Positions 1 to 42,296 of a stretch of DNA of 42,296 bases are shown in pieces. Numbering within the stretch: the stretch's first letter is position 1; the number at the start of each line of letters is the position of its first letter. The position numbers and the translations under genes are program-made. The stretch comes from a virus. Its lineage: Duplodnaviria; Caudoviricetes. Location: positions 1 to 42,296 of the IMG/VR virus record IMGVR_UViG_3300038314_001501; one strand, written 5' to 3'. The notes beneath the pieces are model-generated. The model did no database searches. It was given only the letters and a program-made list of their open reading frames with translations, and had not been told where the DNA came from.

Positions 1-727
1 TAAGTTGGCGAGGGTGTCTCCCACCTTTTCCATCAGACTTCTCCTGCTTTATTTCCCGGGCCTTGTCCATCCAATTCTTCAGGGCTAACTTTGGACGCTT
101 GAGTTTTCTATTCCCCTCACTCCAGTAAAGATGAAACTTCGTCAATTCATTATCAAAGTTCACATCAGAATACTGTGATCTAAGTTCATCAACGTATTCA
201 TCAAAGACTATTTTTTCTTGTTCCGGGGTCGTCTTCTTATTTAGTTTTATTTCATTTCGTTTCATTTGTGGTTTTCCTACGTCAGGAATCCCTGTATCTG
301 GTTCATTGTTTACGTCAGAAACCTTTGTAGCTGTGGGTTTACTACCATTTATACTAGGTCTTGCAGGAACCGCCGTCAGCCGGTTACGGTAAGCATCGGT
401 GACATTATCGACAAGTTTCTGCACCCATAGGGTCCGGCACTGTTCCCATAAGTCCCTGTCAATGGCATCCAGGTCCAGGAGCGTGTTGATAATTGCCTCC
501 GCTTTATCCTCGGCTACATGTGTTTTAGCAAGTAGAAACTTCCAAGCGGAGGGGTTTCTTACGTCATAAACGTGCCCTTCGCTACTTGCTAAGAGTTCCA
601 GGAGCTTGAACCAGAAGGCATACCCATCGTTCCCGAACTCAGTTTCAAGAATGAACAGCGTCTTACCGGTACTCGCGTCAGAATAATGGGGGAAATAATC
701 AACCGTCTGCTTATGCGGTCTTGCCAT
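1..727 (-). CDS. Phage replication initiator-like protein (DUF4373/Lin1244-like N-terminus), truncated by the window edge
   Basis: Not in the ORF track. Manual translation from ATG 727 gives MARPHKQTVDYFPHYSDASTGKTLFILETEFGNDGYAFWFKLLELL..., matching the 'DYFPH...FG.DGYA.W..LLE' pattern. The frame is open to position 1 and has a C-terminal 'FHLYWSEG...ALKNWM' segment. Confidence 0.8.
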   Translation of the reverse strand, partial: MARPHKQTVDYFPHYSDASTGKTLFILETEFGNDGYAFWFKLLELLASSEGHVYDVRNPSAWKFLLAKTHVAEDKAEAIINTLLDLDAIDRDLWEQCRTLWVQKLVDNVTDAYRNRLTAVPARPSINGSKPTATKVSDVNNEPDTGIPDVGKPQMKRNEIKLNKKTTPEQEKIVFDEYVDELRSQYSDVNFDNELTKFHLYWSEGNRKLKRPKLALKNWMDKAREIKQEKSDGKGGRHPRQL

Positions 728-905
728 CCTGATCCCCCTTTAATCTCACCACTTCAGATTTAGGGATTGTCCTGAAGGCCCCGGCTTTAACGGCTTGGAT
801 TTTACCCTTAGCGCACCATCGATGGAGTGTCATCGCGGTAATACCCAGCTCCTTAGCTGCCTCTCTCATACTCAGAAGGTCCGTATTCTCAAAAGTCAGT
901 CTCAC
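711..905 (-). CDS. Excisionase-like/HTH_17 DNA-binding protein
   Basis: LLSMREAAKELGITAMTLHRWCAKGKIQAVK motif; AGGAGG RBS upstream of the GTG. Confidence 0.85.
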   Translation of the reverse strand: MRLTFENTDLLSMREAAKELGITAMTLHRWCAKGKIQAVKAGAFRTIPKSEVVRLKGDQDGKTA

Positions 906-922
906 AACATCCTCCTGTTACA

Positions 923-950
923 AGTATAACACCTTTTTGTCTTTTGTCAA
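923..950 (-). promoter_or_regulatory. Sigma70-type promoter for the HTH/replication genes
   Basis: TTGACA (950-945), 16-nt spacer, TATACT (928-923) with a TGn extended -10. Confidence 0.75.
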
Positions 951-953
951 CCC

Positions 954-1037
954 CTAGCATGACGAGCTAATGACCAGGATAACCCCGAGTATGACCAAGC
1001 CCATGATAGCGTATTTAGACCACCATTTATCGAACAT
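954..1037 (-). CDS. 27-aa single-pass membrane peptide
   Basis: MFDKWWSKYAIMGLVILGVILVISSSC; AGGAGG RBS upstream. Confidence 0.55.
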   Translation of the reverse strand: MFDKWWSKYAIMGLVILGVILVISSSC

Positions 1038-1092
1038 CTTATTGCCTCCTAAACACTTCCTGCCTTTTTCAGCCGTGCCTCTACCAGATTTA

Positions 1093-1269
1093 CTACAGCC
1101 GACCCCATGCAACTGGCTGGGTGGTACGAATGAAATCTATGAGATCTTCACGTAGAACACATAGCGAGCGGTCGTACTCAGACCAATGACGAGTAGCGTA
1201 GCCAACTGAGTTGAGATGACTCTCTATATGCTCTTCAAATTTCTTCTCAGTTGGTTTAAGTGAAGTCAC
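1093..1269 (-). pseudogene. hsdR: Truncated Type I restriction subunit HsdR (N-terminal 58 aa only)
   Basis: GTG overlaps the hsdS stop (GTGA). Translation MTSLKPTEKKFEEHIESHLNSVGYATRHWSEYDRSLCVLREDLIDFIRTTQPVAWGRL* resembles HsdR N-termini (E..FE..IE..L...GY...YDR.L.....D...FI..TQP..W). Confidence 0.75.
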
Positions 1270-1901
1270 GCCACTTCCTCCACAACCCTGACCTTACCTG
1301 TGACTACGTTAGAGATTAGGGACTGTCGATATTCTTTAAGTAGTTCAATCTTTCGTTCACTCTTTTCTATCAAAGAGTCTATTTGCGTTGTTTTTTCATC
1401 AAGGTAGTTGGCTATTTCGGTTTGGGTATTCTGGTTGGGTACAGGTATAACAATCGATTTCAACTGATCCCATCGAGTACTCCATAAATCCCAATGAATC
1501 CCTTTCCCATTCCTAAAAAATTCTTCTTTGAAGTAGTAACTCTTAAATAGATATTCAGCATAGGTGGGTATGATTTGTCGTGGCCCCAATACAATATTGA
1601 TTACGGAAACAGAACCATCTCTTTTAGATAAACCAGATGATCCTTTACGGTCTGAGCGGGAATTGATTACAAAATCACCTTCCCTAACAAGCTTCCTGTT
1701 GTCAGTATTATCGGTTTTTGCTACGTCTTCTAGTTGGTCAACTATCCCATTCATTGTCACAGACAAAGGAGGAAACGTTTTGTCATCGACTGTTTGTCTT
1801 CTTTCAGAGAAGTAATCACCGACTCTCTTCAAAGACCAACTGGACGGTATCTCTCCAATCCACTCTAGACCGCTGTCTTTATAACTTATGTATCTATTCA
1901 T
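1266..1901 (-). CDS. hsdS: Type I R-M specificity subunit, half-size (single TRD)
   Basis: YKDSGLEWIGEIPSSW start and Q.EIANYLDEKTTQIDSLI...LLKEYRQSLISNVVTGK end; only 211 aa. Confidence 0.9.
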   Translation of the reverse strand: MNRYISYKDSGLEWIGEIPSSWSLKRVGDYFSERRQTVDDKTFPPLSVTMNGIVDQLEDVAKTDNTDNRKLVREGDFVINSRSDRKGSSGLSKRDGSVSVINIVLGPRQIIPTYAEYLFKSYYFKEEFFRNGKGIHWDLWSTRWDQLKSIVIPVPNQNTQTEIANYLDEKTTQIDSLIEKSERKIELLKEYRQSLISNVVTGKVRVVEEVA

Positions 1902-3603
1902 CGGATAAACCTTTCAACAATGCACTAACATCATTGTCCAAAGACTTCAGGTCGTCTCTAATCTCTTGTACAGTCCTAAGCCCAGCAAACTTATAAAAAT
2001 ACTTGGTGAAATTAATTTCATATCCAATCTTGTCTTTTGACCTGTCCATCCATGCATCTGGTACATGGGGTCTAACCTCAGTTTCAAAATACCTATTGAT
2101 ATCTTGATCCAAAGGTACTCGTTCGTAATCCCTTTTCGCTGAGTCAGACTTGGGATTTCCCTTCCTATCTGTTTGTACCTCTCCATCTTCAACCAAAGGT
2201 TGCTCCACGGTTACCTTTGTATAGCCAAAGAATTCATTCGGGTAGATTTTGGAAAATTCGCTTTCCTCACCGGACATATAGATGTTAAAAAGCTCATCAA
2301 TGTGCTCACTCGATAATTCTTTGCCCTTGTCACCCAAGTTCTTTCTCATCGATGTTCCAAATGATGAGCCGTCAATAAGCTGAACTTTACCCATTCGCTC
2401 TGGTGATTTTTTGTTAGTTACAGTCCCTATGTAGGTATGGATACCCGTGTTGAAAAACATCCTGTCAGGGAGGGCAACAATACATTCAAGCCAGTCATTT
2501 TCAATAATCCACTTACGTATCTCAGATTCCCCACTTCCAGCATCACCAGTAAATAGGGGTGACCCATTGAAAACGATACCTATACGTGAACCATCTGGAT
2601 TCATTTTGTGAATCAAGTGTTGAAGGAACAACAACGAGCCGTCTGATGACCTTGGAGTACCTGCAAAGAACCTGCCACTAGGATCTTTACTCTCTTGTTC
2701 TATAAAAGCTTGTTCTGCCTTCCAGCTCACTCCAAACGGGGGATTGGTTATCATGTAATCGAATTTCCTGCCATGAAGACGATCATCGGAGAGTGAACTA
2801 GCAGGGCCGTGAATATTGTCAGTGTCTTCCCCCAGCATTAGGATGTCGGATTTGCATATTGCATAGGTAGTATCATTAAGTTCCTGCCCATAGATATTCA
2901 TTATCAAGTCTGGATTGATGTTTTCCTGAACCCACTCCTTTCCAATCGTCAGCATGCCTCCAGTCCCACAACAGGGGTCAAACACTGATCGAATCTTTCC
3001 TGCTCCTTCAAGATTCTTTCTGTCCCCTCCAAATACAAACGATACGAGGAGCCTGACTATATCTCTGGGCGTGAAATGGTCTCCACTTTCTTGATTGGAC
3101 ATCTCAGAGAATTTCCGAAGAAGCTCTTCGTAGATTGACCCCATTTGGTGGTTGTCTATCGCAGATGGGTGGAGATTAAACTCCGTGAACTTATCGATTA
3201 ATAAGTAAAGACGTTTGTTACTATCAAGTTTCCTAACCAGAGGGTCTATAGAGAAGTTATCAATGATGTTTCGCACATTCTCCGAATACCCTTGAATGTA
3301 GTTATTGAAGTTCATCATTACGTTATTCGGGTCGCTTTTGATGCGAGTCAGGTCAAATCTGGAGTGATTGTAAAAAGGGAGACCCACCTGCTTTTGAATT
3401 ACAGGGGAGGAATCTGTTAGCTTATCTTTATACTGCTCATAAAGGTTGAACATCTCATCTTTTTTGGACTCAAGTACGCAGTCCAACCTTCTCATGACGA
3501 CAAAAGGAAGAATGACACGTCCATATTCACTGGGCTTGAACAGACCACGTAGAACATCGTCTGCGGATGACCAAATGAGTGAAGAAAGATTGTTGTCAAC
3601 CAT
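1894..3603 (-). CDS. hsdM: Type I R-M N6-adenine methyltransferase subunit
   Basis: IWSSADDVLRG N-terminus, GDHFTPRDIV, FDPCCGTGGML (motif I), NPPF (motif IV), IGYEINFTKYFY C-terminus. Confidence 0.95.
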   Translation of the reverse strand: MVDNNLSSLIWSSADDVLRGLFKPSEYGRVILPFVVMRRLDCVLESKKDEMFNLYEQYKDKLTDSSPVIQKQVGLPFYNHSRFDLTRIKSDPNNVMMNFNNYIQGYSENVRNIIDNFSIDPLVRKLDSNKRLYLLIDKFTEFNLHPSAIDNHQMGSIYEELLRKFSEMSNQESGDHFTPRDIVRLLVSFVFGGDRKNLEGAGKIRSVFDPCCGTGGMLTIGKEWVQENINPDLIMNIYGQELNDTTYAICKSDILMLGEDTDNIHGPASSLSDDRLHGRKFDYMITNPPFGVSWKAEQAFIEQESKDPSGRFFAGTPRSSDGSLLFLQHLIHKMNPDGSRIGIVFNGSPLFTGDAGSGESEIRKWIIENDWLECIVALPDRMFFNTGIHTYIGTVTNKKSPERMGKVQLIDGSSFGTSMRKNLGDKGKELSSEHIDELFNIYMSGEESEFSKIYPNEFFGYTKVTVEQPLVEDGEVQTDRKGNPKSDSAKRDYERVPLDQDINRYFETEVRPHVPDAWMDRSKDKIGYEINFTKYFYKFAGLRTVQEIRDDLKSLDNDVSALLKGLSDE

Positions 3604-3607
3604 AAAC

Positions 3608-3892
3608 CTAACTCCTCAATTCAGGATACTTCTCAAACAATTCCGGGTGTTCCTGCTCCCTTAATTCAGGCTTCTTTTCATAGCGTTCATGATCAGGACC
3701 GCACTCCAGTATCAGATTGCCCCGCTCCGTCTTCCCGCCTCGACCCAGGGCTATGATGTGGCTCAATGATATCCCACGCCAATCCCCGGTCGAGCCGCAG
3801 GTCTGGCAGCATTCCCCGTACTGGTCTATCAACTCCCGTTTCAGTTTAGAATGCAGGGCTAACTCTCGCCTTCTCTGCGGGGATTGTTTCAT
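3608..3892 (-). CDS. HNH endonuclease
   Basis: CQTCG...SHIIALGRGGKTERGNLILECGPDH. Confidence 0.75.
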   Translation of the reverse strand: MKQSPQRRRELALHSKLKRELIDQYGECCQTCGSTGDWRGISLSHIIALGRGGKTERGNLILECGPDHERYEKKPELREQEHPELFEKYPELRS

Positions 3893-3895
3893 CGA

Positions 3896-4558
3896 CTATT
3901 CCATCAACTTCTGAGCCGGCTTGATCAGCTTCTCCACAATAAGCGGCCAGAGATCAGCGACAATTATCTGGGATACTTCCTTCTCGGGGATGCTGAACTC
4001 CCTGAGAATATCAGATCGCTGTACCCCTTCCGCCGCAGCAGCGGTGAACATCTCGCCCACTGTCTCAGGGGCGCCGGTGGACCCGTTATCCTTAGATTCG
4101 ACTGCCGGTGCCATCCGGGTCTTGATCTCAGGGTGGACTTGACCATTACCAAGCCAGGTTTTGAGCTTTGCCACGAGCGCGTCATCATCGGCTATTTTAC
4201 CTGCTATCCAGAGCTGGGCAATTATATCAGCTCGCTTCTGTGACTCAATGCTCTGCCTGGTTATGCGATCCTTCTCTGCCCATGCCTCTTGGCTCATGCC
4301 GTTGCCGTTGGACTGAGGGGACGATGCCGGGGCTTTCCCCTCTGACACCATGGCTAGTTCCTTGAAGCTGCGCTTGTCTCCATCCTTGATTGTGATGTCC
4401 CCGATCTCGATCACGGCGCCAGGGGAAAGTTGTTCAGCCTTGGTATCGAAGGTGGTGTATTCTACCCCGTCCTGGCTGACGACCTTGAAGAGCCGCCATT
4501 TGCCCTTTTTACTCTCCCCATCTTTTAGAAACTTGGCTTCCTTAACTGTGATCTGCAT
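3896..4558 (-). CDS. Hypothetical protein, possibly ssDNA-binding/recombination (OB-like N-terminus)
   Basis: Beta-rich N-terminus (GESKKGKWRLFKVVSQDGVEYTTF) in the early region; RBS present. Confidence 0.55.
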   Translation of the reverse strand: MQITVKEAKFLKDGESKKGKWRLFKVVSQDGVEYTTFDTKAEQLSPGAVIEIGDITIKDGDKRSFKELAMVSEGKAPASSPQSNGNGMSQEAWAEKDRITRQSIESQKRADIIAQLWIAGKIADDDALVAKLKTWLGNGQVHPEIKTRMAPAVESKDNGSTGAPETVGEMFTAAAAEGVQRSDILREFSIPEKEVSQIIVADLWPLIVEKLIKPAQKLME

Positions 4559-4787
4559 GCTGTTCCTCCTTTGGATACATATTCCTGAACACCGGTTTCC
4601 AGTCGATGCCTTTCAACCCACCCCTGATTGCTTTGTGCGCCTCTGCCATCCGGTCAAAGCACTCTGCCCCGGTCTTGCTCATCCCTTTCTTGCAGCAGCC
4701 ACAGGTACATGGCTTGGATTGCAGCTCCTCGTGTGCTTGCTGTAGCTGATCAGTTATCGTTGAATTCTTTTCTTCATTAGCTTCCAC
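4542..4787 (-). CDS. Hypothetical Cys-rich protein
   Basis: AAGGAGG RBS; CTCGCC motif; overlaps the next gene. Confidence 0.55.
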   Translation of the reverse strand: MEANEEKNSTITDQLQQAHEELQSKPCTCGCCKKGMSKTGAECFDRMAEAHKAIRGGLKGIDWKPVFRNMYPKEEQHADHS

Positions 4788-4986
4788 TTCTTACGACCTC
4801 CTTATTTCTATAGGCAAATATGTTTTCATGATCATCCCGGCTATCTATTAGTTCCTGAATACGCAAAATCCTCCTTTCAAAAAATGGATCCATCAGCACA
4901 TCGTGAGATACCTTTTGGTGAGCATAGCTGACATTTCCCGGGGATTTAACCCCGATGATTGAGCCGATCTCTGATTTTGTAGTCTC
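4777..4986 (-). pseudogene. Startless remnant resembling the DnaA C-terminal (domain IV) HTH
   Basis: Frame ETTKSEIGSIIGVKSPGNVSYAHQKVSHDVLMDPFFERRILRIQELI... resembles 'S..EIG..FG.RDH.TV..A..K....D..'. It is preceded by an in-frame TGA, and the GTG at 4990 is out of frame. Confidence 0.5.
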
Positions 4987-4990
4987 TCAC

Positions 4991-5359
4991 TTAGACCTCC
5001 ATCTTCATCTGTTCGGGCTGTAGGATAGGTCTTGACGCTCTGAGGAAATCCCGCCTTCTCAAAGCATCCTCGATCAATCTGCCGCGAATCGACTGGGCAT
5101 ATCTCTCGACCTCTTCTTTAGTTTCGGCCAGGAAGAACCCCGCCGGCTTGACCGTGGTGGAAGCAATCGGATAGCCCTCTTCGATTAGCTCCCTGATCAT
5201 CATCCTGGTCAGTCGGTCACTGCCCACAGGTTCATATCGGCATGCCGCGGCGATCACCTTGCCTGGCAAAGCATGCGCCCGCCCTTTCTTAAGAGTAGAT
5301 AGGATCAGGCGCTTGAGCTCCGGTCTGTTCTCCGGTGGTATGCTCATCAAAAACTCCAC
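4991..5359 (-). CDS. Winged-helix DNA-binding protein
   Basis: DRLTRMMIRELIEEGYPIAS....GFFLAET.EE pattern typical of phage wHTH proteins. Confidence 0.65.
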   Translation of the reverse strand: MEFLMSIPPENRPELKRLILSTLKKGRAHALPGKVIAAACRYEPVGSDRLTRMMIRELIEEGYPIASTTVKPAGFFLAETKEEVERYAQSIRGRLIEDALRRRDFLRASRPILQPEQMKMEV

Positions 5360-5562
5360 TTCTCCAGATATAACTCTTTGTCTGATGCGGTATTATGGAT
5401 CCGATCCGGATGTACTGCCCAGGATAGTCCGCCACCGCCCTTCTCGACCTGTAGGTATGTCTCTCCAGGGAGGATGGGGTCAGGGCACACACGGCATTCA
5501 AAATACTTCTTAGCTTTGACCTCAGTGAAAATGTAGCCTGCCTCTCTGGTCCGTGTTCTCAT
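5347..5562 (-). CDS. Small putative Zn-binding protein
   Basis: ECRVCPDPILPGETY motif; GGAGG RBS. Confidence 0.55.
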   Translation of the reverse strand: MRTRTREAGYIFTEVKAKKYFECRVCPDPILPGETYLQVEKGGGGLSWAVHPDRIHNTASDKELYLEKWSF

Positions 5563-5602
5563 CTCAATACCTCCGTGTTATTTGGCTATCTAGCTAGTAG
5601 GG

Positions 5603-6172
5603 TTACGTTATTGGATATTCCCATCTTATCTTTGGGGCTAGTGTTTGCTCTTTGTTTCGCTGCCTCGTTCTTGTTGTCCACGATAAAGCCTTGGCTGGTT
5701 CGCTGGCAATCCAATTGCTTGCCTTGTAGATAGTGCCCTGATGAACCTCTGTATCCTGATAAGAGATAAGTTTGATGACATCGGGGAACTTCTTGCGAAT
5801 GAGTTTCACCATCACCCCGATCATCCAACTAGACGTGAACTTTGGAGCTTCAGCGCAGACAGCCAATCTCCGTAATTCAAGCAATCTACGCCCATCCTTC
5901 AGTCTGTTTCCTGCCACTGGTGTACTCCATATCCCCACAGCGAGGGGGTGACCATCATACCGAGCCACATAACAAACATAGTGGATATTTCTGACCACGT
6001 TAGACCAGTGGATATACGGTAGGCGGCTGTGCCATAGAGCGTTTAGTTCGCAAGCACTCTTAGCTGAAAGCTCCGAGACTACGAATTGGAGCGGTGAGGT
6101 CGGGATTGAACCGCCTTCTTCTATCTGGAATGATAGCTGTTCTACCATTGAACTACCACCGCACTGGTTCAC
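5603..6172 (-). CDS. mom: Mom-family (GNAT-like) DNA adenine hypermodification enzyme
   Basis: WHSRLP, LELRRLAVCAEAPKFTSSWMIG, KLISYQDTEVHQGTIYKASNW, matching the Mom-family pattern ELxR...P.N.ES...S(F/Y)AD...G.IY.ASN(F/W). GTG start has an AAGGAG RBS and overlaps the upstream stop (GTGA). Confidence 0.8.
   Translation of the reverse strand: MNQCGGSSMVEQLSFQIEEGGSIPTSPLQFVVSELSAKSACELNALWHSRLPYIHWSNVVRNIHYVCYVARYDGHPLAVGIWSTPVAGNRLKDGRRLLELRRLAVCAEAPKFTSSWMIGVMVKLIRKKFPDVIKLISYQDTEVHQGTIYKASNWIASEPAKALSWTTRTRQRNKEQTLAPKIRWEYPIT
6087..6162 (-). tRNA. tRNA-Gly(UCC)-like element, non-canonical, embedded in the mom coding sequence
   Basis: GCGGTGG TA GTTC-AATGGTA-GAAC AG CTATC-ATTCCA-GATAG AAGAA GGCGG-TTCAATC-CCGACC TCACCGC T CCA (76 nt). 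It has a 7-bp acceptor stem, D arm, TTC loop, U73 and encoded CCA. The anticodon loop is 6 nt and the T-stem carries a bulge. Confidence 0.75.
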
Positions 6173-6273
6173 TTCAACTCCTTCAAAGTTATTCCTGGTT
6201 GCTCTTTAGCCTTGAGAGCCATCAGAGCGAATACGGTCTGCGCTTTGCCTGTTAAGACGATGACGGGTTTCAT
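6169..6273 (-). CDS. 34-aa hypothetical protein translationally coupled to mom
   Basis: MKPVIVLTGKAQTVFALMALKAKEQPGITLKELK*; ATGA and GTGA overlaps at its two ends. Confidence 0.55.
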   Translation of the reverse strand: MKPVIVLTGKAQTVFALMALKAKEQPGITLKELK

Positions 6274-6479
6274 CTCTCCTCCTCGATTGCCCTGGTTAAG
6301 CTATCCCGCAATTCTACTATTTCCTCCAGGGTAACGCTGCTGAAGACAATCTCACCCTGATTATTGCTACGATAATTAATAAGGATGGGGAAGTCGTTAA
6401 TGTCATTGTCAAAGTCCAACTTGAGGGAAAGCTCCTCGGGGGCTACCTGCTTGCGTATCTTTGCTTTTATAGTTGTCAT
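6270..6479 (-). CDS. Hypothetical protein
   Basis: AGGAGG RBS; coupled stop/start overlaps. Confidence 0.6.
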   Translation of the reverse strand: MTTIKAKIRKQVAPEELSLKLDFDNDINDFPILINYRSNNQGEIVFSSVTLEEIVELRDSLTRAIEEER

Positions 6480-6652
6480 GCGACCTCCTTGAACTCATTG
6501 ATGACCTGCCGGACCCTTTCGCGATCTTCGCGCTTCAATTTAGCTTTCGCATAGTAAGCCTGAGCCTTATATAATTCAAGAATAAAGCGGCGATCTGATA
6601 CGTTATTCTGCTCATTTCCATCCTTATGATGCACTATTAATGGTTTCCTCAT
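6476..6652 (-). CDS. Hypothetical protein with an HNH-like fragment
   Basis: MRKPLIVHHKDGNEQNNVSDRRFILELYKAQ...; ATGA overlap with the next gene. Confidence 0.5.
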   Translation of the reverse strand: MRKPLIVHHKDGNEQNNVSDRRFILELYKAQAYYAKAKLKREDRERVRQVINEFKEVA

Positions 6653-6654
6653 AT

Positions 6655-6822
6655 CTACCCTTCCCGCCTCGCATTATCCAGGGCTTTGAGGATTCTACTG
6701 ACTCTGGATCGAGAAATATGGAATATGTCTGCTAGGGCCTGATGTGTATAATCAGGATGCTCCCGTGCGAATTTCCGTAGTCTCTCATTGCGGTCTCTCT
6801 TGTCCTTCATCTTATATATCAT
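6655..6822 (-). CDS. Small Cro-like HTH regulator, first gene of the early operon
   Basis: ...RNERLRKFAREHPDYTHQALADIFHISRSRVSRILK; GAGGTG RBS; directly downstream of a strong promoter. Confidence 0.7.
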   Translation of the reverse strand: MIYKMKDKRDRNERLRKFAREHPDYTHQALADIFHISRSRVSRILKALDNARREG

Positions 6823-6842
6823 TCTATCACCTCACTAACCCT

Positions 6843-6871
6843 ATAGTAGCACAGAGATGGCACAATGTCAA
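6843..6871 (-). promoter_or_regulatory. Strong sigma70 promoter of the early operon
   Basis: TTGACA (6871-6866), 17-nt spacer, TACTAT (6848-6843); AT-rich UP-like tract upstream; TGTGC direct repeat in the spacer. Confidence 0.8.
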
Positions 6872-7044
6872 TACCCTAATCCATTTATTTTCTACTTATT
6901 TTGATTTATTTTTTAAGGCATGGGTATACACGGAAAGGTGCTTAATGGATGCCGTCAGAGGCAACGAGAGGCAAATCCTGATGGACAGGGGTATAACTCT
7001 AGGGGGAGATCGGAATGAGGCGCAGGATTGTTAGCTGGTGAAGC

Positions 7045-7398
7045 CTACCACCATCCTAACTTATTGCCTAAGCCGTAGATTATGGCCAGCAAGGCTGTGG
7101 CTATCGTGCCGAGAAAGCTGGCCTGCTTCTTCCTGGACGGTTTCTGGCGGTCAGCGAGAATGCCAACCTGCTTATCTGTCGCTTCTATCCGTTGGTGGTT
7201 TTCTTTGATATCGTCCCGGGCGATGTTCAATGACCCGATAAAGCCGCCGTTCTGAGTATCCTTAACACCAAAGAGACTCGTATACATCTGCTCCTGAGCC
7301 TTATTCATCTCTTTGACCTCAAGGGCTAATGCTTGGTGATTCCCCTCCAGGGAGAGGAGTATTTGTCTGTCGGTCCGTTCGTCTTCAGCCATTGTCAA
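7045..7398 (-). CDS. Coiled-coil protein with C-terminal TM helix (holin/XhlA-like)
   Basis: Coiled-coil N-terminus, hydrophobic FLGTIATALLAIIYGLG; last gene of the tail operon. Confidence 0.55.
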   Translation of the reverse strand: MTMAEDERTDRQILLSLEGNHQALALEVKEMNKAQEQMYTSLFGVKDTQNGGFIGSLNIARDDIKENHQRIEATDKQVGILADRQKPSRKKQASFLGTIATALLAIIYGLGNKLGWW

Positions 7399-7403
7399 AT
7401 CCT

Positions 7404-7676
7404 TTACGCGGCAACCGCCGTGCCATCATCGACGCGGCGCCAACCTACAGCGTCATCATATACTAACACACCGGTTCCTGCCCCCGCACCCTCTCCGGTC
7501 TTCCGCCCATTTGTGGCAAAGCGTAAGCGTCCGGCTTGGCCGGCAGCCGGTAGCCCGGCCACTGTCGATGTCGCAACCCCCCCGGCGGTCTCGGCTCTCT
7601 CCATTGCTTCAAGAGCCCGGAGTCGACGGGACAGAGCTGCTATCGCCGGTGCTATATCATCAGCTGAGAGGGACAT
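7404..7676 (-). CDS. Small minor tail protein
   Basis: Likely start MSLSADD (7676); TVAGLPAAGQAGRLRFATNGRK...WRRVDDG motif. Confidence 0.6.
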   Translation of the reverse strand: MSLSADDIAPAIAALSRRLRALEAMERAETAGGVATSTVAGLPAAGQAGRLRFATNGRKTGEGAGAGTGVLVYDDAVGWRRVDDGTAVAA

Positions 7677-8808
7677 CTGATAACTCCAAAATGATTCTTT
7701 CCACGCCGCGCTGCACGGATATCTGCACCCCGACAATCTTCTTATTCCGTTCGATATCGTTGTACCGCGCTGTCACGAGGTCGCCCAGGAAGTAATCCCG
7801 CCCGTAAAGGGTAGCGGGGATCTGGAGACCGTTGAACCTGAAAACTTCCTTTGCCTGAAGACTCTCCAGGGCCTCATCGCCTATGGAATTGAGCCCGGCA
7901 ACGGCATCCTCGGTGTTACCCTGGCGTGGCCGTTCAATACGATTCCAGGTAGATTCAGCAATAGCAGCGGCATCGGTTCGTTCGACAAGTAATCTATCCG
8001 CCTCCTGGCCCTGACCCAATACAATAACGCTGGTAACTTCATCCCTGCGATCATTTGAGTAGAGTGGGATCTCCATATTACCCTGGGGCAGAGAGAAGAT
8101 AACGGGTGGATTGCCGGCTCCGTTGAGTCCCGTTGCGGGATCAAGCCCGGTGGTCGTCCTGTCATCGCCCCATGGGGAAGCCTGTGCCTGGAATTCAAAC
8201 GTGGCAGGCCCCGTGCCAATGATACCGAAATCAACATCCGAATCTCTCGCCACTTCAACCAGGATATCAAGTAAGATCCGATACGCCCGCGCACCAGTCC
8301 AGACCGCGCCAGCAGCGCCATCTGCTTGAATTGTAAGCCCAGCCATAACTCCCGCTGATAGTAATCTCGGCGGGGATGTAGCCCCGGGACCGGCGTTCTC
8401 GTCAACGAATTCCTTCATCACCGTCTCACCGACTGCGGCTTTGTCAGCCTGGGCACTTCCCGTTGCATAGAGAATAATCCGCCGCGCAAGGAGATGATCG
8501 TATCCCATGCCTATACTGGAGAAGGTAGCCCGGCCGTCGAGAGCGGTGCGTCTGACTTCCGTCCGGTGAAAGCCCTCATACTCAAGATAGATGGGGATCA
8601 CCGGGTCCGCCGCCAGGTCCGATCGCCACACTTCAATCTGTCCATCCAGAACGAACTCGTCGAGCACCGCAATATTCCCATCTATTTCAAGGGTGCAGCT
8701 ATCGACTCCATTCACTTTCCGATGGAACTTCAGGTCATACCAGTCAGTTAAGATGGCAACCTGGACACCTGCTAGATTCTTGAGCCTTACCTGATAACGC
8801 GGGGCCAT
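7660..8808 (-). CDS. Siphovirus minor tail/baseplate hub protein (ReqiPepy6 Gp37-like)
   Basis: VLGQGQEADR, YGRDYFLGDLVT motifs; position in the tail module. Confidence 0.8.
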   Translation of the reverse strand: MAPRYQVRLKNLAGVQVAILTDWYDLKFHRKVNGVDSCTLEIDGNIAVLDEFVLDGQIEVWRSDLAADPVIPIYLEYEGFHRTEVRRTALDGRATFSSIGMGYDHLLARRIILYATGSAQADKAAVGETVMKEFVDENAGPGATSPPRLLSAGVMAGLTIQADGAAGAVWTGARAYRILLDILVEVARDSDVDFGIIGTGPATFEFQAQASPWGDDRTTTGLDPATGLNGAGNPPVIFSLPQGNMEIPLYSNDRRDEVTSVIVLGQGQEADRLLVERTDAAAIAESTWNRIERPRQGNTEDAVAGLNSIGDEALESLQAKEVFRFNGLQIPATLYGRDYFLGDLVTARYNDIERNKKIVGVQISVQRGVERIILELSDVPLS

Positions 8809-9081
8809 CTATCTCTCCAGTTGTGCTACCCTGTTTGTGAGGTCGTCAATCTCAGTCTTCAAGTCCCTGGGCGGTTCCGGCTCAATATAGTCAGGGTTGG
8901 CTATCAGTTTCTTTTTGTCGGTATCATACAGCCATGTCTGCATCGGCTTATCGGGCAGCCCACGATCAAGAACCTTTACGACCTCTGCCTCTCTCCCCCT
9001 GTCGAGGTTCCCGAACCTATTGGCATCGGCACACCAGGCAGTCAGGACCTTAGTGTCTTTGTTGTATCTTATCTCAAGCAT
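8809..9081 (-). CDS. Hypothetical tail-associated protein
   Basis: GGAGG RBS; C-terminal coiled coil; follows the fibre-like gene. Confidence 0.6.
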   Translation of the reverse strand: MLEIRYNKDTKVLTAWCADANRFGNLDRGREAEVVKVLDRGLPDKPMQTWLYDTDKKKLIANPDYIEPEPPRDLKTEIDDLTNRVAQLER

Positions 9082-9090
9082 TGGACCCTC

Positions 9091-10113
9091 CTATATATAT
9101 CGAAAGACGACGCCGATCACATCAAAAGTACCCGCTGATATGGCATCCAAAATGAACTGTATCCCAACGAAGTCTTCGGCGAGCAGCCCAGTAAAGGCAG
9201 CCGAGATATCGACTTCCTCAATCTCATTGTTGGTCATCGCGAGTCCGTTCTGGGTGTCAGTATCGGAGTGCGTATTGAAGACCTCACCGATCGCTGCAAA
9301 GTCCGTGTTTGCCGTCCAGTCAATGGTGCCACTGGTAATTTTGATACCGAGAACTTTACAATGAATTAGAGAGACGAAGTCATGAGGTACCTTCAAGTTG
9401 GTAAAGATAGCATCAGGGGAACCATTCAATTGTTTTGCCTCAAACTCTCCCACAGCCACTGCTACTGCACCATTATCCCGATGGCCGTAAATGTCAATGA
9501 AGAACTCTTTCGCTGCCAAGTCAGCCCAAGTTCCGGCTATCCGACCTTGAAAGCTGCTGGTCGTTTCATTCCAGATCCTCATCCCATTGACTGCCGTCAT
9601 GGCATCCCGTTCAGCGGTAGTCATTGAGGGAATGCGTGTGTTGACTCTCTCCCGTTCATCGGTGAGTGTGACACCATTCCCAGGGAAGGCTACACTTGCC
9701 TGGAAGAGAGGGACATCCCAAGTCACACCATCGTTCTGCACCAGTGCCGGCACTCCGCCACCTTCCACACCACCAATCCTGGTAATCCTGATTGTCTGGG
9801 CAGCCCAGGATTTACGGAGCACAATCCTGTCGATGCGCGTGGCACCAGCTGGGTTGGGGAGTGCGACAGCTACGGCCACATCATTTTCATAGAAGCTCCC
9901 ATCGACAAGCGCCACCCCGGTGTCTACAGTGACTGGCGAGAATCCTGCCGCCGATGTCACATTCAATTCATTGAGGATATTGGAAAGAATCCCGGTGTCT
10001 GCGTCTGCCAATGCCCCCAGAAACCGCTCCCATATATCGGTCCAATTATCATCTGTGTAGGGGCCGGCATCACCGGTTGTTGTCCCTTCCCATGGTCTAC
10101 TTAATTCTGTCAT
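9091..10113 (-). CDS. Tail fibre/baseplate (receptor-binding candidate) protein
   Basis: RIDRIVLR baseplate motif, MTTAERDAM motif, beta-rich C-terminus; follows Dit. Confidence 0.65.
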   Translation of the reverse strand: MTELSRPWEGTTTGDAGPYTDDNWTDIWERFLGALADADTGILSNILNELNVTSAAGFSPVTVDTGVALVDGSFYENDVAVAVALPNPAGATRIDRIVLRKSWAAQTIRITRIGGVEGGGVPALVQNDGVTWDVPLFQASVAFPGNGVTLTDERERVNTRIPSMTTAERDAMTAVNGMRIWNETTSSFQGRIAGTWADLAAKEFFIDIYGHRDNGAVAVAVGEFEAKQLNGSPDAIFTNLKVPHDFVSLIHCKVLGIKITSGTIDWTANTDFAAIGEVFNTHSDTDTQNGLAMTNNEIEEVDISAAFTGLLAEDFVGIQFILDAISAGTFDVIGVVFRYI

Positions 10114-10122
10114 TTTATCACC

Positions 10123-11064
10123 TCATACGCCAAAATATCGGGTGAATGCCCGCAATTCTACAGAGGTTGTTCCAGGTTGAGTATTCCACCCTGTGATCGT
10201 AATGCTATTCACACCGCCGGGAGCTTCGGGGTCTGGAGCAATGTGCCACGTAGCCAAATCACTTTCACTGGTTACTACTCCAATGCGATTGACCCCATCA
10301 GCATCCACTACCGTCTTGACTCCATAGTTCAGGTCAATCGTAATAACATCGCCGGCGACAATATCATAATCCAATTCGATAACTTCACCAGTAGTGTTGT
10401 TGGTGATCGTGAAGTCGTTGAGCGGCCCTGTGACCACTATGATTGGATAGGTCTCCCATGTCCCTACATAGAGGAGGGCCGTTGTCTCATCGATGACACC
10501 GGCGCCAAACTCAATTGGGAAGGTAATGGGGAAGACCAGGGCACCGGCAACGACCCCGGGAGCCAATTCCGTATCGACCCGAGTGGGGTCAAATATAACA
10601 GGATCATGTGCAATGAACCTCAGGACCTCCTGGAATGCCCACTCATCCCAGCCCGTCCGGTTCCGCGGCTCAAACCTCGGCCCTACGCTTATGAACACGT
10701 TGAGGTCTCTAATTGTGCCATCTGATTCAATACGGCGTAATTGCCCCGGCTCGGCGCCAGTCGGAGTGGTCTGGCGGTTCGGCCGGATAGCATCGAGGAG
10801 TAGAGCTCGACCACCCCACCACTCATCACGATTGCAGAACTGTTGGCGTATCAGCATCTGAATTACCCGAGGTCTGAGGAAGAAATCCCGGACAGTCTCA
10901 CCATGCTGGAAGGGACCTCTCTGTGTGATATAGTCAATCGGAGGAGTGCCCCATCCCGATTCGGAGAGCACCCATCGCCCATATCCCGATGGTATGTGGA
11001 ATTGATACTCCTCGCCATCGGCTGAGATGTAACTGGTGAATTCCTTTGTCTCTTCCATCGACAT
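10123..11064 (-). CDS. Distal tail protein (Dit-like)
   Basis: Directly after the tape measure gene; GWGTPPI...GPFQHG, FIAHDP, FPITFP motifs. Confidence 0.8.
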   Translation of the reverse strand: MSMEETKEFTSYISADGEEYQFHIPSGYGRWVLSESGWGTPPIDYITQRGPFQHGETVRDFFLRPRVIQMLIRQQFCNRDEWWGGRALLLDAIRPNRQTTPTGAEPGQLRRIESDGTIRDLNVFISVGPRFEPRNRTGWDEWAFQEVLRFIAHDPVIFDPTRVDTELAPGVVAGALVFPITFPIEFGAGVIDETTALLYVGTWETYPIIVVTGPLNDFTITNNTTGEVIELDYDIVAGDVITIDLNYGVKTVVDADGVNRIGVVTSESDLATWHIAPDPEAPGGVNSITITGWNTQPGTTSVELRAFTRYFGV

Positions 11065-11066
11065 GG

Positions 11067-13094
11067 TTAATTCTCCGCCAGTAAGGTTAAGGCTTCCAGG
11101 TCAAGCGCTATGCTGGCTGGATCCTGAGGATTGGTATAATTTGCTTCGACATTGAAGGTATTATTGTTTGTTACCGAACCTGTCGAAGGCCCTATCGGGA
11201 TCGGTGCTACTACTTCACCACTTAATACTCTGAATACGTCCATTGTGATTTTTCCCTTTCTCAGAGCATCTAACAGAGAGTCAAGAGTCCTTTCTACACG
11301 TAGTGCCTCGATATCCTTTGCCTCCTCCTCTGCAGCCAACCGAGCCTCACGGTCTCTAGTCCTTTTTGCACGTAGCGCCTCAATGTCCACTCCCTCCTTC
11401 TCTTCAGCCAGGCGTTCATCACGATCCCTGCTTTGCTTCTCCCGTACCTGTTGCCGTTCTTGAAGCGTGTCGATTCTAGGGATCTGGGGTATCCTGATGC
11501 CGATTAGCCCCAAAACAGCATTGATCCCAACGATGAGTCCATTCAGGTAGTCAATGACATTATTGATCTTATCCTTCAGGAAGGAAGCGATATTATTCCA
11601 TATCTTCTTCATACCTGTCTGGAGAGTTTCCCAGTGTCTTGAGAGAAGGATGACCGCAGCAATCACGGCACCAATAGCCGCCACTATGCCGACGATCGTC
11701 AGCACCACAGGGTTTGCTATCATCGCCCAGAACGCAGTGTTGACCAAGGCAATACTAGAAGCCAAACTCGGTAAAATGATCAGAAGCGGGCCGAGCACCG
11801 CAGCCAATACGCCTACCGCAGCAGTCACTTTTACTATCGTCAAGAACAATTCTGGGTTTCTTTTAATCCAAGCGCCAATCCTAACAAGAATCTTATCAAC
11901 CTGATCAATGATTTCTTCCAGTATCGCCGCTTGATCCTTAATGGCGTCGAACAATTCTGGGTTTCTTTTAATCCAATCGCCAATCCTAGTAAGAATCTTA
12001 TCAACCTGATCAATGACTGGGTCCAAAGCTCCGCTAAGATTTTTCCCTATCTCTATAGCAATGTCCTTAATTTGAGCTTCGAGTTCAGAGAATTGTCGCG
12101 TAGTTCCTTTGTTTATCTCATTTAAGGCATCAGTTGCTGCACCAAGGCCCTCCGTTGCCGTCTGCATTGCTTCCAGATCATCAGCGGCTGTCTGGGCATT
12201 TTGCCCTGTGACTCCTAATATGGCGTTCAGTCCCTCAACCCTACCAAAAGCTTCCGCAAGAACTGTATTATTATTGTCAGCAGCCTCGCGCAGACGAGCC
12301 ATCGTACCAGCAAAACCGAATGTTTGCAGGGCAGCCTCACCAGTCCCAACGCCCATTTTATTAAGAAGTACGACCATCCCGTCAGTGGGTTTTGTCAGGG
12401 CAACTAGAGCACTTCTGATCTGAGTCATCGCCACCGATGTGGGGGCACCCTGTTTCGTCAGGGTGGCGACAGCTCCTGCAATATCCTCAAACTTAAGTCC
12501 TAAAGTAGCAGCGATAGGCGCCACGATTGCCATGCCAGATGATAATTCTCCGAATGTGGTTTTACCCAGCTTTACTGTTTGGAACATAACATCGGCGACT
12601 TTCTTAGTATCGTCCAACGGTAGCTTGAAGGCGTTTATGACTGTAGTCAATCCGTCAACTGCGGTCGCTGTATCCGTGATACCAGCTATTCCTGCCTTCG
12701 TTGCTATCTCCAAAAAATCAAGAGCACTCCCCTCCGGCACGCCAGCGGAGATAGTCTGATAAAGTGCTTTTGTCGATTCAACAGCATCAACTCCGAGAGT
12801 CCGTGCAAGTTCACGCACCTGTTTACTCATAGCGTTAAACTGATCTTTACTCAGGTTGACCAGGGACGCGACTTCCCTCATCCCAGCTTCAAAATCAGCG
12901 AACATTTTGATAGACACGGCACCAACGCCTAAAATGGAAGCACCAATAGCCGTCATCCCCGCGCCGATAGCTTTACTGTGCTTGAGGATATTCTTTCTCA
13001 AGCCACCAACCGTCCTATCGACGTTACCCATCGAGGTCTTGAATTTACCCTGGCCCTCAACGACGAGTTTGACCCCTACATCCTTCAGCGCCAT
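11067..13094 (-). CDS. Tail tape measure protein (TP901 family)
   Basis: FADFEAGMREV, ALYQTISAG, TVKLGKTTFGELS motifs; TM segments. Confidence 0.92.
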   Translation of the reverse strand: MALKDVGVKLVVEGQGKFKTSMGNVDRTVGGLRKNILKHSKAIGAGMTAIGASILGVGAVSIKMFADFEAGMREVASLVNLSKDQFNAMSKQVRELARTLGVDAVESTKALYQTISAGVPEGSALDFLEIATKAGIAGITDTATAVDGLTTVINAFKLPLDDTKKVADVMFQTVKLGKTTFGELSSGMAIVAPIAATLGLKFEDIAGAVATLTKQGAPTSVAMTQIRSALVALTKPTDGMVVLLNKMGVGTGEAALQTFGFAGTMARLREAADNNNTVLAEAFGRVEGLNAILGVTGQNAQTAADDLEAMQTATEGLGAATDALNEINKGTTRQFSELEAQIKDIAIEIGKNLSGALDPVIDQVDKILTRIGDWIKRNPELFDAIKDQAAILEEIIDQVDKILVRIGAWIKRNPELFLTIVKVTAAVGVLAAVLGPLLIILPSLASSIALVNTAFWAMIANPVVLTIVGIVAAIGAVIAAVILLSRHWETLQTGMKKIWNNIASFLKDKINNVIDYLNGLIVGINAVLGLIGIRIPQIPRIDTLQERQQVREKQSRDRDERLAEEKEGVDIEALRAKRTRDREARLAAEEEAKDIEALRVERTLDSLLDALRKGKITMDVFRVLSGEVVAPIPIGPSTGSVTNNNTFNVEANYTNPQDPASIALDLEALTLLAEN
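11844..12016. repeat. Imperfect 68-bp direct repeat (105-bp period) inside the tape measure gene
   Basis: 11844-11911 vs 11949-12016; encodes IDQVDKIL.RIG.WIKRNPELF twice. Confidence 0.85.
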
Positions 13095-13395
13095 CTATTT
13101 CCTCTTTCCTTTTGCGGCTATTCTTTTCTGATCCCTTTCAACCCTATCCGTCACCGCATCATTCTTATGGAGATCTACCAGTTTGGTAAACCGGTAATGG
13201 GCGACATGCATCGCCCTTTCCATATACTCAAGCTGCCTCCAGTCAGTGAAGTTGTAGTTAGCATCTTTCATCGCCTCCAGTTCCTCATAGAAAGGAACCA
13301 GAGAAGGTAAAAACCTCCCGAAGGTTATGTTCGTATTGACGCTATGCTTTACTTGATGCAGCTCGATTGGCTCTCCGTTCCGCTCGATTCCGAAA
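13095..13395 (-). CDS. Tail assembly chaperone C-terminal extension (G-T type, frameshift product)
   Basis: ORF in the +1 frame overlapping the chaperone end and abutting the TMP start; candidate slip site TTT CGG at 13395-13390. Confidence 0.6.
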
Positions 13396-13881
13396 CATGG
13401 TCGCCGATTCGGCCACATCCTCCTCACTGACTCCGGCTCCCTTTGAACAAGCCATGATCAGAGAATTGATATCCTCCTCTGAGGAAGCGGCGTAGAGTTT
13501 GATCCATGATAAAAGCCTTTCATCACTGCCTTTACTACCAGAGACCTCTACACGGACCTTCGCCAACTGCCCAGCCCAGATGTCACCGTCCGGCTTATCC
13601 ATGCCTTCAGGAACCGAATCCAAACCAACACCTAACACAATGATTGCATCAATTATCTCCTCAGTCAGTTCAGCTTCCCAATCCTCTACAGCAGCAATGT
13701 AATCAGGATCATTCGGATTCGGCTCCTCTCTGTCCTTGTCTTCGATAAAGATGACCGGGACCTTGGGGCGACTGGCAGCCATCCGGCTCTTAATCGCCCC
13801 CAGAACCATCACCGGGACATCTTTGATCTTGAATACCACACCGGTACTCAACGTGATTTTGCCGTCTTTTACCTCATGCAT
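13342..13881 (-). CDS. Tail assembly chaperone
   Basis: Lies between the tail tube and TMP; PNPNDPDY motif; GGAGG RBS. Confidence 0.7.
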   Translation of the reverse strand: MHEVKDGKITLSTGVVFKIKDVPVMVLGAIKSRMAASRPKVPVIFIEDKDREEPNPNDPDYIAAVEDWEAELTEEIIDAIIVLGVGLDSVPEGMDKPDGDIWAGQLAKVRVEVSGSKGSDERLLSWIKLYAASSEEDINSLIMACSKGAGVSEEDVAESATMFRNRAERRANRAASSKA

Positions 13882-13904
13882 AAAAGAATCCTCCGTTATT
13901 TATT

Positions 13905-15404
13905 CTAAGCCCCTTTCAGGATTATGCCATCAGCACCATCGTCAGCCAAGCCGCCGGCGTAGATGATATTCGGGTTGACCGTACAGATGGCGATCTCATT
14001 GATCCGGTCATTGGCCGGGAGAGTTATGTTGCCTTCCGGCGAGACATACCAGTCGAAGCCACCGCTTATCGACCGGAGTATCCGCCCTGCTGTGGGGGTA
14101 CCCGTTGCGGCGATCCAGCCAACGGTCGGAGTGCTGAACTTGATATCCTCAATGGACGTGATCGTTGCCTGACCGGGGAGTACCTTCTGCGTCCAGTTCA
14201 GCCCGGCATCAAGGGTGTACCACACCGTCCCATCAGCGCAGCCAACGAACCATTCATCAGGTCCGCGCATCCAGACAGCGGTGAGATTGACACCAGCGTT
14301 GGGGCCGTTAGCAGCCGGAGTCCACGTATCGCCACCATTCCGGGTGACTATAATGGCGTTGTTCACGCCCACAGCTACCAGGTTATTGATGTCGTAGCCA
14401 TGGATAGCCAGCAAGTTCTCGGTGGTCTCGCTGCCGGCGGTCTGCAAGACTACGCCTGCCGTCGGGTCATCGGTGAAGTAGACATAGCCATTCTCGCCCA
14501 CGATCCACGTATGCCTCGGGCTGAGACTGATGATGGCTAAGGGCGAACCAATGGCATCAAACCCTTCGGTGACTTCGGCCCAGACCTCCGTTCCCTCCAG
14601 GATATCTGCCTTCGCCGCGTAGTGAAGGGAATCTTCATCAGCAGAGATGACGATCAGGTTCTCGCCCACGCAGGCTAAGTCGCTCGGGTCCCTGCCAGCG
14701 GGGAGCGTGGTGATGCTCGTTTCTCCCCATGTAAGCCCAGCGTTTCCAGTAAAGATGATCTCCGCCCCAGCTCCAGGGGAAGCTCCAATCGAAGCAGTCA
14801 GGGCAAAGACCACCTCGCATCCATCCGAGGGAGTTGCGCAGGTGCCGCATGAGATCGCATCGCAGACTATGATAGCAATCACCTCGAGTTCTGCTTCAGT
14901 GCCAGCATGCTCTTCGTACGCCATCTTGAGGATCTCATAGAGTTCCTCCCCTCGGAACGGCATCTCCTCGTTGATCGGGTTCTGGTCACCCTGCTCCAAG
15001 GCACCCAGATCGGCGATGGAATAGTCACCGGGTTGCGCTCCTTCTAGGACGAGAATCTTGTCCCATGCGTTGAGGTAGTCCTGCGGATCCTTGCAACGAC
15101 CGACATGAATCTGTAGATCCACGTCGCAACCACGGTTCAGAAACGCCAACAGGTCAGAGGCGTCCTGCATGTACCTCGCGGTAATCGTTAGTTCAGGTAA
15201 GCCGATCTCCCCAGGTATTTTGTCGACCACTTTGAATGCACCGAATTGGTTTGGATCCGGGCAAGTGACTATAGTAGGTTCCCCTTTCGGTCTGGTTAGT
15301 GAGCCGGCCTTCCAGCATCCCTGATATATTGGGGCGTTGGGCGGGCCTGCCCTGTTCTTAATGGACCAGACGCGGGTTTCAGCGGTGTTCGGATAGATAG
15401 GCAT
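13905..15404 (-). CDS. Major tail/tube-like protein fused to a BNR/YCF48-like beta-propeller
   Basis: Position upstream of the chaperone; Asp-box-like repeats (TRNGGDTW, TLDAGLNW, SISGGFDW, TGNAGLTW). Confidence 0.65.
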   Translation of the reverse strand: MPIYPNTAETRVWSIKNRAGPPNAPIYQGCWKAGSLTRPKGEPTIVTCPDPNQFGAFKVVDKIPGEIGLPELTITARYMQDASDLLAFLNRGCDVDLQIHVGRCKDPQDYLNAWDKILVLEGAQPGDYSIADLGALEQGDQNPINEEMPFRGEELYEILKMAYEEHAGTEAELEVIAIIVCDAISCGTCATPSDGCEVVFALTASIGASPGAGAEIIFTGNAGLTWGETSITTLPAGRDPSDLACVGENLIVISADEDSLHYAAKADILEGTEVWAEVTEGFDAIGSPLAIISLSPRHTWIVGENGYVYFTDDPTAGVVLQTAGSETTENLLAIHGYDINNLVAVGVNNAIIVTRNGGDTWTPAANGPNAGVNLTAVWMRGPDEWFVGCADGTVWYTLDAGLNWTQKVLPGQATITSIEDIKFSTPTVGWIAATGTPTAGRILRSISGGFDWYVSPEGNITLPANDRINEIAICTVNPNIIYAGGLADDGADGIILKGA

Positions 15405-15697
15405 TATTCTTTTGCCTCCTTGTATAGATTTGTGATCTTCTGCACATCAAGGCGGAGTACTGCCTTGAGTGCTGACGCTATGTCATCTGGTCTACGTCGC
15501 ACATCGACCAGCTTGAACAATTTGCGATCGAATAATTGGTTATTCAATTTGACCTCATACTCGATTGGTAATTCTAACACACTGAGGTCCGGCGGGCCAA
15601 TCACCACGCCGCTCTCGGGCATGTCTTGATATTCCTCAGGCAACTCAACGAGGTATTTTCTCCCCTCCTCATCCTCATGTCCTATTCTGATAATCAT
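15404..15697 (-). CDS. Hypothetical virion-associated protein
   Basis: Coupled overlaps with its neighbours. Confidence 0.6.
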   Translation of the reverse strand: MIIRIGHEDEEGRKYLVELPEEYQDMPESGVVIGPPDLSVLELPIEYEVKLNNQLFDRKLFKLVDVRRRPDDIASALKAVLRLDVQKITNLYKEAKE

Positions 15698-16968
15698 CAG
15701 TATCTCACTGGCGAGGCCAGCCTCCTATCTCTTTCTCTGATCATGTTCCAGGCAAACTGTGCCCCTCTCGATGTACCGAGCGGGTTGTTCAGCACATCGT
15801 CGGATAATTGAAAGCTCGAGCCCTGCGCAGTCTGCCGAGCCAAGTCCTCCCTCCACTTATCAGCAACGCCTTTGACCGGTGCGCAATCGCAGATATCTCT
15901 ATCGAGTAGTGCCAAGGCATAGAAGGCAACCGCCCTCTCCCACTGTGGATCCATCTGGACTACGGGTCTGTCAAGGGACATATCCTGGAGACCAGCTCGA
16001 TAGTACATCAATAATTGGTCGGGGTTCCTGCCGCACGAAAGCGCCGCCGAAACAAACGCCTCAGTATCTTCGTCAAACGTGGCGGGTCGATACATCAACA
16101 ACCCAGCTTCGTAGTCTTTTGGCATCAGGCAACCGGTCTGTGTCCCTTGACCACACACCGGGCAGCACGTGCTACCGCCGGTACAACCGCAATTAAACAG
16201 ATTGGGATCCCAGATAAGTGTCACCTGAGTCGCTGGAGCATTGAACCGCCGGTATACGTCGACCGTCTCCAGGAAGCTCGGATCAGCGGCGGCGCCCGCT
16301 GCCACAACGGCCTCTGGTTGGAGAGCCTCTATCAAGTCAGGTAAGACAAGTTGGTGCTTCCACATCGTTATCGTGGCTACACCCGCAGATATTGACACAG
16401 AGTGGAGCGGTCTAATCTCCCAGACATCGGCTCCGCCTTCTCCCGGGTAGAATACCGCCAGTTCATTCTCGTCGGTGACTGTAGTGGCGAATGATATTGT
16501 TGCTGTCTCAAAGTAACCATCAAGATCTTCGTCAGTGTAAGCAACTGCAATGGCAGCTCCGTTCGGTTCTACTACCTTGGATTCCTGACCGCCCTCTAAG
16601 AAGTGACCCCATTTGGCTCTGATAGCTAAGTGAAAGCCTCTCGGATCGATGGTTGTGAAGCGCAGGAGTTCAGGGTTGGATGGCTTGGGAGTCCTCGTCC
16701 TCTCGGTTGATTCCCAAACTGGTAGCAGCTTATACCCTAGATTCTGCGCTATCGTTCTCTCTGCTTGCTGGATGGCATCGGCGACATCAAACCGCCCTAC
16801 CGAATCAGATTCCTGCCATGAGTACTGCTTCCAGACTTTGGCACAGCTTGTCTCCGGCTTGACAGTAGTAGTGACCTGGCGGAAGTGCCTCGGGTCCATC
16901 CCGATTATCTCAGCCCATCTATCAATGGGGAGTAATGTTCTAGGAAAGTTCCTCTGTATTGACATCAT
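15697..16968 (-). CDS. Putative head-tail connector/structural protein
   Basis: Long ORF between the head and tail modules; AIQQAERTIAQNLGY adaptor-like segment. Confidence 0.55.
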   Translation of the reverse strand: MMSIQRNFPRTLLPIDRWAEIIGMDPRHFRQVTTTVKPETSCAKVWKQYSWQESDSVGRFDVADAIQQAERTIAQNLGYKLLPVWESTERTRTPKPSNPELLRFTTIDPRGFHLAIRAKWGHFLEGGQESKVVEPNGAAIAVAYTDEDLDGYFETATISFATTVTDENELAVFYPGEGGADVWEIRPLHSVSISAGVATITMWKHQLVLPDLIEALQPEAVVAAGAAADPSFLETVDVYRRFNAPATQVTLIWDPNLFNCGCTGGSTCCPVCGQGTQTGCLMPKDYEAGLLMYRPATFDEDTEAFVSAALSCGRNPDQLLMYYRAGLQDMSLDRPVVQMDPQWERAVAFYALALLDRDICDCAPVKGVADKWREDLARQTAQGSSFQLSDDVLNNPLGTSRGAQFAWNMIRERDRRLASPVRY

Positions 16969-17129
16969 TCACTCCTAGACCGGATCATCGTATTCATGGA
17001 TCCCAACGAAGAACTCGAGCTCATCGGTATTGGTGGCGTTCTTGACTCTGATCCATACCTTGTCCACCCCTGCTACAAAGAGAAGCCCCTGTGCTCTCCC
17101 CTGAATTCTCTACGGGAAGTTCTGGCATT

Positions 17130-17441
17130 TCAACCTCCTCGCACCCTCTCTACTATTATACCACCTGTTGACAACCCCAGTATCCAAACGAGAAATGGAG
17201 CGTAAATCCACAGCACATAGACAACCACGGCCGTCCAAAGACTCATGCACCACAGGCACGTAAAGAGCTTCGGCAGAGTCTTGTCAGGTATCTGGGCCAC
17301 AGTGCCGTCATCGTGATGGCTGACTCCCGTTAGAGATCGTATTCGCCGGAAGACGTTAAACAGCCCATCCTCCGAGACGAATAGGCTGGCCAGCCTCCAG
17401 GTGGCTAGAACCATAATTAATAGTTCCCAAAAGTCTACCAT
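17130..17441 (-). CDS. DUF1360-like membrane protein
   Basis: LATWRLASLFVSEDG.F...R, LFTCLWCMSLW motif. Confidence 0.75.
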   Translation of the reverse strand: MVDFWELLIMVLATWRLASLFVSEDGLFNVFRRIRSLTGVSHHDDGTVAQIPDKTLPKLFTCLWCMSLWTAVVVYVLWIYAPFLVWILGLSTGGIIVERVRGG

Positions 17442-20129
17442 TTAGCTCCCCATGACGGCTTCCAGTGCTGGCTTAGGCTGTAGCTCGGCTTCCGGCTCTG
17501 AGTCCGCGATCTGGAAGTCCTTGCGCATGGATATGAAGCCGTCGAGGTCTTCATTATAGATGAACTTCCTTCTGTGAGTGGCGGTATTGCCAAAGGTATA
17601 TCGAGTGCGAGTGGCCTTCCCAGTCCACTGTGACTTACCACCACCACCCGTGTATTCAATCAGCGTCATACCGCTCTGAGGTTTCATACTCAGTGGTTGA
17701 GGTGGCGGAGGCGGAGTACTGACTCGTCTCTTACTACATCCTGCACATCCCATGATCAACTTCTCCTTGCCGGCCGCACCGTTATCGAATATCTCTGGCC
17801 ACTTCTGCCGCATGGCATCCTTGCTCTTTTCCTTATTAGCCATGTCGGATTCACGGCGCTTACCGGTTGTTTTCCTGTATGTAAAAAGCGGCTTGTTTAT
17901 CTTGACTGCACAACCCCCCTTGAGTGCATAGGCGATTTGAAAGTCCCAATCCTCCCAGCTCTGCATATCAACATCGTATCCGCCGACCTGCTCCCACGCT
18001 TCTTTTGAGTACATGGCACAACTCGCGTGGATGCAGCCCTTGCTGACAAGGAGCTCCGGATGCCATTCTGGGGGGTCCCATATCTTGGTATCCCCATCCC
18101 CCTTTTCATCCCACCACTGGGAGTAAACAACGCCCTTTGTTTCCTGCCACACTGACCACATATCCATCAGGCACGTTGGTTCCAGTATATCATCTGCATC
18201 AAGGCAAACAAAAGCGGCAGTCTCGGATAATGATATCCCTAAGTTCCGCGCTGCGGCGGGACCCTCCTTCCCCTTAGTGCTGACTATTCTGGCCCACGGA
18301 TGCGGTACCGCTAGTTCCTTGCCGGTGTCATTCACGACGATACAATGCCAGTTACGGAAATTCTGCGCCTCGACAGAATCAAGGGCATCGATAACCAGCT
18401 TCTCATGCCCAGTCCCCACAGGGATGACCACGGTTACCAACGCGGGTTCACAGGATGGTACTGGCCATGCCTTCCCTATCACCGCAGGCGGTTTAGCAGC
18501 GACCCCCCAGGGGACCAGATTGACATTCTTTGTCCAGGGCATCCACGAAGTCCAGTCGGGTTCTGTCTCACTGCGGCTCTTACTGTCTGGACGGTACCGG
18601 TAGATATACGTCACAGATTGTGTCACCTTCTTCGGCTGGAAACCATACGAAACAGCACGGATCCAGAACTCGGCATCCTCGGACACCTTCGCTCTATCGC
18701 GATATCCGCCCGTCCTCTCATAAACCTCCCGCCGGCATAGGCAAGTGCTGGGGATTTGGTTCTTATGTTGGAACTGAGCCAGGCAATTGAACTCGGGCGG
18801 CCACCTCGATACACCGTCATCGGTACCTGTAATCGGGTCTGGTGTCACCCCGTCCTCCAGGACAAACTTAATGCGCCCATAGGCGATATGGATCGATCGG
18901 TCATTGTCCAAAGCATCGGAGAGGTTCTTCAATGTTGCCGGCGGTATCATGTTGTCCGGGTCAAGGTTCATCACGTAACGGCCGCGGGCATGCTTGAAAC
19001 CATGATTCAAAGCCCCCGGCAGTTTGAGGTTGGCCCCGGTTGAGATCACTCTTATCCGATCATCACCCTTCGCCAGGTTCTTGGCAGCTTGGAAAGAACC
19101 ATCCTTGGATTTATCATCAACTATGATCAGTTCCCAGCTCCGCATTGTCTGATCCTGAACGCTCTTGATCATGTCAGGTAGGAGGTGGCCGAGGTTATAG
19201 CAAGGTGTTATAATGCTGACCTTTGGTAGATTATTGAGGTTGTTTTGCCGATCGTAAACATCCTGATAGAGCTGGGCGTATGATGCCATGACTTTATCCC
19301 ACGTAAAGCGCTCCAGCACTACAGCTCGGGCAGCCTCGCCAATCTCCTCACGGTGTTCAAGGCACCACGTTAAGCCCTCTCTCAGATGCTTATAGTCTCC
19401 GGGGGGAGATAGCCAGCCCGTTTTACCATGCTCGATTATCTCCGTCTGCCCTCCCCATTTCCAGCCTAATATCGGCACCCCGCAAGCCATCGCCTCAAGT
19501 GTTCCGATCCCAAAGGTCTCCCGCGTAGTGGCCAGATAAACCCCTGCATGCCGGATGTATTCCATTGCCTCCTGGAATACCTTCTTCCCGGTTACTTCAA
19601 CATTCTTTGCCGGCTGACCAAAGGTAGTGACGAATGGGACATCGGGTGATATGGCTGCCAGTTTGTTCACCGGTATCGGGTCCGATATCGCATCGGTTCG
19701 CGCCTTATTCCATAGAACATAACCCTCATTCTCCCCGGGTTCCCAGATCCCGGCGTCTATCCCGTGGTGTAGAACTGTTGGGCTAATCCAGGTACCCCGC
19801 TTGATTGCGTAAGCCACCCATTCACTCGGAGCCGTCACGTGATCGCACCGCTTCATCGCCTCGGTCACCTGGGCATTCACTCGGGCACCCCAGCCAGGCC
19901 AATCATATTCCGACCAGTAGAGACCGTGGCAATGCGACACCCAAGGCATCCCCACAGGGATATCAGGTATCTCGGCAGCATGAGTCGCTACGATATCGGC
20001 GCCGGCTATCTTGTCGACCATCTCGAAACCGTAGGCTGGGAGGTATTTGAATTGAGCCTCAACGACTCGTCTAATCCCACCATCACCTCTATCGGGTCTA
20101 TCATATTGCGGGATAATCATCAGTTTCAT
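17442..20129 (-). CDS. Multidomain glycosyltransferase (GT4 + GT2 + GT2) with a C-terminal non-GT domain
   Basis: GT4 ETFGIGTLEAMACG; GT2 VSIITPCYN...VDDKS...LDPD; second GT2 VTVVIPV...VVND...CLDADD...EDWDF. Confidence 0.9.
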   Translation of the reverse strand: MKLMIIPQYDRPDRGDGGIRRVVEAQFKYLPAYGFEMVDKIAGADIVATHAAEIPDIPVGMPWVSHCHGLYWSEYDWPGWGARVNAQVTEAMKRCDHVTAPSEWVAYAIKRGTWISPTVLHHGIDAGIWEPGENEGYVLWNKARTDAISDPIPVNKLAAISPDVPFVTTFGQPAKNVEVTGKKVFQEAMEYIRHAGVYLATTRETFGIGTLEAMACGVPILGWKWGGQTEIIEHGKTGWLSPPGDYKHLREGLTWCLEHREEIGEAARAVVLERFTWDKVMASYAQLYQDVYDRQNNLNNLPKVSIITPCYNLGHLLPDMIKSVQDQTMRSWELIIVDDKSKDGSFQAAKNLAKGDDRIRVISTGANLKLPGALNHGFKHARGRYVMNLDPDNMIPPATLKNLSDALDNDRSIHIAYGRIKFVLEDGVTPDPITGTDDGVSRWPPEFNCLAQFQHKNQIPSTCLCRREVYERTGGYRDRAKVSEDAEFWIRAVSYGFQPKKVTQSVTYIYRYRPDSKSRSETEPDWTSWMPWTKNVNLVPWGVAAKPPAVIGKAWPVPSCEPALVTVVIPVGTGHEKLVIDALDSVEAQNFRNWHCIVVNDTGKELAVPHPWARIVSTKGKEGPAAARNLGISLSETAAFVCLDADDILEPTCLMDMWSVWQETKGVVYSQWWDEKGDGDTKIWDPPEWHPELLVSKGCIHASCAMYSKEAWEQVGGYDVDMQSWEDWDFQIAYALKGGCAVKINKPLFTYRKTTGKRRESDMANKEKSKDAMRQKWPEIFDNGAAGKEKLIMGCAGCSKRRVSTPPPPPQPLSMKPQSGMTLIEYTGGGGKSQWTGKATRTRYTFGNTATHRRKFIYNEDLDGFISMRKDFQIADSEPEAELQPKPALEAVMGS

Positions 20130-20890
20130 GCCGACACCTTCAATGCTTCCAACTTGTCCAAAAACTCCTTACTTGCCTCTTCCCTAGTGAGCCCCCGATT
20201 CTCCAGCGCCTCCTTGAAGCTGTACCCATCGCCTATGTGATCGCATATATCATAGCGCAACCAGGCGGGCCAGACGATATCCGGTCCGGGCTGGCACATT
20301 ACATTCGATTGCATCCCCAGTTCGGTAATCCCAGGGGTCTGGCCTTCAGGGTAGATACCGTAAGCATCGTGGAATCGGCGGTGCCTCATGGCAGCGTGGC
20401 CGACCCACGTCCACAACTGCTTCTCTTTGTCCAACCTCCACCATAAGCGATCGCCGCCCGTTATGACATGGCCGTATAGATCAGGCTGTAGTCTTCCGAG
20501 CCGTACCATGCCTATTTCCTCATTCTCCTGGAACAATTCAACGCATGGAATCAACTCGATCTCCATATTCGGTACCCAGTCATCCTCCCAGTGAAGCCAC
20601 ATATCAGCCCGCTCCAGGCATCTCGCTATTCCCTCATTCATGTTCTTCCCGACGCTGTGACCGCCCGTGTTGGAAGTTGTTATCTCATAATCAGCCCCGA
20701 TCTCCTCAACTAGCTTTTCGATGTGACCACCATTACTCCCGTCGTCGGCGATGTGCCATCCAAGATTGGGATACCGGATTCTTTCCTTGATGCCACGGAT
20801 CGTAGTGAGTGCGACCTCAGTCCGCTCATAGGTAATAAGAAGGACTATCACCAGGGGGAATTCGTTCATTTCTTCACCGTTATCTTCCAT
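20126..20890 (-). CDS. GT2/GT-A glycosyltransferase
   Basis: LLITYER, IADDGS, HWEDDW motifs. Confidence 0.8.
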   Translation of the reverse strand: MEDNGEEMNEFPLVIVLLITYERTEVALTTIRGIKERIRYPNLGWHIADDGSNGGHIEKLVEEIGADYEITTSNTGGHSVGKNMNEGIARCLERADMWLHWEDDWVPNMEIELIPCVELFQENEEIGMVRLGRLQPDLYGHVITGGDRLWWRLDKEKQLWTWVGHAAMRHRRFHDAYGIYPEGQTPGITELGMQSNVMCQPGPDIVWPAWLRYDICDHIGDGYSFKEALENRGLTREEASKEFLDKLEALKVSA

Positions 20891-20924
20891 AATGTTCTCG
20901 GGACTCCATGCTCAGGAATTGTCA

Positions 20925-22034
20925 CTATCTCTTTGAACTCACCCCCGGTGAATACGACCGACTCCACATCCGCAAGTCTAGCTTCCCTAACGAAAGTAAG
21001 TTTAAACCTGGGATCGTTCCGAGGACGCCACGCTTCTCCGGATGGTTCACCATGGCCTCATCATCCACCGCCTGTTTGATCATGGCTTTAGCATCATCTA
21101 TTGACAGCGCCGTATCAGGTCGCTCGGAATTGTAGCGCTTATTGTGCCTCTCGAGGGGATCAGAAGTCATCGGGTATAGGCGCATGACAGCTTCCCTCAT
21201 GTTCGGGTTGCATAATGGAATTTGCTCGGCGCGGACAGATTCAATATCACCCAGTAAGTCCTCATGCATCTTTTCACCGAACCGGACACCGACCTCCTCA
21301 AATTCAACATCCTCGGCGTCCCCATCTAATTCCAGCGAAGCCACAGCGCGCGCCACATCCATCATATTCAGGGACGGGAGTCGGGGGATTAAGATAGTAC
21401 CGCCCTGCTTTTCCTGAAGCGCCATCAAGATCAGCTCTACCCCAGTCCCGACAGACAGCCAGAATCGGGTCATCTGAGGGTTGGTGATTAAGACATGTCT
21501 GTCCTTGATTATCTGGCGCCTGAACAATGGGATAGCACTGCCGGTACTGGAGACGACATTGCCATATCTAACAAGATTGAACTGCGTGGGACTCTTGGCA
21601 TCGGCTTCCTGGAAGAGGCGCTCCATCATCAGTTTGGTCGTACCGTAAACGTTGATCGGTTGGCACGCCTTGTCGGTGGATATCCCGACAACGCGGTCGA
21701 CGCCATTCCGGGCAGCGGCCCGGGCAACATTGAGGGAGCCAATGACGTTGATCTCGTGGCATTCGGCAACGTTAATCTCTGCCTCAGGGACATACTTGAA
21801 GGCAGCGGCGTGGACAACCGTATCGTGCCCCGCCATGGCCAACTCAATTGAATCGTAATCCCTCACGTCCCCGATGATGTATCTGTGCTGAGGGAATTCT
21901 CTCTGGCAATAAGAGTGCTTCCCGTGGTCTCTACTGAAGATAGTACAACGGACATCGGGCTCGCGTTCAGCCAATGTCCGTAATAGTGCTCGTCCCAGGT
22001 AGCCTGCGCCACCAGTAATGAATAGATTCCTCAT
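20925..22034 (-). CDS. UDP-GlcNAc 4,6-dehydratase-like (PseB/CapD family)
   Basis: TGGAGYLG, HAAAFKYVP, STDKA, YGTTK, RYGNV, MTRFW, GEKMHE motifs. Confidence 0.9.
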   Translation of the reverse strand: MRNLFITGGAGYLGRALLRTLAEREPDVRCTIFSRDHGKHSYCQREFPQHRYIIGDVRDYDSIELAMAGHDTVVHAAAFKYVPEAEINVAECHEINVIGSLNVARAAARNGVDRVVGISTDKACQPINVYGTTKLMMERLFQEADAKSPTQFNLVRYGNVVSSTGSAIPLFRRQIIKDRHVLITNPQMTRFWLSVGTGVELILMALQEKQGGTILIPRLPSLNMMDVARAVASLELDGDAEDVEFEEVGVRFGEKMHEDLLGDIESVRAEQIPLCNPNMREAVMRLYPMTSDPLERHNKRYNSERPDTALSIDDAKAMIKQAVDDEAMVNHPEKRGVLGTIPGLNLLSLGKLDLRMWSRSYSPGVSSKR

Positions 22035-22056
22035 GCCAATCTCTCCTTATGTTTAG

Positions 22057-22094
22057 TGGAGAGGGGAGGTGGGTGCTGATTCCTCCCCTCTCCA
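22057..22094. terminator. 13-bp GC-rich stem-loop downstream of the capsid gene (terminator or stabiliser)
   Basis: TGGAGAGGGGAGG / CCTCCCCTCTCCA with a 12-nt loop; no clear U-tract on the minus strand. Confidence 0.55.
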
Positions 22095-22131
22095 GCCACT
22101 GACCTCAGTCTGTTGACTACTTGAGCCTAGA

Positions 22132-23562
22132 CTAGAGCGGCCAGTTCGATTCTGAGGTGTCGCCGCCATCGACGAAGTAAGTATCATCACCAGGGAACGG
22201 GGTCCTCTCATGTTGCAGCGGGTTGTACCGTACATTCTGGATACGACCGGCCAGCTGCGGGGTCCTGAGGATGAGCCGCGGTCTGATGACGCCTGCCGCC
22301 TTCAGGCAGGACTTTGTCCGGGCATTGGTCCAGAACCACATCCCATTATCGGTTGTCCACACTCCGTTGGCATGGAACCAGTCCAGTGTCGGAGCCATCT
22401 GCGGGTTGTTGAACTGGAAGAACTCCATGAAGGTCACCGGCGCGGCACCGACTCTCAGCGGGATCAGGTAGATATCCGATGCCATCTGGCCAGGCGGGAT
22501 ATTGGCATTGTCGCCGTTGGTCTCCTCAGTGATACCGACATCGGTGATCACCGGGATCTCCACGCCTTCAACCGGGAGTACCTTGTTCATCCGCAACCGG
22601 TCTCTCTCCCTGACCATCTCCGTGGCATTCACGTTATTCCTGTCCTGAGCATTATTGGTTACGTTGCAACCGAAGGTGCTGTAGCGGCAAGGCCACAACT
22701 GGGAAAGCTCGTGGAACAGGCTGGGTCTCATCACCAGTGCCCAGTCGACCGGCATCATCCCCGTGGTCTCTGCCAGCCGCTTCAGGAAGTGCACCATCGC
22801 TGACATGACCTGTACGATATCAGCCGGGTTGGTTGCCGTGATGAGCTGATAGTTGAAGTCCTTCAGGTCGGAGTCGAGGGACGGGCAGCTGGTCTGGGAG
22901 ACCGCATCCTGGTGCCCGGTAGTGATCAGCATGTCAAAGCCATTGAACGGCACGAAGCCGGTACCCACGGCGTTGGCTACATTTCCGTTCCACACCATCT
23001 GCGAGATCACCCTTGACACTGATGTGCCGTACTCGAGTAGGACTTTCGTCAACTCAAGCTGGAGACTCTTGTCGGGTGGAACCCCACCCGGAGCCATGCT
23101 GTCGATACCCAACAGGTTCATCAACTGGAGGTCCATGGGATCAGAGCGGTTCACGCGCTGGCCTATCCTCTCCAGTAAAATCTCCCTTGTATCGCGGCAG
23201 ATGCGGCCGAAGGATGACGTCAAGGTGCAGCCTTTCAGCAAGCCGGGCTGAACACAATCAGCGCATTCGGTTGACGGCTCGCTTCCTGTATCGTCCTGGA
23301 CACCCGTGAGGGTTTCGTAATACGGGGTATCAAAGACCGATGGGTTTTTGGGCAACACGCCCAGGATGCCGGGCTCAATCCCGACTATAGTGGAGAACAC
23401 CTGCGGGTCCAAACCGGGCATCGTCAGGATACCACCACTCCCGTGGAAGTACTGAGCATTGGGCGTCCCAGAGGCATCATGCTTGTATCCCGTTTGCAAA
23501 CCCTTCTCTCTGACAATGGTTTCAACCATCGCTGAAAGGGCTTTTTCCATTACAGCGTCCAT
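22132..23562 (-). CDS. Major capsid protein
   Basis: Follows the protease/scaffold gene; strong AAGGAGG RBS; size; FNGFD and PRLILRTPQLAGRIQNV HK97-like segments. Confidence 0.8.
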   Translation of the reverse strand: MDAVMEKALSAMVETIVREKGLQTGYKHDASGTPNAQYFHGSGGILTMPGLDPQVFSTIVGIEPGILGVLPKNPSVFDTPYYETLTGVQDDTGSEPSTECADCVQPGLLKGCTLTSSFGRICRDTREILLERIGQRVNRSDPMDLQLMNLLGIDSMAPGGVPPDKSLQLELTKVLLEYGTSVSRVISQMVWNGNVANAVGTGFVPFNGFDMLITTGHQDAVSQTSCPSLDSDLKDFNYQLITATNPADIVQVMSAMVHFLKRLAETTGMMPVDWALVMRPSLFHELSQLWPCRYSTFGCNVTNNAQDRNNVNATEMVRERDRLRMNKVLPVEGVEIPVITDVGITEETNGDNANIPPGQMASDIYLIPLRVGAAPVTFMEFFQFNNPQMAPTLDWFHANGVWTTDNGMWFWTNARTKSCLKAAGVIRPRLILRTPQLAGRIQNVRYNPLQHERTPFPGDDTYFVDGGDTSESNWPL

Positions 23563-23608
23563 AACTGTAACCTCCTTGTTAATACGTTATTTTACAATCC
23601 CATTGCTC

Positions 23609-25459
23609 CTACTGAGCAGGGGCAGAAGGCTTGAAGAAGCCCGCCAGCATATCCTCATTGACTGGAGCCTTCACCGAGGTGGCCTCCTCCTCCGTCTTCT
23701 CAGCCACTGTCGGAGGGTCGCCCTTTTCCGATGCCTGGAAGCCAGCACTCTGTGCCTTGAATGCGTCGGCTATAATCTCGTCCACAGTCTTCCCCGCCTT
23801 CTCGGCCGTAGCCTTAACGACCGCCTCCATGGCGTCGAGCCGCGTCCCAAGCCCTGGAATTGTCGTCTCCTTCAACTCCTTCACTCCATCGGTCAGGCTC
23901 GAGATGGCGGTAATCATGGCCTTGAAACCATCGCTCTCAACGAGAGCCTTGACGGTGTCCTGAACGACGGTCTCCGTGGATACCGCTTCACTGCCGGGCA
24001 AACCCAAATCCTTCGACTCGATGCCCAAGCTGGTGAGGTCCTTCTCAAGGTCAGTAACCTTGCTTTCCAGCGCTACGGCTACCTCTTCACCGTGAAGCCC
24101 CACGATGTATTTCCTTTTCTCTGGGTCGAACATTTGTTTGACCTCCTTCTTTAGTATATCCATTGCAGTCCACACATTAGCAGCCTTGTCGATGGGAAGG
24201 TGCGACACTTCCCAGGTGCGGTAGTGACCGATGATCTCTTGTTCCTTGTCGCTGTATGTGTAGACGAAACCATGGGACATGCCGATATCCTCGTGCTGAC
24301 ATTTCTCAGCCAGTTTCTCAGCCTCGGCATATTTCTCCTTGTCAATCGGGCCACCCATTATCAGGAAGCCATTGCTGTAGTCAGCGAAGTCCGCAACGCC
24401 TATCCTGGTGCCGGGCGTGTGCCACGAGAGCAGTACTGGATAATCTTTCGACTCATCCAGGTATTCGATAAAGTCTTTATGCGCCGCCTCCTCAATTATC
24501 TGCTGCGGATTGTCCCGGTCCCTCCATTTATTCGATGGGATCCCGATCCACCGCATGGCACCGTCTTTGTCCTTGCTGATCACGAACATAGCCGCATCCT
24601 TAACATCCTTGACCGCATTCAGGCGCCGGCGCAGGTTTTCCTTCTGGTCATCGTTGCCGTCCGACTTACCGATAGCGGTCCCAATGCGGCTGACCGCCTG
24701 CTTCTTCTGATCACCGGTAAGCTGGACTCTCTGTCCGCGGAAGCCACCGGGCTGCATCGCAGTGATGGCCGCCGCCACCTGGCGGACTGTGAAATTACCG
24801 CTGCTCTTTTCAGCCAATCGCAGTTTCCAGGTTGAAGGTTTATCCGAATCAGGGACCACGGCATAATCGGAAGCCTTGAACTTGACGCCATCCTCGGTCT
24901 TGGTTTCCTGCTTCTCGGCGTTCGGTTCAACCGCCTTCGACATGTCTGATAGTATCTCCGCAACTCTCTTCTGGAAACCGCTGGCTATCTTCTTGATCTT
25001 GCCCGGTTTACCAGCTAAGTCATCATCGCTATCCATGACATTCTCCATGAGTATCTTAGTTTCCCAAGTCGTCTCATGAACTGCACCAGCCTGATCCTGC
25101 GCCTTCCTCCACTCTTCCAATTCCTCGAAAGACTGAGCGCCAGCAAAGGGTCCTTGAGGTGCGTTTTGGTCAACTATGACAACAGGAACGGGGCCTCGTC
25201 CTGTCTCGTCCGGATGCCCCTTATCAGCGGTCGTTTCTTTGTTCTCCACAACGCCCACCTCCTTCTTTATTGTACCATTGGCAACCTTGAAGGCCGTCTC
25301 CTCGCATTTCTTCAGTGCCCCGGCACCTCCCCCGGTCTTCGGGTCCATACAGTTCTTGAGGAAGCCATTGAATGTACTGACCCATTTCTGGCGCTGAGGT
25401 TCCGTGAGCTTCTGCACATTGCTCGGTAATTTCGGATCGTTCGGTCCAGCGAATGGCAT
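23609..25459 (-). CDS. ChaB-like N-terminus + prohead protease + scaffold fusion
   Basis: LPSNVQKL....RQKWVSTFN (ChaB-like); WRDRD..IIE...LLSWH...GMSHGF...EVS protease-like motifs; acidic/Ala-rich C-terminus; upstream of MCP. Confidence 0.7.
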   Translation of the reverse strand: MPFAGPNDPKLPSNVQKLTEPQRQKWVSTFNGFLKNCMDPKTGGGAGALKKCEETAFKVANGTIKKEVGVVENKETTADKGHPDETGRGPVPVVIVDQNAPQGPFAGAQSFEELEEWRKAQDQAGAVHETTWETKILMENVMDSDDDLAGKPGKIKKIASGFQKRVAEILSDMSKAVEPNAEKQETKTEDGVKFKASDYAVVPDSDKPSTWKLRLAEKSSGNFTVRQVAAAITAMQPGGFRGQRVQLTGDQKKQAVSRIGTAIGKSDGNDDQKENLRRRLNAVKDVKDAAMFVISKDKDGAMRWIGIPSNKWRDRDNPQQIIEEAAHKDFIEYLDESKDYPVLLSWHTPGTRIGVADFADYSNGFLIMGGPIDKEKYAEAEKLAEKCQHEDIGMSHGFVYTYSDKEQEIIGHYRTWEVSHLPIDKAANVWTAMDILKKEVKQMFDPEKRKYIVGLHGEEVAVALESKVTDLEKDLTSLGIESKDLGLPGSEAVSTETVVQDTVKALVESDGFKAMITAISSLTDGVKELKETTIPGLGTRLDAMEAVVKATAEKAGKTVDEIIADAFKAQSAGFQASEKGDPPTVAEKTEEEATSVKAPVNEDMLAGFFKPSAPAQ

Positions 25460-25470
25460 AATAGACCTCC

Positions 25471-26472
25471 CTAGTTATTTCTGACGGTAACGGGCCCGAG
25501 AGTCGAACTCGGTCCTCCTCCGCATGAGAGAGGCGACTTATCCGCTTGTCCTGCCCGACTCATATACTCGATTGTCCGTTTGATTCCTTCTTCCAATGTA
25601 ACAGTCGGCTCCCAGCCTATTTGATCTCTGAATCTATTTGCATCCAGAAAGGATGTCCTGACATCGCCCTGGCGAGTATCCTCATACTTTGGGCTGATGT
25701 ACTTACCCATCTGGGCTGAAATAATCCTGTGTATCTCATTGACTGTGATTGGGCCCCCGGATCCGATATTATAGATCCCATCCTTGTCGGCCTCCAAAGC
25801 CATAACATTGGCTCTCGCAATATCTTCAACAAACACGTAGTCCCTCGCTTGGTGACCATCTCCATATATTATACACTGTTCGTCAAGCATCATGCGACCA
25901 ATGAAGATAGCGACGACTCCAGCCGCCCCGTCCGCGGGCTGACCGGGGCCGTAAACATTCGGATATCTCAGCACGGCGCGGCTAATTCCGGATATCCGGA
26001 CATAGAACTCACCAGCTAATTTCGATATCCCGTAGGGAGATTGGGGGTCGAGCGGAGCGTCCTCCCCAACAGGAAACTTGGCGGGGTTACCATACACGGT
26101 GCCGCCGCTCGAGGCGTAGACAATCCTCTTGACTCTATTTCTTCGCAATGTAATTGACCTTGCAGCGTCAACAACAGAGATAGTACCCATGACATTCTGC
26201 TCGGCATCAAGTCCCCAGGCAGCCATTGAAACGGGGACTGCGCTCTGCGCACCAAGGTGGATGATGCCCTCGATTTCGTATTCGCACATCAACGCATCCA
26301 TCAACGGCTTGTCCTTCATGTCACCCGTTATCTTGTGGAGGCACTTCAAATCACGCATGCGCATCAGATCCCAATCAAGAGCGGTCACATCGTAGCCCTT
26401 CTCTTCGAGAAGCCTGATGGTGTGCCGTCCTATGAATCCCGCTCCGCCGGTGACCAATACTCTTTTCATCAA
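25471..26472 (-). CDS. NAD-dependent sugar epimerase/dehydratase (GalE-like)
   Basis: TGGAGFIG, ASSGGTVYG, YGISK, LRYPNVYGP, RDYVFVEDIA. Confidence 0.92.
   Translation of the reverse strand: MMKRVLVTGGAGFIGRHTIRLLEEKGYDVTALDWDLMRMRDLKCLHKITGDMKDKPLMDALMCEYEIEGIIHLGAQSAVPVSMAAWGLDAEQNVMGTISVVDAARSITLRRNRVKRIVYASSGGTVYGNPAKFPVGEDAPLDPQSPYGISKLAGEFYVRISGISRAVLRYPNVYGPGQPADGAAGVVAIFIGRMMLDEQCIIYGDGHQARDYVFVEDIARANVMALEADKDGIYNIGSGGPITVNEIHRIISAQMGKYISPKYEDTRQGDVRTSFLDANRFRDQIGWEPTVTLEEGIKRTIEYMSRAGQADKSPLSCGGGPSSTLGPVTVRNN
25485..25559 (-). tRNA. Degenerate tRNA(CAU)-like cloverleaf inside the epimerase 3' end
   Basis: GTCGGGC AG GAC-AAGCGGATAA-GTC G CCTCT-CTCATGC-GGAGG AGGA CCGAG-TTCGACT-CTCGG GCCCGTT A CCG. 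T arm and anticodon arm are intact; the acceptor stem has a mismatch and ends CCG rather than CCA. Confidence 0.5.
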
Positions 26473-26861
26473 AACACCTTGTTGATCATGTCTTGCATCC
26501 GTTTGGGAAAGTCCTTTTGTATCTGTTTGTCCAGATCCTTAATCGTCTTCCAGCCTATCTGCTCGAAAAGTGGTGCCTGATCTTGACCCTGCACAGCCTC
26601 GTTATATGGCGCCACTCTCCGATTAGACTGGATTATGGCCTGTATTATACCACCCCCAGTCTTGAGGGCGAAGTTCCAGGAACGTCTCAGTGTTCCCGTC
26701 CTCCGGTACCTGCTCTTCGCGGGTTGCGGTGGATATGTGCTCATAAGTCTGACGCCCTCGGCCGCTTGGTCTCTGACACCATTTGTCAACAATTCGACCA
26801 ACTTTGGTATATTCCCAAGTGGCTTCTTCGGAGTTACCGGTATCAACTGAAGTCTCGTCAT
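26469..26861 (-). CDS. HK97 gp10-like neck/virion morphogenesis protein
   Basis: YPP....YRRTGTLRRSW, APY motifs. Confidence 0.7.
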   Translation of the reverse strand: MTRLQLIPVTPKKPLGNIPKLVELLTNGVRDQAAEGVRLMSTYPPQPAKSRYRRTGTLRRSWNFALKTGGGIIQAIIQSNRRVAPYNEAVQGQDQAPLFEQIGWKTIKDLDKQIQKDFPKRMQDMINKVF

Positions 26862-28951
26862 ACTGTCACCCCGATCGCCTCAGCTTCCGGTGTTGCTATC
26901 GGTACCCTTGCGCATCTACAGTTGATAAAATCGCTTGGCCTTGGACCTTGGTCCAGAGGGAAGACTTGACCCTGTAGAGCCTCATGCTCAGGTCTCACTA
27001 AATCATCCATGGCTGTCTGCCACTGTTCAAACTCAATGCCAGCCGTCGTATGCGCCGCCTTATTACCTAAGTCGAACACCCGGGTCGTTTCAGTGGCGGC
27101 TATCCTCTGTGCTCTCGCCTCTCCAAACAACGGTTCTATCGACTTGACCAGATCCGGCAGCCCCTGTTTGCCAAGCCCACTTTCCTGCCACGTTAGAATC
27201 GCCTGCCTGAGTCCCTCACTTGTCGTCCTCTCCACTTCCGCTAACCAAGTTGTCGTATAGTCCCGTGTGAATTCAAAGACCGATAGATTCATGGCGTCCA
27301 TATTCACTGCAAGCCCAATGCTTTGGTTGAACTCCCCGGCACCTAAGTATATCTGCCTGGCATTCGGTGCCATCGCCCCGGTCATAACCAACCTGAACTC
27401 ACGGAGGAATTTATCGCCTGTGGCAATCACCGGATCCCCCTTCTCCCCTATCTCAACTGTGAGTGCCTTCCTGGGCAGAATCTTCTTCCTGAGATCACGG
27501 AATAGCTTCTTGAGACCTCTGTTGATATCGTCGAACATATCCTCTTCCCACACCAGCCGTTCCTCCTCAGCAAAAGGGGCGAGTTCGTCCTCCGCCTTCT
27601 CCCCCTCTGGTTTGACGTTCGCCGACTGACTGCCCGGTTGCTGGATCGGTCTCTTGTCATCATCAGCAACAACTTCATCGGTGGCATCCACGCTACCTGC
27701 GCTTTCCAGATCATATATCTCCTGGCTGATCAGCCCCTCATCGAGCATGATATTCCGCACTCCTTGATCGGACAATATCCCTGAGGAAACGTACTTCTCG
27801 CCGGCCTCTGAGTATGCTTTGAACAGGTCGGCGGCTTCCTGCTCTCCCGCCGGGTCCTTCTCATTGTACTCAAACGTCACGTTTGACGGGATGATGCCGT
27901 GGAAGTTAAAGATATGCTCAATGGTCTTCATGAATAGTTCGGGGCCTTTGCCCTTCGACTTCTCATGAAGGATCAATGATTGCTGGCTACCGCCTATCCC
28001 TCGCCCTGGGAGGGGTGCCAGATCCTGATAGTCTACGCCCAGCGCCATGGCCAGTAAAGATATATACCACCTCATTTGAACATCAAAGTCCCATTGATCG
28101 GGTTTGGGCGCGAGGTCAAGTGTTGTGGCTGTCGCAGGTTTATCCGGGTCAATGCCTGCGAATATCACTGGCTTGTTGTACCTGACAAGACCCTGCTCGA
28201 TCTGTTGGTCTTTGTGGACGTTGAGAACATTCTCGATCTCCGCCCTGTTGACTCCAGATATCAGATGTATTGACTTCGGGTCCATCCCACTGGAACGCTC
28301 CCTGTCTCTGATACCAAGGTCGCGCATGAATTGTGCTTGTCTGAGGACACGAGTCACAGCGCAGACACCGACACCGTTGACGGTCACTATCGGACTGGGG
28401 AAGTCGGAGGACATCACGATCTGGTAGGGCTTCATCTTGTGTTCCCCACCTTTACGATCGGTGTAGATAACTGGCCACTCGACCACTCCAGTACGCCGGC
28501 ACCGCCCGGCATCCAGGTGATTAATGCCGATGACTGGGCTATCGGCGGAGTCGGCTTGGCGGATTGTTTCGAAGAATGCCCCATTATCCTGAGTCAGAAA
28601 ATCTAATCTCCACTTCTGAATGAAATCCAGCCAGCCCTTTCCGAGGTCGGCGTTGTGGAGCATAGTTTGAGTAGCTTGAACTGTCTTCGGCGCATCCCCT
28701 TTGATTGTCCAGGAGAATGCGGAATCCCGGATAGTTATCGTATAGAGAGCGGAGGCAAGCACGGCTTCCTGCATCCAGAACTGACGTAACTGAATATCCC
28801 TCGCCTTGAAGTTCATCTGTGACCCGCCCCATGGCTGGAGGTCATCAGCTATAGAGGCCAACCACATCACGAAATTACCAAAGGGAGCCTGCTCCTGTTT
28901 TGGTAATTCTTCAACGGTCCGTCTTAATACCGCGGGGTTCTCGATTACCAT
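26858..28951 (-). CDS. Portal protein fused to a MuF/SPP1 gp7-like head morphogenesis domain
   Basis: DFLTQDNGAFFE portal segment; C-terminal RAQRIAATET...WQTAMDDLVRPEH...NCRC. Confidence 0.85.
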   Translation of the reverse strand: MVIENPAVLRRTVEELPKQEQAPFGNFVMWLASIADDLQPWGGSQMNFKARDIQLRQFWMQEAVLASALYTITIRDSAFSWTIKGDAPKTVQATQTMLHNADLGKGWLDFIQKWRLDFLTQDNGAFFETIRQADSADSPVIGINHLDAGRCRRTGVVEWPVIYTDRKGGEHKMKPYQIVMSSDFPSPIVTVNGVGVCAVTRVLRQAQFMRDLGIRDRERSSGMDPKSIHLISGVNRAEIENVLNVHKDQQIEQGLVRYNKPVIFAGIDPDKPATATTLDLAPKPDQWDFDVQMRWYISLLAMALGVDYQDLAPLPGRGIGGSQQSLILHEKSKGKGPELFMKTIEHIFNFHGIIPSNVTFEYNEKDPAGEQEAADLFKAYSEAGEKYVSSGILSDQGVRNIMLDEGLISQEIYDLESAGSVDATDEVVADDDKRPIQQPGSQSANVKPEGEKAEDELAPFAEEERLVWEEDMFDDINRGLKKLFRDLRKKILPRKALTVEIGEKGDPVIATGDKFLREFRLVMTGAMAPNARQIYLGAGEFNQSIGLAVNMDAMNLSVFEFTRDYTTTWLAEVERTTSEGLRQAILTWQESGLGKQGLPDLVKSIEPLFGEARAQRIAATETTRVFDLGNKAAHTTAGIEFEQWQTAMDDLVRPEHEALQGQVFPLDQGPRPSDFINCRCARVPIATPEAEAIGVTV

Positions 28952-29121
28952 TATTTAATAATCGCTCTGAGTTTCAGTAACTCTTCATCTGTTATCGGCT
29001 GGACAGCCACTTTATCTTGGGCGGATATCTTCACGACACTCTCATATCCTTGGAAGATGCCATTCTTATATAGGGCTACACCCCGTTCGCCTGAATCCAG
29101 CTTCTGTTTTAATTTAGCCAT
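28951..29121 (-). CDS. 56-aa hypothetical protein
   Basis: MAKLKQKLDSGERGVALYKNG...; stop overlaps the portal ATG (TAATG). Confidence 0.55.
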   Translation of the reverse strand: MAKLKQKLDSGERGVALYKNGIFQGYESVVKISAQDKVAVQPITDEELLKLRAIIK

Positions 29122-29131
29122 GTGGCCCCCT

Positions 29132-29791
29132 TTAATCCAAGCTCAGTAATCTAGGCATAACCAAGGGATAATGTGATGTCACAATGGCTGCCGCACCCAC
29201 GAATGGGTCAGCTAACGCGCCAGCACCCACGGCTGCCTGGGCCCAGTGGCGGGTTTGATTCCCAAGGGTAAACCCTGTTGGCAGTACCCCAAGAGGACTC
29301 CATGTATTGTATCCACTTATCATGTTAGGTGTCCCATCGCTTACAACAACCAACCAATGTAGCCCTTTCGTAAGAGCCTGATTAATGGTCGCTGCCACCA
29401 CAGCATTAGCTACCACACTGACTGTGCCAGCATCAACCACTAATGCTCCGGGATAACCAGTTCCATCATCCTTATACAGACCCAGACGAGCGATATCACC
29501 AGGTGAGGGATTGGTTACCTCAACAGCTAATCTATCTATTGTCATATCTCTGGCAACGAAGAATGGATGCGCTATAATCACATCCGCTGTAAGTCCAAAG
29601 GCACCCGTATTATATAGTGGCAAAGGCCTGAAGTATTCACCAGTTCTTACAATCTGGAACCAATCAGCCATGTGTATATCAATATCGGCTTCATGGTCAA
29701 AAGCCCAATTGGAACTTATCCCAGCCTCAAGCTCCCCATCCACTGGGAGGGCATCAATCTGGCGAGGGTTAAATATCGGTCCATTAACCAT
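29132..29791 (-). CDS. Beta-rich putative virion decoration protein
   Basis: RLGLYKDDGTGYPGALVVDAG motif seen in phage structural proteins. Confidence 0.55.
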   Translation of the reverse strand: MVNGPIFNPRQIDALPVDGELEAGISSNWAFDHEADIDIHMADWFQIVRTGEYFRPLPLYNTGAFGLTADVIIAHPFFVARDMTIDRLAVEVTNPSPGDIARLGLYKDDGTGYPGALVVDAGTVSVVANAVVAATINQALTKGLHWLVVVSDGTPNMISGYNTWSPLGVLPTGFTLGNQTRHWAQAAVGAGALADPFVGAAAIVTSHYPLVMPRLLSLD

Positions 29792-30318
29792 TAGAAAAAC
29801 TCCTGATATGTTAATACCTTTGCCCCCGCTCCGCCATGACTGGCATGAACGGCGCCCGTACTAAACACAGCGCCGTATCTACTGAGCGTATATATTCCAC
29901 CACCAGCGTTTATCCGTGGAGCACCACTTGGTGCCGATGAGGCGCCAACGCCTATGTAGATATTCGTGTCGGAATCATTGGTCATAACGAGAGCCACACG
30001 GTTGGGATTAGCCGGTACGATAACCGTGTCGAGCGGGGTGACATTTACCGATGCGGGGCTCTGCCCGTCCATATCGGGAGCGGTTACCACAGCAGGAGTG
30101 CCATCCGCATTGAAGAGAACGACAATCTGATCGCCCGTCGGCGTGACGCGCCCCGGCATAACCTTGATCTCACTATCCCTCACCATGAAGTAGGGTAAGT
30201 TCGCCTGGCTGAGGACTTCTCTGATTTCTCTTTGATTTGCTACGGCCATAACTGCCTCCCAAATAAAAATAGCGCCTGAATCACTGTCGGGCGCTATAAT
30301 TGGGCGGGGAGCGCCCAC
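29791..30318 (-). CDS. Hypothetical beta-rich structural protein
   Basis: ANPNRVALVMTNDSDTNIYIG jelly-roll-like segment. Confidence 0.55.
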   Translation of the reverse strand: MGAPRPIIAPDSDSGAIFIWEAVMAVANQREIREVLSQANLPYFMVRDSEIKVMPGRVTPTGDQIVVLFNADGTPAVVTAPDMDGQSPASVNVTPLDTVIVPANPNRVALVMTNDSDTNIYIGVGASSAPSGAPRINAGGGIYTLSRYGAVFSTGAVHASHGGAGAKVLTYQEFF

Positions 30319-30362
30319 TGGTTCAAATTAATCTATACGATAACACAAGAGAAAACGCTTTG

Positions 30363-30908
30363 TCAACCCTTCCTGTTTTTGAGTTCGGTCACCAGGATAT
30401 GACCTATCATCAAGTGGATGTCTTCTATCTGCTCCATGACCTCCGATGGGACGATGAGGCAGATGTCGGCGAGCCCCTTTACTGCACCACCTTGGAAGCC
30501 GGTCAAACCGATCGTCCTGACTCCCCACTCCTTAGCGATAGTGAGAGCTCTATAGATATTCTCCGATTCACCGCTCCCGCTGATAACCAGAACGACGTCC
30601 CCTTCATCTAGGAAGCGGCTCAGTTGCTGCCTGAATATCTCAGCATAACCCTCATCATTCGCCCAAGCTGTGATGAGATAATTCGAGTCCGTCAGAGCCA
30701 TCGCCTTGAGTCCGCACGTCTTATTAAGGTCTCCAGCTATATGCGAAGCGGTGGTCGCGCTCCCGCCATTGCCCATCACATAAATCCGGTTACCATTCTT
30801 GTGGGCTTCCCAGAGGACATCGGCAATCTCCCTGACCGTTTTGAAATTGTAGTCAACATACTTCAGGATGGTTCTCAGATCGTAGACATATTGTTCAATG
30901 CTCATCAT
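30363..30908 (-). CDS. gmhA: Phosphoheptose (sedoheptulose-7-P) isomerase, SIS domain
   Basis: MGNGGSATTASH, ITAWAND, ISGSGES.N, EQIEDIH motifs. Confidence 0.88.
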   Translation of the reverse strand: MMSIEQYVYDLRTILKYVDYNFKTVREIADVLWEAHKNGNRIYVMGNGGSATTASHIAGDLNKTCGLKAMALTDSNYLITAWANDEGYAEIFRQQLSRFLDEGDVVLVISGSGESENIYRALTIAKEWGVRTIGLTGFQGGAVKGLADICLIVPSEVMEQIEDIHLMIGHILVTELKNRKG

Positions 30909-31344
30909 TCCCTCTCTTTTGATCGCTGGCCCAGGCCGCCATGGCCTTCCTGAACATAACAGTGCTGGAGTTCAGTAGATCTCCCACGCCGTAGACGATC
31001 TCGCACCCTATCTCAGCACAGACGTCTTTCTCGACCTGGAGCATATTATCCGATGTCCTGTCACCACCCTTGGCGTAGATATCAGGTTTCAAAGCCCTCA
31101 ATACATCAAGCGGACTCCCGTTGATATAGTCCGGTACCATGACTTGGTCGACATCAACAACCGCCTCCAGGATGGCAACCCTATCGTCGATCGGGACAAG
31201 ACAGTATCCTTTCTTCTCTCTGAGTACTTCATCCGGGCAGACAAGGACAATCAGCCAATCTCCCAAAGCCTTCGCCTTCTTGATATGGTCCAGGTGTCCC
31301 CGATGAATGGGGTCGAACCCGCCGGCGATTACAACTCTGATCAC
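30895..31344 (-). CDS. HxGH cytidylyl/adenylyltransferase (RfaE-II/TagD-like)
   Basis: GGFDPIHRGH, PDIYAKGGDR, NSST. Confidence 0.88.
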   Translation of the reverse strand: MIRVVIAGGFDPIHRGHLDHIKKAKALGDWLIVLVCPDEVLREKKGYCLVPIDDRVAILEAVVDVDQVMVPDYINGSPLDVLRALKPDIYAKGGDRTSDNMLQVEKDVCAEIGCEIVYGVGDLLNSSTVMFRKAMAAWASDQKRGNDEH

Positions 31345-31345
31345 C

Positions 31346-32311
31346 TCAGTCCTCCTGACAGATTATCCTGCTGCCCTGCTCCTCGAGCTTAACCGGCAGC
31401 TCTTGATAGATTGACATCTTCGCCCTCACTGCGTCCCGGTCGCCATCATTACAGTATAGAAGAAGGAAACCCCCGCCACCGGCGCCGCATATCTTGTACC
31501 CTATGGCCCCGGCGCTCACGGCATCGGAGAGCATCTCGCTTATTTCCGGGGTGGTAATGTTACTTGCCAAGGTCTTCTTCTGCTCCCAGCTCTCCTTAAT
31601 CAACTCCCCGAAGTCCCGGTACTTCTCGGCATCAAGATAGCCGCTGCCCGTGGTCGCCGTTTTGAGCATCTTCTTGAGAGTCTCGGTGTTATCCGCTATC
31701 CTCTCTTTCTGCTCGCCGAGTATCCTATCGGCCTGACGGGTTATCCCCGTATAGAACAACAGAGTCCGCGCTTCCACCTGGCGCCTGATACGCCTCTTGA
31801 AATGGAAGCTGTCTATTCTATCCTTGCTGAAAGTGAACATCCTCATCCCACCGTAAGCAGCGATATACTGATCTTGCTTACCGATTGGCTTGCCCATGAT
31901 GTCGATCTCAATCTTACAGGCTTCGTCCGCTAGTTTCTCAGCGTCCACTTCAATCCCCTGATAGGCGTAGAAGGCGTGGAGCAGCCCGACTGTGAGGCTG
32001 CTGGAGGACCCGAGGCCTGTTCCTTCAGACGGAATATCCCCCAGAGTGGCAACCTCGATACCTTTCTCAATACCGGTCACCATCATGGCTACTCTGATAA
32101 TCTCGTGCTGTAACTCTTCAGGGGTATCTACCGTCTCCGTCTTCGTATAGTGGAGAACAACCTTATCATCGAAGCGGGGCTTGACAATGACATAGATGAA
32201 TTTGTCAACCGCCGAACTGATCACCGCTCCATTATTTTCGTTGTAGAAGCCGGGAAAGTCCGTGCCGCCTCCGAGGAAGCTGATTCTAAGGGGTGTCTTT
32301 GAGATTATCAT
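31346..32311 (-). CDS. hddA: GHMP kinase, D-glycero-alpha-D-manno-heptose-7-P kinase-like
   Basis: TPLRISFLGGGTDFP, GTGLGSSS, GKQDQY, GAGGGGF. Confidence 0.88.
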   Translation of the reverse strand: MIISKTPLRISFLGGGTDFPGFYNENNGAVISSAVDKFIYVIVKPRFDDKVVLHYTKTETVDTPEELQHEIIRVAMMVTGIEKGIEVATLGDIPSEGTGLGSSSSLTVGLLHAFYAYQGIEVDAEKLADEACKIEIDIMGKPIGKQDQYIAAYGGMRMFTFSKDRIDSFHFKRRIRRQVEARTLLFYTGITRQADRILGEQKERIADNTETLKKMLKTATTGSGYLDAEKYRDFGELIKESWEQKKTLASNITTPEISEMLSDAVSAGAIGYKICGAGGGGFLLLYCNDGDRDAVRAKMSIYQELPVKLEEQGSRIICQED

Positions 32312-32312
32312 G

Positions 32313-33833
32313 TCACCTCCACTTTAGATTCGAATGCTGCAGTTTGAAAACTTTGAACCCAAGATCCTCTGATTCGTATGCACTTTTAGGATCACTTTTT
32401 GAATTATCATTAATATTAGCAATCGCTTTCCGTATTCTCTCTTTACCAATCTCTGAAATTGTATTATACCCAGCGTGTCTTGCTGGATGCCCTTCTGGTA
32501 TTAGTTCAGGTAATTGAACCATGATAAAATGCCGAGTACCGTTATCTCGCCCATTTAGGTCAATGATTGCATGGGCAGTTGTGCATGAACCGGCAAAGAA
32601 ATCAAGAATGATGCCCGTTTTTGTGTGGTCTCCTAGTTGAACCATTTTCTTGATGAGGTCAACCGGTTTAGGATTGGGGAAAGTGCTCTTATCATCAAAT
32701 AATTTCCTCAAAGATTGTGTGGCATTTGTTGTAGTACTAACATCATCCCACCACGTTTTTGCCACTCTCCCTCTTTCTTCTGCCTCTGTTTGAAAACGTT
32801 TTCTTTGAGGCCCCGCTTCACCGGATACTCCAAAGACTATGCGATTATCTTCTAATAGCTCTAAATATTTCTTGTAATCATTTTTCCAACTGCAACTTGG
32901 GTTGGGTTTATATATCTCGCCAGTTTTAGGATTCACTATTTCGTACTGTTGATTAGGCCTCCAACCTCCAACTTGAAATGGATCGGCCTTCCAAGGCCCT
33001 CTTGAGTCATTGTCGGGATTTGAAAATCCTTCGCCATCCTCTGGGAGTCGGAAATGATTTCTGTTTTTTGTGAAGTAATCAATCTCCTTGGCATAGATTA
33101 AATTATATGTGTGTGATACGGAAATAAGTGCTGTATTAGTAACAGACTTTGTTGAATTCCAGACTACTGTTCCAATAAGATTTTCTTCTCCGAAAATATC
33201 ATCACACATTTTCCGCAAATTACTAAACTCATTATCATCAATAGAGATAAAAATCACCCCGTCTTCCCGTAATAGATTACGGGCAAGGTAAAGCCGTGGA
33301 TACATCATATTCAGCCATTTGGTGTGGAAGCGACCTTCATTAGGATTGTTGGTAGAGAATTTCCTTCCCTCATCATCTACTAACCCAGCATAGGCCAGGT
33401 ATGTCTTCAGCGTTTCGGAGTATTTATCTCGATAAATGAAATCATTACCAGTATTGTAAGGTGGGTCAATATAAATCATCTTTATCTGACCCGCATAACT
33501 TTTTTGGAGGAGTTTTAGAACTTCGAAATTATCACCTTCAATGAAAATATTATGAGTCTTTTCTTCGTTAACGCCTTCGCCCTCGCAAGGAACTAGAGTA
33601 CCGGTGCTAGGTATACTTGTAAGTCTACGTGCTTCACGCTTACCGGGCCACGACAATCCAAAGTGTTCTGTTTCGGGTGTTTCAGATTCTAGATATTCTC
33701 CAAGCGCTTCATGGAGTACTTCCCAGTTAATTTTACCGTCAGCGAAGGCTTCTGGGACTATCGTCTTTAATTGTTCAATTCGTTCCTGATCGAATAAATA
33801 TTTAGGTCTGATTCTTTCTTGTGGCATTGGCAT
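32313..33833 (-). CDS. mod: Type III R-M Mod-like N6-adenine methyltransferase, C-terminally shortened, no Res partner
   Basis: EQLKTIVPEAFADGKINWE, FGLSWPGK, IYIDPPYNTG, FPNPKPV, LDFFAGS; ends right after GFKVFKL..SN; AT-rich. Confidence 0.88.
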   Translation of the reverse strand: MPMPQERIRPKYLFDQERIEQLKTIVPEAFADGKINWEVLHEALGEYLESETPETEHFGLSWPGKREARRLTSIPSTGTLVPCEGEGVNEEKTHNIFIEGDNFEVLKLLQKSYAGQIKMIYIDPPYNTGNDFIYRDKYSETLKTYLAYAGLVDDEGRKFSTNNPNEGRFHTKWLNMMYPRLYLARNLLREDGVIFISIDDNEFSNLRKMCDDIFGEENLIGTVVWNSTKSVTNTALISVSHTYNLIYAKEIDYFTKNRNHFRLPEDGEGFSNPDNDSRGPWKADPFQVGGWRPNQQYEIVNPKTGEIYKPNPSCSWKNDYKKYLELLEDNRIVFGVSGEAGPQRKRFQTEAEERGRVAKTWWDDVSTTTNATQSLRKLFDDKSTFPNPKPVDLIKKMVQLGDHTKTGIILDFFAGSCTTAHAIIDLNGRDNGTRHFIMVQLPELIPEGHPARHAGYNTISEIGKERIRKAIANINDNSKSDPKSAYESEDLGFKVFKLQHSNLKWR

Positions 33834-33879
33834 TCTCCAACCTTATATAGTCATACAGTAAAATCATCTACTTCCCTCC

Positions 33880-35499
33880 TTACAAGTTCAAACGAAGACA
33901 CTCAGCCGAAGCCATACTCAGAGCCACGGCCAGGTCAATCTTCCTGCTCTCTGACTTCTTGACCAATCGCAACTTACCGTCCTCATCCTTCTGCGTCTTG
34001 GCATTACAGTTCTGGATGTGCTGCCTCAAATCTGGATCACCGTCATGCCTCAATCGCTTGTGTACGATTAGATCATAGAGTTGCTTATCAGACATCAGAC
34101 GTCTCTGTCCCTGGTTGAAGTCCTCGAACCACAGCCCCAGTTCCTCCCGGTATTTCTTGACGAAGTACTCCAGCTGGAATGGGTCATAGCACACCTGGAC
34201 GATGTTGAAGTTCTCTGCCAGCCAACGGAGTACCGCCCCGGGCTGTTCATAGTCCAGCTTGCCCCCTTCGGGTGGTGTCCACTTCTTAGTCAATCTGACA
34301 GCTATATTTTCTACGGGGTTATCAGGATCCCGGGAGACAACGGCCAGACCGAAGCAATCTCCGGTTACGGCCGCATCCAGGCTGACGACAATCGGTGTCT
34401 TCTCCCCGGGTACAAGAGGGAGAGGATTCAGACAAGCATCCCATAGCTCGATCGGGATGAACTCCGACTCGGCACTGACCCACTCATTCAAGTGAAGCCG
34501 GCGGTATTGCGAGTCCGTTTGGATCGCCGCTTCTGATCGGTAGTAGTTCGCCCCGTGCGCTCCCTGCTGCCACGGCATGCGCCTCGCCACCTCTCCGCTG
34601 TCCCAATAGGCGAATATCCCCGCCGCCTCATTGACGTAGCAAGGAATAAGCGAATCGGGATTGGGAGCCTCGACAAAACAACCGTGCTCGTAGTTCTTCC
34701 CCACGGCATCCATCAAGTCCTGAACCCTTAATTGCCTCCCCTTCTCAACCACGTTTTCATAGAGCCCCTCGAGGAGTTCCGATTCACCGACGAATCCAGC
34801 ATAGGTTTCGATAAATCTAAGGGAGTTCGGCCGGGTCGGTGCCGGCGCCATCTCAGCCCAGAATCTCTTCGCTGCCTTGTCAGTGAAACCCCATAGCTCG
34901 GTCCAGACACTAACGACAGGGTTCGATCCGGCCTCCCCTTTGTAATCCAAAGCAACCGCGTGGACCTTGGAGCCGTTGGGTGTGTACCGGGCCCGGGTGT
35001 CTCGAATGCTCCACTTCCCGGGGAGTTCCTGTTTGCCGCGGTGATAGTCGGGATGGAGTTCGATGCTTGTCCGGAGAGCGGCGAAGCCCTTCTCCTTCGC
35101 CTGATTCGCATCATTACCTACGAAGTAGATATCGCCGTTATTCCCCCAGCACTCGGCAGCCCAGCGACCCACCAACCCGCCAATAGCCGTCTTCCCGCCT
35201 TTCTTGGTTGTGCTGTAGAGGATCGTCTGGAACTGAAACCTATTATCCCTCTGCTGGAAGGCATAGCGGAGGACGGCTTTCTGGTGAGGCATGAGGTTGA
35301 TGATCCCCACGGGTCTATCGACAGTCGCCTCGGCGTAGAAGTTGTTCTGCGCCCATAGGACAATATCCTGGCTCTGCGCTTCCCAGCTTTCCTGATCCCG
35401 CTGGGCATTGAGACGGCGTTCTTTGATACGGTTGGCCTTCAGATACCGGGCCTGCTCGTATCGCTCCTGCTCTAACCGCTCTTCAGTCGCTGTTGTCAT
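33880..35499 (-). CDS. terL: Terminase large subunit
   Basis: Walker A STTKKGGKT, RRLHLNEW, nuclease SLDAAVTGD, YDPFQ, KIDLAVALSMA. Confidence 0.92.
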   Translation of the reverse strand: MTTATEERLEQERYEQARYLKANRIKERRLNAQRDQESWEAQSQDIVLWAQNNFYAEATVDRPVGIINLMPHQKAVLRYAFQQRDNRFQFQTILYSTTKKGGKTAIGGLVGRWAAECWGNNGDIYFVGNDANQAKEKGFAALRTSIELHPDYHRGKQELPGKWSIRDTRARYTPNGSKVHAVALDYKGEAGSNPVVSVWTELWGFTDKAAKRFWAEMAPAPTRPNSLRFIETYAGFVGESELLEGLYENVVEKGRQLRVQDLMDAVGKNYEHGCFVEAPNPDSLIPCYVNEAAGIFAYWDSGEVARRMPWQQGAHGANYYRSEAAIQTDSQYRRLHLNEWVSAESEFIPIELWDACLNPLPLVPGEKTPIVVSLDAAVTGDCFGLAVVSRDPDNPVENIAVRLTKKWTPPEGGKLDYEQPGAVLRWLAENFNIVQVCYDPFQLEYFVKKYREELGLWFEDFNQGQRRLMSDKQLYDLIVHKRLRHDGDPDLRQHIQNCNAKTQKDEDGKLRLVKKSESRKIDLAVALSMASAECLRLNL

Positions 35500-35620
35500 T
35501 GTTCAATTTATCCTAGCTACCACGACAGCCTTTCGTAGTTTGGTAAGTAGGTGGCTGTCTGCAAATTCCTTATTAGGTATACTTGGGTCTTTGAGGAAAT
35601 AACGCTAGAAAGTATACCCG

Positions 35621-36454
35621 CTAGAGTTCTAAACTTAGCTGTGCAAGACTTCTCTTAGCTATCTCCACATAGGTTGGATTAATTTCATACCCTATAGCGT
35701 TTCTACCAAGACTGTTCGCAACTCTTACAGCGGTCCCGCTTCCTAAAAATGGATCCAACACAGTATCACCCACGAATGTATATAGCTTTATCAGTCTTTT
35801 CGGTAGCTCGTCAGGGAATGGAGCCGGGTGTCCTATAATTTGTGCCTTAGCAGGCTGCATCTCCCATATAGAATTTACAGCCCATTCCGACCATTCATTT
35901 TTGCTTAATTTAGATTGTTCTTTTATTTCTCGTGGGACTTTTTCTCGTTTCCCCTCCTTACTGAAGACAATGATCCATTCAAAAGGGAACGTGGAGAAGA
36001 TGTTCCCAGGGTAAGGATAGGAACCAAAAGAACTAAACCTAACTATCTTCCTCTTGTCCCAAATATAGGTAGAATGTAGATACATGCAGTTAGATTCAAA
36101 CATAAACTTTTCGAGATCAGTTATTACTAACTTAGTTTCTCTACGTTTAAACTTACTTTCGTTACCAGACAAAAATATGGGCATTATGTTAATACAGAGC
36201 TTACCATCTGGACCTAACACACGAATACATTCTTTCCATACTTGATTCAGAAAATTCATATAGTCGTAATAATCTTCAAAGTCGCCTGCCTGGTTTGTGT
36301 GATTGTTGGTAGAATTATAGTCTTTTAAGTCAAAGTATGGAGGACTTGTCACGATAAGATGAACTGAGTTATCTGCAACTTCATCCATAGAACGCGCATC
36401 TTTACAGTACATCTTAACGGAAGGTATTTTCTCTACCATTTCGATTTGTCCCAA
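35621..36454 (-). CDS. N4-C/N6-A DNA methyltransferase (beta class)
   Basis: VTSPPY precedes HPAPFP and VLDPFLGSGT. Confidence 0.92.
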   Translation of the reverse strand: MGQIEMVEKIPSVKMYCKDARSMDEVADNSVHLIVTSPPYFDLKDYNSTNNHTNQAGDFEDYYDYMNFLNQVWKECIRVLGPDGKLCINIMPIFLSGNESKFKRRETKLVITDLEKFMFESNCMYLHSTYIWDKRKIVRFSSFGSYPYPGNIFSTFPFEWIIVFSKEGKREKVPREIKEQSKLSKNEWSEWAVNSIWEMQPAKAQIIGHPAPFPDELPKRLIKLYTFVGDTVLDPFLGSGTAVRVANSLGRNAIGYEINPTYVEIAKRSLAQLSLEL

Positions 36455-37497
36455 ACCACAATCTGCTCTCTTCTCCTCGTTTTGTTAATGCTGTCCCAAA
36501 TTTTACTAGCAGTTTTGGTATATTCTCTTCCTATTACTTGAATAGGTTTATACTTTGAAATACGAGTGAAAAAATCCCCTCCATTTATTACTTCGCCTCC
36601 GATCTTTTTGTCACCTACAACGAAAATAATGATGGCATCATCCGTCGTCACTTTTTCTATTTCATCCAGACAGCGAACCATATCTTGTTCATAGGTACCC
36701 CGATTTTGTATTAATCCCGATTTAATACGCTCAAAATCATTGTCAAAAACATGGTGGACTATTCGTGTGTAGTAGGAGGTATAATCCAAGCAGTCAAAGT
36801 AAGGAGGGCTCGTGTACACAATATCAACTGATTTGGGAGGTATCAATTCACTTAATTTCCTAGTATCTCCTGATATGACCTTCGCATTGTTGCTAGGTAG
36901 GGGATAGCCATGCTTGGTTATTTTAGATAGAAATCGATCAGCGAAATTAATGTAGCGCTTGTTTTCGCTCAATTGCCCTATCTGAGTCGAAGTCCATTTA
37001 TAGTGGTTACAAGCTCTTGCCACCAAGCATATTGTACCGAGGAATACCGCCTTCTCATAGTTACTGAATTCATGATAGTGTTGCTTAAGGAGTATTATTT
37101 CGTTCGCAGTGTCTGGGTGAAAATAGCGCTCAGCTTTGGGAGGAATCGGATGTATAGAACTGAAGTCTATTTTTCCTATAATCCGGTTTAGACGATACAT
37201 GCTATTCTCTGACGAGAACTGATTTATCTTGCCAATAGCAATTTGAATTGCTATTGGATTATTATCTACACCGATGGCATATCTCAATCTCTTAGCAGCT
37301 TCGTAAACAATAGTTCCTGAACCACAAAAGGGATCTAGTAGTACTTTGTCATGGGATAACTGACCGATAACATTAGCGGCATCTAAGGAAGATATCTTGC
37401 CGCGATAAGGGTATATACCATGAATCGAATTCTGGTTACTTACTGATTCCAACTTTGTGAATGATAATTGTTCCGTAACCACCAATGTTATCTCCAA
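36433..37497 (-). CDS. N4-C-type DNA methyltransferase (alpha-like motif order)
   Basis: HGIYPYRGK, LLDPFCGSGT precede TSPPY. Confidence 0.88.
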   Translation of the reverse strand: MEITLVVTEQLSFTKLESVSNQNSIHGIYPYRGKISSLDAANVIGQLSHDKVLLDPFCGSGTIVYEAAKRLRYAIGVDNNPIAIQIAIGKINQFSSENSMYRLNRIIGKIDFSSIHPIPPKAERYFHPDTANEIILLKQHYHEFSNYEKAVFLGTICLVARACNHYKWTSTQIGQLSENKRYINFADRFLSKITKHGYPLPSNNAKVISGDTRKLSELIPPKSVDIVYTSPPYFDCLDYTSYYTRIVHHVFDNDFERIKSGLIQNRGTYEQDMVRCLDEIEKVTTDDAIIIFVVGDKKIGGEVINGGDFFTRISKYKPIQVIGREYTKTASKIWDSINKTRRREQIVVWDKSKW

Positions 37498-37509
37498 TCT
37501 TTTCTTGAA

Positions 37510-37737
37510 CTAGTAAAAACCCTCAACCCTAAGTTTAGTTCTAAAGCCTCTAATTAGCGTAGTAATATCTCGAAAGAATAGCTGGCGATTGTCTTCTATA
37601 TGAAGCTCTTCTTTTTTAAAAAACGAAAGTTGTCCTGCTTCCTCAAAATATGATAGGTAATAATATTCAGGTTTGATATATTCTTTCCAGAATTCAAGTT
37701 GGCAGACATTGACGGGGTCTATCATTGTGATTGCCAT
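37510..37737 (-). CDS. Hypothetical protein in the MTase cassette
   Basis: AT-rich 75-aa ORF upstream of the paired MTases. Confidence 0.45.
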   Translation of the reverse strand: MAITMIDPVNVCQLEFWKEYIKPEYYYLSYFEEAGQLSFFKKEELHIEDNRQLFFRDITTLIRGFRTKLRVEGFY

Positions 37738-37847
37738 TGTCTCTTTAAATCGGAGTCCGCCGTACCGGTCGTAGGCTAGCGGTACGGACTTCAGTTCCCA
37801 AGAGCCAAAGTTGATCGAGTGCGCGAGTTCCTTTCTCTTCTCTTTTG

Positions 37848-38018
37848 CTAGCCACTTCTACCCCTAGACTGAAACGCTTTGATGGGATCTCCTCTACCAC
37901 GGTTTTTCCAATATCCCTGAAGGTTCAACTCTTCCTTCAAGACTCTATATAGAACCTGGGTGCGTTTCAGCCCCCTTATCTCTTTTCTTAACTGCTGCAA
38001 ATTTATCTTCGTGGCCAT
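37848..38018 (-). CDS. 56-aa basic protein, probably leaderless, candidate regulator
   Basis: MATKINLQQLRKEIRGLKRTQVLYRVLKEELNLQGYWKNRGRGDP...; ATG lies 7 nt after the -10 box. Confidence 0.55.
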   Translation of the reverse strand: MATKINLQQLRKEIRGLKRTQVLYRVLKEELNLQGYWKNRGRGDPIKAFQSRGRSG

Positions 38019-38024
38019 ATCGTA

Positions 38025-38053
38025 ACTATAGCATTTAGAGGTCTAAACGTCAA
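38025..38053 (-). promoter_or_regulatory. Sigma70 promoter with a palindromic operator in the spacer
   Basis: TTGACG (38053-38048), 17-nt spacer, TATAGT (38030-38025); TTTAGA-N2-TCTAAA at 38034-38047. Confidence 0.75.
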
Positions 38054-38091
38054 GTTTCGGTCGACGGCTACTACTGGCAGGGATATGGACA

Positions 38092-38637
38092 TTATTCCTT
38101 CCCTTCCGGTAGTGCCCCCCTTCGCTCTATTATCTCATCAAGCTCTGCGTCAGTCATCTCTTCCAGTGGCTTATGGGATGCCGGCTCGATCTCGTGCTTG
38201 GTGATATCACCAGGCTGGCCCCGGGATATCCGCTCGAGCTTGGCACCCTCGACTATCGCCCTGATGGCATCCCGATCAGCCATCTGTAACACTACAGTCT
38301 CCTTCAGACTACCATCGGCATTCAGGTATTTCCGCAACCCTAACGTCTGGAGTGCCATCGCCTGCTTGGTCTGCCGCTCTACCATATCAACGATAGCCTT
38401 CTCCTGTGCCTCTGCCCTAGCCTCGGCCATGTGGTCATCATGTAGATTGGCACGGTTGACCCAGTCATATCGCGATGACCACCTAGCGAGATGGCGGTAA
38501 TAACTTGGCTTTCTGTCGGCGTTGTCTAGGACTTTCTGTATTGACCTCTCCCTGGGGAGCATGTCCCGATACAGCATGAAGGCGTGGAATGCCTTCGCGG
38601 ACTCGGTTTCACGCCTGTGCCAAGGTTGTCTATCCAT
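38092..38637 (-). CDS. Terminase small subunit-like protein
   Basis: WHRRETESAKAFHAFMLYRD...RWSSRYDWVNRA; C-terminal MTDAELDE; follows ParB-MTase. Confidence 0.7.
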   Translation of the reverse strand: MDRQPWHRRETESAKAFHAFMLYRDMLPRERSIQKVLDNADRKPSYYRHLARWSSRYDWVNRANLHDDHMAEARAEAQEKAIVDMVERQTKQAMALQTLGLRKYLNADGSLKETVVLQMADRDAIRAIVEGAKLERISRGQPGDITKHEIEPASHKPLEEMTDAELDEIIERRGALPEGKE

Positions 38638-40144
38638 CTATCTTGACCGCCTTCTTCCCGGTGAATTGCTCCCACCGCTCTATTATAACATCGCAGTAAT
38701 GCTCGTCGATCTCCATCATGTAACACCGACGGTCTAGTTTCTCGCAGGCTATTAGGGTGGAGCCGGAGCCGCCGAAGGGGTCTACAGCAATGCCGCCATT
38801 CTGGCAGCTTGACTTGATAGCTCTGGCTATCATATCAACGGGCTTCGGCGTGGCGTGGCCATGTCGTTCTTCGCCTGTCACTCTCGGAAACTCCCACACA
38901 TCCGTCATATTGTCGTGGGTATTGTCAAAGTATGCACGGCTGGCATAGAACTCCCGCTTGAGTTCATCGTGGTCCCGCTTGAGTTCATCGTGGTCCCGCT
39001 TGAATGCATCGTGGTCCCCAACCTTCTTCGCTTCGGCTTGCAGTTTTTTGTAGTGTTCTTCGGGAATGAATACCCATTGCGATTCAGTGAACCAATGGGC
39101 ATACATCCCAACACCACATATCCGATTAATGTCCTTTGGTGTCCAACCCATTGCCTTACAATCCGCTTGTAGTTTGTGAAGTATGCCATCCCAGCCATGC
39201 CAATAATTGTCGGCGTTGTTGTTGAAGCCCTGCTCGCCCAGCATGAAAAACAGACAACGCTCTGTAGGCTGATACATTCGGAGAGCCCTTAGACGGTCAA
39301 AGCGGACAGCCTTTTTATCCCATGTAATTTCGTTCCTAAACGTAAGCCGCTCACTATTCTCCAATCCACCACAATACCACAACCGCCACAAACTCTCAGC
39401 ATTACCCCAAATATAGGCACCCCCATTATCCTCTAAATGTGGCCTGATAGCTCGCCACCATTCCATCTGAAAAGCATCTAATTTTTCACGATAAAGGTTG
39501 TCATTTGCAATTCCTTCTTTTTCTTTTCCCATTCCGTAAGGTGGATCTGCGTGTACTAAATCAGCCTTCTGCCCATCCATCAGCCTCTCGACATCGGTTA
39601 TCACAGTGGCGTCGCCGCACAGCAGTCGATGATTCCCCAGACTCCAGAGATCACCCCTCTTAGAAATCGATTCTGTGGGCTCTGGTATCTCATCATCTTC
39701 GATATTTCCCTCGGAGGGTTGGTGGAACTGCGTCATCAGGTCAGCCATGGCACCCTGGTCAAACCCCGTCAGGTCCATGTTGAAGGCGCCGGTATCCTGT
39801 TCTTCCAGGAGATCCTTCAGCACAGGGAAGTCCCACTCAGCCAGGAGAGCGGATTGATTATCCATGATGGCGTAGCCGGTGGCATCTGTGGGGTCATCCT
39901 CAACCATGACGGCGGCAACCTTGTCCCAGCCGAGCTCCCGCGCTGCCATCCATAAGCCGTTGCCAGCTTCAATAATCATGTCCTGTTGGCGGACGACTAT
40001 CGGTTTGCGTTGCCCGTAATGCTCAAGACTACGCCGTATAGCATCAAGATTCGCTTCGGGATGTTGCCGGGCATTCCGCTCATCCAGTTTAATGGAATCA
40101 ATCGGGATGGCTAGGGACTCCAGCTCCTTGATTATGTTGTCCAT
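38630..40144 (-). CDS. ParB/Srx-domain + N6-adenine DNA methyltransferase
   Basis: NARQH...SLEHYGQRKPIV...AGNG...DN (ParB-like); HRLLCGD, ADPPY, HATPKP, DPFGGSGS. Confidence 0.92.
   Translation of the reverse strand: MDNIIKELESLAIPIDSIKLDERNARQHPEANLDAIRRSLEHYGQRKPIVVRQQDMIIEAGNGLWMAARELGWDKVAAVMVEDDPTDATGYAIMDNQSALLAEWDFPVLKDLLEEQDTGAFNMDLTGFDQGAMADLMTQFHQPSEGNIEDDEIPEPTESISKRGDLWSLGNHRLLCGDATVITDVERLMDGQKADLVHADPPYGMGKEKEGIANDNLYREKLDAFQMEWWRAIRPHLEDNGGAYIWGNAESLWRLWYCGGLENSERLTFRNEITWDKKAVRFDRLRALRMYQPTERCLFFMLGEQGFNNNADNYWHGWDGILHKLQADCKAMGWTPKDINRICGVGMYAHWFTESQWVFIPEEHYKKLQAEAKKVGDHDAFKRDHDELKRDHDELKREFYASRAYFDNTHDNMTDVWEFPRVTGEERHGHATPKPVDMIARAIKSSCQNGGIAVDPFGGSGSTLIACEKLDRRCYMMEIDEHYCDVIIERWEQFTGKKAVKIDG
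38952..39018. repeat. 21-bp tandem repeat (~3 units) coding a heptad (HDELKRD)
   Basis: TCCCGCTTGAGTTCATCGTGG twice plus one variant copy. Confidence 0.9.
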
Positions 40145-40313
40145 TCAGCACCCTCTCTAGAATGGTTATCTCGCATCCATCTATATCGACAAGCAGGCCA
40201 GCCTTAACAAGGATATCCTTCAGAGCCTGCATCTTCTCCGCTCCCGTACCGTCAGAGATCTTGATCTCTGCGATAACCTTCATATTGGTCCTTTCCATAA
40301 TTCCCAGCACCAT
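40098..40313 (-). CDS. Hypothetical protein
   Basis: AGGAGG RBS; overlaps the ParB-MTase start. Confidence 0.5.
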   Translation of the reverse strand: MVLGIMERTNMKVIAEIKISDGTGAEKMQALKDILVKAGLLVDIDGCEITILERVLNGQHNQGAGVPSHPD

Positions 40314-40565
40314 TCGTGCCTCCTGTCAGTATGGTATGACAGTGGATACTCAGTTGTCAAGTGCTGGTCTTCGGGAGAGTTAATAGGCTGAAAACCGAGA
40401 AAGGATGCCAGAGAGGATGCCCGTTGAGGGTTTCCGCTAAACTCTTTGAGCACCGCAACTATGTCATCGCTTGCCTGCACATGCTCTCCTGAATCATAGA
40501 TTAACAAGTATATCTACAGTCACTACTGCAAGCTTCACCGCAATCAAGTACCTCTAGTCATGTCA

Positions 40566-40594
40566 ATTATATACATATATTCGCTTACGGACAA
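40566..40594 (-). promoter_or_regulatory. Putative promoter of the packaging/late operon
   Basis: TTGTCC (40594-40589), 17-nt spacer, TATAAT (40571-40566). Confidence 0.6.
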
Positions 40595-40773
40595 GGGGGT
40601 ATCCTTTCGGAACATCTCAGAAATTGGAATTGAAGCAGGCTGAACGTAGCAATATAGTGAGATGTGCTCACAGACTTTTGAATTGAAAAAGGACTCCTTT
40701 TGCGTCTATTAACGGATTATTAGTACTATTCTAGATTAAAGGATATGATAAAATAGTATCTGAATTTAGGAGT

Positions 40774-41000
40774 ATGATGATAACCCCATATTATAAAACC
40801 GAATTGGTAGCCAGACAAAACCCTACCGGGCGCCGAGAATAGAGTGGGTCAGGAAGATAGTTGAAGCCTGTGATAAGGCTGGCATCCCTGTGTTTCTTAA
40901 AGAGAATCTCTATGACCTACTTATGGATGCTCCCCATGACGATATATTCTGGGAGGATATGAGCCATTTAAGGCAGGAAATGCTGGGAGGAGTCGACTGA
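40774..41000 (+). pseudogene. Deletion chimera: MTase-like start joined out of frame to a DUF5131 (Gp37/Gp68) C-terminus
   Basis: MMITPYYKTEL.. in one frame; IGSQTKPYRAPRIEWVRKIVEACDKAGIPVFLKENL...LRQEM in another; junction near 40802-40808. Confidence 0.65.
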
Positions 41001-41467
41001 TGAAAAGATGGATTGCTAGGATTGCTTATACTATATGCCAGGCATGGGGCCAAGAGCCGGAGCAAATAATCTATCCCACAAAGACGGTCAAAGCGGACAG
41101 CGATGAGATCTATCGGATATTGAGGGAAGAATTCCCGAATGGTCAGATTTATATCTCAGATAGCACGGATTACTTCCTCTGCGCCTATGATGACATAGCG
41201 TATTTTCTGGCCAAGGATGAAACGAACCGGCAGGAGTATGTAGAAGAACGTTTTGATTGTGATGACTTCGCCGCTATGCTCTACGGTCAGTTTAGCACTC
41301 CAGACTGGAGCGATATGTGTGTGGGGTTGATATGGACAGAAAGACATGCTTTGAATATAATGATTTCCGTAGATAAAAGGGTCCTCTTCATAGAGCCTCA
41401 GTCGGACACGATACAGGAGAACTTACTGCCTTGGCAGGGCCAAGCCATGAGATTCATAATTATGTAG
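41000..41467 (+). CDS. Papain/transglutaminase-like cysteine protease (MOA agglutinin-C-like)
   Basis: FDCDDFA...HALN...FIEPQSD, a putative Cys-His-Glu triad. Confidence 0.7.
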   Translation: MKRWIARIAYTICQAWGQEPEQIIYPTKTVKADSDEIYRILREEFPNGQIYISDSTDYFLCAYDDIAYFLAKDETNRQEYVEERFDCDDFAAMLYGQFSTPDWSDMCVGLIWTERHALNIMISVDKRVLFIEPQSDTIQENLLPWQGQAMRFIIM

Positions 41468-41480
41468 AAAGGAGGTTAAT

Positions 41481-41663
41481 ATGGTTGACATCAAGAAGTG
41501 GTATCATAGTCGCACCCTCTGGCTTAATACATTGATTGCTGTGGGAGTTCTAATTCAGGCAATCACTGGCATGAACTGGCTGGATGCTCAGCTCCAGGGA
41601 GCCATAATAGTCATCGCAAACGTTATCCTGCGGCTTGTTACCAAACAAGGATTGACTAGATAG
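41481..41663 (+). CDS. Holin-like two-TM protein
   Basis: KKWYHSRTLWLN...ANVILRLVTK pattern; AGGAGG RBS. Confidence 0.75.
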   Translation: MVDIKKWYHSRTLWLNTLIAVGVLIQAITGMNWLDAQLQGAIIVIANVILRLVTKQGLTR

Positions 41664-41711
41664 CTTTGGTCCCGGATAAAGGAGGAGGACAATGAACAAA
41701 TCTTCATAATC

Positions 41712-42107
41712 CTATCCCCTGAGTCCCCTACGCTGCTGGCTGGTTGCCAATTCCTGTACTTTGACGAGTGTTTTATTGGCGCCGCCGGTTATCACTGTGT
41801 GCTGGCCCATCTCCAGGTGCTTGGCGTCATCGTAGAATATCACCCCGGCGTCAATCAAGCCATCCTGCCAGGGTTTGCATGCGCTCAATAAATTATCCAG
41901 ATCCCGCCGCCTGTTATCAGTGTGGAACTCATAGCTGATCCGCGCTCTCATCATCGGCTCATCATCATGCCACTGGACCTTAGCCAGCCAGCCGATCTCT
42001 TCACGCGATGTTTTCACTGCCTTGGCCTTCACCATAAAATGACAGCGCGAGTTCGGGTTAAGCTCCACGTATGGAAGATGATCGATTTCAATTATCAGAG
42101 TTCTCAT
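41712..42107 (-). CDS. rusA: RusA-like Holliday junction resolvase
   Basis: LNPN.R, RRRDLDNLLSACKPWQDGLIDAGVIFYDD; likely start ATG 42107. Confidence 0.8.
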   Translation of the reverse strand: MRTLIIEIDHLPYVELNPNSRCHFMVKAKAVKTSREEIGWLAKVQWHDDEPMMRARISYEFHTDNRRRDLDNLLSACKPWQDGLIDAGVIFYDDAKHLEMGQHTVITGGANKTLVKVQELATSQQRRGLRG

Positions 42108-42235
42108 TTCGGCTCCGGATGGCATTTTCCGCAGACATAAGCTCCTGGCCCACCAGTCGGAGAGGGCGGCCGCCACCACCATAGTTCTGATCCGCATATC
42201 GGGCACGGTTTATCAGGCTTGGTTAATTCAGGCAT
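42104..42235 (-). CDS. 43-aa Zn-ribbon peptide
   Basis: MPELTKPDKPCPICGSELWWWRPP...YVCGKCHPEPK*; GGAGG RBS; ATGA overlap with rusA. Confidence 0.6.
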   Translation of the reverse strand: MPELTKPDKPCPICGSELWWWRPPSPTGGPGAYVCGKCHPEPK

Positions 42236-42296
42236 ATATGCCTCCACTGGTGAGGCTTGCTATTCACGAGCCAAACCTTCCAGAATAGACTACGCC

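Follow-up and report, generated by a model that had tools for sequence, protein, structure and literature searches.

Why should a gene for a DNA-modifying enzyme carry a glycine tRNA-like RNA within its own first codons? The question is posed by a mom gene in a 42,296-nucleotide stretch of viral DNA (IMGVR_UViG_3300038314_001501, positions 1 to 42,296), the whole of which is referred to here as the window. The window is a linear virus record of 42.3 kb (61% complete by CheckV) with terminase, portal-like, tape-measure, and tail genes and several methyltransferases. A preliminary description of the locus had proposed a one-locus system of Mom-family enzyme plus private glycyl-carrier RNA, in which each transcript is either translated or processed into the donor. 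The gene and its start region comprise the following features.

5603..6172, minus strand: mom gene, GTG start, 189 aa, GNAT-fold Mom-family protein
6178..6183, minus strand: Shine-Dalgarno-like AAGGAG read from the sequence, 5 nt ahead of the mom GTG
6169..6273, minus strand: 34-aa open reading frame whose stop overlaps the mom start (GTGA); no PHROG match
6843..6871, minus strand: sigma-70-like promoter match, TTGACA-17-TACTAT with TG, ahead of an HTH gene

The window open reading frame is a member of the Mom family, as first described. It scored 50.3 bits against Pfam PF25680, above the curated cutoff of 27.1, so that the profile search proposed for exposing a non-Mom protein instead recovered Mom, and it matched phrog_1384 (E 1e-19); its score against the NCBIfam XF1762 family (NF045478) was 30.6 bits, below the cutoff of 50. 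The predicted fold (pLDDT 85.7, with low confidence for residues 1-20, the tail that overlaps the RNA) had Mu Mom (8bv8) as its best Foldseek PDB match (E 1e-7, TM 0.67), by a narrow lead over other GNATs in the ranking. Residue mapping equated window H48, R102, S115, D140, and Y149 with Mu H58, R111, S124, D149, and Y159, and these positions were retained in 72 aligned proteins with the RNA at the 5' end of their gene (H in 71, R in 72, S or T in 72, D in 71, and Y in 72). The window protein thus shares with Mu Mom the GNAT fold, the equivalents of these five residues, and PF25680 membership. It differs in that residue mapping found no counterpart of Mu R151 (E142 or a gap) and in that the HTH-like insertion at Mu 175-209 is absent, only about 35 residues following the GTIY motif. 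Both are essential in Mu Mom; therefore, Mu-type chemistry is not proven for the window clade, and an N6-carbamoylmethyl product like that of Mu would be an assignment by analogy. The GTG start holds up as well, given the AAGGAG 5 nt upstream and the overlap with the TGA of the 34-aa frame, which itself (6273-6169) overlaps a 69-aa frame upstream (ATGA). The HTH gene likely opens the operon containing mom; the promoter match ahead of it is a lead only, because the number of sigma-70-like sites found (3) is at the chance level (2.9 expected).

The RNA and its parts lie entirely within the mom frame; changes on both sides of pairs refer to an alignment of related copies.

6087..6162, minus strand: tRNA-Gly-like RNA, 76 nt, overlapping mom codons 4-29 (frame nucleotides 11-86)
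6156..6162, minus strand: 5' strand of the acceptor stem (G1, C2, G3, G4), pairing with 6091-6097
6139..6153, minus strand: D arm, 4 bp and a 7-nt loop; 4/4 pairs change on both sides
6121..6136, minus strand: anticodon arm, 5 bp and a 6-nt loop, UCC at 6129-6127; 5/5 pairs change on both sides
6098..6115, minus strand: T arm with a bulged A at 6100; T-stem cells 100% paired in register with the bulge
6087..6097, minus strand: 3' strand of the acceptor stem, U73 at 6090, and encoded CCA at 6089-6087, read from the sequence

The cloverleaf originally placed at about codons 4-29 is the minimum free energy structure of the element (z -3.0, with 1/200 shuffles equally good), and ARAGORN called 6162-6087 as "tRNA-???". 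The Infernal comparison with RF00005 that had been suggested gave a match at E 0.006, although its 27.8 bits lie under the gathering score of 29; our own covariance model (R1) scored the window copy, which was in its training set, at 94.5 bits. In its mRNA context, the RNA still folds, the acceptor pairs with a probability of about 0.95 and the other arms of about 0.4. G1-C72, C2-G71, G3-C70, U73, UCC, and CCA are all present as first listed. The published determinants for glycyl-tRNA synthetase (GlyRS), namely, G1-C72, C2-G71, C35, C36, and U73 (PMC10464925), are therefore complete in the window copy, together with a purine at position 4. What the preliminary description overlooked were two departures from a decoding tRNA: the anticodon loop has 6 nt rather than 7, and the bulged A interrupts the T-stem between pairs 50-64 and 51-63. 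The D-loop retains GG and the T-loop UUC. An alternative ATG lies within the D-loop (6148-6146), and a match of the element to sR53 (E 0.5) was treated as chance.

To what extent the RNA is conserved was addressed with a homologue set of 190 sequences (189 loci plus the window), of which 186 matched the core and 7 lay too near a contig end. Among 138 nonredundant close homologous loci, 98 passed a stem filter, and one of these (L013), lacking both T-loop and CCA, was removed by eye as false, leaving the RNA in 97/138 loci as 86 distinct elements. UCC, the bulged A, and G1-C72 were each found in 86/86 of these protein-selected copies, and CCA was encoded in 83 and missing in 3; position 73 was U in 69 and A in 17, and the T-loop read UGC in 30. 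Two subtypes of equal length were apparent, one with a 7-nt D-loop and a 6-nt anticodon loop (46 copies) and one with an 8-nt D-loop (35 copies), in which an added 32-38 pair leaves a 5-nt anticodon loop in 32/35. The remaining 41/138 close homologues lacked the RNA, and it was found elsewhere in 0/10 of the records of such homologues tested, most of which are fragments.

Covariation was scored over 82 copies of the 7-nt-D-loop subtype drawn from both protein- and DNA-selected sets. In this alignment, 99.2% of cells pair, versus 39 to 51% in slid controls, and 18/21 pairs change on both sides, with all four helices covarying and a covariation score of 0.614 versus 0.07 to 0.10 for the controls; since the copies are related, these counts are not independent events and are inflated by that relatedness. 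Codon usage gave a similar result. The Phe codon over the anticodon loop is TTC in 74/74 copies while its flanking residues vary, and the same Phe is encoded by TTT in 10/13 homologues without the RNA, indicating that selection acts on the RNA. Likewise, the Gly21 codon over the RNA is GGT in 81/86 copies, with mixed codons at downstream control positions. The RNA is real and strongly selected. Conservation and covariation among homologues, the principal check proposed at the outset, were thus found, and the earlier opinion that the glycine identity was unlikely to be chance is upheld.

Linkage to mom was assessed with two DNA patterns. The first spanned UCC through CCA and left out the 5' half; it matched at least 119 viral loci, 105 of them nonredundant among the matches listed. 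A full acceptor stem was present in all 105, though its 5' half lay outside the pattern; 75 of these RNAs stand at the start of a reading frame and 28 at the 3' end, with 2 unassigned. The adjoining frames matched Pfam Mom in 97/103 cases among the matches listed, the 6 misses being cut by short flanks, and where flanks were long, 71/71 exceeded the Pfam cutoff. The second pattern was blind to protein, anticodon, and acceptor stem and required only the T-arm, bulge, and CCA; of 112 nonredundant matches listed, 110 folded. These 110 had G1-C72, C2-G71, C35, and C36 without exception and U73 in 106. Position 34, of importance only in decoding, varies freely in the family, whereas C35-C36 is fixed: the triplet was UCC in 70, ACC in 35, and CCC in 5 of the folding matches listed. 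Nonglycine identities were absent from the 110, a set limited by the one T-stem sequence fixed in the pattern, and UGC replaced UUC in the T-loop of 66. The bulge tally of 226/226 in the scans was not used as evidence, as the DNA patterns required the bulge for scan matches. An estimated 380 and 930 viral stretches, approximately, match the first and second patterns, respectively.

Same-strand mom genes lay beside 97/110 of the folding matches listed, with the RNA at the 3' end in 62 and at the 5' end in 35; of the other 13, 2 (L326 and L428) are antisense to the nearest mom match and 11, mostly with short flanks, had no mom detected, as in L335, L358, and L359. When 79 3' copies were pooled, the mom stop was located beyond CCA in 58, inside the RNA in 8, and ahead of G1 in 13. 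Short copies of 67 to 72 nt numbered 27 among the matches listed, all of the 3' or unassigned class, and 22/27 lack the D hairpin. The cultured Psychrobacter phage vB_PmaS_Y8A has two tandem, noncoding, D-armless copies directly after the mom stop (L309 1162-1229 and 1234-1302; OQ059336.1 7786-7926), between mom and the terminase small subunit gene; this pair is unannotated and missed by ARAGORN, and a search of cultured phages with it returned only itself. A blastn search of cultured phages with the window element found no more than two matches, both of 27 nt, and the whole records of Mu, pAEv1818, and FSL SP-031 contain no such RNA. In Methylophilales phage Melnitz-3, a hypothetical gene about 1 kb upstream of mom contains, in frame, a tRNA-like fold of another kind (L442 771-844; MZ577098.1 68570-68643), which has UCC in a loop and lacks the bulged A. 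In bacteria, the bulge pattern occurred in 1/401 genomes of one phylum, a genome in which such a mom had already been noted and where a second copy is cut by the contig end. Two contigs (L048 1868-1943 and L052 1246-1321) have two adjacent mom genes of different clades, one with the RNA, which could serve both. Dereplication at 75% reduced 278 proteins to 146 for a quick, unrooted tree, in which the 3' position requires 2 changes and sits near Mu, and the 5' position spans several deep groups. Genes without the RNA are scattered (15 changes), as would be consistent with repeated loss; as the tree lacks a root and is unfinished, we claim no order of events.

Where the RNA overlaps the start of mom, it was expected from the GTG start to be translated. 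Openness of the frame was not accepted as sufficient proof of this, since conserved positions of the RNA close the other two; the Mom frame is open through the RNA in 84/86 and 60/61 copies, and 55/58 read-through 3' copies use one same frame. Better evidence comes from upstream starts. RNAs of the 5' class begin 4 to 25 nt after the start, and, in the 24 nt preceding G1, an ATG was in the Mom frame in 64/86 copies, versus 7 and 4 in the other frames; the same test on further copies gave 45/61 versus 8 and 3. A start inside the RNA was missing in 25/86 copies and was the only start in 7/86. Given this excess of in-frame upstream ATGs together with the open frame, the stretch is, judged from sequence, dual-coding in most copies, in support of the earlier view. 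Five length variants were noted (L078, L135, L162, L050, and L113): copies longer by 1 nt shift the start, L135 being entered in another frame and L078 and L162 having a stop just ahead of an internal start, and the +3- and -3-nt copies keep the frame.

The tail peptide may have a role of its own. An LF dipeptide is kept in the tail of 13/19 homologues without the RNA, versus 13 to 18% in controls, and the Phe of this dipeptide is encoded by the UUC of the anticodon loop. The beta-clamp-binding consensus is QL[SD]LF. RNA-less homologue L087 reads QLDLF, which resembles this consensus, and window 6140-6125 encodes EQLSF, with spacing one residue short. Continued translation of the RNA would be accounted for if the tail were a beta-clamp tether.

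What, then, is the RNA for? In Mu, Mom takes glycine from Gly-tRNA-Gly and attaches it to adenine N6; it accepts all three Escherichia coli tRNA-Gly isoacceptors and rejects glycine on tRNA-Ala (PMC13219725), which confirms the donor named in the preliminary description. We propose that the RNA is probably a processed, GlyRS-charged, ribosome-excluded glycyl donor for Mom. It would be cut out of the mom transcript by RNase P release and 3' trimming, charged with glycine by the host GlyRS, and kept from EF-Tu and the ribosome through its T-stem bulge, and Mom would take the glycine from this private RNA to modify adenine in phage DNA. The reading is favored because the GlyRS set and CCA are kept while decoding features (base 34, anticodon loop size, T-loop UUC, and the D-arm) vary or are lost. 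Furthermore, the freedom of position, including intergenic tandem copies, argues for an RNA product rather than a switch. The bulge falls within the part of the T-stem, its first three pairs, that determines EF-Tu affinity (PMC7826273).

A close parallel may exist in Staphylococcus, where the nonproteogenic tRNA-Gly species NP1-NP3 are donors for FmhB/FemA/FemB and are marked by a UGC T-loop and a 5-nt anticodon loop, as described in the available text of PMC7826273. Shared with the mom RNA family are glycine identity, an altered EF-Tu contact helix, and a GNAT-fold glycyl transferase partner, and the UGC T-loop and 5-nt loop are present in part of the family; the window copy is marked by its short anticodon loop and bulge and keeps UUC, unlike its UGC relatives. 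On the same source, NP1-NP3 differ in being free-standing chromosomal genes that serve peptidoglycan and whose EF-Tu binding is weakened by A-U pairs, not by a bulge, whereas the mom RNA, which is mobile and in many cases dual-coding, would act in DNA modification. The likeness is probably convergence.

Several observations count against the donor reading, including the 41/138 close homologues without the RNA and the copies with A73 (17/86) or without CCA (3/86). A73 abolishes charging by Lactobacillus plantarum GlyRS and reduces it for the E. coli enzyme (PMC10464925). The RNA is not required in general, since Mu has none and Mu Mom uses ordinary tRNA-Gly. In addition, L. plantarum GlyRS charged a D-arm deletion very poorly, and its beta subunit was modeled to contact the T-stem (PMC10464925), so that bulged and D-armless forms may charge badly; E. 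coli GlyRS has been reported to charge a minihelix (PMC10464925). The central proposal, an enzyme with a private glycyl carrier, thus gains support from conservation, covariation, and mom linkage, the donor role itself being what we infer from them. Its second part, self-limitation by a choice between translation and processing, cannot be the core function, because the RNA lies wholly after the stop in 13/79 3' copies and is intergenic in both copies of the cultured phage. Where RNA and frame overlap, each RNA cut out would cost one mRNA, and Mom output would likely be damped as a side effect. The full picture, in which mom loci of many phages and islands encode an enzyme plus a ribosome-excluded glycyl-carrier RNA, down to a D-armless 68-69-nt form, with the same 76 bases giving both the carrier and a functional N-terminal tail and excision limiting its own mRNA, asks more of the data, and we judge the odds to be slightly in its favor.

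Alternatively, the fold could stay in the mRNA as a cis-acting regulator that represses mom, either through binding of Mom or GlyRS or through cleavage by RNase P. The closeness of 5'-class RNAs to the start and their folding in the mRNA context would suit such a switch, as would the 66/79 3' copies with the stop inside or after the RNA, from which cutting would remove the stop; moreover, since Mu Mom tells tRNA-Gly from tRNA-Ala bodies, glycine identity could serve Mom binding. This is nevertheless unlikely given the 3' copies wholly after the stop and the tandem intergenic pair, and CCA, C35-C36, and the same bulge at both gene ends are not expected of a switch. Cis regulation may coexist with a donor role where the RNA overlaps the frame. 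Less probable by a clear step is a trans-acting decoy or shield, a released, uncharged RNA that spares the Gly-tRNA pool by titrating a tRNA-targeting nuclease, a Gly-tRNA-acetylating toxin, or a T-box switch. Mom linkage and glycine identity fit this idea, odd loops could resist anticodon nucleases, and poor charging of a D-armless tRNA by one GlyRS leaves room for an uncharged role, yet a variable position 34, shrunken loops, and D-arm loss would spoil mimicry for factors that read the anticodon or elbow, and retention of the full GlyRS set points to charging.

Two further readings have very little probability left. An ordinary decoding tRNA-Gly(UCC), overlapping mom to save space, would account for an RF00005 score just below the cutoff, for GG and UUC in the window loops, and for related copy L194, which ARAGORN calls tRNA-Gly, but not for the 6-nt loop and bulged T-stem of the window copy or for its ACC and D-armless relatives, and three host tRNA-Gly(UCC) compared have no extra base between T-loop and acceptor. 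A conserved peptide or decayed relic (protein selection, or an old tRNA insertion or attachment site) is largely refuted by compensatory changes in four helices, fixed synonymous sites, and the same RNA in untranslated positions, even though the LF dipeptide of RNA-less homologues implies some selection on the peptide.

The overlap of RNA and mom is itself already in print. The available text of PMC3146451 (McMurdie et al. 2011) describes a conserved 76-bp tRNA-Gly-like "pseudo-tRNA," with anticodon "DCC," found in 16 Dehalococcoides ssrA islands within the initial 150 bp of their mom homologue and used in that study as a primer site, with no function assigned. It shares with the window RNA its 76-nt length, its place within the first 150 bp of mom, a tRNA-Gly-like fold, and the DCC triplet, and it very likely belongs to the same family, a likeness drawn from description, not alignment; that text makes no mention of 3'-end, D-armless, or tandem forms. 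Because the overlap had been described there, what is new here is function and breadth. The term "tRNA-like" is absent from the main text of PMC13219725, the RNA is unmentioned in the available text of PMC7824862 and of a preprint, and the literature searched, which covered few subscription journals, yielded neither the donor link nor the bulge nor the 3', D-armless, or tandem forms.

If the donor reading is correct, viruses have evolved their own nonribosomal aminoacyl carriers for DNA hypermodification, a carrier role so far established for staphylococcal cell wall tRNAs, and the pseudo-tRNA noted in 2011 would gain a function. A single-base T-stem bulge would then be a natural means of barring a charged tRNA from EF-Tu, useful for orthogonal carriers, and the RNA would point to glycine as the donor in distant Mom clades of uncharacterized chemistry. 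With its two free-standing copies, cultured phage vB_PmaS_Y8A makes this reading directly testable.

Other features of the window are also of interest. ARAGORN called a tRNA-Met(CAT) at 25486-25559 (minus strand), overlapping the 3' end of an epimerase frame (25471-26472); it has no RF00005 match and the call may be false. Glycosyltransferase, two nucleotide-sugar epimerase, and one heptose/nucleotidyltransferase-like gene lie amid virion structural genes (17442-26472 and 30895-31344). Finally, a type I HsdM-like gene with a downstream open reading frame and four further DNA methyltransferase-like genes (1266-3603, 32313-33833, 35621-37497, and 38630-40144) give the window an unusually heavy load of DNA modification genes beside mom.

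Follow-up and report, generated by a model that had tools for sequence, protein, structure and literature searches.

The virus record analysed here encodes, within the reading frame of a Mom-family GNAT gene, a tRNA-Gly-like RNA of 76 nt (positions 6087–6162, minus strand) that, judging from the comparison of its relatives, belongs to a real and widespread RNA family whose structure is under selection. We consider it probable (about 0.7) that this RNA serves as a dedicated, non-ribosomal glycine donor for Mom. The anatomy of the RNA was partly known already, while its function as a donor is proposed here. A first-pass annotation of the same DNA had suggested a dedicated non-proteinogenic carrier rather than a randomly decaying tRNA, and the pattern of conservation described below, including a T-stem bulge that is present in all 85 parsed relatives and in only 3 of 107 control tRNAs, speaks for that suggestion. 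The nesting of the RNA in the mom reading frame was absent from that annotation.

The RNA and the gene that contains it

The sequence at 6087–6162 folds as a cloverleaf (z = −3.0). ARAGORN labels it “tRNA-???”, and its score against the Rfam tRNA family RF00005 (27.8 bits) falls just below the gathering cut-off of 29 bits; our own covariance model, R1, scores it at 92 bits, having been built partly from this very copy. No Rfam family other than tRNA was found at this position at E up to 1 in 3000–10000, and a blastn search with the 76-mer gave no match among annotated phages. The acceptor comprises seven base pairs, beginning with G1-C72, C2-G71 and G3-C70, and is followed by U73 and an encoded CCA, which, together with C35 and C36 in the UCC anticodon, corresponds to canonical tRNA-Gly. 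The D stem has four pairs and a 7-nt loop that holds GG. As U8, the D-loop GG, U33 and the T-loop UUC are all canonical in this copy, the deviations amount to two. One is a bulged A (6100) that separates pairs 51-63 and 50-64 on the 3′ side of the T stem, where canonical tRNA-Gly has an uninterrupted 5-bp stem. The other is the anticodon arm (6120–6137), of 18 nt with a 6-nt loop instead of the canonical 17 nt and 7-nt loop; its 6-bp stem, with a mismatched top pair, encloses the loop AUUCCA (6131–6126), in which C35-C36 occupy 6128–6127.

ARAGORN, Rfam, the predicted fold and direct reading agree with the first-pass annotation on a cloverleaf with glycine identity letters, on the 6-nt loop and on the bulge. 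The “extra nucleotide before the anticodon stem” of that annotation is better described as the mismatched top pair G26·A43 of the 6-bp stem, a pair that is formed in 22 of the 32 relatives with the same geometry. Likewise, its view that the parts facing the ribosome and EF-Tu are altered holds for the bulge and the longer anticodon arm and fails for the four canonical features listed above.

In contigs from three marine runs, other elements match the RNA only, with ends at 6084–6089 and 6162–6164, and marine-run contigs have variant letters at 6124 and 6133 that, taken jointly, would preserve one pair of the anticodon stem. As these are assembled contigs, the ends given here do not represent ends of an RNA molecule. 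A contig joint from 5562 to 6229, also in three marine runs, skips the RNA and mom together; its short side measures 30 letters, and it gives a weak hint of a close relative that lacks both (5563–6228).

The whole RNA lies in frame within ORF 5603–6172 (minus strand; 189 aa), of which it forms codons 4–29, the bulged A doubling as the first base of a Thr codon. The protein matches PF25680 (E 3e-13, 50.3 bits against a cut-off of 27.1) as well as phrog_1384, and a PDB search with the clade profile matched Mu Mom (8bv8) alone; Mu Mom also ranks first in the fold comparison of the predicted model. The likely start of mom (6170–6183, minus) consists of a Shine-Dalgarno-like AAGGAG (6183–6178), a 5-nt gap and a GTG at 6172, 10 nt ahead of G1 of the RNA. 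An alternative in-frame start, the ATG at 6148, is located within the D loop, and the public gene call (P0001) begins there; between the CCA and the Mom core, the translation of ORF 5603–6172 contains no start codon. The stop of a 34-aa ORF (6169–6273, minus; no Pfam family) overlaps the GTG of mom, possibly allowing translational coupling. Farther upstream of the gene run that holds mom, an intergenic gap contains a possible sigma-70-type promoter (6843–6871, minus) with 10 of 12 consensus letters, a weak candidate because three such sites were found where 2.9 were expected.

In the predicted model of Mom, residues 1–20 are disordered (pLDDT about 51) and residues 21–30, which are encoded by the T arm and the acceptor, are ordered (pLDDT 91), so the protein is expected to constrain this copy of the RNA as well. 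A profile alignment to 8bv8 matches R111, S124, D149 and Y159 of Mu Mom with R102, S115, D140 and Y149, and places Glu142 where Mu has R151. About 40 residues follow the equivalent of Y159, the region in which Mu has an essential helix-turn-helix insertion; in its place there is a short basic loop with the invariant residues W165, R170, R172 and Q176. As both R151 and the insertion are reported to be essential in Mu Mom (PMC13219725), the activity of this predicted enzyme may not be taken as assured.

The window, that is, the whole stretch of DNA analysed (42,296 nt), represents an entire virus record of 42.3 kb whose sequence is found in marine metagenomes. Among the 10 runs listed as containing it, none is an RNA run, which speaks neither for nor against expression. 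Its genes, almost all on the minus strand, include those for terminase, head, tape-measure and tail proteins, several DNA methyltransferases and sugar-nucleotide enzymes. Besides Mom, there are five methyltransferase-type genes (1093–3603, 32313–33833, 35621–37497 and 38630–40144, minus), several of them in low-GC patches: a type I HsdM with a partial HsdS and then a 58-aa fragment, three N6/N4 methylases and a ParB-methylase fusion. A sugar-nucleotide pathway lies among the head genes (17442–22034, 25471–26472 and 30363–32311, minus) and comprises a SIS-domain isomerase, a cytidylyltransferase, a GHMP kinase, two epimerase/dehydratases and an 895-aa GT1-GT2-GT2 glycosyltransferase, perhaps for heptose-type virion glycosylation. 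A second tRNA (25486–25559, minus; CAU anticodon, 38 bits against RF00005, mismatched acceptor ends) is again nested in coding sequence, within the 3′-terminal part of ORF 25471–26472 (NAD-dependent epimerase), just before a head gene.

Linkage of the RNA family to Mom

A DNA pattern made of the bulged T arm and CCA recovered at least 119 viral loci, and about 920 IMG/VR stretches are estimated for the narrow pattern. Among the matches listed, local profiles identified Mom at 111 of the 119 viral loci, and a Pfam check on 128 ORFs from such loci agreed. By contrast, the unbulged control pattern returned ordinary tRNAs of many kinds, with Mom at 0 of 123 loci; roughly one locus in three, in the bulged as in the control set, comes with flanks of just 300 bases. 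Among genome contigs of prokaryotes belonging to many phyla, Mom was in the flank of 83 of 111 bulged-pattern loci and missing from that of the other 28, and only three of ten genomes with such Mom-less copies, all ten being incomplete MAGs, hold a Mom above the Pfam cut-off. Free chromosomal copies are present in MAGs of Bacillota (L427, L430, L434, L441, L462, L496) and Acidobacteria (L423, L444, L448, L469), where they adjoin ordinary genes (an NHL repeat, an acyl-CoA dehydrogenase, YdjC plus GT2) and their flanks contain no Mom; they could be either donors domesticated for another enzyme or remnants of islands.

Counts from pattern-selected loci carry a bias towards the T arm and CCA of the pattern; for these features they were not used. 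For an unbiased set, Mom loci were fetched by means of the protein core, which lacks the part coded by the RNA, taking the 80 best out of 546 in one set and out of 373 in the other. A covariance-model search of these loci found a copy of the RNA at 29/80 and 67/80, respectively; in the Mom clade of the window, 51 of the 80 loci had no copy within 1.2 kb. After leaving out three matches to ordinary tRNAs, two at E about 0.8 and 11 duplicates, this set contained 86 distinct copies, 85 of which could be parsed (the T arm of L245 could not). A descriptor that required CCA missed most 3′ copies, finding 17/80 where the covariance model found 67/80. A third Mom subgroup (alignment A2) is represented by pattern matches only. 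The covariance model also detects unbulged tRNAs, with scores of up to 62 bits, and unbulged RNA neighbours of Mom would consequently have been seen.

Nine mom regions of cultured phages were also searched for copies, which were absent from eight, including that of the Mu-like phage D108. In the Psychrobacter phage vB_PmaS_Y8A (OQ059336.1, L542:1862-2002), two tandem copies, bulged, D-armless and unannotated, are placed between mom and the small terminase gene, terS; tandem copies are also present at L277 and L036. In cyanophage S-SSM6a (L547:2594-2665), a tRNA cluster just before a mom-like gene contains an annotated pseudo-tRNA, and in phage Melnitz-1 (L545:1997-2070) an unannotated, unbulged tRNA with a UUCCA loop lies inside a called CDS 1 kb before a mom-like gene.

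Conserved and drifting features

Among the 32 relatives with the geometry of the window copy, 97.9% of the cells are paired, compared with 39–51% in slid controls, and 18 of the 22 pairs, distributed over all four helices, change on both sides within coding sequence. All pairs of the D and anticodon helices, neither of which was part of any search pattern, show such two-sided changes. Pair 31-38 covaries too, closing the anticodon loop to 6 nt in 31 of the 32 relatives, and both flanks of the bulged A show compensatory changes.

In the 85 parsed copies, which were fetched through the Mom protein alone, the bulge is universal, and 81 of them share the same A, next to the second T-stem pair as counted from the base (between 50-64 and 51-63). 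G1C2G3 is kept in 84/85 copies, the CC of the anticodon loop in 81/85 (the hairpin did not parse in three) and U73 in 76/85, with A73 in the other nine (9/24 within the clade of the window). The letters that are kept match the published glycine identity set, as given in the available text of PMC9976931.

By contrast, many features related to decoding drift. For instance, U33 is found in 48/81 copies (18/19 in control tRNA-Gly), U8 in 58/85, the T-loop UUC in 43/85 (93/107 in control tRNAs), leaving 42 copies with other letters, and the D-loop GG, by a crude test, in 41/85 (102/107 in controls). In 30/85 copies the T stem has lost one pair and has four, and some relatives have no D arm. U34 is present in 69/81. 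A 6-nt anticodon loop occurs in 28/85 copies and in none of the 107 control tRNAs; a 5-nt loop is not abnormal by the parser used, as it was assigned to 11 of 19 control tRNA-Gly. In one group (L003, L007, L140, L155, L187, L216 and their kin), A73 and G37 are combined with a canonical length of the anticodon arm and the absence of the D-loop GG.

Mapping the mutations across homologues, which the first-pass annotation had proposed as a check against random decay, thus gives an uneven distribution in which identity elements and helices are held and decoding features drift. Two of its expectations stand in part: the beginning of the acceptor is kept almost without exception, with CCA being encoded in only 45/85 copies (24/24 in the clade of the window), and the D arm is intact in the window copy and is no rule for the family. 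Where CCA is not encoded, it would presumably be added by the host.

Arrangements around mom

Copies of the RNA are found in five arrangements: in frame at the 5′ end of mom, in frame at its 3′ end, free after the stop codon, in tandem, and antisense behind the gene. Among the distinct 5′ copies, 55 of 56 lie within the mom ORF, and in 54 of these 55 the inner length maintains the reading frame. About 50 copies at the 3′ end (L019-L135) use the same reading frame as the 5′ copies despite a D arm of variable length, and the mom stop at these loci often overlaps the start of the next gene. From these sequences, the frame does shape the total length of the nested copies, the exact length of which is tuned to the frame of the protein. 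It does not account for the bulge, an explanation that was considered and rejected: all 46 parsed non-coding copies, whether free or antisense, are bulged and keep U73, and 19 have a 6-nt loop, so neither oddity is a by-product of coding.

At 17 antisense loci (L219, L229 and the L247-L294 group), the RNA stands behind mom and points away from terS. A promoter-like motif is located just upstream in 15 of the 17 copies: TAnnTTTG, which we take to be the Bacteroidota −7 box, within 25 nt in 13 copies, and TTGACA-spacer-TAnnnT in two. The former motif is also found at 7 of 51 sense copies, mostly inside the last codons of mom, which makes the promoter test softer than the shuffle baseline would indicate (0.72 expected, too lenient). 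L218 and L219 encode near-identical Mom proteins and carry the RNA on opposite strands. In a tree of 78 Mom proteins, built by a quick method, well-supported branches force at least seven changes in the antisense state. An inversion artefact is unlikely, as the sequences of the antisense copies differ from those found in sense orientation with the nearest Mom proteins. The simplest reading of an RNA that switches side and strand yet remains next to mom is that it acts in trans and that the two are needed together.

A probable glycine donor for Mom and alternative explanations

Mu Mom has been reported to move glycine from Gly-tRNA-Gly to the N6 of adenine in double-stranded DNA, accepting all three E. 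coli tRNA-Gly isoacceptors and rejecting Gly-tRNA-Ala (PMC13219725). We propose that, in the phage studied here, the RNA would be cut out of the mom transcript by RNase P and 3′ trimming and charged by the host glycyl-tRNA synthetase. Because of the position of the bulge, the charged RNA would bind EF-Tu poorly, leaving it to Mom, which would transfer the glycine onto phage DNA. An RNA of this kind, charged by GlyRS and poor in EF-Tu binding, would both reserve a pool for Mom and spare translation.

The escape from EF-Tu is suggested by the location of the bulge among the three T-stem pairs that set EF-Tu affinity (49-65, 50-64 and 51-63), on which the first-pass annotation agrees with the available text of PMC3239215 and PMC7826273. 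The latter also describes FmhB, a tRNA-dependent GNAT, as being inhibited when EF-Tu sequesters Gly-tRNA, and in the cell most charged tRNA is bound to EF-Tu. We found no published account of EF-Tu binding to a bulged T stem, and the word “bulge” does not occur in the available text of those two papers; the bulge could instead be a positive handle for Mom. Since the start codon lies just before the RNA or within it, a single transcript would presumably yield either Mom or the mature RNA, not both. Processing of a nested copy must then destroy the message, and may thus limit the enzyme, as a side effect or as a second function. In summary, the donor function is favoured by nesting, covariation, the identity letters, the near-invariant bulge, linkage to Mom and the equivalents of four catalytic residues of Mu Mom; against the need for such an RNA, Mu Mom works with host tRNA-Gly and many mom genes have no copy. 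The chromosomal copies without Mom in the flank, the copies with A73 where bacterial tRNA-Gly has U73, and the lack of R151 and of the insertion in the Mom of the window also count against the donor function.

Four other explanations must be weighed. The RNA might act in cis on mom, as a tRNA mimic in the start region; cleavage by RNase P, or binding of Mom or GlyRS, would then hold down the level of a toxic enzyme. Mu mom is indeed tightly regulated, nearly all 5′ copies lie within the mom ORF with lengths that keep the frame, and the closeness of the start codon to G1 in the window would make processing destructive. However, the same RNA occurs after the mom stop, in tandem and in antisense orientation with a promoter-like motif of its own, and the antisense copies are scattered over the Mom tree; as a cis switch could not survive such moves of side and strand, this explanation is unlikely, and a cis effect may persist in nested copies as a side effect. 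It is quite unlikely that a charged, non-ribosomal RNA performs some other job, either as a decoy for host defences that target tRNAs or as the donor for a different enzyme. The free chromosomal copies without a nearby Mom in Bacillota and Acidobacteria MAGs would fit such a role, and U73 and G71 also belong to the identity set of the acetylating toxin TacT (PMC9976931). Nevertheless, the RNA is strongly linked to Mom and has remained so despite moving repeatedly, the 50 window ORFs scanned include no further member of a GNAT or Fem family, and in two of the Bacillota genomes Mom genes are in fact present, each accompanied by an adjacent copy of the RNA.

Decoding, by an ordinary GGA/GGN reader or by a +1 frameshift suppressor acting through the extra base of the anticodon arm, would be compatible with the U8, D-loop GG, U33, UCC, A37 and T-loop UUC of the window copy and with the prevalence of U34 among its relatives. 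It is made very unlikely by the covariation of pair 31-38, which imposes on 31 of 32 relatives a loop size never seen in the controls, and by the relatives that have lost U33, the T-loop UUC, a T-stem pair or the D arm. Finally, the RNA would be a relic if a captured tRNA gene or attachment site had been kept only because it codes for the N-terminus of Mom. In its favour, Pro24 and Ser26 hardly vary across the aligned proteins, residues 21–30 are ordered in the model, and a comparable short motif is retained by related Mom proteins that have no RNA. Against this, residues 1–20 are disordered, neither the bulge nor U73 is missing from any of the 46 parsed non-coding copies, and the two-sided changes in all four helices within coding sequence largely refute this reading, which we regard as highly improbable.

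Going beyond the donor function itself, it is conceivable, although we would sooner expect parts of this picture to fail, that phages and mobile elements of many bacterial phyla share a two-part kit for disguising DNA. It would consist of Mom and an orthogonal glycine carrier whose bulge would at once keep EF-Tu away and act as a recognition mark for Mom; in the virus studied here, with the carrier written in the coding sequence of the enzyme, the choice between translation and processing would set the ratio of enzyme to donor and cap a toxic protein.

If the RNA is in fact a donor for Mom, it would represent a second and far wider case of a dedicated non-proteogenic tRNA, serving the hypermodification of phage DNA, and would explain how Mom obtains charged tRNA past EF-Tu. 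In addition, the bulge would be a natural EF-Tu antideterminant of a new type, and a “pseudo-tRNA” seen in 2011 (see below) would gain a function. The family would also be a widely distributed case of a tRNA gene contained in a protein-coding gene. Many of its copies are missed or mislabelled by standard finders, and the cultured phage with two copies makes the donor idea directly testable.

Relation to known systems

We found no publication that links such an RNA to the glycine donor of Mom, in a literature coverage that leaves most subscription journals outside. In the study of Mu Mom by Silva et al. (2026, PMC13219725), neither the main text nor the two searchable supplements mention a phage-encoded or tRNA-like donor, although the remaining supplement may bear on the matter; the terms “tRNA-like”, “encoded tRNA” and “non-proteinogenic” are absent from the main text, and the first two also from the preprint. 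Mu Mom and the protein of the window share family (PF25680), fold and the equivalents of R111, S124, D149 and Y159. Forming 6-NcmdA from Gly-tRNA-Gly is among the criteria for the family, in which the window protein is placed by sequence and predicted fold. The two proteins differ in that Mu uses host tRNAs, the region of the Mu-like D108 being devoid of the RNA, whereas the Mom of the window lacks R151 and the long insertion.

A close precedent is the 76-bp tRNA-Gly-like “pseudo-tRNA” that McMurdie et al. (2011) described within a mom homologue in 16 Dehalococcoides islands and a marine fosmid (PMC3146451). As in the window, that locus measures 76 bp, lies in the first 150 bp of the mom homologue and has a glycine-type anticodon (“DCC”); compared by description, it very probably belongs to the same family, and Dehalococcoidia genomes are among our bulged-pattern matches. 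It resides on ssrA integrative islands (DsiB, DsiA module), and the available text gives neither a function nor a bulge nor a wider distribution; the window, in contrast, is the contig of a tailed phage, and none of its scanned ORFs matched a recombinase family.

A functional analogy is provided by the staphylococcal non-proteogenic tRNA-Gly NP1-NP3, the donors for FmhB, FemA and FemB, and dedicated tRNAs of this kind have so far been detected only in staphylococci (PMC7826273). The first-pass annotation had drawn the same parallel, which is sound in that the consumer is very likely a GNAT, namely Mom, in whose gene the RNA is nested, and unsound as regards Fem, as no Fem transferase was found among the 50 ORFs scanned and the window derives from a marine phage, not from a staphylococcal lineage. 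In both systems, glycine identity appears to be kept, the T arm is altered at the EF-Tu site and the consumer would be a tRNA-dependent GNAT. Many members of the RNA family even have the UGC T loop of the NP tRNAs, while the window copy has UUC rather than UGC or UGU. The NP tRNAs, however, have weak T-stem pairs and no bulge, and are chromosomal, staphylococcal and devoted to cell-wall synthesis (PMC7826273), whereas the RNA family described here is mobile, in many cases doubles as coding sequence, and is associated with an enzyme that modifies DNA. By analogy, then, the RNA of the window would work like the NP tRNAs but is not one of them.
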